Shown: piece after piece, positions 1 to 32,000 of the stretch
How positions within the stretch are numbered: position 1 is the stretch's first letter
Layout of the letters: each line of letters starts with the position of its first letter
NCBI RefSeq assembly: GCF_000025665.1
Contig: NC_013926.1
Location: forward strand, 960,001 to 992,000
Reading direction: 5' to 3'
Source: Aciduliprofundum boonei T469
Lineage (GTDB): Archaea; Thermoplasmatota; Thermoplasmata; Thermoplasmatales; Aciduliprofundaceae
DNA: 32,000 nucleotides
The notes under the pieces: model-generated
What the model saw: the letters and a program-made list of their open reading frames with translations, nothing else
Databases searched by the model: none
What the model was told of the DNA's origin: nothing
Position numbers and translations under genes: made by a program

Positions 1-3
1 GTA

Positions 4-30
4 GAAGTGAGCCCACAATTCACTTCTTTT
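4..30 (+). terminator. hairpin plus T-run (GAAGTGA-N9-TCACTTC-TTTT)
   Basis: Perfect 7-bp inverted repeat at 4-10 / 20-26, followed by TTTT at 27-30. Would terminate a + strand transcript entering from the left. Confidence 0.3.
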
Positions 31-38
31 CCCAACAC

Positions 39-179
39 TCATTTTAAAGCCTCCTCAGGCTGATATGAATATAATCTTCTCTTCTCCATAAATCCCACTT
101 TACCTATGCTCCAAAATCGCTTGGTTTCGTAGAGATTTATTAATTCTTCATACATTCGAACCCTAGATATCAGTCTCAT
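39..179 (-). CDS. hypothetical small protein (46 aa, below the ORF-track length cutoff)
   Basis: ATG at 179-177 with GGTGA about 8 nt upstream; TGA at 41-39. Translation begins MRLISRVRMYEELINLYETKRFW. No recognisable domain. Confidence 0.25.
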   Translation of the reverse strand: MRLISRVRMYEELINLYETKRFWSIGKVGFMEKRRLYSYQPEEALK

Positions 180-358
180 CACACTCACCTTTCACTAATG
201 ACATGTGAAAAGTAATATATAAACTTTTTTCAAAAGTCAAAAGTGAAATTAGAAAATATATTTATAAAAGGTGCTATATTCTAAAAGATAGCATTTTCCC
301 ATGAGAATTGACATTTTGAATAGAAAAAGTTATATATTTCAAAAGTCTTATTTGACAT

Positions 359-919
359 GTGGAAAAAGATAGTATTTGGAAAAAGAAGAACATCGTTCCC
401 CTGTTAACCAGCCTTTTAGATGGAAAGAAGAAAATGAGCGAATTACTGAAGGTGATTCCCAACTACATGACTATAAAAGCTTACATTTCTGAACTTGAAG
501 AAAAAGGATATGTAAAAACTCAAGAAAAGTTTGAAGGAAGAAAAGTTATTTATGTTGAGCTCACAGAGAAGGGGAGGGCTGTAGCAGAGAAATTGAAAGA
601 AGCTGAGGAAGTTATCACAATGACCCCAGAAGAGCTAGAGGCCCAGAGAAAGAGAATCCACTGGATTGTGGACATAAACACCTATGCTGACCATATAACC
701 GCTTATGATATCCACGATGGAAAGAAAGAAACTTTTAACATCTGGCTCAAGCCAAATGGGAAGTATTTGCTTCTCTATTGCGACCGTTGCCATTCTTATG
801 ATTGCTACCATATTGATTGGGCCGTGCACGATCCTGTGATAGGCCCAGAGCTCAAGGAAATTGCAGATGAGAAAGGTCTCAAAATCAAATATCTGGAAGA
901 TGAGAATGAGGAAGAATGA
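359..919 (+). CDS. winged-helix DNA-binding protein with C-terminal Cys/His zinc motif (putative transcription regulator)
   Basis: The N-terminal segment LLDGKKKMSELLKVIPNYMTIKAYISELEEKGYVKTQEKFEGRKVIYVELTEKGRAVAEKL is typical of MarR/PadR/ArsR-like wHTH proteins. C-terminal CDRCHSYDCYH forms a CxxC..CxH motif. GTG start lies ~22 nt after a TATA-like box (AAGTTATATATTT). Confidence 0.6.
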   Translation: MEKDSIWKKKNIVPLLTSLLDGKKKMSELLKVIPNYMTIKAYISELEEKGYVKTQEKFEGRKVIYVELTEKGRAVAEKLKEAEEVITMTPEELEAQRKRIHWIVDINTYADHITAYDIHDGKKETFNIWLKPNGKYLLLYCDRCHSYDCYHIDWAVHDPVIGPELKEIADEKGLKIKYLEDENEEE

Positions 920-1095
920 ACATTAAAGCTCTTATCCTCTTTGTTGCTTTATTTCTTCTCTTTCACTCTTTCGCAGCTTGCCTTTTTTGGCTCTGGACAA
1001 ATGGGTTTGAAGAGGGATTACAATATGGCATTGCAGTACTTCTCGGATTCTGGCTATTTTATGGCTGGATACTCATCCTTGCAGTCAAATCTTGA
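916..1095 (+). CDS. small two-helix membrane protein (59 aa, missed by the ORF track)
   Basis: The ATG overlaps the stop of the upstream gene (ATGA at 916-919). Translation MNIKALILFVALFLLFHSFAACLFWLWTNGFEEGLQYGIAVLLGFWLFYGWILILAVKS has two hydrophobic helices. More plausible than the overlapping track ORF 941..1138. Confidence 0.45.
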   Translation: MNIKALILFVALFLLFHSFAACLFWLWTNGFEEGLQYGIAVLLGFWLFYGWILILAVKS

Positions 1096-1155
1096 GTTAT
1101 CCATTCTCTCACACACCCCGAAAAACATTAATATTTAGAATAGATATTATTACCT

Positions 1156-1701
1156 ATGAGTAATAAACTTCATGAAGAGGTTAAAAAATATATAATTGCA
1201 GTGTTGAGACATTATGGTTTTAATGCCCAAATAATAGATTGGGAAATAGATAATCAGCAAAAAATTATTTGCGCTGGTAAGTGCGAGCTTGAGAATCTCT
1301 GTAATGATTATGATATAGAAATTGTGATAGATGAAACTGCGGATATAGAGGGAGATATTGAGATACTCTCTGAAACTCAATCTGATTTAAAGTTTATAAT
1401 TTCTCCAGAGTACAACGAATCTATTTCATTACCAGAGGATATTTATGGAGTACGACCTGAGTCCTTTGAGAATATACTCCGCAGCATTCTAAAAATACCC
1501 GAAAATTACGCACCATACACAAATCCAAAGTTAACTAGAGAAATTATAAGAAAATATGGAGAAGAAATTCTATATGAAATTGGAAGAAACCCGCAAGAGA
1601 TAATGAACACCCCTGAATTCGAGGGTATAGTTACAGAACTTTTAAAAATATACAAAGATACAGATGAATCATTAGCCATAAAATGGCTAAACAAGATCTG
1701 A
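1156..1701 (+). CDS. hypothetical protein
   Basis: 181-aa ORF with coding-like acidic composition; TATA-like ATTAATATTTA upstream. No motif recognised. Confidence 0.55.
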   Translation: MSNKLHEEVKKYIIAVLRHYGFNAQIIDWEIDNQQKIICAGKCELENLCNDYDIEIVIDETADIEGDIEILSETQSDLKFIISPEYNESISLPEDIYGVRPESFENILRSILKIPENYAPYTNPKLTREIIRKYGEEILYEIGRNPQEIMNTPEFEGIVTELLKIYKDTDESLAIKWLNKI

Positions 1702-2453
1702 AAGATATTCTAAAAAAGAGATATGAGATGCCAGATGAGGAGTGGGATAAAATTTTAGATGATATAGAGAACTTTAAAAAAGATATGGAAAAAGAAGGAT
1801 TTCCTCACTTTGTAGATAAAGCAGCAGAAATACTGCTAAGAATTTATTCGACTAATAAGATATTAATTAGAGATATTTCTATTCCTGCTCATACTCCTGA
1901 AAATCAGAATATATCACCAATATTAGCCGTATTATTCAAGCTTGGATATATCAAGGAGGTAGAAAGTAAAAGGTATCACACACAAAGAAGATATCTATTT
2001 GGAGAGCTCACTCCAAAGGGGTTGAAAACTGCAAAAGCTCTCTCATTAAAAATTTTGAGGGATTTTGAAAGAATTATAGATTGGCAAATTAATCGTTGTG
2101 GAAAAATAATAGCTTTTATGATATGTACAGCATTAAATTCTAAAAATGGTAGTGGGGGGAAGGGACTAAAAGTAGATTCTGACTATGTATCAAAAGGAAA
2201 ATATGAAAATGCACTCCTTTCCGATCTTTTGAAAATATCACCTTCGGGTAGTTTTTATGGGGAATCGAAAGATTTGAAAATACCTTTGAGCATCCAAATC
2301 TTTTTAAAATCCTCTATAAAACTGCCTGCAGTAGCTGATGAAATAATGAATGCCATTGTAGAATACTGTTCAGGATTTTTGAGGAAAAACTTGCTTTTGT
2401 TAAGCCTGCCCTTCCCTTACCTACTTTTTATATATATTTTGTTCCTCCATTAG
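1683..2453 (+). CDS. hypothetical protein, probably the N-terminal part of a frameshifted gene
   Basis: 256-aa ORF. The last ~25 residues (LRKNLLLLSLPFPYLLFIYILFLH) look non-coding, while the -1 frame is open from 2342 and reads as protein. See the frameshift finding. Confidence 0.5.
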   Translation: MAKQDLKDILKKRYEMPDEEWDKILDDIENFKKDMEKEGFPHFVDKAAEILLRIYSTNKILIRDISIPAHTPENQNISPILAVLFKLGYIKEVESKRYHTQRRYLFGELTPKGLKTAKALSLKILRDFERIIDWQINRCGKIIAFMICTALNSKNGSGGKGLKVDSDYVSKGKYENALLSDLLKISPSGSFYGESKDLKIPLSIQIFLKSSIKLPAVADEIMNAIVEYCSGFLRKNLLLLSLPFPYLLFIYILFLH

Positions 2454-2578
2454 TAAATTATATTTGCAAGAGAACTAAAGATTTTGCACTTAGAAAACTA
2501 GAGAAAGAGAAAGAAATTATAACTGAGTTAAATGCAATTAACGCTATTTATACCCTTAAGAAAGTCTATCTCTTAAAC

Positions 2579-2812
2579 TTGGAAGGGGGAGCAAATAAAA
2601 ATGTAACTCTGGAGAATATTCTAAAAATCACTGGAGTAAGTAAAGAGTACCTACAAAATATAGCAGATGAGCTATATGAAAGAGGTATAACAAGCAAGCT
2701 CATGGATAAAACTCCATACTTAGAGGTTTTTGATGATCATGAATTTAAAGAATATCTGATAGAGAGATTAAAAGATGTAGAAGAGAAGATAGTGAAATTA
2801 TGTAGCTACTGA
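2579..2812 (+). CDS. hypothetical HTH-like protein, probably the C-terminal part of the frameshifted gene 1683..2812
   Basis: The frame is open back to 2342 with no ATG/GTG/TTG before 2579. VTLENILKITGVSKEYLQNIADELYERGIT resembles a helix-turn-helix. Confidence 0.45.
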   Translation: MEGGANKNVTLENILKITGVSKEYLQNIADELYERGITSKLMDKTPYLEVFDDHEFKEYLIERLKDVEEKIVKLCSY

Positions 2813-3071
2813 TCTCACTTACTTGTAGCTTCTTATTTTTTATTTTGTATTGTACCATAGTGTGAAGGTATAGCGCACAATGGGAAGTTTAGAGTGTTAA
2901 GAACTGGTAACCTGTTTAGAAGGCTTTACAATAACAAACTATGAAAAGCTGTTCCTATTGTTCTTAATGAAGAAGCAAAGGAATTTCAACAGAAAAAGAG
3001 TTCTAATGGAGTATTGAAATTCATCCAAAATTCTCACTCAGCGTTTTTTTACCCTTAAAGGTGTAATTACA

Positions 3072-3452
3072 TTACCTTTCCATAGAAATGCTGATATCGG
3101 GCAAATTTTCCTTCAAAGAGGACAAAATAGGGGTATTTTTCGCAACCCTTAGAGATGGATTTTTACCCCGAAAACCTCCCCGATTGTAGTCATAACCTCC
3201 AAGGTGTAAGAGCCATTCCCAAGCTTCTTTCCTCGCACCTTCCACTTCCTCTCTGGGAATTTTGGAAAATGCGTATTTTAATTGCTTTCTGGAGAACCCT
3301 ATGCCCTTCCTCTTGTGCAGGTAATCAACTATAAAGCAAAGAGATAGGTATTCGCTCCAATGCGTGATTGAGGATAATTCCCTGCTCATTCTGGGTAGAG
3401 TGTAATCGTTCTTCCACATCTGCCAAACCTTCTTCTCAAGGGTTCTCCACAT
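3072..3452 (-). CDS. hypothetical protein (last gene of the minus-strand operon)
   Basis: 126-aa ORF starting 3 nt after the stop of the upstream gene. No motif recognised. Confidence 0.5.
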   Translation of the reverse strand: MWRTLEKKVWQMWKNDYTLPRMSRELSSITHWSEYLSLCFIVDYLHKRKGIGFSRKQLKYAFSKIPREEVEGARKEAWEWLLHLGGYDYNRGGFRGKNPSLRVAKNTPILSSLKENLPDISISMER

Positions 3453-3454
3453 CC

Positions 3455-3655
3455 TTACATCTCCATCTCATACTCCCTGTCAATCTCTCTTTTCTGTTTT
3501 ACATTTTCAGCCAGAGAGGTTAAACCTGACATCCAAGGCATTTCTCTTTTCACCATATCGTAGGATGATAGTGTTTTCGCTGCGTTTATGAATTCATCAA
3601 GTTCTTTATCGTCCAGAGATTGTAGCCATTCTTCCCACTCGCTTATCCTCGCCAT
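3455..3655 (-). CDS. hypothetical small protein
   Basis: 66-aa ORF tightly packed between neighbours (3-4 nt gaps). Its C-terminal EYEMEM overlies a purine-rich stretch just upstream of the next start. Confidence 0.5.
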   Translation of the reverse strand: MARISEWEEWLQSLDDKELDEFINAAKTLSSYDMVKREMPWMSGLTSLAENVKQKREIDREYEMEM

Positions 3656-3658
3656 TTC

Positions 3659-4564
3659 TCACACCTCCATCTCCATATCCTTGCTTTTCTCAACATGTGC
3701 CCCTTGAACCTGATTGCTCATCATCCTGTTCATCTGGTTGCCTTCCTTGACTTCTTCCTTGTCTTTCTGCATACACATGTCCTTATACCTGCAATAATCA
3801 CACATCCACTTTTGAAAGTTCTCCTTGTCCAATTCCTCTGGATTTAATCCATACACCTTGTAGTATGTCTTCAACTTCTCCAAGCTCTCATCTAAATTCC
3901 TTCCCTTGTAGCCCCTGTTCAACTCTGTAAGCATATCGTACCCGTGCTGGAGAAGAACCTTTGTGAGCTTAGGTTCTGGTTTAACGGGAACTTCTATCAT
4001 CTCCAACTCATCCACGCTTTGTTTGTTTCCTCTCCGATTAAATGACATCCTGCTCTTGTTGATATAAACCACCTGCATGTCATTTACCTTTATCCCGTTC
4101 CTCTCTAAGAGATGTTTGTAAATGTTCATCTGGTATTTGTGCTGGAGCTTTGGTTCTCCCTCGTTCCTGATTTTCAAGAATGCGTATGGATTAGAGGTTT
4201 TAAAATCGTAAAGAGTTCTATTCTTGGGGTCATAGATTGAAAGAACATCTATGTGTCCCACAACCTTGTAATCCTTTCCCAGAGGAGCCGAATACTCGCT
4301 CTCCATTACATGCATGTTCGGGTAGTATTTCTGCAACAAGTCCTCAAAGTATTCGTGGAGCATAGTCCCGTGCATTAGCGTGGATATTCCTGCCCTGTCT
4401 GGTTTTATCTCTGGATTTCTCCGGGAATAGATGAATTTCCTTTCGCATATTCCCGATATTTCCGTTGAGGTTATCATGTTATTGCGTAGTTTTTCGTATC
4501 TCTCCCTCTGCTTCTTTGCGTATTCTTCCTCAACTGCCTTCGCTATCATCTCTGCGAGTCCCAT
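3659..4564 (-). CDS. Cas4-like / RecB-family PD-(D/E)XK nuclease with four-Cys cluster (element-encoded)
   Basis: GHIDVL ... LYDFKTS gives a D...(D/E)xK core. An N-terminal Cys (GICERK) plus C-terminal CDYCRYKDMC (CX2CX5C) reproduces the Cas4 Fe-S cysteine arrangement. ATG at 4564 preferred over the GTG at 4570. Confidence 0.6.
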   Translation of the reverse strand: MGLAEMIAKAVEEEYAKKQRERYEKLRNNMITSTEISGICERKFIYSRRNPEIKPDRAGISTLMHGTMLHEYFEDLLQKYYPNMHVMESEYSAPLGKDYKVVGHIDVLSIYDPKNRTLYDFKTSNPYAFLKIRNEGEPKLQHKYQMNIYKHLLERNGIKVNDMQVVYINKSRMSFNRRGNKQSVDELEMIEVPVKPEPKLTKVLLQHGYDMLTELNRGYKGRNLDESLEKLKTYYKVYGLNPEELDKENFQKWMCDYCRYKDMCMQKDKEEVKEGNQMNRMMSNQVQGAHVEKSKDMEMEV

Positions 4565-4790
4565 TCTCACTCATCCCCTTCTTAAAATAGTGAGTTTCCA
4601 AGATGTCCAAAACCTCAACCTCATCGAAATCGTGTTCGTTGATTAGTTTATCCCTCGCCAATTTCTCTATGTCATCGTAATAGAGGAACATCAAGCCCTC
4701 GATTTTCTTGTTCCTGCCTTTGTATTTTCCCTTATACACTATCGTCAAAAAATCCCCGTCTTTCTCATCATCTAAAACTACTCCTTCCAC
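4530..4790 (-). CDS. hypothetical protein
   Basis: 86-aa ORF in the co-directional operon. No motif recognised. Confidence 0.45.
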   Translation of the reverse strand: MEGVVLDDEKDGDFLTIVYKGKYKGRNKKIEGLMFLYYDDIEKLARDKLINEHDFDEVEVLDILETHYFKKGMSENGTRRDDSEGS

Positions 4791-4794
4791 TCTC

Positions 4795-5688
4795 TCACGC
4801 TCCTATCTCTATCTCGTTTCCTCTCTGGGCTTTCATCTGGGCTTTTCCTTCCACAACTTCCTCGTATTCCCTGCCGTCCAGAATTTCTTTTAACTGCTCC
4901 CACTTCATACTCCTTGGAACTACTCCCGCTTCCTTCATGGCACTCAATCCATAGCCGTAGTTGTAGAGCATTCTTATCGTCCTTGTTTTGTTCTCATCCT
5001 TTCTCGGAATGGCCAATATGTAGTTCTTCTTGTCAATATCTGCTTCTCCCTTTCCTGCGTGGAATATAACCATCGGTGGCTCTACATACTTGGTATCCTT
5101 GTCCAGCATTCCGTTCTCTTTGAGAGTTTTTACAAGGGCTGTGTGGTGGCAAGTGCCTTTCCTCTTGAACAATTCACAATCACACTTCAAATCGTTTAAC
5201 TTCCCAGATACTCTATGCTCTCCAGATTTGCCCAAAACAACCACATCTATGTGCTGCATGTTCTCTATCTCTTTCCTCAAATCCTTTATTTCTCTAATGA
5301 GCTGATTTCTCTTTCCTGCCATGTATGACTTGATGAAATCCTCGGTGGTAGCGCTAATCGGAATATTCGGATAGTCCCTTCCTCTAACTTCGGCAATGTA
5401 AGAATGCGTGAAATCTCTCCATTCGGGCAACTTTTCTTCGGGAACATTTATGCTCAACCTCGCAGAGTAATGAGAGCCATCCCCGTTAGGCACTACAAAG
5501 AAATCCATCCTCACGCCTTGGGGAACGGGTAAATCTTCCTGCTCCTCAATCCTATCTTTCATCGCCTTGATTTTTTGCCTTATCTCATACTTCTCCTTGT
5601 CATTCGCCTCTTTCGGAACTAAGGGCTTATCTTCCCTGTGAAATTCGTAATCGGAATACTCATACCTGTAAAACTTGTTCCATCTCAT
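4795..5688 (-). CDS. SWIM zinc-finger-containing protein
   Basis: CDCELFKRKGTCHH fits the SWIM pattern CxCx(n)CxH. 297-aa ORF in the operon. Confidence 0.55.
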   Translation of the reverse strand: MRWNKFYRYEYSDYEFHREDKPLVPKEANDKEKYEIRQKIKAMKDRIEEQEDLPVPQGVRMDFFVVPNGDGSHYSARLSINVPEEKLPEWRDFTHSYIAEVRGRDYPNIPISATTEDFIKSYMAGKRNQLIREIKDLRKEIENMQHIDVVVLGKSGEHRVSGKLNDLKCDCELFKRKGTCHHTALVKTLKENGMLDKDTKYVEPPMVIFHAGKGEADIDKKNYILAIPRKDENKTRTIRMLYNYGYGLSAMKEAGVVPRSMKWEQLKEILDGREYEEVVEGKAQMKAQRGNEIEIGA

Positions 5689-5697
5689 TTCATCACC

Positions 5698-5997
5698 TCA
5701 CACCCAAGCCCAATCGTATGCGTTCGCTACCAAGTTCCAATAATCCTCGTCCAGCTCCAAGTTCTTCTTGTCTATGACTTCCTTTATCCTCTTGTAAAAC
5801 TCCTTTCCGAAATTCTCCGTGTATTTCGGTAAGGGTATGGAGATTACATTCTTTCTCCAAATCTCGCTATCCCTGATTTTCATACTCGCAATCTTGCCAT
5901 CCACGAACTCCACTACCAGATACTTGTTGCCATCTTTGATGTATTTTGCCAGAGGAGAAGTGGCTAATCTATCGTAGAATTTGGAGTATATTTCCAA
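5698..5997 (-). CDS. hypothetical protein
   Basis: 99-aa ORF in the operon. No motif recognised. Confidence 0.5.
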   Translation of the reverse strand: MEIYSKFYDRLATSPLAKYIKDGNKYLVVEFVDGKIASMKIRDSEIWRKNVISIPLPKYTENFGKEFYKRIKEVIDKKNLELDEDYWNLVANAYDWAWV

Positions 5998-6011
5998 AGC
6001 AACGGCGTCCT

Positions 6012-6212
6012 TTATCGTATAACCACCTCCCTGTTCTCTATCGTCTCCTCAATCATCTTCTCCAGCAAGTCAAGAATCATGTCTATGTCCTCTTTCGTGC
6101 TTCCTATCTCCGCAATAATCCCGTCCAGAATGTCCAAGAGTTCCCGCGAAGGTTCATCTATCACTTCGGTTCTCAACCGCATGACCCTCTCTCTCAATCT
6201 CCGCAAACTCAT
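6012..6212 (-). CDS. small acidic protein, paralogue 3 of a tandem triplet
   Basis: Begins MSLRRLRERVMRLR and contains LLDILDGIIAE. Shares the M(S/N)L.R..RK(I/V)..L...(E/D)....LDIL(E/D)..I(A/T)E pattern with the two upstream ORFs. Start overlaps the upstream stop (ATGA). Confidence 0.6.
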   Translation of the reverse strand: MSLRRLRERVMRLRTEVIDEPSRELLDILDGIIAEIGSTKEDIDMILDLLEKMIEETIENREVVIR

Positions 6213-6406
6213 TTCTTTCCCTCCTTCTTCTTCTCTCTCTCAACCACGATTTCTATCAAGCCATCTATCGCCTTGCTCACTTCCTCGTCCATCACTTCCA
6301 GCTCCGTTATCAAATCTTCCAAGATGTCCAAGAGCATTTGCGTATCCTCGTCGCTTGACATTTTCCCCAGAAAAACTATCTTCCTCTTTACCCTGCCCAA
6401 GTTCAT
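6209..6406 (-). CDS. small acidic protein, paralogue 2 of a tandem triplet
   Basis: Begins MNLGRVKRKIVFLG and contains LLDILEDLITE. 4-nt stop/start overlaps at both ends. Confidence 0.6.
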   Translation of the reverse strand: MNLGRVKRKIVFLGKMSSDEDTQMLLDILEDLITELEVMDEEVSKAIDGLIEIVVEREKKKEGKK

Positions 6407-6594
6407 AGTTCAACCTCCACTTCGTTGTTCCTGCTCATAACCATCTCTTTGCTCTTTACTTCCATCTCCCTGCTCCTCATCTTCTTCATCTCTGCAATCA
6501 TTTCTTCCAAGATGTCTAAAATCTCGTATGTTTCCTCGTTCGTTGCCTTTCCCCGAAGGTGCATTATCTTCCTCTCTGCTCTCTCCAAACTCAT
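6403..6594 (-). CDS. small acidic protein, paralogue 1 of a tandem triplet
   Basis: Begins MSLERAERKIMHLRG and contains ILDILEEMIAE. 4-nt stop/start overlaps at both ends. Confidence 0.6.
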   Translation of the reverse strand: MSLERAERKIMHLRGKATNEETYEILDILEEMIAEMKKMRSREMEVKSKEMVMSRNNEVEVEL

Positions 6595-6782
6595 AACTCA
6601 ACCTCCCTCTCCTCAACGGGTTTTAGAGAAATGAGTTGAAAGTGCTTGTTTATCTCCCGTGCCGATTTCTCCATATTCATTATGTAATCCTTCGCTTCTT
6701 CCTCGCTGTCAAATTCTTTCGTTAGCTTTATGTATCTCCCGTCATAATCTTCCTGCTCCCACTTCGCTACCCACTTGCTCAT
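6591..6782 (-). CDS. hypothetical small protein carrying a protospacer-like site (6724-6760)
   Basis: 63-aa ORF with ATGA coupling at both ends. Codons WEQEDYDGRYIKL match CRISPR-2 spacer 2 at 30/37 nt. Confidence 0.6.
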   Translation of the reverse strand: MSKWVAKWEQEDYDGRYIKLTKEFDSEEEAKDYIMNMEKSAREINKHFQLISLKPVEEREVEL

Positions 6783-8110
6783 AACTCTACCTCCACTTCT
6801 TTGTGCTGATTTGGAACACTATGCTGGTTTGGAACATTTTGAGCGTGAGCTATTTCTTGGGGTTGCATTCCCGGACCCTTTGGTGCTTCCACTTCCTTGG
6901 AGTTCTCCTTCTCCTTTGCCATCTCTTTCTTCGCTTCTTTCATTAGTTTGGCTTCGTATTCTATCCTCTGTCGATCCACTTCGGAGATTGCGTGGTTTAT
7001 CGCTGGAACTTTCTCCAAGAGTTTCCTAACCGTTCTGTTCGTTTCGTGGAATAGTTTGTTTCCTGCCTTGTCCAAGTCCTCCTCCTTTTGAGCGTTGAGG
7101 AAAGTTAAAACATACTCTCCCCTTTTCTGCAATGCGTCTTTCGCTCCCATTCTGGACAAAATGGATATTGAGGTGCTTTCCACAACCGCTTCCTCAAAAT
7201 TGTTATCGGGCGTCATCATCCTTTCCTTGTGCCTTATTGCGTGTGCCAATTCGTGTATGAGTGTTCCAAGCATGTGATTGTAGCTCTTGCTCCTCACGAT
7301 TGTTATCTTTCCTTCTTTCATATCGTATTTCCCGTGATATTTCAACTTGTTAGTGTTGCCTATGGTGTAAATCTCCTCTACGGGTATGGGTGAGGAATCC
7401 CGTATCATCTCGTAGAATTTTCTATACTCGTTTCCCGTCAGGGTTTTGAACCGCAAATCTGGTAATGGCTTCCCGTGTGTATCGCTCTCTGCATAAACCT
7501 TCTCTGGCTTGAAATACATCCTTTCCCCTCTGGGAACTTTGGCAGTCATGTAGCCCCTTTTCAAGTCATAGTAAAGGTTCGTTAATGCTTTCTGATTATC
7601 TCCGTAATTCTCCGCTATTGCACCAGCCAAACCCATAGCACTTACCTTGTCCTGCTGCAATAGATTACCCACTTTCTCGTCCAACGCTTTGGCGAATTCC
7701 TGCGGAGATTTGGATTTTAGAGCCAATTCCCTTACATCCTTCAATTCCTGCGGTAAGTCCCTTTTCTGATATTCGTAGATAGTTTTTGGATTGGGTCTCC
7801 ATATCCAGATTGGCTGTGCGTCCTTGTTTATGTGCCTACCCAATTTCTCCCACTTGTAGCGTGGTAAAACTAATTCTCCCGTCTCTGCCAATTCTGGTTT
7901 CTGGGAGATTATTAGAAGGGTATTGTAGAGAGAATAGTTGTAGGATAGGTTCTTCACTTTGAGCAAGTCCTGTACCCTCTCAGATTTCGTTAACTCCTTC
8001 AGCCCCTCTTTGAACTTGGTGTTGAGGAACTTGCTTACATCGTCATAGTATCGCTTAACCTCCTCCTTCGAGTATCTCATCTTCTTCATTCTAACCATCC
8101 CTTCTGGCAT
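6779..8110 (-). CDS. ArdC-like protein: N-terminal ssDNA-binding-type domain plus HExxH metalloprotease domain
   Basis: YSLYNTLLIISQ ... LPRYKWEKLGRHINKDAQPIWIW follows the ArdC_N pattern (Y.G.N.LLL ... F.QW..LG..V.KGE...I). IHELAHAIRH supplies the HExxH motif (codons at 7241-7255). First gene of the operon; TTTTATATA box at ~8145-8155 on the - strand. Confidence 0.55.
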   Translation of the reverse strand: MPEGMVRMKKMRYSKEEVKRYYDDVSKFLNTKFKEGLKELTKSERVQDLLKVKNLSYNYSLYNTLLIISQKPELAETGELVLPRYKWEKLGRHINKDAQPIWIWRPNPKTIYEYQKRDLPQELKDVRELALKSKSPQEFAKALDEKVGNLLQQDKVSAMGLAGAIAENYGDNQKALTNLYYDLKRGYMTAKVPRGERMYFKPEKVYAESDTHGKPLPDLRFKTLTGNEYRKFYEMIRDSSPIPVEEIYTIGNTNKLKYHGKYDMKEGKITIVRSKSYNHMLGTLIHELAHAIRHKERMMTPDNNFEEAVVESTSISILSRMGAKDALQKRGEYVLTFLNAQKEEDLDKAGNKLFHETNRTVRKLLEKVPAINHAISEVDRQRIEYEAKLMKEAKKEMAKEKENSKEVEAPKGPGMQPQEIAHAQNVPNQHSVPNQHKEVEVEL

Positions 8111-8331
8111 TTGTTTCGATGTTCCCGATGTTTTTAGGAGGCCCTATATAAAATTGTCGATGAGCTTGAATGCAGGATTCTCTCTGTGTAGAACACATTC
8201 TCCTTGCAATCTCAAATTTTGAACCTCAATTTTTCTTCCTTCAGAATCAACAAAATCAGTATGTGCTAATATTTCTTCGGAGAAAGTATTATAATTAAGT
8301 ATACTTATTTTCTTCGAAGGAAGGTGATGTT

Positions 8332-10629
8332 ATGGAAAATCAGAAAGTAATTGATGATATAGAAGAAGCAATTGAAAAATTGATGACTCATGAACTTTTT
8401 AATGAAGCTTTTCAAAATGAAATGCTACCAAAATTAAATACTTTCAAAAATGATAAAGAGTACGTATATTCTACCTATGGAGAGAAGTTCAGAGATGTTA
8501 ACTCATTAGATGACAATACCTTAAAAAATCTCATTTCTAATTTCTTAAATAATTCTGAAAATAGACATTGGACCGGAATGCAATGGCAAAAAAATAAAAT
8601 CATAAAAAATATTGATAAATTAAGAAAAGCTCTTGTATATGCAGTTGAACACCATACTGATGATGATCCCATACCTATGCTCAAAGAATTTGAAAAGGTT
8701 CCTGGCATAAGTTATGGTATTTCAACTCCAATCCTACATGTGATGTATCCAGAGAGGTTTTGCCCTCTAAACGAAAAAACTTACAACGCCCTCATAATAA
8801 CTGGAGTTTATAATACTCTGAATCTTAGTACTACTAATAGGGGTACTCCAAAAAAGGATGGAATTAAAGATTACCCCAAAATTAATGAATTCTCTAAAAA
8901 ATTAGTTGAAAAAATAAGAGAGAAATATAATTTAGATGAAACTTTTAGTTTGTGGGAAGTGGACGCATTGTGGCACTTTATAAATGAGGCTAAGAAGAAG
9001 AGCGCTTCCGGCTGCTATTTGGAAATTATCAAGGTTCCTCGTAAAAGAGCCACTATAGATGTTTATAAAGAGACACTCATAGGAAAATATTTGTGGTGTC
9101 CAAACACAAAAGAGTATGTAAATGGTGAAAAGGGAGTTATGGAGAAAGTTAAGCCTGAGGACATTATAATCCATGATTGGGATGGTATAATATACGGGTA
9201 TTCAATAGTAGAGAAAGAGCCTGAAAGTGTCTCTAAGGAAGATTTGATAAAAATTTTTGAAAATGAGAGGTTTCTAAACGACAGTTATAAAGAAGCTATT
9301 GAAAAATATACATCTAAAAATATCAAAGGATTTTACATCGTTAAACTTAAGAATTTCAGTAGATTTGAGAAAGAATTTAGGTATTCTGAGGTTGAGGGAT
9401 TACCAGAACAACAGAATTTACAACGTTTAAGGGGAAAATATTTACTGGAGCTTGATAAGGATGTATGTGAATATTTTGGAATAATGCAAGATGGGCCACC
9501 TAAAGAGATCCAATTTGAAAAAGAGATAGGAACTCTCTTAAATGCAAAAAATCAGGTTATTCTCTATGGTCCACCCGGCACGGGTAAGACATGGATTGCA
9601 AGAAATTATGCCCTAAATGGAGTAGGAGAAAACAACGATCGTGTGGCATTCGTAACATTCCATCCATCCTTTTCATATGAGGATTTCGTAGAGAGCATAA
9701 AACCGAATGCTGATGAAGACGAATTGAGATTCAGAATTGAAGAAGGGATATTCAAGAGGATAGCAAGAAATGCGTACAATGCACTTTTAGAGTATGCTGG
9801 TGTTCATGTTTCTAAGAGATGGGATGCGAATGGTGAATTGCCCGATTTAGAGGATGAGGAGAGAAACAAAGTAAAAGATGTCCTTGATAAGGAGGATTTT
9901 CCAAAATTCTATATCATCATTGATGAGATTAACAGAGGAGATGTAAGCAAGATATTTGGGGAGCTCATAACTTTGCTGGAGAAAGACAAGCGTCTGTTTA
10001 TGGAAAATGAGATGATAGTAAGACTTCCTTATTCTAAAAAGAAATTCGGTGTGCCTCCGAATCTTTACATCATAGGCACAATGAACACTGCAGATAGGAG
10101 CATAGCGCTTATGGATGTGGCTCTGAGGAGAAGATTTGCTTTCTTGGAGATTATGCCCTCATACACCGTTCTTCTTAAATATCTTGGAATATCAAATGTT
10201 AATAAAGAAGATGATGCTGTTAAAGAGATAAAGGACTGGAAGGGAGATGATTTAAGAGATATCAAAAAACTTGCAATAAAAGCTTTATACACAATTAACG
10301 AAGAAATCAAAAAGAATTACGACAGAGACCACCAGATAGGACATTCTTACTATTTGCAGCTCAAAGATGCAACGACAGAGGATGAGCTTAAGAGCAAACT
10401 GAAATATATCTGGCTCTACGAAATTCTACCTTTACTGCAGGAGTACTTCTACGGCTCAAATGAGAACTTAGAGAAAATACTATACCCATGCAATAAGAGT
10501 GGGAATGTAGAAAATGATGTTATTGGATGCTATAAGAGAGATATAATGAGAGAGGATAAAAGTTGGAGCGTAGCGAAGTTCTTCGATGCTATAATTAATC
10601 ATAAAAAGCCCTCAGAAAAAAATGAGTGA
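8332..10629 (+). CDS. mcrB: McrB-family AAA+ GTPase (type IV restriction) with a long (~420 aa) N-terminal sensor region
   Basis: LYGPPGTGKTW (Walker A, ~9568-9591), FHPSFSYEDFVE, IIIDEINRGDVSKIFGELITLLEKDKR and IIGTMNTADRSIALMDVALRRRFAF are the McrB signature blocks. RBS GGAAGGTGA precedes the ATG. Confidence 0.85.
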   Translation: MENQKVIDDIEEAIEKLMTHELFNEAFQNEMLPKLNTFKNDKEYVYSTYGEKFRDVNSLDDNTLKNLISNFLNNSENRHWTGMQWQKNKIIKNIDKLRKALVYAVEHHTDDDPIPMLKEFEKVPGISYGISTPILHVMYPERFCPLNEKTYNALIITGVYNTLNLSTTNRGTPKKDGIKDYPKINEFSKKLVEKIREKYNLDETFSLWEVDALWHFINEAKKKSASGCYLEIIKVPRKRATIDVYKETLIGKYLWCPNTKEYVNGEKGVMEKVKPEDIIIHDWDGIIYGYSIVEKEPESVSKEDLIKIFENERFLNDSYKEAIEKYTSKNIKGFYIVKLKNFSRFEKEFRYSEVEGLPEQQNLQRLRGKYLLELDKDVCEYFGIMQDGPPKEIQFEKEIGTLLNAKNQVILYGPPGTGKTWIARNYALNGVGENNDRVAFVTFHPSFSYEDFVESIKPNADEDELRFRIEEGIFKRIARNAYNALLEYAGVHVSKRWDANGELPDLEDEERNKVKDVLDKEDFPKFYIIIDEINRGDVSKIFGELITLLEKDKRLFMENEMIVRLPYSKKKFGVPPNLYIIGTMNTADRSIALMDVALRRRFAFLEIMPSYTVLLKYLGISNVNKEDDAVKEIKDWKGDDLRDIKKLAIKALYTINEEIKKNYDRDHQIGHSYYLQLKDATTEDELKSKLKYIWLYEILPLLQEYFYGSNENLEKILYPCNKSGNVENDVIGCYKRDIMREDKSWSVAKFFDAIINHKKPSEKNE

Positions 10630-12017
10630 TACACATGGCCTATTTAGAACTGCTAGAATACAAAGAAAAAGAGCTTGAAATAGTCAAAGAGAAACTCTGG
10701 GATGGTGGGAAAAATACCATTGGTGATAGAACTTTAGATTTGCTCAAAGAGGTGAATGAGAAATTTGTAGATGAGGAAACAGGTACAAAGAAAGAGTTTC
10801 TAGACATCCGAGAATACTCCGAAAAGAGAAAAGTAAAAATTAAAGCCAAAAACTGGGTTGGATTGGTTAGCATAAATGACTGGACCATGGAAATTTTGCC
10901 TAAATTTATTTATAATCTCAAAGAAGAGGAAGACTTAAAAAATAATCGAGATGGAATAATAAAGAACCTCGTGAAAATGTTGCAGATTGCATGGAACTTG
11001 CCAATAAGAGACGTGGATATATCCTCACTAAAGATAGGAGAAAATTCCATATTTGAGGTATTGCTCACCATTTATTCAATAAAGCTCTTGGATGCCATAA
11101 AAGAGGGTTTGTACAAGGAATACATAAGAGTTTCAGATGACTTGCATTATGTAAAGGGACAGATAGATTTTGCAAAGTACTCTCGTAGATGGGAAAGAAG
11201 GCATATTATACCCGTGAATTACAACGATAGAAATCCAGACAATTTGATAAATAGAACACTTAAGTATGCAGCATACCTTGCTTCTCTATATACCCGTAAT
11301 TCCATGAATTTCTCCAATTTAAAAATGGCAGAGAATCTAATGGACTCGGTTTCTCTTGTTCCCGTTAGTGCATCTGAAATCGATTCAATAACCTTTACAA
11401 GGTTAAATGAGGGATACAAACCCTTAATCAATCTGGCTAGGGTTATAATTACAAATTTGAGTCCAGAGTTCACTGGAGGAAAAAAGGATGTGTTTGCATT
11501 TTTAATCCCTATGGAGAAGGTGTTTGAGAGATTCATAGCCAATTCGATAGTACAGAACAAATCCAAGGTTTTGGGAAATGATTGTAAAAGTTGTGAAGTA
11601 TATGTCCAAGGAGCAGATCAAAAAAAGCATCTTCTTAAAGGGAGCAGATTCATGTTAATACCTGATATAATGATAAAAATAAATGGCAAAAGGTACATCA
11701 TAGATACCAAGTACAAGCTTTTGGATACAGAGGATGAGAAAAAGTATGGTGTATCACAAAGTGATGTTTATCAGATGCTTGCCTATGCTTATGCCTATGA
11801 TACACCTAAAATTATGTTATTGTACCCAAAGGGTGTTGGTGATTTTGATAAGAAAGAATGGGAGTTTGAAAACATAAATTCTAAATTAGCAGGAAAAAAG
11901 TTGATAATAGAAACAATAGATTTAATGAAATATGATTTAGTAAAGGAGTATGATAAATTCTTGGAGGAGCTTAATAAGAAAATAGATGAACTTACCAAGA
12001 AAGAAAATACTTCGTAA
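10626..12017 (+). CDS. mcrC: McrC-family PD-(D/E)XK endonuclease subunit
   Basis: LIPDIMIKINGKRYIIDTKYK (D...D.K core) followed by SDVYQMLAYAYAY is typical of McrC. The start overlaps the mcrB stop; an alternative ATG lies at 10635. Confidence 0.8.
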   Translation: MIHMAYLELLEYKEKELEIVKEKLWDGGKNTIGDRTLDLLKEVNEKFVDEETGTKKEFLDIREYSEKRKVKIKAKNWVGLVSINDWTMEILPKFIYNLKEEEDLKNNRDGIIKNLVKMLQIAWNLPIRDVDISSLKIGENSIFEVLLTIYSIKLLDAIKEGLYKEYIRVSDDLHYVKGQIDFAKYSRRWERRHIIPVNYNDRNPDNLINRTLKYAAYLASLYTRNSMNFSNLKMAENLMDSVSLVPVSASEIDSITFTRLNEGYKPLINLARVIITNLSPEFTGGKKDVFAFLIPMEKVFERFIANSIVQNKSKVLGNDCKSCEVYVQGADQKKHLLKGSRFMLIPDIMIKINGKRYIIDTKYKLLDTEDEKKYGVSQSDVYQMLAYAYAYDTPKIMLLYPKGVGDFDKKEWEFENINSKLAGKKLIIETIDLMKYDLVKEYDKFLEELNKKIDELTKKENTS

Positions 12018-12031
12018 CAAAGCTTTTATTT
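12004..12031 (+). promoter_or_regulatory. conserved promoter element, copy 1 (AAAATACTTCGTAACAAAGCTTTTATTT)
   Basis: Shares the ATACTTCGT(G/A)A core plus a T-rich TATA-like box with copies at 12470, 16477 and 31883 (-). The ATG at 12053 is ~22 nt downstream, consistent with a leaderless mRNA. Confidence 0.45.
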
Positions 12032-12052
12032 CCTCGAACATAGTAATAGAAT

Positions 12053-12457
12053 ATGACTTTGCATATTATGTACAATCATAAATGTCCAAAATGCGGTGCT
12101 TATTATATCCCCTACGATGAGGATGTACCTTGTCCAAATTGCGGCTATGTGGAGAAAGATAGAGTTGATTTTATACCAAGAGCCGTGGAATCGTTGAAAT
12201 TCAACTATGAGGCTTATGGATCATACATACCATTCGCATGGTGGATTAGCTCACTTGGAGATTACATCATGGATATTCTTTTCTCAATGTTCCAAGATTA
12301 TGAAGATTCTGGAGCTGAGGATTTTAGCAAGTTTGCCAGAGAATTTTTATCAAAAATAAATTGGAGAGATAACAAGTACATGGAAGAACACATTTACAAT
12401 ATTGCTCTGCGCGTTTATGAAGAACTAGAGAAGGGAAAAGAATCAACAACTCTTTAG
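12053..12457 (+). CDS. zinc-ribbon protein, function unknown
   Basis: N-terminal CPKCG..(13)..CPNCG zinc ribbon. 134-aa ORF with its own copy of the promoter element. Confidence 0.55.
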   Translation: MTLHIMYNHKCPKCGAYYIPYDEDVPCPNCGYVEKDRVDFIPRAVESLKFNYEAYGSYIPFAWWISSLGDYIMDILFSMFQDYEDSGAEDFSKFAREFLSKINWRDNKYMEEHIYNIALRVYEELEKGKESTTL

Positions 12458-12469
12458 TTTACTACAACA

Positions 12470-12497
12470 AAAATACTTCGTGAGAAGCTTTTTATTC
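12470..12497 (+). promoter_or_regulatory. conserved promoter element, copy 2 (AAAATACTTCGTGAGAAGCTTTTTATTC)
   Basis: 12 nt identical to copy 1, followed by a TATA-like TTTTTATT. GGAGGT lies at 12518-12523 and the ATG at 12531. Confidence 0.45.
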
Positions 12498-12530
12498 GCC
12501 CCTTCTCTAACTTTCATGGAGGTAAGAAAT

Positions 12531-13193
12531 ATGGGTAAGGAATTAGATGAGAAGGATGCGGATGCGTTTCTCGGTGCAGGCTGGGAAGATGTGAGATACA
12601 AGGTGCCAAAAGGCAAATTTAGAGTTGCTCTGATAGATATGTTTGACTACACTACCACTATAATTGGAGATTTTGATGATGAAAGCTCTGCAAAAAAGTA
12701 TGTGCTTGATAATGAAGATTTGCTTGGGGGTTACGAAAGCTTGGTTATCTACAATGATGAGGGCAAGCTCGTGTACGATTCTGATTGGAGAGAGGAGAAA
12801 GTAGATGATGAAACTTTGAATAAATTCATAAAAATGGTGCGTGATGAACTTGGTAGCAAGGGATATGAAGAGTATGTCAAATCCTCATTGTTGATATCGG
12901 ATAAGAGCGTGAAATCCATGGATGATATAACCAAAACGGCACTTGAGGTGGATGGCACCGTCCAAGACAAGCTCAAAAACCTGTTTTTCATCCAAGCTTT
13001 TATGGGGTTGGTGAATGTGGAGCTTGGAGCTTTCATAAAATCGGCAGGAATGGAGATAGAGGCAGGCGGGTTCAAGGATCCAAAGGAGGTATACGAGCAC
13101 ATAGGAGATGTGGACGAGCTCACGGATGATGTGATATCCCTCGTATCCCTCGCTGGGCTCAAGTTCGGATACGACTTCAAGCATGGCAACTGA
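12531..13193 (+). CDS. hypothetical protein
   Basis: ATG at 12531, 7 nt after GGAGGT, preferred over the track start at 12480 (which lies inside the promoter element). 220 aa with no motif recognised. Confidence 0.55.
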   Translation: MGKELDEKDADAFLGAGWEDVRYKVPKGKFRVALIDMFDYTTTIIGDFDDESSAKKYVLDNEDLLGGYESLVIYNDEGKLVYDSDWREEKVDDETLNKFIKMVRDELGSKGYEEYVKSSLLISDKSVKSMDDITKTALEVDGTVQDKLKNLFFIQAFMGLVNVELGAFIKSAGMEIEAGGFKDPKEVYEHIGDVDELTDDVISLVSLAGLKFGYDFKHGN

Positions 13194-13334
13194 AGAGAGA
13201 AAGAATGCACATCCTCTACACTGCAAAGTCCTTTACTTTTTCTCTTTTTTACTTCAACGGGAAATGTAATAAATGATGTACATCCCTAAAATGCCGTGTA
13301 AATCTTATTCTCCTCGCAATTCAACGCAAATCTT

Positions 13335-13386
13335 GGACATTCCCTTATTATTTATAATAAATATATAGCAAGATAAGGAGATGTCC
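13335..13386. repeat. 14-bp imperfect inverted repeat flanking an AT-rich core (candidate oriT/operator)
   Basis: GGACATTCCCTTAT (13335-13348) pairs with ATAAGGAGATGTCC (13373-13386) at 12/14. The 24-nt loop is TATTTATAATAAATATATAGCAAG. Lies in the 451-bp non-coding gap upstream of the RHH-relaxase-T4CP operon. Confidence 0.4.
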
Positions 13387-13644
13387 AAAAATAGAGGGGA
13401 CTTGCATAAAAAATGAGTGAATTACACGATTTCTTGAATGTTCAAAATGGGCAAAATTCCTTACTGGCATGTTCAAAAATGTGGAAGTTTTTCATGGAGA
13501 GAATGGATTCAAAAGGAAATTCTTGATGTACATAATTTGAGGTTCAAATTCTCAAATTGAAAAGAGAAGTAGTGTAGAACAGGGAAAATTGAATGTTGCT
13601 AGACATAGACAATTTTAAATAGGGGTTCTAAAGAGAGAGAAGAG

Positions 13645-14145
13645 GTGATGAAAATGGAAGCGGGGCACGAACAAGCACATCTTCATATTGTACTGAGCAG
13701 CAAGTTGAAAGAGGATTTAGACACCATTGCGAGAATGAAGAACACCAGCACGAATAAGATTGTGAGAGAGGCATTGAAGCTCTATGTGCAAGAGGAGTTC
13801 TACAAGAAGGCGGGGTACATATCGAACATAGATAAGATGGTGGGCATGGCAGTGGCAACGGAGCTTTATCCAGAGCTGGAGGAGATAAAGAACAGGCTGG
13901 ACATGATTGCGGATTTTGTCCAGACACAGAGCTCACAGGTTGAAGAGTCTCCGGCTAAAGAAGAGAAGAAAGAAAAAATAGATTTTCCAAGGGTACCGGG
14001 ACTGCACTACAAGGTGGATGGAAACAATGTAATCTATGAGGACGGCTCAATCTACAATCTTTACCTTGGAGCTTGGCTGGTGACGAAAGAGGAAGTTGCC
14101 AAGTGGAAAAGGAAGAAGGAAAGAGAAAGGAATTTGCTGGGGTGA
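13645..14145 (+). CDS. ribbon-helix-helix (CopG/Arc/MetJ-type) DNA-binding protein, putative relaxosome accessory factor/regulator
   Basis: HLHIVLSSKLKEDLDTIARMKNTSTNKIVREALKLYV is a classic RHH beta-alpha-alpha segment. GAGGTGA RBS upstream; the true start may be the ATG at 13648 or 13654. Confidence 0.65.
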   Translation: MMKMEAGHEQAHLHIVLSSKLKEDLDTIARMKNTSTNKIVREALKLYVQEEFYKKAGYISNIDKMVGMAVATELYPELEEIKNRLDMIADFVQTQSSQVEESPAKEEKKEKIDFPRVPGLHYKVDGNNVIYEDGSIYNLYLGAWLVTKEEVAKWKRKKERERNLLG

Positions 14146-14149
14146 GAAA

Positions 14150-14668
14150 ATGATAACCAAAACGAAATTCTCAACAGGCAAGGATGCCGCGATAAAGTTG
14201 GCAAGGTACATAGAGAGAGGAATGAGCAATAACAGAGTTTATACAAGGTTATACTACGAATTTAAACCTGCGAATGATAGAGATTTAAAAGAGTTCGTGG
14301 AGGTTTCACGGGGAGCAGATGAGGACGTCCCTGCTGTCAGGCACATGATTATTGCACCAGAGAGGTTCTACGATGAAAGGCAACTGCATTATTTAGTTAT
14401 GAAAACATTACACGACTGGAGAATAGAGTCCAGAAACTATGGAATTAGATTTCTTTGGGGATTGCATTACAACACGGAGCATCCTCACAGCCACATAGGA
14501 ATGGTATCTCCATACTCAGAGGAGTTAGTCATGGAAAGGGAGGATCTGAAAGAATTCAACAAGATTGTGGAGGAAGTGTTTGGAGAGAAGCTCAAGAGCG
14601 AGAAGAAAATAGAGGAGGAGATGGAAAGAGAGATAAAAGAAGCGGAGGAGTTTGAGGTTGGAGTATAA
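14150..14668 (+). CDS. minimal MOBQ-like relaxase / mobilisation nuclease domain protein
   Basis: LWGLHYNTEHPHSHIGMVS resembles the relaxase histidine-triad motif (H.....(N/H)PH.H..(I/M)(I/V)S, as in RSF1010 MobA). N-terminal KFSTGKDAAIKLARYIERG resembles the catalytic-Tyr segment (..A.YI.RE). ATG at 14150 follows GGGGTGA. Confidence 0.55.
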   Translation: MITKTKFSTGKDAAIKLARYIERGMSNNRVYTRLYYEFKPANDRDLKEFVEVSRGADEDVPAVRHMIIAPERFYDERQLHYLVMKTLHDWRIESRNYGIRFLWGLHYNTEHPHSHIGMVSPYSEELVMEREDLKEFNKIVEEVFGEKLKSEKKIEEEMEREIKEAEEFEVGV

Positions 14669-16476
14669 TGCAGAGAACTGCATTGAGCCCAGAGAGCATA
14701 CACGAAGCAGAGCAGAGAAGGAAGGAAAGAGAGGAAAAGAGGTTAATTCTCTTTGTAGTCATAGGTTTATTGTTCTTCTTTCCACCCCTGTTCCTGCTCC
14801 CCTACATAATAGATTTCCTGCGTAGGAAAGATTACTCAAAAATACCCGTAAAGAGAGTTTTTGATAAAAGAAGATTGTGGAGTTTTTCCTTCCTGCTCAC
14901 TTCTTACTCTCTTTCTTACTTTCTTATCTTTCCTTTCTATGCGAGTTTGAAAAGGAACATACTCCCCTTCTGGAAACCATTTTTTTCATACCCGTTCTCC
15001 GAGTTTTTGGTGTATCCTCACTTCTCCCTTTACTCTAATCTTTACCTGTTCATCCTATACGGGTTGATAGTGCCGATAGTCATAAGCATTCCCCTTGCGG
15101 TAGTGTTGAAAAAGAAATACAGGTTGAGGATACCACCAGATAGTTTAGTAATCCCCACCAAGCAAGGAAACATCGTGATAGAGAAGTATAACACGGGAAT
15201 TATGGTTGTGGGTGCTCCCGGTTCTGGTAAAACGGAATTGATTAAACAAGTAATCTATCAATTCCCGCAAAAGAGAGATTATGTTTGGGTAATTTTCGAT
15301 CCCAAGGGAGATTATTACGAAGCGTTTGGAACGGAAAGAGACATAACTTTGAGCGTGAATGGTTCTTCTTATGCGTGGAACATATTTTGGGAGATAGACC
15401 CCGATAGAGCTACAACGGATGTTATAGAAATAGCCAAAGAGATATTTCCAATTGAAGAAAGAGGAGGAGAGGATAAGTTTTGGGTAGTGACTTCCCAGCA
15501 ACTCTTATCTGCCTTCATACTCACATTTTACAGACAGGCATTACAGACATACACGAAGTATTTCTCTGGTAAAGTGGATAGGGAGAGATTAAAAGAGTTC
15601 CTGCCCACGAACGAGGATTTCATGGATTTCATAAACCAGCTCACCATAGAACAAGCGTATAACCTCTTAGTCAATCAGGAAGATTTGAGGAGCGTTGCCG
15701 AATACATCAATCCACAAGCGATGAAACAGGCAAGTGGTGTGTGGAGCAATTTCTATTCCCGCATAAATGAGATATTCATAGGAGATTTCTACAAGACGGC
15801 AGGAAAGAGACAGATGAGCATAAGGGATTACATAGAAAATCCACAGGGTAGAAAGTTGTTCATAGAGTATAATGTGGAAACGGGAGAAGCCGTTGCACCG
15901 ATATTTAGATTGCTGGTTGATAGAGCGATAAAGTATTCCTTTGCCAGAGAAAATCAGTATAATAGGATAGGAGAGCCAAGAAAGAAATACTTTGTTATAG
16001 ATGAGTTCCAATTGATACCCAAGTTGAAAAGGTATCAGGAATTGGTGAATTTTGGACGCTCTTACTACATAACCTCAATCATAGGAATACAGAGCATAGC
16101 ACAGGTGATAGAGAAATACGGGAAGGATTCCGCAAATGCGGTAGTTGCCGGACACGCCTATTTGTTTGCCCTCCGTGCCTACGATAGTGCCTCCTCTCAA
16201 TTGATACGCTCAAGGATTGGAAAGAAACAGGTATGGCAGAGAGAACCCCAGCACATACAGGTTCAAGGCAGAGGAGTTTATGTTGCCGATAAGTATTCCA
16301 CAACGGAGTATTTCCCGATTAGTGAGGAGCATTTGAGAACCATGCCCGTTGGACAATGTATAATCGTCACTCCCGACGGATTTAGAGAAGTCAATCTCTA
16401 CACTTTCCAGCAGGGTAAAAGGATAATTGCGGAATTGTTGAAAATGTATAATCTTGGTTATTCTTCTCTCCTTTGA
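14668..16476 (+). CDS. type IV coupling protein (VirD4/TraG/TraD-like ATPase) with N-terminal transmembrane region
   Basis: Hydrophobic N-terminal ~150 aa, Walker A VVGAPGSGKTE, Walker B YFVIDEFQLIP, then FGRSYYITSIIGIQSIAQVIEKYG, which is T4CP-like. The start overlaps the relaxase stop (TAATG). Confidence 0.65.
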   Translation: MQRTALSPESIHEAEQRRKEREEKRLILFVVIGLLFFFPPLFLLPYIIDFLRRKDYSKIPVKRVFDKRRLWSFSFLLTSYSLSYFLIFPFYASLKRNILPFWKPFFSYPFSEFLVYPHFSLYSNLYLFILYGLIVPIVISIPLAVVLKKKYRLRIPPDSLVIPTKQGNIVIEKYNTGIMVVGAPGSGKTELIKQVIYQFPQKRDYVWVIFDPKGDYYEAFGTERDITLSVNGSSYAWNIFWEIDPDRATTDVIEIAKEIFPIEERGGEDKFWVVTSQQLLSAFILTFYRQALQTYTKYFSGKVDRERLKEFLPTNEDFMDFINQLTIEQAYNLLVNQEDLRSVAEYINPQAMKQASGVWSNFYSRINEIFIGDFYKTAGKRQMSIRDYIENPQGRKLFIEYNVETGEAVAPIFRLLVDRAIKYSFARENQYNRIGEPRKKYFVIDEFQLIPKLKRYQELVNFGRSYYITSIIGIQSIAQVIEKYGKDSANAVVAGHAYLFALRAYDSASSQLIRSRIGKKQVWQREPQHIQVQGRGVYVADKYSTTEYFPISEEHLRTMPVGQCIIVTPDGFREVNLYTFQQGKRIIAELLKMYNLGYSSLL

Positions 16477-16501
16477 AAACTTCGTGAGCATGTTTTTATA
16501 C
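16477..16501 (+). promoter_or_regulatory. conserved promoter element, copy 3 (AAACTTCGTGAGCATGTTTTTATAC)
   Basis: Same ACTTCGTGAG core plus a TTTTTATA box. The ATG at 16523 is ~22 nt downstream. Confidence 0.4.
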
Positions 16502-16522
16502 TCTAACTACAAACTCTTCTGT

Positions 16523-17650
16523 ATGAGCAGAGCTACAAAAGCTGCATTAATAATATCAATATTCCTTGCAATATTTGCAGGTGTTGTAGCAACCCATGAA
16601 GGAGCTCCTGCGAGTGATACTTTATGCATTTCAACTTACATGTTGGTAATTGGGTTTGCATTTTTCTGGTTTGCCTTCAAGTTTGCAGATGCTATGTGGA
16701 AAGGAGAGAAAAAAGTATGGAGATGGCTCAACGATGAGCCAGAGCCGAAAAAGACGAAGGCACTTCCAGCAAAGAGTGAGGATGAAATGATGCTGTATGA
16801 AAGCGATAGAGAGCATAGAACTTATTTCTGGAAAGATTATGTTATCACCGTTGGAACTGGACACTATTTTATGATGAGCAACATGGAAATCCCTTACAAC
16901 GGTGTTTTCATAGTGAAAGAGAAGGATTTCACGATGTTCAAGAGGGTAGATGATATAAATCTCTTTGAGGACGAGATTAAAATGATAGCCGAGAACTGTA
17001 TTGATAAGGGTGACTGCGATATTATTCTGTCGTGGAAAGGCAGTTCCGAGTTTGCATGCGCTAAAGAAGGGTATTTTATTTACTCTTATGGCATTGATTA
17101 TGCAGGATTTTTGTTCAACAACGCTGGGTTCATTCACCTGTTTGACCATGATTGTAGAGGCTTGACAAAGAACAAAGATGCGATGTTTAGATTCGTGAAA
17201 GACAACTTGAACAAGAACGAAGTGGCTTTGATATTAACTCTCCCCGCATATACCATTCTCTCTCTAAGCGCGAAAGTAGCTCACTCTATGCTTAGGATTG
17301 ATAGGGATATCTTTGAAGTGATGTTTCCAGAGGAGAAATTGAGCTACATTTACGATGTACCTTTCAAGATAAGAAACAAGAAAGAGCTTGCTACGATTGC
17401 AAACGAGGCACAGAGGTTGCACGCAGAGGTTGGCGTGGTGTTTGAGTTTGAGAATAAGATGATCATAGCTGCAAAGGCCGAGCTTGCCAGGTTTATGATG
17501 CCAGAGTCCAAGGAAAGCGATTTAAGAGAGGACATCCTTGCCATATACTACGAGGGAGATGAAAATCCAGTGGTCGTACCGGTTGAGTGGAGAGCATGGA
17601 CCAAGCATGAACTGATAAAAGCAGCAAGCGAAGTTGTTGGTTCCATGTAA
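16523..17650 (+). CDS. membrane-anchored hypothetical protein
   Basis: ATG at 16523 preferred over the track start at 16454, which lies upstream of the promoter element. Two N-terminal hydrophobic helices (AALIISIFLAIFAGVV, YMLVIGFAFFWFAF) precede a ~300-aa soluble domain with no recognised motif. Confidence 0.55.
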   Translation: MSRATKAALIISIFLAIFAGVVATHEGAPASDTLCISTYMLVIGFAFFWFAFKFADAMWKGEKKVWRWLNDEPEPKKTKALPAKSEDEMMLYESDREHRTYFWKDYVITVGTGHYFMMSNMEIPYNGVFIVKEKDFTMFKRVDDINLFEDEIKMIAENCIDKGDCDIILSWKGSSEFACAKEGYFIYSYGIDYAGFLFNNAGFIHLFDHDCRGLTKNKDAMFRFVKDNLNKNEVALILTLPAYTILSLSAKVAHSMLRIDRDIFEVMFPEEKLSYIYDVPFKIRNKKELATIANEAQRLHAEVGVVFEFENKMIIAAKAELARFMMPESKESDLREDILAIYYEGDENPVVVPVEWRAWTKHELIKAASEVVGSM

Positions 17651-17720
17651 GCCCAACTAATAATTTTGTTCGTATTTTTCTATCTTCATTTTACAAATTC
17701 AATTAGCCCATACTTAAGAT

Positions 17721-18279
17721 ACTCCAAAACCACATGGTACTTCTTCTACTTGATAGGATAAAGAGAGAGGGAATAATAACAGAAGTGTTTCCACACCACA
17801 TGGTACTTCTTCTACTGATTGAAAATGATATATGTTTGAGGTGAGAAAAATGGTTTCCACACCACATGGTACTTCTTCTACGGAGTTTGGGATGAAATAA
17901 ATAAAAAAGTGGAGAATAGGTTTCCACACCACATGGTACTTCTTCTACGTAATCTACAAAAAGATAAACAATAAATTCGTATTGGTTTCCACACCACATG
18001 GTACTTCTTCTACTGATTGAAAATGATATATGTTTGAGGTGAGAAAAATGGTTTCCACACCACATGGTACTTCTTCTACAGATATGGCAAAGGAAATAAG
18101 CAAAGTTATTGAAATTGTTTCCACACCACATGGTACTTCTTCTACCTTAACTGATGAAAACATAGATAAAATCGTTGGAAACGTTTCCACACCACATGGT
18201 ACTTCTTCTACTATCTACAATGAAGATACTGATGAGCTTGTTGCAATTATGTTTCCACACCACATGGTACTTCTTCTAC
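17721..18279 (-). CRISPR. CRISPR array 1: 9 repeats, 8 spacers
   Basis: 29-nt repeat GTTTCCACACCACATGGTACTTCTTCTAC (+ strand) at 17721 (degenerate), 17787, 17853, 17920, 17985, 18051, 18117, 18183 and 18251. Spacers are 36-39 nt. The leader on the 18280 side and the degenerate repeat at the far end imply - strand transcription; the functional repeat GTAGAAGAAGTACCATGTGGTGTGGAAAC would give the 8-nt handle GUGGAAAC. Confidence 0.97.
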
Positions 18280-18536
18280 CAAGATTAACAGATATAGTAA
18301 TACACTGGGTTTATTTAAACATTTTTAGAGCCATTTTGCGTCAAGTCTCCAATAAACCCATGAGTATATAAACTCCTGACGCAATATAAAGATTTTTTAT
18401 ATTTTTATTCTATTTTTCCCTTTGCAAGTAAAACCTGCTTATTCCTTGTTCTACTGAACACAAAAATCATAAAAATACAAAATATAATAACTTTTATCTT
18501 TCAATCTTTATTTTCTTTTAAATACTCCTGACGCAA
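18280..18536 (-). promoter_or_regulatory. CRISPR-1 leader (257 bp) with two TTGCGTCAGGAG(T)+TATA promoter-like modules
   Basis: ~93% identical by manual alignment to 24133-24389. On the - strand, TTGCGTCAGGAG-TTTATATA lies at 18384-18365 and TTGCGTCAGGAGTATTTAAAA starts at 18536. Inverted repeats: TGGGTTTATT/AATAAACCCA (18306-15 / 18351-60) and TTGCGTCA/TGACGCAA (18336-43 / 18377-84). Confidence 0.8.
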
Positions 18537-18545
18537 AATGAAATT

Positions 18546-18809
18546 TTAGAAGATCATGTCCGTTGTTCCTTTCTCTATCCCTATGTTTATCACTTTCAAG
18601 TACTTCTCGCTGGGAAGTACATAGATCGTTACAGAATCATAATCCTCCTCTATAATACCCTTTATTCCGTCCTTTATGGCTTGGAGCTGGCTTTGGGTTA
18701 TATCACCTCGGAACACGGAATTTTGTATCCAGTGCAGGTAAGAACGCAGAAATTTGTTGACCTTGTTTACCCTTTCTTCTGCAACATCATAAACTATTAT
18801 CACATGCAT
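18546..18809 (-). CDS. cas2: CRISPR-associated endoribonuclease Cas2
   Basis: MHVIIVYDVAEERVNKVNKFLRSYLHWIQNSVFRGDIT is a canonical Cas2 N-terminus. The ATG at 18809 abuts the cas1 stop, so the track start at 18848 is probably too long. Confidence 0.9.
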   Translation of the reverse strand: MHVIIVYDVAEERVNKVNKFLRSYLHWIQNSVFRGDITQSQLQAIKDGIKGIIEEDYDSVTIYVLPSEKYLKVINIGIEKGTTDMIF

Positions 18810-18810
18810 T

Positions 18811-19776
18811 CTACCACCACACCCTAAATGCCCTGTACCTCTTATCATTCATCACATGCTTCACTAGCTTGTAAGCTTCCAACCTCAAAAGCCCTCTCTG
18901 GCTCACGCTCCTTTTTAACCTCCTGTGATAAACAGTGGAGCTCATTCGGTCTTCCCATTTTCTTATGTATTTTCTCTTTCCTTGCTCATTTAGAAATACA
19001 CCGTTGAACTCTTTTCTAAAATCATCCTCAGTTATTATACCGTGATTTACTATGTCATGAATGTGTCTATAAACCATCGTGGGCTTAAATACATCTGCAA
19101 TATCCAAAGATAATGAGAATCTCCTCTCTGATGGTTCGTGGAGGTAACTTATGCTCGGGTTCAAATGCGTGTGATAAATCTCGGTTAAAACTGCAGAGTA
19201 TAGAAGAGTGTTCCCAAAGGAGATCAAAGCGTTGAGCTCGTTTATTGGCGGCCTGTAATCTCTACGCTCAAGTTGGAATTTCTTTAGCGTATAATCTAAG
19301 CTCTTGTAGTAGTATCCCCAAATCTGTGCCTCTCTGTTCATAAGCTCCTCTATGCTATCTCCCTCAACTTCCACTCTTTCAATCTTTTCTATTATCTCCT
19401 CTAATTCTTTGTTGCTCTTTTTGAGATTTCTAAGGATGTTGTGCTTTATCCCCTCTATCATCTCCTTTGCTATGTACTTTCTCTTCTCCCAAAATATGTA
19501 GTGCTTTGCCTGATTTACCACAACCTCACCAGAGATACTTCTCTCCCTAGGATATAATGTGCCTTCATAATTGCCGTACATATCAAAGAAATGCACCACC
19601 ACGCCTGAGTTGAGCACATGCTTTATGGCACCAGAGCTGAAACTAACTGGAGCTATACATGTAATGTCCCTTAGGTTGTGAATTGGTATTGATCTCTTCT
19701 CTCCCTTTCTAACCAAGTATATGGTGTTTGCCTCCCTCTTTATTATAGCCTCCTTTGTGATGTATAAACTATCCAT
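18811..19776 (-). CDS. cas1: CRISPR-associated integrase Cas1
   Basis: 321 aa. Begins MDSLYITKEAIIKREANTIYLV; SISGEVVVNQAKHY and ALISFGNTLLYSAVLTEI follow the Cas1 pattern. Sits between cas4 and cas2. Confidence 0.9.
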   Translation of the reverse strand: MDSLYITKEAIIKREANTIYLVRKGEKRSIPIHNLRDITCIAPVSFSSGAIKHVLNSGVVVHFFDMYGNYEGTLYPRERSISGEVVVNQAKHYIFWEKRKYIAKEMIEGIKHNILRNLKKSNKELEEIIEKIERVEVEGDSIEELMNREAQIWGYYYKSLDYTLKKFQLERRDYRPPINELNALISFGNTLLYSAVLTEIYHTHLNPSISYLHEPSERRFSLSLDIADVFKPTMVYRHIHDIVNHGIITEDDFRKEFNGVFLNEQGKRKYIRKWEDRMSSTVYHRRLKRSVSQRGLLRLEAYKLVKHVMNDKRYRAFRVWW

Positions 19777-19780
19777 AAAA

Positions 19781-20275
19781 TCACGCCCAGCAAAGCTCTA
19801 AATACGAGCATTTTTCACATATCTTCCGCCAAACTGGTTTTGGAGGCCTTTCTTTGCCTATCTCAACCTCCATCTCTTTAAGCAAATCTTCAATCTTCTT
19901 CTCATTTTCTTCATTCAACTCAACCATTTCCGTGTACTTCTCCTCAGGAACTGCAATCTTGCCTTTAACTTCCACTCCCCTATCCTTCAGCCATTTTAAA
20001 TAAAACAATAACTGCATTCTGGCTGCGTTGAGCATCTTGGAACTTCTCTTAACCTCGTATATCCATACTTCCCCGTTCTCCTTCCTCGTGAAATCTATGG
20101 ATACACCCTCACCAAACAGATTCTTTATCTCTCCCTTGTAACTCTTTTCGTGAAGCATCTTTCCTAAGATAATGTACTCATTTTCCAATCTCACTCCTCT
20201 GTAAGAGTACCAAGCGGCCCTCTTGCACACAACATACTCATGAACCAAGCTTCCTGTAAATTCCATATTAATCAC
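19781..20275 (-). CDS. cas4: CRISPR-associated exonuclease Cas4
   Basis: 164 aa. N-terminal Cys (VVCKRAAWY), a RecB-type core (IDFTRKENGEVWIYEVKRS) and C-terminal CEKCSYLELC (CX2CX5C). Confidence 0.85.
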   Translation of the reverse strand: MINMEFTGSLVHEYVVCKRAAWYSYRGVRLENEYIILGKMLHEKSYKGEIKNLFGEGVSIDFTRKENGEVWIYEVKRSSKMLNAARMQLLFYLKWLKDRGVEVKGKIAVPEEKYTEMVELNEENEKKIEDLLKEMEVEIGKERPPKPVWRKICEKCSYLELCWA

Positions 20276-20982
20276 TCATTGTCTATGGGATTCAAAAACC
20301 CGAATCCAAGGGAGTTCTTTTCCCCTATTCCACAGTCCGTTATGAACCTGTAAAACTTGCCATATCCCTTGGGAATCCTCTTTTGAAGCAAGGACCACAC
20401 TGAGCCTATTACTATGAATGTCTTCTCATCCTTTTTTACCACCACGGAAACCTCCTTTTGAAATTGAAGCAGGTCAAAAAGGTCCTCGTCCAGCTCCAGC
20501 TCTTCATCATAGTACACATTATACTTCTTCACTGCATTATCTTTCAATCTATCCATGAAAAAGCGCATGCTTCCCCCGTCCCTGAATGAAAAGTACTTGC
20601 TCTTCTTATTATCCTTTTGAATCACCACTGGGCTTCCACTCCTAAACTTTCCTGTGGTTTTTACCTTGAACTTTTTGAGCTCTGCAACTTTCATTGGGCC
20701 ATCGGATAGGTAAATATGCTCTAAATCCCTCAATCTTGAGTAAAGCTCACCTATGAACTTGGGATTTGGCGAGGATACTATCAAGTTTTTCTCTTTATTT
20801 GGATAGAAATCTCCGGGAGGGAATAAATCGGAGTATGTGAAGAACTTAAACCCATTTTTAGAGTGCAAATCTGAGAACTCTGTTCCATCAAGGAGCGAGT
20901 ATATGGCTCCTTGAATCGTATGCTTGTTTACCTTTGAAAATGGTAAAAATTTCTCTGGCACTAGCTTAATGAGCAATCTCAT
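20272..20982 (-). CDS. cas6: CRISPR repeat endoribonuclease Cas6
   Basis: 236 aa with the C-terminal glycine-rich loop GIGEKNSLGFGFL typical of Cas6. TTTATACTATATTTT box ~20 nt upstream of the ATG. Confidence 0.85.
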   Translation of the reverse strand: MRLLIKLVPEKFLPFSKVNKHTIQGAIYSLLDGTEFSDLHSKNGFKFFTYSDLFPPGDFYPNKEKNLIVSSPNPKFIGELYSRLRDLEHIYLSDGPMKVAELKKFKVKTTGKFRSGSPVVIQKDNKKSKYFSFRDGGSMRFFMDRLKDNAVKKYNVYYDEELELDEDLFDLLQFQKEVSVVVKKDEKTFIVIGSVWSLLQKRIPKGYGKFYRFITDCGIGEKNSLGFGFLNPIDNE

Positions 20983-21019
20983 GCGTGTAATAGAGAAAAT
21001 ATAGTATAAACATTTTGTG

Positions 21020-21790
21020 TTAAACTTCGCACCTGAGCATCTTTCCGATCTCTAGTCCCATGTCTGTTGGATGAATCCAAGAAGTTTGCTTGTTGTAAAC
21101 TATTAAATTTGCCTGCTGGTATATCTGTATGAGGTAGGGTGCCATAGGCTCTTCTACGAGTGATACTCCTCCCGGCTTTAATATTCTCTTCAACCTAGCA
21201 ATATCCTCTGGAGAGTACGGTATTACAGGAATATTTATGAATTCCAACTTTGCTCCATCTGGAAATAGAAGCCTATCAAATTTCTCCCGTAGCTCTTTGT
21301 ACATCTCTATTCTCTTCTCTAAATCCTTCTCGCTGAACCTCATTATGTCCTCCATTATCTGTTGCTGATAATCGTTGAATGCTCCAATCTCCTTGTTCAC
21401 TACATGGTAAATGCCAGTCACTCCGAACATTGAACCAAGAAGAGCTGCCATAACCGTTACCTCTTTTCTACCACCAGCAACATTCAAAAATATCCTATCT
21501 GTGCCTATTTTGAATTTCTCTATGCATATTGCCTTTGTTATCTCCTTGGCTGCAAGCAGGGCATCTTCCTCCGAAGCTATGTCATTCTTTGGGAGCACAT
21601 GCACATGTATTCTCAACTTGGGATAATGAACCTTGAGAGCTGCCTCAACCAATCTAGTGCCTGCTAGCACGAACTCATCCTTTGTTGGAAGGAGTATTAC
21701 ATCGCTCAGATACTCGCTCTCTAAGAACCTCACCATCTCGGTTATAACCGAGGGTGATTTTCCAACAGGTGCAATCATAGCCACTTTCAT
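21020..21790 (-). CDS. CARF-fold protein (Cas_NE0113/Csx14-like motifs) with possible C-terminal winged helix; candidate cOA sensor, ring nuclease or regulator
   Basis: MKVAMIAPVGKSPSVITEMVRFL and LNVAGGRKEVTVMAALL match my recollection of the G.SP.V(V/I)TE and AGGRK motifs of that family. ATG at 21790 overlaps the csx1 stop (ATGA). The C-terminal ~70 aa are wHTH-like (weak evidence). Confidence 0.55.
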   Translation of the reverse strand: MKVAMIAPVGKSPSVITEMVRFLESEYLSDVILLPTKDEFVLAGTRLVEAALKVHYPKLRIHVHVLPKNDIASEEDALLAAKEITKAICIEKFKIGTDRIFLNVAGGRKEVTVMAALLGSMFGVTGIYHVVNKEIGAFNDYQQQIMEDIMRFSEKDLEKRIEMYKELREKFDRLLFPDGAKLEFINIPVIPYSPEDIARLKRILKPGGVSLVEEPMAPYLIQIYQQANLIVYNKQTSWIHPTDMGLEIGKMLRCEV

Positions 21791-23034
21791 TTCCAATCCT
21801 CCAGGTACTTTATCAGGGTAGAGCAATCTTTCAATATACTTTTTGTGGAGTTCTTTAACTCTTCCAAATTCAAGCTATCCTTGCTCATACCGCTGTGGGC
21901 TATCAAGTTTCTCTTTGATGTTATCAGATTCCACAGGGTTATCAAATTCACCCCGCTCTTTCTCTCTATCTCATCCACATTACTTCTAAGGTAATAATAA
22001 ACTCCGTTCTTCTCTATTTTCTCCCCCCTCTTCTCCATCGCCATACCTGTTATTCCCTTCTCAACTTCAATTCTATTCTCCCTCTCTAGCCATAGGGAAT
22101 TGTCAAAGTTGGATAGGTAAAAAACGAAGTTTACTATCCATTCTCTCAAATTCTCTAAGCTCTCTCCCAATAGCCCTATCCCTGTTTGGTACTCTGCAAT
22201 CAGCAACTGCTTTCTCAGAGTTTCCTTGCTGAGCTTATCGTAGCAATCCTCGCATCCAAATTTTTCAAATATGGTGAAGTCCCTGTAGAGCAAAGTCAAT
22301 GGCTTAAAGTACTTTTCTAGCTCTTCTTTGACATCTGGAGAGAGTTTAGAGAGATTATATGCGTATTTCATCACATCCCTTATTTGATTTAGGTATATGC
22401 CCCTGCTTATCCTCTCTAACATATTTGCGTACTTTTTGGTATATCTCATACTTGGCTTTGATTCCCTAGCGTACATCTGATTTTGCCACTCTTTCATTAT
22501 TGAGGATATACCCTCGTTTCTACCGTAATCCTTGAGATCTCTGGCAGAGTATATCCACTCTGAAAAAACCAGAGCATCGGAGAGGTCAAAAATTGGGACA
22601 TAATCACCATCTCTGGACTCGTAGGCACCGTAGTAAATTCCGCGAATCTTTATGCCCCTAGCAACCTGAAGGTAGGTCATTATAACGAAGGATAAGAAAG
22701 GTATATGGCGAAAAGCGTGCGTTATATCCAGTATCACTTCATCTCCCTGCTCTAAATTATCGTTGAGTTTGTCTAAAATCTCCCAAACATCCCTCTCCTC
22801 TCTTGGAATGGAAATCTTTATTGCTTGAATTTTCTCATCTTGCGCTTCCCTTTTCAAACTTTCCAAGTTCTTCATCCCTTCCTCCGTGGTTATTACGAGC
22901 CATTTATCTGGATTGAAAAACTCACCGAGGGCGCGAGAAACGAAGGAAGTTTCAAAATAGTTATCCTTCGAGCCGAGGTAATACTTCACCCTTGAATATT
23001 TCCCCGTGCCCATAAAGGATACCAAAACTAGCAC
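21787..23034 (-). CDS. csx1: Csx1-family CARF + HEPN ribonuclease (DxTHG-type)
   Basis: N-terminal LVLVSFMGTGKY, then VILDITHAFRHIPF (DxTH(G/A) motif), and C-terminal RNLIAHSG (HEPN Rx4H). GTG at 23034 follows GGGGTGG and is preferred over the TTG at 23055. Confidence 0.8.
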   Translation of the reverse strand: MLVLVSFMGTGKYSRVKYYLGSKDNYFETSFVSRALGEFFNPDKWLVITTEEGMKNLESLKREAQDEKIQAIKISIPREERDVWEILDKLNDNLEQGDEVILDITHAFRHIPFLSFVIMTYLQVARGIKIRGIYYGAYESRDGDYVPIFDLSDALVFSEWIYSARDLKDYGRNEGISSIMKEWQNQMYARESKPSMRYTKKYANMLERISRGIYLNQIRDVMKYAYNLSKLSPDVKEELEKYFKPLTLLYRDFTIFEKFGCEDCYDKLSKETLRKQLLIAEYQTGIGLLGESLENLREWIVNFVFYLSNFDNSLWLERENRIEVEKGITGMAMEKRGEKIEKNGVYYYLRSNVDEIERKSGVNLITLWNLITSKRNLIAHSGMSKDSLNLEELKNSTKSILKDCSTLIKYLEDWK

Positions 23035-23097
23035 AAAACCACCCCACTTCTGCAAATTTCTTCCATGCCGTTCTATCCTCTTTTTCTATATTAATAT

Positions 23098-24132
23098 TTT
23101 CACAAACCATTCGGTTCTTCTTCTACAGGCTGACATCCAGCACTTTTGGGATTATGCGCAGGGGGTGTTTCCACACCACATGGTACTTCTTCTACGGGAG
23201 CAAGAAGATTATGACGGGAGGATGATAAGGATGTTTCCACACCACATGGTACTTCTTCTACTCTAAAGCAGAAAATTACAGCAATTCTTGATTCATTGTT
23301 TCCACACCACATGGTACTTCTTCTACGAAATAAAGAAATACTACGGACTCAAAGGCTACAATAGCCCAGGTTTCCACACCACATGGTACTTCTTCTACAC
23401 TACGATTTACTCAGGGAATTTATGGGAAATATACGGTTTCCACACCACATGGTACTTCTTCTACATAGAATAACAAAATACATATCAAAGCACAAGGAAT
23501 TAGTTTCCACACCACATGGTACTTCTTCTACATAAACGAAAATAGTGAATCTTCATGGGAAGATAGATGTTTCCACACCACATGGTACTTCTTCTACTAG
23601 ATAGACAAATGTTTAATATGTTGTTATCAGATATAATGTTTCCACACCACATGGTACTTCTTCTACTAGATAGACAAATGTTTAATATGTTGTTATCAGA
23701 TATAATGTTTCCACACCACATGGTACTTCTTCTACGGATATATAACAAAAAAGGATGGCTATAACATATCAGGTTTCCACACCACATGGTACTTCTTCTA
23801 CGAATACAGTCTAATAAACAATGTATTAAAAGAGTTTTATCGTTTCCACACCACATGGTACTTCTTCTACTGGAATGAAAGAGGAAGCGGTTAAAACCGC
23901 AATTGAGATTTTGTTTCCACACCACATGGTACTTCTTCTACAGAATATAATCAGGCGTTAAAAGAATACGAGGATATGGTTTCCACACCACATGGTACTT
24001 CTTCTACCGTGAGGGACAAGAGAGCGACCGCAAGAGCAATAGGTTTCCACACCACATGGTACTTCTTCTACTAGCGTGGGCGTATTGGATGAGATATTGA
24101 ATAGTTTCCACACCACATGGTACTTCTTCTAC
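23098..24132 (-). CRISPR. CRISPR array 2: 16 repeats, 15 spacers
   Basis: Same 29-nt repeat at 23098 (degenerate, ~8 mismatches), 23167, 23233, 23298, 23370, 23436, 23503, 23569, 23638, 23707, 23773, 23842, 23913, 23979, 24043 and 24104. Spacers are 32-43 nt. Leader on the 24133 side. Confidence 0.97.
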
Positions 24133-24389
24133 CTAGATTAACAGATATAGTAATACACTGGGTTTATTTAAACATTTTTAGAGCCATTTTGCGTCAAGTC
24201 TCCAATAAACCCATGAGTATATAAACTCCTGACGCAATATAAAGTGTTTTTATATTTTTATCCTATTTTTCTCTTTGCAAGTAGAACCTGCTCGTATCTT
24301 GTTTTCCTGAATGCAAAAATCATAAAAATGCAAAATATAATAATTTTTATCTTTCAATCCTTATTTTCTTTTAAATACTCCTGACGCAA
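24133..24389 (-). promoter_or_regulatory. CRISPR-2 leader (257 bp), near-duplicate of the CRISPR-1 leader
   Basis: One mismatch in the repeat-proximal ~112 nt and ~18 differences overall versus 18280-18536 (manual count). Same motif set, offset by +5853. Confidence 0.8.
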
Positions 24390-24457
24390 TTTCTACTCTT
24401 AGGTTTTGCATCTCAAAGTATCCTGAGAATTTCAAGTATATTTTGGGGCCTTAAGAG

Positions 24458-24487
24458 AGTTCCACACCATTGCGGTATTTCTTCTAA
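24458..24487 (-). repeat. orphan degenerate CRISPR repeat between the csm5 terminator hairpin and leader 2
   Basis: The - strand reads TTAGAAGAAATACCGCAATGGTGTGGAACT, against consensus GTAGAAGAAGTACCATGTGGTGTGGAAAC. TAGAAGAA, TACC and TGGTGTGGAA are conserved, with one indel. Confidence 0.6.
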
Positions 24488-24518
24488 ATTTGAGAGGATA
24501 AAAATCCTCTCTCAAATT
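24487..24518 (-). terminator. hairpin immediately at the csm5 stop codon
   Basis: AATTTGAGA(GGA)-TAAAAA-(TCC)TCTCTCAAATT forms a 9+3 bp stem with a 2-nt bulge and overlaps the TGA at 24518-24520. Confidence 0.4.
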
Positions 24519-25660
24519 CAATCCAATTTTATCCAGCCAAGAGAGCTGCCATCGGATAGAACATGGCGGCTCTTGGGATACGAGAAAATGTTCGCTCTGT
24601 GCCGAGATGCAGCGCTCAAAATCCTTTGAAGAATCTCTCTAGGGATATTATTCCGCATGTAAATCCATAGGGTCTTGTATGGAGAGCCCGTGCCAAATCC
24701 TATTCTGGCATTTGCACCATCAACGGCAAGCACTTTTCCTTGGCTCTTCTCAAAATTCTTTATATCCCCAACATACTCGTCCAGCGCCTCTTTGATATGA
24801 GCAATCATCTTCTTCTCTGCACCCTCAATATCAGATAAATCATCTTCTCTCAACCCTAAGAGCTCCAGCTTTTGAGGTAGTACCGGATATTCTCTGCTGC
24901 CAAGAGAACTCTTCACCTGCGGAGAAAGGGATATCTTCCCAATGAATTTCCCTTCAACAACCTCTAAAAGCGTATAAGAGCCCCTTCTACCACGGGTTTC
25001 CACTATTGCCTTGTCTATCCATATATCGTAGGATTCCGGGTAAAAATCTCCAACCAAAATATACTTGAACACATCGTACTTTGCATCATATCTAAATTTA
25101 TTTCTCCTCACATTCCCTGTGTAAACAACGAGCTTTTCAAATCTTGAACCAATTCTATCCCTCCTTCTATCCTCGTAATCATCTCCAAGTTTCCTGATCC
25201 CAATTTCATGTATTCCCCTCTGCATTGCCTCCCATAGATTGTATTCTCTAATTTCTCCATCAACGGATATCTCAAAGTACCAGCCGTTATCTTTAAGGTA
25301 CTTAACCATCAGAGCGGTTCTCAAAAATCCCTTTAAACTACTTCCGGGTATGTATGGAATGTCTCCAGCAGAATCTTTTATGCATTCCATTATCCTGTCT
25401 TCCAATCTCTTTATATATACACCTTCTTTGAGCTTTGCAGAGTACCTATCTTTCCCTCTCTTCAATATCTCCATTATGGCACTCAAGTTCTTTCTATCAA
25501 GTTCCTTGGTATATTTCTTGAGAAGCTCAACATCTCCTTCAAATAATTTATCTAAATTCACGCGGTGAAGTTCGTTTCCATCCATATATGAATCCATTAG
25601 CGTGTAATAACTTCCACTTCCAATATGCACGGGGCTCTTGGTATTTATTTGCATTCTCAT
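24518..25660 (-). CDS. csm5: type III-A RAMP protein Csm5
   Basis: 380 aa. Begins MRMQINTKSPVHIGSG and contains IPYIPGSSLKGFLRTAL (RAMP G-rich/IPGSS motif). Last gene of the csm operon. Confidence 0.8.
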   Translation of the reverse strand: MRMQINTKSPVHIGSGSYYTLMDSYMDGNELHRVNLDKLFEGDVELLKKYTKELDRKNLSAIMEILKRGKDRYSAKLKEGVYIKRLEDRIMECIKDSAGDIPYIPGSSLKGFLRTALMVKYLKDNGWYFEISVDGEIREYNLWEAMQRGIHEIGIRKLGDDYEDRRRDRIGSRFEKLVVYTGNVRRNKFRYDAKYDVFKYILVGDFYPESYDIWIDKAIVETRGRRGSYTLLEVVEGKFIGKISLSPQVKSSLGSREYPVLPQKLELLGLREDDLSDIEGAEKKMIAHIKEALDEYVGDIKNFEKSQGKVLAVDGANARIGFGTGSPYKTLWIYMRNNIPREILQRILSAASRHRANIFSYPKSRHVLSDGSSLGWIKLD

Positions 25661-25670
25661 CTAAACCACC

Positions 25671-26513
25671 TTATATCACGACCGGAACTCCAACCACCGA
25701 GTACTTGGGATGAACATCAACAACCCTACCAAGTGGAGAGTAATCTGACGGAATGACGGAGCCCTCAACTAATGCTCGCATTTTTGGTATCACTTTTCCA
25801 TCCTTGGTGTATCCAGTTATCAGCTTTACCTCGTACCTGCATCTCTCAAAGGGAAAACCCCCTAGTTCTTCTTGGCTCGGTATGTATTTTGAAAGGATCA
25901 TGCTATACATTCCATCATTCTCTAACTCATAATCTTCCAAGCTGACCTTGAAATGCCCAAACCCAGTGCTTCTCTTCTTGGATATACCCATGTCCCCCAA
26001 GTACCTGAAAACCGCCAGTACCCTATCTTTTATCTCATTGCTCATTTTCACCAGTATCCAAGCTTTGTGCGTGTACAAGCCAGCTGTCTTGTAATAAATC
26101 GTGGATGAGCCACCGTATCTCCCTATAGAAACTCCGGGCAACTCAACGGTTTTTATACCTGCAGTATCGTCACCTATGATTTCTTCAACTCTTTCCTTGG
26201 AATATTTTCCCTCTTTCAAAGATTTTATTGCTAATCTCTCATCAACAAACTTTTTCTTTTTAAATCTCTTGAAATCTTTGTACTCTAGTTTTTCCGTTGG
26301 AAGCATGGGCTTGAACACATAGAACTTACCCTCCTTTGTAGGCATGGGTGATGATACTCTTAGCTCTCCATTTTTAATTGTCTCTAAAATTTCAGAAGCA
26401 CTACCATAGAGTTCGGAATATGCATTAATGATAGAGCCGTAAATCTTTATTGAATCAAACTCTCCAGCGAATGCTCCTTCAGGGTTGAGGATTAACCTGT
26501 ACCAAGAGGTCAT
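25671..26513 (-). CDS. csm4: type III-A Cas5-family RAMP protein Csm4
   Basis: Follows csm3. C-terminal part includes the glycine-rich motif ISKKRSTGFGHF. Start at M22 (26513, MTSWYRLILNPEGAF) preferred; the track start at 26576 would overlap csm3 by 98 nt. Confidence 0.75.
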   Translation of the reverse strand: MTSWYRLILNPEGAFAGEFDSIKIYGSIINAYSELYGSASEILETIKNGELRVSSPMPTKEGKFYVFKPMLPTEKLEYKDFKRFKKKKFVDERLAIKSLKEGKYSKERVEEIIGDDTAGIKTVELPGVSIGRYGGSSTIYYKTAGLYTHKAWILVKMSNEIKDRVLAVFRYLGDMGISKKRSTGFGHFKVSLEDYELENDGMYSMILSKYIPSQEELGGFPFERCRYEVKLITGYTKDGKVIPKMRALVEGSVIPSDYSPLGRVVDVHPKYSVVGVPVVI

Positions 26514-27297
26514 CCAAAGAACCTCCCTCGTAAATCTTCTTTCCTTCTGTACTTCCCTCGGAACTTCCCTTTTCATAGTAAGCTACATCTCTCTCTAAAA
26601 TTTCCAAATCTTTGAATGACAATTTTCCATAGCCCCTGGAGCCAAAGCCACCGAGGTAATTGTCCTCTAGCATTCTCATGCCCTCAAGGAGCATGGAGAG
26701 CAGAGATTTTTCATTATCTCCCTCGTATATTGAGAGTACAATCTCAAAGGTGAACTCAGATTCTGCAGGTATCCTTTCCACAGGTCTTGGATTCGCAGCA
26801 CTCGTGAGTCTGTTTATTGCATTCTCCATCTTGACCTCTGTACCTCCAACTATATCTGGGTACTCTTTCCACCTCCTTATTGTATCTTCCGTGGGATAAG
26901 CATCTCTTACAATTACACGGGACAAATTTTCTTCAAATCCAGAAGTTTCTGCAGGTATACCAAAAAGCATTGGAATTATATTAGCTTTTGATGTAGAATA
27001 TTTTATGCAATTTTTATTGCCTATCTTTACATACCCGTTTGGACATTTATCGGTATCCTTTGTCATAGTTATATCTGCATAGGTAATCTCCAAAAGTGAC
27101 CTGATTTTTCCCTTTAAACTGCTTCCCGGGATATACGGGATCTCTATCAACCTCCCCTCATGCATCTTGTAGGTTGTTATAACGGGATTATCCATCCCCC
27201 CAATTTCCACGGTTTCTTTCAATCCACCTATGTGCAACCCAGTAATGAGTTTTATCTTCCCTCGTATCACTAAATTCTTAACAAATTTCTTACCCAT
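26479..27297 (-). CDS. csm3: type III-A Cas7-family backbone/RNase subunit Csm3
   Basis: GKIKLITGLHIGGLKETVEIGGMDNPVI ... IPYIPGSSLKGKIRSLLE is the canonical Csm3 N-terminus, including the Asp of the DNPV segment. Confidence 0.85.
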   Translation of the reverse strand: MGKKFVKNLVIRGKIKLITGLHIGGLKETVEIGGMDNPVITTYKMHEGRLIEIPYIPGSSLKGKIRSLLEITYADITMTKDTDKCPNGYVKIGNKNCIKYSTSKANIIPMLFGIPAETSGFEENLSRVIVRDAYPTEDTIRRWKEYPDIVGGTEVKMENAINRLTSAANPRPVERIPAESEFTFEIVLSIYEGDNEKSLLSMLLEGMRMLEDNYLGGFGSRGYGKLSFKDLEILERDVAYYEKGSSEGSTEGKKIYEGGSLDDLLVQVNPQP

Positions 27298-27310
27298 TCA
27301 TCTCACCTCC

Positions 27311-27754
27311 TTATTTACCACCATGGTACTTGTGGTAGGCCACTATCGATTCAAAAACCCTCTCAAAGTTCAAAAATATCTGCTTTGGATCTTCACTATC
27401 GGTAATTTTCTCAACCATTTTAGAAACGAAATCAGCAAATTCCTCTGGCACATTATTCCTTCCTTTAGCATACTTTATTGCTGGCACTATTTGCCAAAGT
27501 TCCGGTTCCAATTTTTCCCAACTTTCCCTTTGAAGTCTATAATCTATATTTTTAACTACATCAAAGAATTTTCTCAATTGTGTAGTCTTCAAAGAGTCAT
27601 GGAAGTATTTTGTCTGGGTGATTTGATCTATTAATCCACCATCTTTAAGTAGTCTCTTCCAATCTGGAGTCTCTCTGACGATCTCTCTTTTTATTTCTTC
27701 AAAATTTCTTTTTACTATTTCTTTTTCCTCTTTCTTATTCTTATTTGAATACAT
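27311..27754 (-). CDS. csm2: type III-A small subunit Csm2 (Cas11)
   Basis: 147 aa and helical. TTQLRKFFDVVKNI is the typical Csm2 motif. Lies between cas10 and csm3. Confidence 0.8.
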   Translation of the reverse strand: MYSNKNKKEEKEIVKRNFEEIKREIVRETPDWKRLLKDGGLIDQITQTKYFHDSLKTTQLRKFFDVVKNIDYRLQRESWEKLEPELWQIVPAIKYAKGRNNVPEEFADFVSKMVEKITDSEDPKQIFLNFERVFESIVAYHKYHGGK

Positions 27755-27755
27755 C

Positions 27756-30023
27756 CTAACTCACCTCTTTTCCATACTTTCTACTCATAACCCATATTGA
27801 CACTCCAACTGGAATGTGCTTGAAAATACCCTCTTGGGATAATTTATCAAGCAAATCGTATCTACTTCCTTTCCTACGAGCAAAATAATACCTCAAATAT
27901 GGCTTTGGACTGGGAATAACAACATCTCCTTTCCCCAGAGGTTTATCTGCAAAGAATGAAGGACTAAGCTTATGGAGAACCAAGAGAACATGCGATAAAG
28001 ATGATGAAATTTCTCCTTTTTTCTGCGCTTCCCAAAGTTCGTTGCCCATGTCCACCTGTGCTTTGAAATCGTCCCAAGACAATACATCTTCAAAGATCTT
28101 TATCTTATTTCCTCTCTCTACGCACATGCTCACATCTGCAGAGTAATCCTTTGCATCTCCAAGATGCTCTTCAGCAACATTAACAGCCCTGCGAATAGGA
28201 AATTTCTCATCAAAGAAAACTATAGATGCGGATATATGCAAATTCTCATTACCCCCTGTCCACTTGGCAAAGGAATCTCGCACATCCAACGCAAATTTAA
28301 TTATCTCATCGTACCTGCCCACTGCTGTAAGGTCATCCCCACCAGAGAATATAACATAAATGTTGTTCTTCTTAGCAATATTGTTAACTTCCACGGAGAA
28401 AAACAGGTCCATCAAGAAAGAAAGGGTTGATATCCTGCTTATTCTCCTCAGATCTTCTTTGAAACCTTCCTTGAATATCTCACCTAAGCAATCAACATCC
28501 GCTTTGAAAATTCCCATCTTTGTAGTGGCGTTAGAGGTCATTCTATCTTCTAAGGAAGTGCCGGGAGCTAAAAGCTTCGAGATGCTAAGGACTTTGCCAT
28601 ATACACTGGGAATGTATGTTTTCAAGAGTTTGAACCCTCTAACCTTACCCACCGAAGGTATGTTGAAATCCTCTATAGAAAACACTTCATCATCTTCGTA
28701 TCCATAGAAATCCTCCGATATTGTGTAAGAAATTCTGAGATCTCCATATTTGAATGTGAAATGTCCATCCTTGCCTAAGCTTCTTATCAAATACTGGCCT
28801 TTTCCGATGAATCCCCCAAGCTCCGCTGTTCTCTGGCAGGTATCACATATCCCATTTGAATCATTCACATAATGCACTCCACAAACTGGGCATATGTATT
28901 TATCTCTTGAAGGGCTAACATAGAAATCCTCATCTCTCACAAACTCAATATATTTCTTGGACTTTGACTCTTCGTCCATCTTTGAATGCAATTCATACAG
29001 TATTTCGCTGAAATTGTTCAAGTTATCCTTGTGAATCCAAGCAATATTGAGGTATAGCCTTCCAAATTCGTTCAAGAGGAACTCATTCACCTTTCTCTTC
29101 ATTTCCACTAGCTTCTCGTCTATGCCGTCTACATTAGGAACAAGCATCAGGAAATTTCCACCGCTTTGCCATAGGATATTGAAATCATACAAGTCAAGCT
29201 CTTCTTGTATATACCTCACTGCAGAATCTATTATTAAGTTTATCAGCAAGCTCCTTCCACGCATTCTTTTAGTACCTTTCTCATCCACAACCTGCTCTTC
29301 GCCACCTTTTAAATTGTAAAATATAAAATTTTGTATCCCAGATAAATCACCCATTATAATTGTGTACTTCTCTTTTTTATTGCTCCTGTACTTGCATAGT
29401 GCTATGGCAGCCGTGGTTTTTAGATGGTCGTATAGAGGGATATCTGGGACGCTAACATAGATGGCCGATGGTACATACTTGGTGTATTTCAAAAGAATGT
29501 AGAGGAGTGTGTTTATATCCTCCTTGCCTTGAATGGTAAGGTTTTTTAATTCTCTCTTTAGCTTGTCTTCTATTGAACCGTATAGAACTTGGGAGTTCGT
29601 TGCATATGTACTTGGATACTGGAGTTTTCTCTCAAGTGAAGCCAAAGAATAACCTACCTTCCCCTTGCTTCCAAATCCTATGTCTATATAGGAATAAACC
29701 GATATGAGTGGAGTTTGGTTGATATTTGTATCTATACCCTCAGACTCCATTCTATCGTGCTCTGCCGATTCCCCATCCGAGTCCTTCAGTATTTTCAAAA
29801 GCTCCGGGTATTTTCCCTCGTAAGATATTTGATGATGAGAAATCACAAGCTTAATGGTTTCATCTTTTATCTCTGGACTAGCATTCAGGTTCTCATTCAA
29901 AAATTCAGCGCCGAAGACTTCGTGTTTCTTCTCTTTGAACCTTGTAGAAGCCCTTTGATTCAATTTTCCTATATCATGCAAAAGAGCAGATAAAACCAGA
30001 ACTTTTTCTTGGATATCGTTCAT
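27756..30023 (-). CDS. cas10: Cas10/Csm1 with intact HD nuclease and GGDD cyclase motifs
   Basis: N-terminal LSALLHDIGK (HD), Zn finger CPVCG..(12)..CDTCQ, and IFSGGDDLTAVG (GGDD codons at 28332-28343). 755 aa. AAAATTAAATA box ~30 nt upstream. Confidence 0.9.
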   Translation of the reverse strand: MNDIQEKVLVLSALLHDIGKLNQRASTRFKEKKHEVFGAEFLNENLNASPEIKDETIKLVISHHQISYEGKYPELLKILKDSDGESAEHDRMESEGIDTNINQTPLISVYSYIDIGFGSKGKVGYSLASLERKLQYPSTYATNSQVLYGSIEDKLKRELKNLTIQGKEDINTLLYILLKYTKYVPSAIYVSVPDIPLYDHLKTTAAIALCKYRSNKKEKYTIIMGDLSGIQNFIFYNLKGGEEQVVDEKGTKRMRGRSLLINLIIDSAVRYIQEELDLYDFNILWQSGGNFLMLVPNVDGIDEKLVEMKRKVNEFLLNEFGRLYLNIAWIHKDNLNNFSEILYELHSKMDEESKSKKYIEFVRDEDFYVSPSRDKYICPVCGVHYVNDSNGICDTCQRTAELGGFIGKGQYLIRSLGKDGHFTFKYGDLRISYTISEDFYGYEDDEVFSIEDFNIPSVGKVRGFKLLKTYIPSVYGKVLSISKLLAPGTSLEDRMTSNATTKMGIFKADVDCLGEIFKEGFKEDLRRISRISTLSFLMDLFFSVEVNNIAKKNNIYVIFSGGDDLTAVGRYDEIIKFALDVRDSFAKWTGGNENLHISASIVFFDEKFPIRRAVNVAEEHLGDAKDYSADVSMCVERGNKIKIFEDVLSWDDFKAQVDMGNELWEAQKKGEISSSLSHVLLVLHKLSPSFFADKPLGKGDVVIPSPKPYLRYYFARRKGSRYDLLDKLSQEGIFKHIPVGVSIWVMSRKYGKEVS

Positions 30024-30070
30024 TGTTGAGCCTATGTTTTTAGTACTATTTAATTTTTGTTCCGTAATTT

Positions 30071-31243
30071 TTAATGGCTCATAATTTTCCAGAGCCCTTC
30101 TATATCCTCAAACAAAACATTAGTGGAATTCACTCTCTTCTCACCTTTCTCCCCAGAGTACAGCACAACTAGGGCATATTCTGGCTCGTACTTTTCTATG
30201 AAAGCTCTCATGCTCTTCTCAACCTTCTCTGGCTTTGCTTGGAGCTTTACCTCTATAGGCACTATTTTCCCATCTCTCTCCACTATGAAATCCACCTCTG
30301 CCTTTGACTTCGTTCTCCAGTATCTTGGCTCCAAGCCCATCTTAATTAGCTCGGAGAGAACATAGTTTTCAAATAGTAACCCGTCCATCTCCCTAGGATA
30401 GAATCCTGCGACGGAATTACGCAGACCCGTGTCCAAGAAGTATATCTTTGGCTGCTTTGTTATTTCTCTGGACCTATTCGTGAAGAATGGGGGCACTTCC
30501 ACTATTATCCCGCTCTTCCTCAATGCATCCAAATATTTTCTCAATGTTTGATAAGATATTCCCAAGGCATTAGCCATATTTGAATAGGATAGCAGAGTTC
30601 CACTGTTTACGGCTATGTACTTGGACAATCTCTCAACCATGCCTATGTTCTCTATTGAAAAACTTCTGCTCACATCCTTCAGTATCATAGTTTCGTGCAA
30701 ATTCCTCAAATGCTCTTTTTTCATCTCTATGCTCTCTTCCAAAACCACGCGGGGAAAACCACCATAGAGAGTATGCTCCCACACAGCCCTTTTCAATATC
30801 TCTTCATCCAAAACCTTGTAACCCTTTGCTCTGAGAAATTCGTGGATGTTGAAGGTATTGAGTCTCAAAATACCAACTCTCCCAACCAGAAAAGATAGAA
30901 CATCCTTGCTTAAGATGATCTCGGATGAGGAAGTGATCCAGAGCCTGTGTCCCGTATCTGCTAGATACTTTAACTTTGAACCGGGATCTTTGCAGTACTG
31001 CACTTCATCAAGCACTGCCAAATCATAGCCCTCTATGTACTGCACCATGAATTTCTTAATATCCTCATCAAATAATCTCCTCGCATCTGGATCATCAAAC
31101 AAAACATAGGAAGAATTATGCCCTTTCATCAGCTCTTTTAGCATTGTAGTTTTCCCCGATTGCCGTGGGCCCACGAGCGCAACTACGGAATAACTGTCGG
31201 CTACCTTCTTGAATTTATCTTCCAAATCTCTGTGAACATACAT
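30071..31243 (-). CDS. AAA+ ATPase of the AAA_14/DUF4143 (COG1373-like) family with C-terminal PD-(D/E)XK-like motif
   Basis: Walker A LVGPRQSGKTT and Walker B-like LAVLDEVQY. The C-terminal KAEVDFIVERDGKIVPIEVK resembles an E.D...E.K nuclease core. Ends 47 nt upstream of cas10 on the same strand. Confidence 0.7.
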   Translation of the reverse strand: MYVHRDLEDKFKKVADSYSVVALVGPRQSGKTTMLKELMKGHNSSYVLFDDPDARRLFDEDIKKFMVQYIEGYDLAVLDEVQYCKDPGSKLKYLADTGHRLWITSSSEIILSKDVLSFLVGRVGILRLNTFNIHEFLRAKGYKVLDEEILKRAVWEHTLYGGFPRVVLEESIEMKKEHLRNLHETMILKDVSRSFSIENIGMVERLSKYIAVNSGTLLSYSNMANALGISYQTLRKYLDALRKSGIIVEVPPFFTNRSREITKQPKIYFLDTGLRNSVAGFYPREMDGLLFENYVLSELIKMGLEPRYWRTKSKAEVDFIVERDGKIVPIEVKLQAKPEKVEKSMRAFIEKYEPEYALVVLYSGEKGEKRVNSTNVLFEDIEGLWKIMSH

Positions 31244-31352
31244 ACATGTTTCTCATGGCTTATAGCTATATTAATCTTACCAAAATTGAAATGTGGTTAA
31301 ATTCTAGTCCAACTAAAATTAAAATAAGATTCAAAAATAGAAAGGAAGATTG

Positions 31353-31484
31353 TTATTCTTCACTTTCTTGCACGGCGTAAATTACTATTAAACCACTCTT
31401 CTCGTAAACTTTCTTGAATATTGCATGCTCTTTGTCTGCGGACAAACCGAATATGTTCAGATATATAGTTTCTTCATCTTCCAC
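31353..31484 (-). CDS. possible small ORF (43 aa), or read-through extension of the upstream gene
   Basis: GTG at 31484 with GGAG ~9 nt upstream. In frame with ORF 31500..31856 across its TGA. Translation EDEETIYLNIFGLSADKEHAIFKKVYEKSGLIVIYAVQESEE looks coding. Confidence 0.3.
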   Translation of the reverse strand: MEDEETIYLNIFGLSADKEHAIFKKVYEKSGLIVIYAVQESEE

Positions 31485-31499
31485 TGTATCATCTCCAAT

Positions 31500-31856
31500 T
31501 CATCCATACGCATTTATCCACTCGGACTTCTTTCCCTCTACCTTTTCGTTCTTTCCATCCTTAAGAACCTTGGACACGAACTCGCATAGATATTCAGGAT
31601 TGTCTTCAAACATAGCAACCATAGTCATTTGGAGTGCTTCATCATCTGGCAGCACATCCATCAACATCTTTTGCATTCCTATTTTCAGTATGAAATTGAT
31701 GTAATCGTCCATGCTATCTAACTCATCACCTACCATGGCATCTATTACCTTCTTGAAATGTCCAACCTGCCGGTAAATCTCCTTATCTACGATTGCAGTG
31801 TAGCTGTTATTCTCAGGCACATCTTCCATCTTTTCCACACATTCTTCCACACTCAT
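31500..31856 (-). CDS. hypothetical acidic protein
   Basis: ATG at 31856, 4 nt after GGTGA and ~30 nt after promoter-element copy 4, preferred over the track start at 31949. Confidence 0.5.
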   Translation of the reverse strand: MSVEECVEKMEDVPENNSYTAIVDKEIYRQVGHFKKVIDAMVGDELDSMDDYINFILKIGMQKMLMDVLPDDEALQMTMVAMFEDNPEYLCEFVSKVLKDGKNEKVEGKKSEWINAYG

Positions 31857-31882
31857 AGGATCACCACTTAACCTTTGGATAC

Positions 31883-31911
31883 GGAGAATAAATAGATTTT
31901 CACGAAGTATC
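31883..31911 (-). promoter_or_regulatory. conserved promoter element, copy 4 (- strand GATACTTCGTGAAAATCTATTTATTCTCC)
   Basis: About 24/27 identity to copy 2 (12470-12497) by manual alignment. Lies on the far side of the CRISPR-Cas locus from the other copies. Confidence 0.45.
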
Positions 31912-32000
31912 AAAAAATCATTTATATGTAGTTTCAGACCTTTTCTCAATTTTCACAATAAGTACTTCTTTTCTTTGCTTATCTATCATATATAAAATCC

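Follow-up and report, generated by a model that had tools for sequence, protein, structure and literature searches.

The window analysed here is a stretch of 32,000 nt from the vent archaeon Aciduliprofundum boonei T469, at positions 960,001-992,000 of the forward strand of NC_013926.1 (GCF_000025665.1), and all coordinates below refer to it. A contig of the T469 draft assembly (DS990539.1, GCA_000151085.1) is 99.99% identical to window positions 11785-32000. An Rfam scan at the gathering threshold, with the CRISPR-DR families included, gave zero matches across the window. The features of the window are as follows:

359-2453, + strand: HTH-encoding and other ORFs
3072-8110, − strand: tightly packed operon of 11 ORFs, the second of which is the target ORF; it comprises a 443-aa zincin-like metallopeptidase, the 63-aa target ORF, three paralogous ORFs of 63-66 aa, ORFs of 99, 297 and 86 aa, a 303-aa Cas4-like PD-(D/E)xK nuclease, and ORFs of 66 and 126 aa
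6591-6782, − strand: 63-aa target ORF
6716-6723, − strand: 3' flank of the target RNA, AACGAAAG (reverse complement of the window letters)
6724-6760, − strand (sense mRNA): protospacer-like site covering codons W8-L20 of the target ORF, pairing with the crRNA at 30 of 37 positions
8145-8153, − strand: TATA-box-like TTTTATATA, its downstream edge 35 nt upstream of the ATG at 8110
8332-12017, + strand: McrB-like GTPase and McrC, inserted between the two halves of an island; the second copy of the element lacks them
12053-17650, + strand: zinc-ribbon, RHH, weakly relaxase-like, VirD4/TraD-type coupling protein and 398-aa ORFs
13645-16476, + strand: conjugation-type module with an RHH protein, a 190-aa ORF and a 602-aa VirD4/TraD-type coupling protein
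17721-18279, − strand: CRISPR array 1, eight canonical repeats and a degenerate terminal repeat, leader at 18280-18549
18546-23055, − strand: cas2, cas1 (I-B-like), cas4, cas6, a Csx14/NE0113-type gene and a TM1812/Csx1-like gene
23098-24132, − strand: CRISPR array 2, 15 canonical repeats and a degenerate terminal repeat, leader at 24133-24402
23196-23232, − strand: 37-nt spacer, second from the trailer end of array 2
24518-30023, − strand: type III-A effector genes csm5, csm4, csm3, csm2 and cas10/csm1

The two CRISPR arrays share one repeat, which reads GTTTCCACACCACATGGTACTTCTTCTAC on the + strand and GTAGAAGAAGTACCATGTGGTGTGGAAAC on the − strand. Both have a duplicated leader of 299 nt at the high-coordinate side, the two leaders being 92% identical, and a degenerate terminal repeat at the low-coordinate side. 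Together with the location of the cas genes on the − strand, this arrangement indicates that the crRNAs are read from the − strand; in that inferred direction of transcription the repeat ends 3' in GTGGAAAC, giving an inferred 8-nt repeat-derived crRNA tag of GUGGAAAC, and cas6 (4.5e-37) is present. Only one spacer of array 2 is older than the one at 23196-23232, which has a perfect 29-nt repeat on either side. In the crRNA sense (the reverse complement of 23196-23232) it is ATCCTTATCATCCTCCCGTCATAATCTTCTTGCTCCC, the crRNA-sense reading being AUCCUUAUCAUCCUCCCGUCAUAAUCUUCUUGCUCCC. No match with 10 or fewer mismatches to the window or to any related locus compared was found for the other spacers, and four of them, the newest or coding-looking ones, gave zero matches in a viral contig collection.

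The type III-A locus has cas10/csm1 together with csm2, csm3, csm4 and csm5, all matching their NCBIfam equivalogs over the cut-off (Csm1 1.4e-147, Csm2 5.5e-20, Csm3 6.8e-61, Csm4 1.2e-41 and Csm5 1e-26). Cas10 has an HD motif at residue 16 and GGDD at residue 561, Csm3 has its catalytic aspartate in a GGMDNP motif, and the TM1812/Csx1-like protein carries the R-x4-H HEPN motif as RNLIAH at residue 382, while the Csx14/NE0113-type protein is weakly similar to the ring nuclease Crn1. Judged by its genes and motifs, the locus is apparently intact and looks functional, so a self-target able to activate it should be costly. A type I effector encoded elsewhere in the genome may use the same arrays.

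The 11-ORF operon has a GC content of 42-45%, against 32-36% in its flanks, and TTTTATATA is its candidate archaeal promoter. Its 443-aa protein, homologous to ABOONEI_2226 of A. boonei T469, has an HExxH motif and weak matches to MPTase-PolyVal and DUF6782, as well as weak PHROG matches annotated "metallo-protease" and "anti-restriction protein"; the zincin-like families that it weakly matches are of a kind found on conjugative elements. The Cas4-like PD-(D/E)xK nuclease matches a PHROG at 2.6e-24 and also a Pfam family. Through an ATGA overlap the target ORF begins within the stop of the 443-aa gene before it, and a Shine-Dalgarno-like GGAGGT lies 7 nt upstream; from this the ORF appears to be co-transcribed, and probably translationally coupled, with that gene.

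A Pfam search with the 63-aa protein returned no family, and its matches to PHROGs are weak and limited to groups of unknown function. AlphaFold2, run on the single sequence, predicts with confidence a beta-beta-alpha-beta fold (pLDDT 88.6), for which Foldseek found no match at E ≤0.001 in PDB and BFVD; weaker resemblances are to ribosomal eL20/LX-like and phage p56-like proteins (E >0.1) and to uncharacterised phage proteins (E ~2e-3). An exhaustive HMMER search recovered 17 remote relatives of 54-130 aa with a common N-terminal motif, KWEQEDYDG(K/R), and a family scan of viral contigs recovered no relative. No element-encoded inhibitor was recognisable, and no small ORF matched a known family, in model libraries that hold no Acr models.

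The operon and the conjugation module are divergent and together form an island, which also encodes RHH and HTH regulators. The 602-aa ORF classes as a type IV coupling protein, with matches to the VirD4-like CD1115 family (1.2e-25) and TraD (2.4e-21) that both lie below the curated cut-offs; the coupling protein of the second copy, 98% identical to it, has the Pfam domains T4SS-DNA_transf, TrwB_AAD_bind and TraG-D_C. The 190-aa ORF has weak matches, all below cut-off, to RlxS (3.4e-5), MobP3 (2e-3), MobL (3e-3) and Relaxase (9e-3). No integrase and no VirB4, the latter expected of a full ICE, were matched in the window. Likewise, no tRNA gene was found in the window and no direct repeats of at least 12 nt between the candidate island ends. 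The island DNA gave no megablast match among the PLSDB plasmids and no blastn match in phages.

A second copy of the element is present in the T469 draft assembly on another contig (DS990517.1), with its two halves in the same divergent arrangement as in the window and with about 90-92% DNA identity over the coupling-protein, zincin and 99/297/86-aa genes. Homology between the two copies ends near 3046 and 16444 of the window, and no att site is definable; a faint integrase-like ORF lies beside the second copy only. The second copy is without McrBC and without the Cas4-like gene. It also lacks the target gene, since the four small ORFs of the window (6030-6779) are replaced in it by about 340 bp of unrelated sequence carrying a reverse-strand 70-aa ORF with two TM segments. 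A MAG has the same variant as the second copy, adjoining XPB/Bax1 genes. A survey of conjugation systems recorded a single archaeal ICE, that of A. boonei (Guglielmini et al. 2011, PMC3158045). The island described here, which may be that ICE, belongs to the same organism and has a VirD4/TraD-type coupling protein and a weakly relaxase-like ORF, with neither VirB4 nor integrase in the window.

Array 2 and the target gene lie 16 kb apart on the same chromosome. The spacer at 23196-23232 and the + strand at 6724-6760, AGCTTTATGTATCTCCCGTCATAATCTTCCTGCTCCC, are identical at 30 of 37 positions (81%), with mismatches at crRNA positions 2, 4, 9, 10, 11, 12 and 30. At this site the crRNA has the + strand sense and the ORF lies on the − strand, which makes the crRNA complementary to the sense mRNA of the predicted ORF, the orientation that a type III target has. 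The match is real and beyond chance: among 1000 shuffled versions of the spacer none reached fewer than 10 mismatches in the window, and each of the 22 remaining spacers has at least 12 mismatches in its best match to the window, whichever strand is taken. No better site than 6724-6760 was found in the window or in the other T469 loci compared. With 7 of 37 positions mismatched, the spacer nevertheless falls outside a strict definition of self-targeting, and the site is better taken as a resident homologue of the protospacer than as the original protospacer itself. The preliminary description of this DNA had reported the seven mismatch positions and the pairing of the flank, and every one of its numbers is correct; its view of the site as protospacer-like, in the orientation needed by a type III crRNA, is borne out as a genuine protospacer homologue.

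Protection of self through pairing between the tag and the flank does not account for the coexistence of spacer and site. An anti-tag would read GUUUCCAC, while the flank AACGAAAG can pair with only one of the eight positions of the tag GUGGAAAC. The flank is thus of the kind that a type III target has, free of complementarity to the tag, and anti-tag protection is rejected, as had been argued from the letters beforehand.

In type III complexes every sixth nucleotide is unpaired (Steens 2021, PMC8376896), and positions 12 and 30 are such "sixth" positions, position 30 being in addition a U:G wobble. The effective mismatches are therefore 2, 4, 9, 10 and 11: two of the five paired positions of segment 1 (2 and 4) and three of the five of segment 2 (9, 10 and 11), with segments 3-6 perfect. 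Counting the one wobble, a continuous duplex of 25 bp extends over crRNA positions 13-37, and the predicted free-duplex energy at 70 °C is -26.5 kcal/mol for the resident target against -37.8 kcal/mol for a perfect one.

These mismatches lie where published work places the Cas10-activating region, which agrees with the earlier emphasis on the tag-proximal end. In TtCmr, synthesis of cOA needs pairing at crRNA positions 1-7 except 6, which the resident site does not provide at positions 2 and 4, with 9-11 of segment 2 mismatched besides; when segment 1 or 2 of TtCmr is mismatched, cOA is abolished while RNA cleavage continues (Steens 2021, PMC8376896). In the III-A system of Staphylococcus epidermidis, mismatching segments 1 and 2 together abolished cOA-dependent interference with little reduction of binding, and mismatches in segment 1 barely affect the binding affinity of SeCsm (Nasef 2022, PMC9704408). 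The same study holds exceptions: interference in vivo survived a triple mismatch at +1 to +3 and, in one sequence context, a complete mismatching of segment 1, and sequence context is reported to matter (Nasef 2022, PMC9704408). Given these exceptions, and with segments 1 and 2 here mismatched only in part (2/5 and 3/5), loss of Cas10 activation is not assured at this site. The comparison with the published rule is close in that the effective mismatches lie at 2-11, in segments 1 and 2, and in that those at 12 and 30 coincide with sixth positions, which are left unpaired; unlike here, where the complex is archaeal and the mismatching partial, the rule was derived from bacterial complexes with fully mismatched segments or single mismatches.

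The clustering of the mismatches beside the tag is nominally significant when nucleotides are counted (p ~0.03, two-sided) and borderline when they are treated as five changed codons (p ~0.05, one-sided). It follows the protein. Positions 14-37 of the crRNA overlie WEQEDYDG, where the family is best conserved and column entropy averages 0.84 bits, while positions 1-13 overlie variable residues, whose 1.86 bits equal the protein average. Any two alleles would thus be expected to differ in this manner, and the end that faces the tag is fixed by the orientation that RNA targeting needs. On this sequence evidence, the mismatch pattern is that of ordinary gene divergence along a gradient of protein conservation. 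Survivorship could add to it, as pairs matching next to the tag may have been autoimmune and lost, an effect inseparable from the conservation gradient in a single case. The earlier suggestion that the pattern marks self versus non-self between related elements is therefore upheld in one part only. Related elements there are, given a homologous open frame in the spacer, two T469 copies that are about 90% identical, and vent alleles down to 57%; a designed mark is unsupported, and the clustering coincides with the boundary between the conserved and the variable parts of the protein.

The codons of the spacer point to its origin. In the sense orientation only one of its three frames is open, the one homologous to the ORF, giving EQEDYDGRMIR where the resident allele has EQEDYDGRYIK. 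The seven base differences amount to five codon differences, two of them synonymous between spacer and resident (CAG/CAA and AGA/AGG) and three nonsynonymous (TAC/ATG, Y to M; AAG/AGG, K to R; CTA/AT-, L to I or M), with all three bases differing between TAC and ATG. Isoleucine at the L codon is present in one environmental allele, and methionine after DG(R) in remote relatives of the 63-aa protein. Such a pattern is the signature of a homologous coding allele and does not fit random decay of a spacer whose flanking repeats are intact; as only the homologous frame is open, the spacer would derive from a diverged allele absent from the sampled sequences.

Five close alleles of the 63-aa gene come from vent metagenomes, where its surroundings are those seen in the window, one contig having McrB adjacent. 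All five keep the resident base at positions 4, 9, 10, 11, 12 and 30, and only position 2 varies; four further synonymous differences (14, 15, 18 and 21) bring these alleles to 10-11 mismatches with the spacer. The resident allele is thus the common state and the spacer the odd one, so that the spacer is most parsimoniously from an unsampled diverged relative rather than the record of a resident that escaped. A more diverged vent-metagenome allele, with 57% amino-acid identity, is found at the corresponding place in the operon, flanked by a zincin C-terminus and a 99-aa protein that are 85% and 87% identical, respectively, to those of the window; together with the replacement in the second copy, this indicates that the small-ORF slot is the most variable part of the operon. 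Searches for the source with an exact core and two codon-degenerate patterns gave zero hits in genome, metagenome and viral contig collections, the genome collection evidently being without T469, and since the source allele was not found in those collections the history of acquisition is inferred.

Here it is proposed that the spacer is an old one taken from a related element and that the resident homologue is tolerated through mismatches in the Cas10-activating segments, a reading given a probability of about 0.6. An ancestor of T469 would have taken up the spacer from another, related member of the ICE-like family, at the small gene after the zincin gene and at its most conserved motif, WEQEDYDG. 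The resident copy, 16 kb from the array, would carry another allele, agreeing with the spacer at 13-37 and differing from it within 1-12. A type III-A crRNA would be complementary to the sense mRNA of the operon, with a flank that offers no anti-tag protection; the target RNA might be bound, and perhaps cleaved, while neither the HD DNase nor the cOA cyclase of Cas10 would become active. Coexistence would most likely be permitted because every effective mismatch (2, 4, 9, 10 and 11) falls in segments 1-2, and by analogy with the complexes cited above such tolerance through failed Cas10 activation is plausible. Scarcity of a crRNA from the trailer end, the host's ring-nuclease-like protein (Csx14/NE0113) and repression of the operon could each have helped.

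A tentative and rather unlikely alternative is that the resident target would activate Cas10, but that operon or crRNA is silent while the element is integrated, with targeting following on induction. The tolerance of segment 1 mismatches in the in vivo assays of S. epidermidis (Nasef 2022, PMC9704408) is in keeping with an activating target, and the RHH and HTH regulators of the island are in keeping with a repressible operon. Type III-A immunity is transcription-dependent and tolerates repressed prophage targets (Goldberg 2018, PMC5754349). Against silence stand the TATA-like box upstream of the operon and the operon genes themselves, which are intact and conserved across strains, although both would argue for use and not for constitutive expression.

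The same pairing geometry could also leave the crRNA active on RNA alone. Csm3 would then cleave the operon mRNA without activation of Cas10, making the old spacer a post-transcriptional brake on the resident element. The continuous pairing at 13-37 (-26.5 versus -37.8 kcal/mol at 70 °C) and the catalytic aspartate of Csm3 would allow it, as would the persistence of cleavage in TtCmr when mismatching within the Cas10-activating region had removed cOA (PMC8376896) and the small effect of segment 1 mismatches on SeCsm binding (PMC9704408). Such a role is nonetheless decidedly unlikely, because the pairing geometry is fully explained by the gradient of protein conservation and there is no sign of selection. 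The spacer is absent from the one environmental relative with a readable array region. In that relative a contig spanning csm5 to csx1 has three repeats and two unrelated spacers, which possibly reflects assembly collapse, so that the absence says little. Mature crRNAs have moreover lost part of their 3' end, and the duplex would be shorter by that much.

It was also suggested that the site is an escape allele, in which case this copy, or a direct ancestor of it, would have supplied the spacer before point mutations in the resident gene put an end to targeting. The clustering of the mismatches where Cas10 activation is most sensitive would suit such a history. The comparison of orthologues speaks against it. 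The five environmental alleles, including ones about 6% diverged, share the resident base at six of the seven mismatch positions, an invariance that the preliminary description had itself set down as counting against its claim, and the resident bases are accordingly not derived with respect to the relatives. Variation does not concentrate in the protospacer either: the best long relative, 6.3% divergent over 3164 nt, has five differences in it, and a count of five or more against the same relative is reached by 17% of the operon's 37-nt windows, so that an enrichment of polymorphism is rejected. Replacement of a whole codon, TAC versus ATG, is also unlikely as a recent escape. Escape from this spacer is on these grounds very improbable. 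Decay of a once-perfect spacer within the array is scarcely credible, for while the spacer is the second oldest and only one spacer away from the degenerate terminal repeat, seven changes in 37 nt beside 58 unchanged bases of two perfect 29-nt repeats are implausible, and the homologous frame stays open with changes that are synonymous or conservative except at one codon.

The proposed reading, an old spacer whose resident homologue is tolerated, places the case among partial self-matches of old spacers to integrated elements; this is a known phenomenon, and the case is a fairly ordinary tolerated one. Conditional, transcription-dependent tolerance of prophages by type III-A systems was reportedly described by Goldberg et al. 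in Nature in 2014. Self-targeting spacers that match integrated mobile elements or prophages have been reviewed (Wimmer & Beisel 2020, PMC6990116). As in those cases, a mobile-element-like island contains a site homologous to a spacer from an array on the same chromosome, and the coexistence of the two needs mismatches, silence or inhibition as an explanation; unlike them, the identity here (81%, 30/37) is under the usual calling thresholds and the site is a homologue of the protospacer. With the tolerance of prophages by type III-A systems (Goldberg 2018, PMC5754349) it shares a type III-A system beside an integrated element that has a target in the sense orientation, whereas there the targets are perfect and repressed and here the mismatches alone may suffice. 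The framework of "heterologous autoimmunity" (bioRxiv 10.1101/2021.01.04.425308) likewise concerns spacers from a foreign relative that partly match a resident sequence; it is theoretical and statistical, while in the present case a mobile element from the presumed source's own family provides the resident sequence.

The perfect and the resident targets make a defined pair of substrates for an archaeal Csm complex. If RNA-only targeting were true, a fossil immune memory would be acting as a non-lethal brake on a resident conjugative-type element, with full immunity retained against the related source element. If tolerance does arise from the mismatches in the Cas10-activating segments, the locus would show in nature how the Cas10-activating-region rule separates immunity from autoimmunity, in an archaeon that hosts two diverged copies of a conjugative-type element, and one and the same crRNA would be lethal to one member of the family and harmless to its resident sibling.

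The ICE-like island is present twice in strain T469: the second copy lies in draft contig DS990517.1 (L008) at 5947-18876 and is ~90-92% identical to window 3046-16444. This copy occupies a different chromosomal site from that of the window copy, adjoining XPB/Bax1 genes. Neither McrBC nor the Cas4-like gene is present in it, and the four small ORFs are missing as well. Because McrBC is missing from the L008 copy and has a GC content of 33-36% in the window copy, versus 41-45% for the island, it looks like a later insertion into the window copy. A 10,807-bp contig from a mock-community assembly (SRR606249, L001) corresponds to window 3100-13906, and both of its ends break within segments common to the second island copy; these breaks are consistent with the presence of both island copies in the sequenced T469 DNA.

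The four small ORFs comprise the target gene, a 63-aa ORF that contains the protospacer-like site, and the paralogues listed here:

Window 6012-6594, minus strand: three paralogues in tandem, each 63-66 aa long, 3' of the target gene (MSLERAERKIMHLRGK..., MNLGRVKRKIVFLGK..., MSLRRLRERVMRLRTE...)

The counterpart of the slot that holds all four small ORFs (window 6030-6779) is L008 11305-11643, where they are replaced by ~340 bp, and the same replacement is found in a MAG. The replacement segment has a coding sequence on the opposite strand; its 70-aa product contains two hydrophobic helices (MPPELSAHFWEQLILFLILFIIFTSAIW...GISLLLGAFLGGFVIG...) and could be toxin- or holin-like. Among related elements, the tandem small paralogues vary in both number and length (63/65/66, 68/66 and 82/68 aa).

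The coupling-protein gene is a single 602-aa ORF in the window (14668-16476), versus two ORFs of 154 and 420 aa in the gene calls of the T469 draft contig L015 (15588-17394). Since the 20-kb alignment of L015 with the window contains two gap openings, the split in the draft is probably a sequencing frameshift.

The leader and first repeat of the two CRISPR arrays form a 299-nt duplication with 92% identity (18251-18549 and 24104-24402). Each array also has one exact spacer duplication, 17816-17852 and 18014-18050 in array 1, where it belongs to a duplicated block of ~125 nt with 89% identity, and 23598-23637 and 23667-23706 in array 2, where the two copies are side by side. The vent metagenome contig L014 has a cas locus ~90% identical to that of the window; between its csm5 and csx1-like genes (4416-4545) the array is reduced to two spacers, both unrelated to the T469 spacers, and three repeats, of which two are degenerate. 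Either the array of this relative is genuinely much shorter than in T469, or it was collapsed by assembly. One further gene adjoins the cas genes:

Window 30071-31243, minus strand: AAA_14/DUF4143 ATPase with HTH, 390 aa, immediately upstream of cas10

By the searches run, this ATPase is not a CARF protein.

At several gene junctions of the island operon, the coding end of one gene contains the Shine-Dalgarno-like GGAGGT that serves its downstream neighbour, and stop and start overlap as ATGA:

Window 6779-6800, 6591-6612, 6403-6424 and other operon gene ends: embedded Shine-Dalgarno-like sequence

Because of this embedded motif and the overlap of the stop with the next start, several operon proteins have C-termini reading ...EVEVEL, ...EREVEL or similar, and translational coupling is predicted to be strong along the whole operon.

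Follow-up and report, generated by a model that had tools for sequence, protein, structure and literature searches.

Does the archaeon Aciduliprofundum boonei T469 carry the genes of a bacterial-style conjugation pathway? Relaxase-dependent transfer is not known from any archaeon. The 32-kb stretch of the T469 genome analyzed here (the window) contains three linked genes that a first-pass annotation had read as a bacterial-type mobilization module in an archaeal context, consisting of an RHH protein, a MOBQ-like relaxase and a VirD4/TraG-like coupling protein. This reading proved largely right. Neither of the outcomes named in advance as refuting it, a lack of profile or structural similarity to HUH relaxases or a bacterial contig, was observed. 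The three genes encode bacterial-style DNA-processing proteins of conjugation, and the host is an archaeon, identical proteins being encoded by the draft assembly (GCA_000151085.1) of A. boonei T469.

All three genes lie on the positive strand. The first (13645 to 14145) encodes a CopG-type RHH protein of 166 aa, or 163 aa from an alternative start, the putative relaxosome accessory or oriT-binding protein. The second (14150 to 14668, nested in a TTG ORF at 14096 to 14668) encodes a minimal MobA/VirD2-type, MOBP-leaning HUH relaxase of 172 aa, and the third (14668 to 16476) a membrane-anchored type IV coupling protein (T4CP) of 602 aa from the VirD4/TraG/TrwB family. A gap of 4 nt separates the RHH stop codon (14143 to 14145) from the relaxase ATG at 14150, and the T4CP ATG overlaps the relaxase stop codon TAA (TAATG, 14666 to 14670), in agreement with the translational coupling claimed previously. 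The two peptides quoted earlier from the relaxase, KLARYIERG and LHYNTEHPHSHIGMVS, were both present in its ORF. Relative to copies in other Aciduliprofundum genomes, dN/dS was 0.05 to 0.25 across the three genes (0.17 to 0.25 for the RHH gene and 0.05 to 0.07 for the T4CP gene), which points to strong purifying selection on each of them.

The RHH_1 model of Pfam matched residues 17 to 48 of the first protein above its threshold (E = 2.8e-4; 21.2 bits, cut-off 20.5), and the gene is located directly upstream of the relaxase gene; both the N-terminal RHH domain and this position are expected of a relaxosome accessory protein of the NikA/TraY/MbeC type. Its translation more likely starts at the ATG at 13654 (163 aa), since a Shine-Dalgarno-like GAGGTGA precedes this codon and the paralogous copy of the gene elsewhere in T469 (locus L023) was called as 163 aa. 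No match to the NikA-like family (PF21983) was found in Pfam for the window protein, which matched just RHH_1, whereas proteins at the RHH position of haloarchaeal modules matched the NikA-like profile, one above threshold (E = 4.6e-8) and two slightly under it (8.6e-6 and 2.9e-4). Pairwise BLASTP between the window RHH protein and that of Halomarina was not significant.

Three Pfam domains, with cut-offs of approximately 20 to 22 bits, were found in the T4CP: TrwB_AAD_bind (PF10412; E = 2.5e-38, 132.4 bits), T4SS-DNA_transf (PF02534; E = 6.4e-25, 88.4 bits) and TraG-D_C (PF12696; E = 1.5e-14, 54.4 bits). These E-values and the RHH_1 score place the domain similarity beyond chance. The NCBIfam matches were to conju_CD1115 (1.2e-25) and TraD (2.4e-21). 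The protein, which is 90 to 94% identical to its counterparts in Aciduliprofundum MAGs, has a Walker A motif, GAPGSGKT, at residue 182, a Walker B motif, YFVIDE, at residue 441, and two N-terminal hydrophobic segments at residues 23 to 52 and 119 to 151 (Kyte-Doolittle), and so fits the membrane-anchored ATPase originally described. Archaea also import DNA with the VirB4/T4CP-like systems Ced and Ted, and the window T4CP weakly matched the P-loop of CedB (3e-3). The genes might then serve DNA uptake or export apart from the conjugation of an element, through Ced/Ted-like import or DNA release, with the relaxase-like protein processing chromosomal DNA. We consider this highly improbable: the CedB match was limited to the P-loop (residues 173 to 216), whereas conjugative T4CPs matched over the full length, and the module is housed in integrase-bearing elements with variable cargo and in haloarchaeal plasmids. 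Furthermore, the published descriptions of Ced and Ted that we examined contain no mention of a relaxase.

The 172-aa protein itself fell below the threshold of every curated relaxase model in Pfam and NCBIfam, scoring 16.8 bits for PF03432 (cut-off 24.6), 17.5 for MobL (cut-off 28.5), 17.9 for MobP3 (cut-off 150) and 23 for RlxS (cut-off 850). An exhaustive HMM search seeded with the Aciduliprofundum clade yielded 36 representatives. An alignment was made of 33 of these together with the window protein, and 31 of its 34 sequences matched PF03432, with a best E-value of 2e-11. With hhalign, A1 aligned to A6 (PF03432-positive relaxases) over 134 columns at 98.2% probability (E = 3e-14), and Y20 of the window protein was paired with the YI motif of the PF03432-positive relaxases. 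All 11 close homologues have this tyrosine, part of KLARYIERG, and its conservation was at least 90% in alignments of 34 and 57 sequences. Likewise, H106, H111, H113 and H115 were invariant within the close family; among the 57 sequences, H106 and H113 of the histidine cluster LHYNTEHPHSHI were invariant and H115 was conserved in at least 90%. The cluster aligned with AIHYNTDNIHVHIA of the PDB entry 9qq7, named "Relaxase," which was matched at 8e-5.

Structure pointed the same way. The best PDB match of the AF2 model (pLDDT 92.3, pTM 0.89) in Foldseek was MobA, 2ns6 (prob 1.0, E = 3e-3, 128 aligned columns), with borderline TM-scores of 0.48/0.45 and a structural identity of 16%; the best BFVD match was an "Endonuclease relaxase, MobA/VirD2" (E = 2.2e-4), also with a borderline TM-score (0.53). 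TM-scores against relaxase structures remained low, at 0.45 to 0.55. Significant similarity to relaxases was found by hhalign, among the PF03432-positive relatives and by Foldseek. HUH Rep proteins and relaxases have a common fold, and the 172-aa protein could instead be a rolling-circle Rep for an excised form of the element, with the T4CP-like ATPase in another DNA-pumping role. Its very small size, without helicase or primase domains, would suit such a function, and 6 of 34 relatives weakly matched PF23343 REP_ORF2-G2P (best 5.6e-4). Nevertheless, we find a Rep quite improbable, since the top sequence, profile and structure matches were all relaxases, and the three histidines and N-terminal tyrosine follow the MobA/VirD2 layout. 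Two archaeal classes have the gene translationally coupled to that of a T4CP, and in Haloarcula it neighbors NikA-like RHH and VirB4 genes, which also argues against a Rep.

While the protein was correctly recognized as a relaxase, its placement in MOBQ was not supported by the subfamily profiles. The only subfamily models of NCBIfam matched by the window relaxase were RlxS, MobP3 and MobP2, and a haloarchaeal homologue matched MobP1/2/3 and TraI_MobP. For T469, the survey of Guglielmini et al. (2011, PLoS Genet, PMC3158045) recorded a relaxase, gene 1034, with the MOBP(HEN) profile (E = 1.1e-6) and listed no MOBQ match. These profile matches favor MOBP over MOBQ as the probable subfamily. The resemblance to MobA, a MOBQ protein, holds only at the level of superfamily or fold, and its rank as the top structural match reflects the content of the PDB.

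Upstream of the operon is a non-coding leader (13277 to 13644, positive strand) that would contain oriT and the operon promoter. Nucleotide homology to the modules at loci L001, L002 and L004 (76 to 86% identity) begins exactly at 13277, whereas the left flanks differ, and the second copy of the module in T469, L023, also has the conserved leader. A 26-nt motif, GTGTAAATCTTATTCTCCTCGCAATT, at 13296 to 13321 on the positive strand is a candidate nic or relaxase recognition site. It occurred once in the window, versus 0 expected from shuffles, and a single time at each of 11 loci that bear a relaxase. Among these are the solo relaxase loci L013 to L018, in which the motif is oppositely oriented and lies upstream of the relaxase at a distance of about 150 nt; window positions 13296 to 13324 are 93% identical to 3699 to 3671 of L016 (pairwise BLAST). 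The candidate nic core differs by lineage, being ATTCTCC in the window and ATCCTGC in L001 and L002. The latter resembles what we take to be the MOBP nick core, YATCCTG/Y, a likeness that we treat as a lead only.

Other signals were found in and around the leader. An imperfect inverted repeat at 13316 to 13405, with core arms TTGGACATTCCCTTAT and ATAAGGAGATGTCCAA and an AT-rich spacer, might be an RHH operator or an oriT hairpin; L002 and L004 contain the same repeat, and L001 a diverged version. The TATA-box-like sequence ATTTTAAATA (13612 to 13621, positive strand), conserved in L001 and L002, lies approximately 25 to 30 nt upstream of the RHH start and is a putative archaeal-type promoter. 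The promoter- or operator-like motif AAWACTTCGTRA-N6-TTTTAT had 4 matches in the window versus 0.03 expected, at 12006 to 12029, 12472 to 12495 and 16476 to 16499 on the positive strand and at 31888 to 31911 on the negative strand, every one of them just upstream of a gene start. A further copy is located at position 8001 of L023.

The cassette from 13277 to 16444 recurs between different flanks and is portable. Its second copy in T469, at L023, is 95% identical to the window copy at the nucleotide level; the left edge of this intragenomic duplication is at 12471, and both copies sit within elements bearing a tyrosine integrase. The integrated element that houses the window copy has a second conserved backbone block, at 3040 to 8227 on the negative strand, with several unknown genes and a Cas4-like PD-(D/E)XK nuclease (3659 to 4564, negative strand; PDDEXK_1/Cas4 matches). 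This block is 77 to 85% identical to positions 51 to 4323 of L004, a locus in which other cargo separates it from the same mob module. The variable cargo between the backbone blocks in the window is a restriction system (8332 to 12017, positive strand) of McrB (765 aa) and McrC (463 aa), matched by McrBC (2e-70) and AAA_5 (3.8e-20) in Pfam and by McrB (1e-42) and McrC (4e-28) in NCBIfam; in L004, this position is occupied by a histidine kinase and an M48 peptidase. The cargo of the element may also include an entire type III-A CRISPR-Cas locus. The 443-aa product of the gene at 6779 to 8110 (negative strand), which had been called ArdC-like, does have a HELAH zincin motif, but ArdC_N, the N-terminal ssDNA-binding domain of ArdC, was not matched in Pfam, NCBIfam or PHROGs. 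NCBIfam gave no match of any kind, and the matches obtained, to zincin peptidase domains around the HELAH motif among others, were weak and uniformly sub-threshold: DUF6782 (4e-4), MPTase-PolyVal (1.4e-3; 19.1 versus 27.5 bits) and phrog_7245, "anti-restriction protein" (E = 6e-3).

No VirB4 or pore gene was found within the 32-kb window, as first noted, nor within 10 kb downstream of L023. The suggestion that mating-pore genes might lie to the left of the window was not borne out: a tyrosine integrase is found just there (L008, 7169 to 8131), followed by host metabolic genes. A search for the element ends revealed no att repeat and no tRNA. The lack of a mating-pore gene nearby would be expected if the locus had come from bacteria by an ancient transfer and survived as a remnant, decayed or domesticated, that no longer moves DNA and whose genes persist as passengers of a defense island. 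The neighborhood is rich in defense and toxin-antitoxin genes (McrBC, type III-A CRISPR-Cas, ParE and AbiE), the T4CP is split into ORFs of 186 aa and 420 aa in one lineage (L004 to L006), and solo relaxase paralogues lack an RHH gene and a T4CP gene beside them, all of which is in line with decay. Still, we regard a remnant as unlikely in view of the apparent purifying selection on all three genes, the conserved motif in the non-coding leader, the movement of the cassette between different flanks and the presence in one genome of two copies with 95% nucleotide identity, each in an integrase-bearing element.

Instead, the locus probably serves as the MOB module, for DNA processing, of a mobile element integrated in the A. 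boonei T469 genome. The RHH protein would bind the leader and help to build the relaxosome. The minimal single-domain relaxase, with a divalent metal held by H106, H113 and H115, would then use Y20 to nick one strand of oriT in the leader, the 26-nt motif being the best candidate for the nick site, and would remain covalently bound to the 5' end. The membrane-anchored T4CP, presumably a hexameric ATPase, would recognize the relaxase-DNA complex and pass it to a VirB4-type (MPF-FATA-like) mating channel. This channel would be encoded outside the window, at the VirB4 locus that has been reported at a distance of 40 genes, or be supplied in trans. The element would accordingly act either as an ICE whose pore module lies far off or as an integrative mobilizable element.

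A wider proposal, for which we judge the case to be just short of even, is that the 172-aa protein stands for a clade of MOBP-like relaxases that is mainly archaeal and has a minimal, single-domain architecture. Members of this clade are always paired with a T4CP in Aciduliprofundum and Halobacteria and are adjacent to VirB4 in Haloarcula, and they could supply the relaxase that has been missing from archaeal conjugation, in one branch of it at least. An active module would mean that some Euryarchaeota use the bacterial single-stranded DNA/relaxase pathway with a relaxase pared down to its nuclease domain. A. boonei and the genetically tractable haloarchaea would offer direct test systems.

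The closest published systems are the T469 ICE and the Haloarcula marismortui plasmid pNG500 (PMC3158045); the former comes from the same genome and has the same type of adjacent gene pair. In T469, the 2011 survey recorded a T4CP, gene 1035, adjoining the relaxase, and a VirB4, gene 1075 (E = 1.8e-64), located downstream at a distance of 40 genes (PMC3158045). The relaxase/T4CP pair of the survey corresponds to either the window or the L023 copy. It called the T469 ICE the only archaeal ICE found (PMC3158045). Thus, the gene pair type was already known for this genome, and the locus type is not new. The survey gives HMM matches alone, in a supplementary table, and describes neither the RHH gene and the minimal 172-aa relaxase nor the second T469 copy, a candidate oriT or the family in archaea (PMC3158045). 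Our analysis adds the second T469 copy, the portable cassette, the 26-nt candidate oriT motif and the indications of purifying selection on the three genes.

Two haloarchaeal plasmids, of Halomarina sp. BND7 (NZ_CP100457) and Haloarcula pelagica (NZ_CP126163), share the gene order and coupling of the window module and were the only plasmids matched in PLSDB. MOB-suite types both as non-mobilizable. Haloarchaeal relaxases are 172 to 221 aa in length (172 aa in Halomarina) and 28 to 30% identical to the window relaxase (tblastn), and the T4CP is 29% identical to that of the window (E = 9e-56). Unlike the window relaxase, the haloarchaeal relaxases score above the cut-off of PF03432, and RefSeq names them "relaxase." In H. 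pelagica, the module directly follows the gene of a VirB4-like ATPase that belongs to the CD1110 family (1.2e-43), whereas the window module has no such neighbor.

Among bacterial systems, MobA of R1162/RSF1010 (MOBQ; 2ns6), the best match among solved structures, is likewise a relaxase domain on its own, with a length of about 185 aa. It presumably shares with the window relaxase the N-terminal tyrosine motif and the histidine cluster near residues 105 to 120; the hmmsearch match was weak and covered residues 7 to 32. Natural MobA has a C-terminal primase domain, whereas the window relaxase ends after two helices. The MOBP relaxosomes (NikA/NikB of R64; TraJ/TraI of RP4 with the TraG T4CP) similarly combine an RHH accessory protein, a His-cluster relaxase and a T4CP, but bacterial MOBP relaxases are 300 to 1000 aa long with C-terminal domains, and the window protein scores far below the family cut-offs. 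The Sulfolobus plasmids pNOB8 and pING and the Thermococcus plasmid pT33-3, all experimentally shown to be conjugative, also have archaeal hosts and use VirB4- and VirD4-like ATPases for DNA transfer. In contrast to that relaxase-less archaeal pathway, the window module has a relaxase, and it would therefore represent the bacterial-type single-stranded DNA pathway.

Three ORFs on the positive strand make up the module, encoding an RHH protein (13645-14145, 166 aa), a putative relaxase (14150-14668, 172 aa) and a type IV coupling protein, or T4CP (14668-16476, 602 aa). Only 4 nt separate the stop codon of the RHH gene from the relaxase start, and the relaxase stop overlaps the T4CP start in the sequence TAATG. 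Translation of the RHH gene probably begins at the ATG at 13654, downstream of a Shine-Dalgarno-like sequence, GAGGTGA; the resulting 163-aa protein would be as called in the paralogous copy. The dN/dS ratios were 0.05 to 0.25 across all three genes, as expected for genes under purifying selection. Transfer genes, which the first-pass annotation had placed possibly left of the window, are not found on that side: a 320-aa tyrosine integrase is followed directly by host genes for an MFS transporter, fumarase and succinyl-CoA ligase. The possibility that the module is a non-functional remnant was rated as unlikely.

The peptides ARYIERG and HYNTEHPHSHIGMVS, pointed out in the first-pass annotation, are both present in the 172-aa ORF. 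Searched alone, the protein reached no curated relaxase cut-off in Pfam or NCBIfam and gave sub-threshold matches to RlxS (2.8e-5), MobP3 (1.9e-3), MobL (2e-3) and PF03432 (8.5e-3); its meaningful matches were relaxase models without exception. Residues Y20, H106, H111, H113 and H115 are kept in ten close homologues (49-93% identity). When 1.84 billion representatives were searched exhaustively with an HMM of the close-homologue alignment, 36 proteins were recovered, mostly of 170 to 330 aa and with the Tyr and His columns in common. When the window protein was aligned with 33 of these 36, PF03432 matched 31 of the 34 sequences (best E value, 2e-11). Comparison by hhalign of the Aciduliprofundum clade with the PF03432-positive set gave a probability of 98.2% and an E value of 3e-14 over 134 columns, with the Tyr and His motifs aligned in register. 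The predicted relaxase homology was thereby recovered by profile methods.

The predicted fold was in line with this assignment. An AlphaFold model built from a 57-sequence alignment had a pLDDT of 92.3; an earlier AF2 run with 11 sequences (pLDDT 55) had been set aside, a shortcoming that the larger alignment remedied. The top PDB match of the model was the minimal relaxase domain of MobA from R1162 (probability 1.0, E value 3e-3, TM 0.48), and the top BFVD match was labelled "Endonuclease relaxase, MobA/VirD2" (E value 2.2e-4, TM 0.53); both TM values are modest. The shallow profile of the Aciduliprofundum-clade alignment found no match among PDB sequences, and the relaxase was unmatched in PHROGs. 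Despite the modest TM values and the unmet cut-offs, all lines of evidence from sequence and modeling converge on a predicted relaxase. That the protein is instead a rolling-circle Rep seems quite improbable, given the restriction of its meaningful matches to relaxase models. As for the subfamily, the models favor MOBP over the MOBQ class initially assigned: the window protein matched RlxS, MobP3 and MobP2, a haloarchaeal homologue matched MobP1/2/3 and TraI_MobP, and a published profile match is to MOBP(HEN).

The 602-aa protein exceeded the Pfam cut-offs for TrwB_AAD_bind (E value, 2.5e-38), T4SS-DNA_transf (6.4e-25) and TraG-D_C (1.5e-14), and in NCBIfam it matched the VirD4-like CD1115 family (1.2e-25) and TraD (2.4e-21). 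It contains a Walker A motif (GAPGSGKT, residue 182), and a Walker B motif (YFVIDE, residue 441), and its segments at residues 23-52 and 119-151 are strongly hydrophobic. These features unambiguously predict a T4CP, as had been proposed. The RHH call likewise held, with an RHH_1 domain just over the Pfam threshold at the N terminus of the 166-aa protein. Taken together, the genes likely constitute a relaxosome-plus-coupling-protein module. In such a module, the RHH protein would bind the non-coding leader; the minimal relaxase would nick oriT via Y20, with a metal held by the His cluster, and remain attached; and the T4CP would hand the relaxase-DNA complex to a VirB4-type channel encoded elsewhere. 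A role in DNA uptake was considered very improbable.

The leader comprises 368 nt, and a 26-nt block, GTGTAAATCTTATTCTCCTCGCAATT, is located at 13296-13321, at the left edge of the cassette. Other leader features are a TATA-like box (13612-13621) and an imperfect inverted repeat (13316-13405) whose arms flank an AT-rich spacer. The 26-nt block is the sole non-coding likeness of the window to the solo-relaxase loci of Aciduliprofundum, where it is found in inverted orientation about 150 nt upstream of the relaxase. It occurs once per locus in 11 relaxase loci and once in the window, against an expectation of 0. From this distribution we infer that the block, within its leader, is a candidate oriT. 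The core of the block reads ATCCTGC in two of the related Aciduliprofundum loci, L001 and L002, and resembles the MOBP nick consensus. The window copy reads ATTCTCC; the canonical core ATCCTG is absent from it, and the resemblance serves only as a lead. No exact copy of the 26-nt motif was present in the metagenome contigs scanned (0 matches), and a viral-contig scan was empty. The relaxase-based metagenome scan returned distant relatives only (25-37% identity), mostly on contigs whose names suggest soil, and these were of no use for oriT comparison.

Identical copies of proteins encoded by window ORFs were found in the T469 draft assembly GCA_000151085.1 and in sequencing run SRR606249. A T4CP on another contig of that assembly, named as an Aciduliprofundum boonei T469 protein, is 98% identical to that of the window, and genes of two Aciduliprofundum MAGs encode T4CPs with 90-94% identity. 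Thus, the contig is not bacterial, and the archaeal context suggested earlier is upheld.

Comparison with a related locus on an Aciduliprofundum MAG contig (L004) revealed two conserved backbone blocks. In the first (3040-8227) are genes for a Cas4-like PD-(D/E)XK nuclease and a 443-aa protein, along with several unknown genes; the second (13277-16444) is the mob cassette. The cargo between the blocks varies: the window has McrBC, whereas L004 has genes for a histidine kinase and an M48 peptidase. The cassette has sharp edges: homology to L001, L002 and L004 extends from 13277 to the T4CP C terminus, and the flanks are unrelated. The 443-aa protein had been described as ArdC-like. It does have a HELAH motif, with zincin matches all below threshold, but profile searches detected no ArdC_N domain. 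Upstream of its gene, 8085-8227 is 89% identical to an intergenic sequence beside the solo relaxase locus L013 (6755-6891), a likeness that hints at a regulatory region common to these elements. The Cas4-like nuclease gene (3659-4564, negative strand; TIGR00372, 4.5e-11; phrog_1706, 3e-24) is distant from the cas operon, which carries its own cas4 (19781-20275). A sharp step in composition, from a G+C content of 0.32-0.36 with positive GC skew (1-3000) to 0.42-0.45 with strongly negative skew (3001-8000), coincides with the start of the first block at 3040. Comparison of the integrase-proximal junction with the window yielded only 12- to 15-nt chance matches as att-type direct repeats, and the window contains no tRNA or Rfam features.

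A second copy of the module in T469 (L023, contig DS990525.1) encodes an RHH protein of 163 aa, a relaxase of 172 aa and a T4CP of 593 aa beside another integrase. Window positions 12471-16406 are 88-95% identical to L023 8000-11739, and 31273-31916 match L023 13448-14091. This RHH-relaxase-T4CP cassette is carried by a second integrase-bearing element of T469, at L023 4543-11782, which is the smaller of the two. Between the two copies, the RHH and relaxase genes are nearly identical, with dS values of 0.04-0.05, while the T4CP gene has diverged further (dS 0.34), indicating mosaic recombination or gene conversion. The same Aciduliprofundum MAGs contain solo relaxase paralogues (48-60% identity) without RHH or T4CP genes (L013 4910-6508 and L016 3845-5434; also L014, L015, L017 and L018). 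Downstream of each lies a conserved pair of convergently oriented unknown genes (76-78 and 281-286 aa), and toxin-antitoxin and AbiE genes surround these loci. Three independent assemblies of one Aciduliprofundum lineage show the same division of the T4CP, whose membrane part (186 aa) and ATPase part (420 aa) are encoded separately and overlap by 26 nt (L004 10519-12316; also L005 and L006).

Between the T4CP and the 43- and 118-aa genes, the window contains a complete type III-A CRISPR-Cas locus (17721-31243) with an array of 29-nt repeats, cas2, cas1, cas4, cas6, csx/CARF genes, csm2-5 and cas10. Only 1.7 kb separates the same flanking genes in the other T469 element (L023 11739-14091), and the CRISPR-Cas locus may therefore be element cargo. 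Two identical spacers (17816-17852 and 18014-18050) lie within a 125-nt internal duplication. The seven array spacers had no matches beyond 12-16 nt in the window, the module or the compared loci; the T4CP gene shares an 18-nt inverted match with the array, which consists mostly of repeat sequence and was attributed to chance. The window contains four copies (0.03 expected) of a promoter/operator-like motif, AAWACTTCGTRA-N6-TTTTAT, at 12006-12029, 12472-12495 and 16476-16499 on the positive strand and 31888-31911 on the negative strand, just upstream of genes for a 134-aa Zn-ribbon, a 225-aa, a 375-aa membrane and a 118-aa protein; another copy is at L023 8001-8024. These copies bracket the mob cassette as well as the entire CRISPR-Cas locus, suggesting co-regulated element genes.

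The finding is real and the first-pass interpretation essentially correct, but the locus had been catalogued in 2011 and represents a system of a known kind, making this a re-discovery. Guglielmini et al. 2011 (PMC3158045) described the only archaeal ICE found, in A. boonei, and one archaeal conjugative plasmid besides, pNG500 of Haloarcula marismortui. For NC_013926, the entries in their supplementary table are a relaxase (gene 1034; MOBPHEN, E value 1.1e-6), a T4CP (gene 1035) and a VirB4 (gene 1075; E value 1.8e-64); genes 1034 and 1035 are the window pair or its 95%-identical paralogue. New in the present analysis are the second T469 copy, the portability of the cassette, a candidate oriT and the assignment to MOBP. 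Reviews still call archaeal conjugation relaxases unknown (NAR 2025; FEMS Microbiol Rev 2025) and report none in the experimentally conjugative Sulfolobus plasmids and Thermococcus pT33-3.

The proposed relaxosome and coupling-protein mechanism is supported by related modules on haloarchaeal plasmids, which were the exclusive source of PLSDB matches. Their modules combine a NikA-like RHH protein with a 172- to 221-aa protein that carries the annotation "relaxase" and with a T4CP that shares 29% identity with that of the window (E value, 9e-56). The 172-aa protein may belong to a clade of minimal relaxases, mainly from archaea, that always have a T4CP partner. Three plasmids (NZ_CP100457.1, NZ_CP126163.1 and NZ_CP119562.1) carry the relaxase and T4CP, and one of them VirB4, yet MOB-suite calls them "non-mobilizable"; this relaxase clade therefore escapes standard typing tools. 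Flagged once, in the 2011 supplementary table, and apparently without follow-up since, the clade could render relaxase-dependent conjugation in Archaea directly testable. Demonstration of nicking and transfer would establish such conjugation and rank the relaxase among the smallest natural ones. In Haloarcula pelagica, the module directly follows a VirB4-like ATPase (CD1110 family, 1.2e-43), and the A. boonei module together with such haloarchaeal counterparts beside VirB4 represents a tangible family of candidate relaxases in Archaea.

Follow-up and report, generated by a model that had tools for sequence, protein, structure and literature searches.

In Aciduliprofundum boonei T469, a CRISPR spacer has been identified which matches, at 30 of 37 positions, a small gene of the integrated element lying beside the CRISPR-cas locus. 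Our analysis suggests, with moderate confidence, that this spacer is an old memory of an unsampled mobile element carrying a gene of the WEQEDYDG family, and that the resident gene is a diverged homologue and not the source. The DNA analysed is one stretch of 32,000 nucleotides (NC_013926.1, positions 960,001 to 992,000; G+C 39%), referred to here as the window. The most conserved stretch of the gene family would have supplied the spacer, and this would account for the 30/37 match. Imperfect spacer matches to integrated elements are a known phenomenon, and the present case, in a system of known type, is an ordinary one. The pair of spacer and resident gene was not found described in the literature on A. 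boonei or on type III mismatch rules and is apparently newly described. The features involved are as follows.

23196..23232, minus strand: CRISPR-2 spacer, GGGAGCAAGAAGATTATGACGGGAGGATGATAAGGAT on the plus strand, between perfect 29-nt repeats at 23167-23195 and 23233-23261
6724..6760, minus strand: partial protospacer-like site in ORF 6591..6782, 30/37 against the spacer
6591..6782, minus strand: target gene of 63 aa, WEQEDYDG family, an accessory gene of the element

On realignment, the spacer and the reverse complement of 6724-6760 were again found to be identical at 30/37 positions without gaps, and at 24 of the first 25, as an earlier sequence-only reading of this DNA had reported. That reading placed the site inside the 63-aa ORF 6591..6782 (product MSKWVAKWEQEDYDGRYIKL...), which was borne out, and the ORF is a real gene in view of its homologues, a ribosome-binding site (GGAGGT) located 7 nt upstream, and ATGA overlaps with both neighbours in a tightly packed operon. 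The spacer match is in frame with this gene. Two of the seven differences (CAA/CAG and AGG/AGA) are synonymous third positions, three fall in one codon (ATG/TAC; Y to M), and the others are one K/R and one L/M change; two synonymous and a few codon changes of this kind fit coding divergence.

Chance similarity of purine-rich sequences was considered as an explanation, since purine-rich spacers and coding strands raise the background similarity, but it was rejected and its probability is regarded as negligible. In 3000 composition-preserving shuffles of the spacer the highest count was 27 identities, and 28 or more never occurred. The best identities of the other 22 spacers anywhere in the window were 20-26, and a binomial calculation across all spacers and positions gives an expectation of about 3e-6 for such a match. 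Moreover, the match keeps the reading frame, its changes being synonymous or conservative, and the spacer matches the same motif, on the sense strand, in four independent family genes. The original statement that the match lies far beyond chance was thus upheld. Within the window no exact or near-exact self-target of the spacer was found, the best site being the 30/37 one.

The 63-aa protein was found to belong to a new small-protein family, common to TraG/LtrC-type elements and virus-like contigs. A full HMMER scan with the protein retrieved 17 cluster representatives at E < 1e-3, although a word-indexed search with it gave no homologue. No Pfam match was obtained, its PHROGs matches were weak and to families of unknown function, and the family was not found in an IMG/VR search. 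AlphaFold predicted a confident beta-beta-alpha-beta fold (pLDDT 90), for which no significant structure neighbours were present in PDB or BFVD. In the family alignment W-E-Q-E-D-Y-D-G is the most conserved part, and it is encoded by the 25 well-matched nucleotides (W-EQEDYDG-R); the residues that follow it vary among family members (RYIKL, RRIIL, KIVTL, HIMTL).

This conservation was found to have a direct bearing on the interpretation of the match. The spacer also matches family genes on virus-like contigs, always on the sense strand: 28/37 in L019-L021, 27/37 in L016 and 25/37 in L017 and L022. L016 and L017 carry YopX and RecU genes with weak tape-measure or tail matches, and L019-L021 carry PCNA-like, RlaP and methyltransferase genes. 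The homologues on virus-like contigs are 34-49% identical to the resident protein, those reaching 27-28/37 being about 45% identical, and between family members with 33-49% protein identity, 23-29 of the 37 positions in this segment agree. Since genes whose proteins are about 45% identical also reach 27-28/37, the 30/37 match does not identify a close-relative donor; it indicates a donor whose family gene encoded the canonical motif. The sole syntenic orthologue in a related element (L014/L015) is 54% identical, has WEQNSGER in place of the motif and gave, over the matched 37 nt, 16/37 against the spacer and 14/37 against the resident gene, and the gene is absent from six other related element contigs. 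In the 195 kb of DNA compared, the only spacer matches of at least 70% identity were those of spacer 23196-23232 at the WEQEDYDG motif, and the other 20 unique spacers had no match in the element or in its relatives, whether compared as DNA or as peptides.

The orientation of the guide depends on the direction in which the two arrays are read, and the arrays and their leaders are listed below.

23098..24132, minus strand: CRISPR-2 array, 16 repeats and 15 spacers, with a degenerate terminal repeat at 23098-23126 (8 mismatches)
24133..24400, minus strand: CRISPR-2 leader, conserved with the CRISPR-1 leader
17721..18279, minus strand: CRISPR-1 array, 9 repeats and 8 spacers, with a degenerate terminal repeat at 17721-17749 (5 mismatches)
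18280..18545, minus strand: CRISPR-1 leader, between the cas2 stop codon and the array

Both arrays share a 29-nt repeat, GTTTCCACACCACATGGTACTTCTTCTAC on the plus strand, which ends in ...GGAAAC on the minus strand. Repeats giving an 8-nt tag usually end in GGAAAC at the 3' end. The leaders, about 265 bp long, lie on the high-coordinate side of both arrays and are identical at 245 of 268 nt, and at 109 of the 110 nt beside the first repeat, whereas the terminal repeats at the low-coordinate ends are degenerate (5 and 8 mismatches). All cas genes in the window are on the minus strand. Further, 20 of the 21 unique spacers are purine-rich on the plus strand (mean 0.65; p = 2e-5), and the sense strands of the window genes are likewise purine-rich (mean 0.61, with 82% of 37-nt sense windows above 0.5), so that the guides appear to be antisense to coding strands. 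Reading of the arrays from the minus strand is thus supported by the conserved leader, the degenerate trailer repeats, the cas strand, the GAAAC repeat end and the spacer purine bias. The sequence-only reading had proposed minus-strand transcription from the leader position and the degenerate terminal repeat, and the last three features now add to its case. An Rfam search gave no match, hence no CRISPR-DR family by which to orient the arrays.

The same reading had counted 23 spacers, which is correct as a total, but two of these are duplicates and the unique spacers number 21. Its designation of the matching spacer as spacer 2 of CRISPR-2 holds from the trailer end; counted from the leader it is the 14th of 15, which indicates an old acquisition. 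The duplicates are CRISPR-1 spacers 2 and 5, identical and non-adjacent (17816-17852 = 18014-18050), and CRISPR-2 spacers 8 and 9, which form an exact tandem 69-bp repeat-spacer duplication (23598-23637 = 23667-23706). The array-wide strand bias is strong, in a system that lacks a reverse transcriptase-Cas1 fusion. Strand bias of type III arrays arises through selection (PMC7515739), and the bias toward antisense guides is the pattern that such selection would be expected to leave.

In the CRISPR-2 leader, TTTATATA was read on the minus strand, and a scan of bacterial type flags the same stretch. The sequence TTGCGTCAGGAGT occurs in two exact copies per leader, 152 nt apart (18372-18384, 18524-18536, 24225-24237 and 24377-24389, minus strand), and nowhere else in the window; none of 100 shuffles gave four matches. 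A factor specific to the leaders may bind there. At 24460-24488, upstream of the CRISPR-2 leader and just past the csm5 stop codon, an orphan degenerate repeat, GTTCCACACCATTGCGGTATTTCTTCTAA, is present, which may be left over from an older array or from duplication of a leader.

The arrays adjoin a set of cas genes with the following features.

27756-30023, minus strand: cas10/csm1, Pfam Cas10 palm2, Csm1_B and HD domains
27311-27754, minus strand: csm2, PF03750 Csm2_III-A, E = 4.7e-21
26479-27297, minus strand: csm3, RAMP match, 272-aa protein
25671-26576, minus strand: csm4, weak Csm4_C match, 301-aa protein
24518-25660, minus strand: csm5, RAMP match, 380-aa protein
21787-23055, minus strand: Csx1-like CARF/HEPN gene, containing RNLIAH
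21020-21826, minus strand: NE0113-type CARF gene
20272-20982, minus strand: cas6, Cas6_C match, 236-aa protein
19781-20275, minus strand: cas4
18811-19776, minus strand: cas1
18546-18848, minus strand: cas2

The locus is arranged in blocks, namely the effector genes (24518..30023), CRISPR-2, the accessory and adaptation genes (18546..23055) and CRISPR-1. The Csm2 small subunit separates type III-A from III-B, and the earlier assignment to a type III-A (Csm) system was confirmed by the PF03750 match of Csm2, by a Cas10 whose motifs are intact (HD at residue 16, GGDD at residue 561), and by the presence of Csm3-Csm5 and Cas6. No type I effector genes were found in the window. Judged by its genes, the type III-A locus is apparently complete and has an adaptation module of its own. 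The Csm systems of Staphylococcus epidermidis and Streptococcus thermophilus, whose RNA targeting depends on transcription and tolerates mismatches, share with it the Cas10 HD and GGDD motifs, Csm2 to Csm5, Cas6 and the CARF/HEPN accessories. They also share, at the level of type III-A immunity, the mRNA-antisense guide, a target flank that is unpaired with the 5' tag and the spacer strand bias. The A. boonei locus differs from them in being archaeal (DHVE2), in its Cas4-Cas1-Cas2 module and in having two arrays, and the sole match within the window is the imperfect 30/37 one. It documents an archaeal type III-A locus, apparently intact and correctly oriented, with nearly all spacers antisense to coding strands.

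Since the arrays are read from the minus strand, the crRNA of spacer 23196-23232 would be complementary to the mRNA of gene 6591..6782. The guide, which is the reverse complement of the plus strand, reads AUCCUUAUCAUCCUCCCGUCAUAAUCUUCUUGCUCCC, and given the inferred array orientation it is complementary to the transcribed sense RNA of this gene; the earlier claim to this effect follows from the array orientation and the gene strand. By established type III biology, Cas6 would cut the repeat and leave an 8-nt 5' tag (GUGGAAAC), and the predicted crRNA would run from the tag ...GUGGAAAC into the guide start AUCCUUAUCAUCC... The Csm complex would then pair this guide with the sense mRNA of any element expressing a matching gene, and the pairing would activate the Cas10 HD nuclease and cyclase and, after these, the CARF/HEPN effector.

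Paired with the resident mRNA, the guide has 30 positions in Watson-Crick pairing and a G:U pair at +30. The six mismatches (+2, +4 and +9 to +12) are all confined to guide positions +1 to +12, close to Cas10. The target 3' flank AACGAAAG is complementary to the crRNA 5' tag at 1 of 8 positions, and being unpaired with the tag it would give no self signal. Synthesis of cOA in vitro is most sensitive to mismatches at crRNA +1 to +7, the region which activates Cas10 (PMC9704408, PMC8376896), and the resident site lacks uninterrupted pairing there. In vivo, on the other hand, tolerance varies with the sequence context, interference is lost only with whole mismatched segments, and type III-A interference tolerated a fully mismatched first segment in some contexts (PMC9704408). 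We infer that the resident mRNA is probably a weak, sub-threshold or tolerated target, against which stands the in-vivo tolerance of a mismatched first segment (PMC9704408). The resident transcript is possibly silent as well. A resident element that is at most a weak target could coexist with the spacer. The situation resembles that of self or near-self spacers against integrated prophages or plasmids, including the conditional tolerance of silent integrated elements by type III systems, as the spacer resembles an element gene on the same chromosome and the two coexist. Unlike in self-targeting, the match here is inexact and is explained by a conserved family motif, and the resident element is probably not the donor.

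The sequence-only reading had taken the spacer to come most likely from a close relative of the resident element. On this view the type III-A system would specifically police the element family; this would be a special case of the explanation preferred here, and we regard it as possible but doubtful. A donor within the element family is quite possible in itself, judging from the resident gene being the best known match (30 vs 28), from the third-codon positions in the motif (6/8 identical to the spacer in the resident gene, 4/8 in L019) and from the spacer G+C of 43%, which is closest to that of the element. In G+C and synonymous codons, the viral homologues are slightly more distant from the spacer than the resident gene is. 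The element family is demonstrably resident in Aciduliprofundum, and in L014/L015 the homologue occupies the same slot, right after the LtrC-like gene. Nevertheless, about 45% identical homologues on unrelated virus-like contigs come within two to three positions of the resident match (27-28/37), while the syntenic orthologue falls to 16/37 and six related element contigs are without the gene. These results do not sustain the attribution to a close relative. The proposed link between the type III-A system and the element family fared no better, as the motif is common to unrelated elements and the other unique spacers match neither the element nor its relatives. Alternatively, the spacer may have been taken from the resident element or its direct ancestor, with the target escaping afterwards by mutation of the Cas10-proximal part of the site. 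The element adjoins the CRISPR-cas locus, and 6 of the 7 differences fall in the 12 nt pairing with crRNA +1 to +12; the hypergeometric probability of such clustering is about 0.005 if nucleotides are counted and about 0.05 if codons are. The divergent part is, however, the naturally variable part of the family, and such clustering is expected without selection; two more, synonymous differences lie outside the clustered part, and type III escape usually proceeds via deletion and not point mutation (PMC7515739). Escape of this kind is therefore considered very unlikely.

Under the preferred explanation, an old memory of an unsampled element with a WEQEDYDG-family gene, the donor may have been either a variant of the resident plasmid-like element or a virus, and the resident element would be at most a weak target, hence its coexistence with the spacer. 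A further suggestion is that the spacer has been kept because it targets a conserved accessory-gene stretch and gives cross-reactive immunity against unrelated invaders, the resident element being checked too. We consider this unlikely. If it were true, a single guide, aided by type III mismatch tolerance, would act on a gene common to archaeal plasmid-like elements and tailed-virus-like genomes of hydrothermal vents, and the resident element would be held down whenever its LtrC-proximal operon is switched on. The result also calls for caution in assigning spacers to targets. A highly significant imperfect match to a neighbouring mobile element (30/37, with 24 of 25 contiguous) may reflect a conserved protein motif common to unrelated elements, and such a match neither identifies the donor nor proves a specific conflict between host and element.

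The true protospacer was searched for in several collections, and no exact protospacer of spacer 23196-23232 was found in those searched. The spacer search proposed in the sequence-only reading gave no 37/37 source in the window or in the phage, plasmid and viral contig collections. A codon-degenerate pattern of the first 25 nt of a 37/37 donor (GGGARCARGARGAYTAYGAYGGNMG) had no match in the viral, metagenome and genome contig collections. The search with GGGARCARGARGAYTAYGAYGGNMG also missed the window's own gene and the JGI contigs L020 and L021, all of which contain the pattern; the collections are thus incomplete or masked, and the donor negatives are weak. The 21 unique spacers, concatenated and compared by blastn at E up to 1, had no match in the phage and plasmid collections, and four further spacer cores had none in the viral contig collection. 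No match of the repeat core (TCCACACCACATGGTACTTCTTC) was obtained in the genome or metagenome contig collections, and hence there were no sister arrays in which more spacers could be checked against the element. Similarly, the window gave no match to plasmids (near mode) and the element none to phages (distant mode).

The element which carries the target gene has been characterized from the features listed below.

3072..8110, minus strand: core operon of the element, divergent from the plus-strand arm 8332..17650
6779-8110, minus strand: LtrC-like HEXXH protein (UniRef name, weak zincin Pfam matches)
6012-6594, minus strand: three tandem paralogous small helical proteins of 66, 65 and 63 aa, each starting MSLxRxxxK...
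3659-4570, minus strand: Cas4-like PD-(D/E)XK nuclease
within 3072..8110, minus strand: proteins of 99, 297, 66 and 126 aa
8332..17650, plus strand: other arm of the element, with McrB/McrC cargo (8332-12017), a zinc-ribbon protein and a 398-aa membrane protein
13645-14145, plus strand: ribbon-helix-helix protein
14096-14668, plus strand: relaxase-like protein, weak (MobL and Relaxase, E = 0.003-0.009)
14668-16476, plus strand: TraG/VirD4 coupling protein (TrwB_AAD_bind, T4SS-DNA_transf, TraG-D_C), 90% identical to that of L002
contig L011, 8493-9455, some 190-1150 bp to the left of window position 1: tyrosine integrase of 320 aa (Phage_integrase), at the presumed left end of the element, then housekeeping genes

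From this gene content the element can be described as an integrated plasmid-like element of about 19 kb which would be mobilizable, or conjugative with undetected pore genes. The G+C of its core (3072-8110) is 42-45% vs 32-36% in the flanks, and its right end adjoins the CRISPR-1 trailer. The MobL match is weak in the L005 homologue of the relaxase-like protein too, and by sequence the LtrC-like protein gave no relative whose structure has been solved. Mating-pore genes (VirB4 or others), which would set an ICE apart from an IME, were absent from the Pfam-scanned ORFs of the window. A comparison of the integrase flank with the right end gave no convincing att direct repeats of at least 13 nt, and no tRNA gene was found. 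The single archaeal ICE found by Guglielmini et al. 2011 is in A. boonei (PMC3158045). With the class of integrative conjugative or mobilizable elements (ICE/IME; Guglielmini et al. 2011, PMC3158045) the present element shares the integrase, the TraG/VirD4 coupling protein, the LtrC-like HEXXH protein and a variable cargo slot, occupied here by McrBC, besides the protein with weak relaxase matches; unlike an ICE, it has neither VirB4 or mating-pore genes inside the window nor any convincing att repeats.

The target gene itself, next after the LtrC-like gene, can be regarded as a fast-evolving or often exchanged accessory gene, as it is 54% identical to its counterpart in L014 (353-541) whereas its neighbours are 79% (LtrC-like C-terminus) and 87% (99-aa protein) identical, and it is absent in most relatives. 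Its position after the LtrC-like gene and its fast divergence would fit an early-expressed anti-defence gene. Genes of the operon end in ...EVEL or ...EMEV, with the GGAGGT ribosome-binding site of the next gene overlapping the preceding coding sequence.

Deep-sea vent MAG and metagenome contigs share the backbone of the element (LtrC-like protein 83-89%, TraG 90%), and their cargo differs from McrBC. The integrase is 23% identical to that of the related L002, as against 90% for TraG, a contrast suggestive of a swapped integration module. In Aciduliprofundum, the integrated elements of TraG/LtrC type thus form a family whose cargo slot is swappable. The slot between the element arms, which holds McrBC here, contains 249-aa and 1011-aa proteins in L002 (5802-9583) and a PAS/GAF histidine kinase with an M48 peptidase in L005 (4304-8742), and it looks like a hotspot for defence or cargo genes. 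The related elements have two of the small helical-protein paralogues, as compared to three in the present one.
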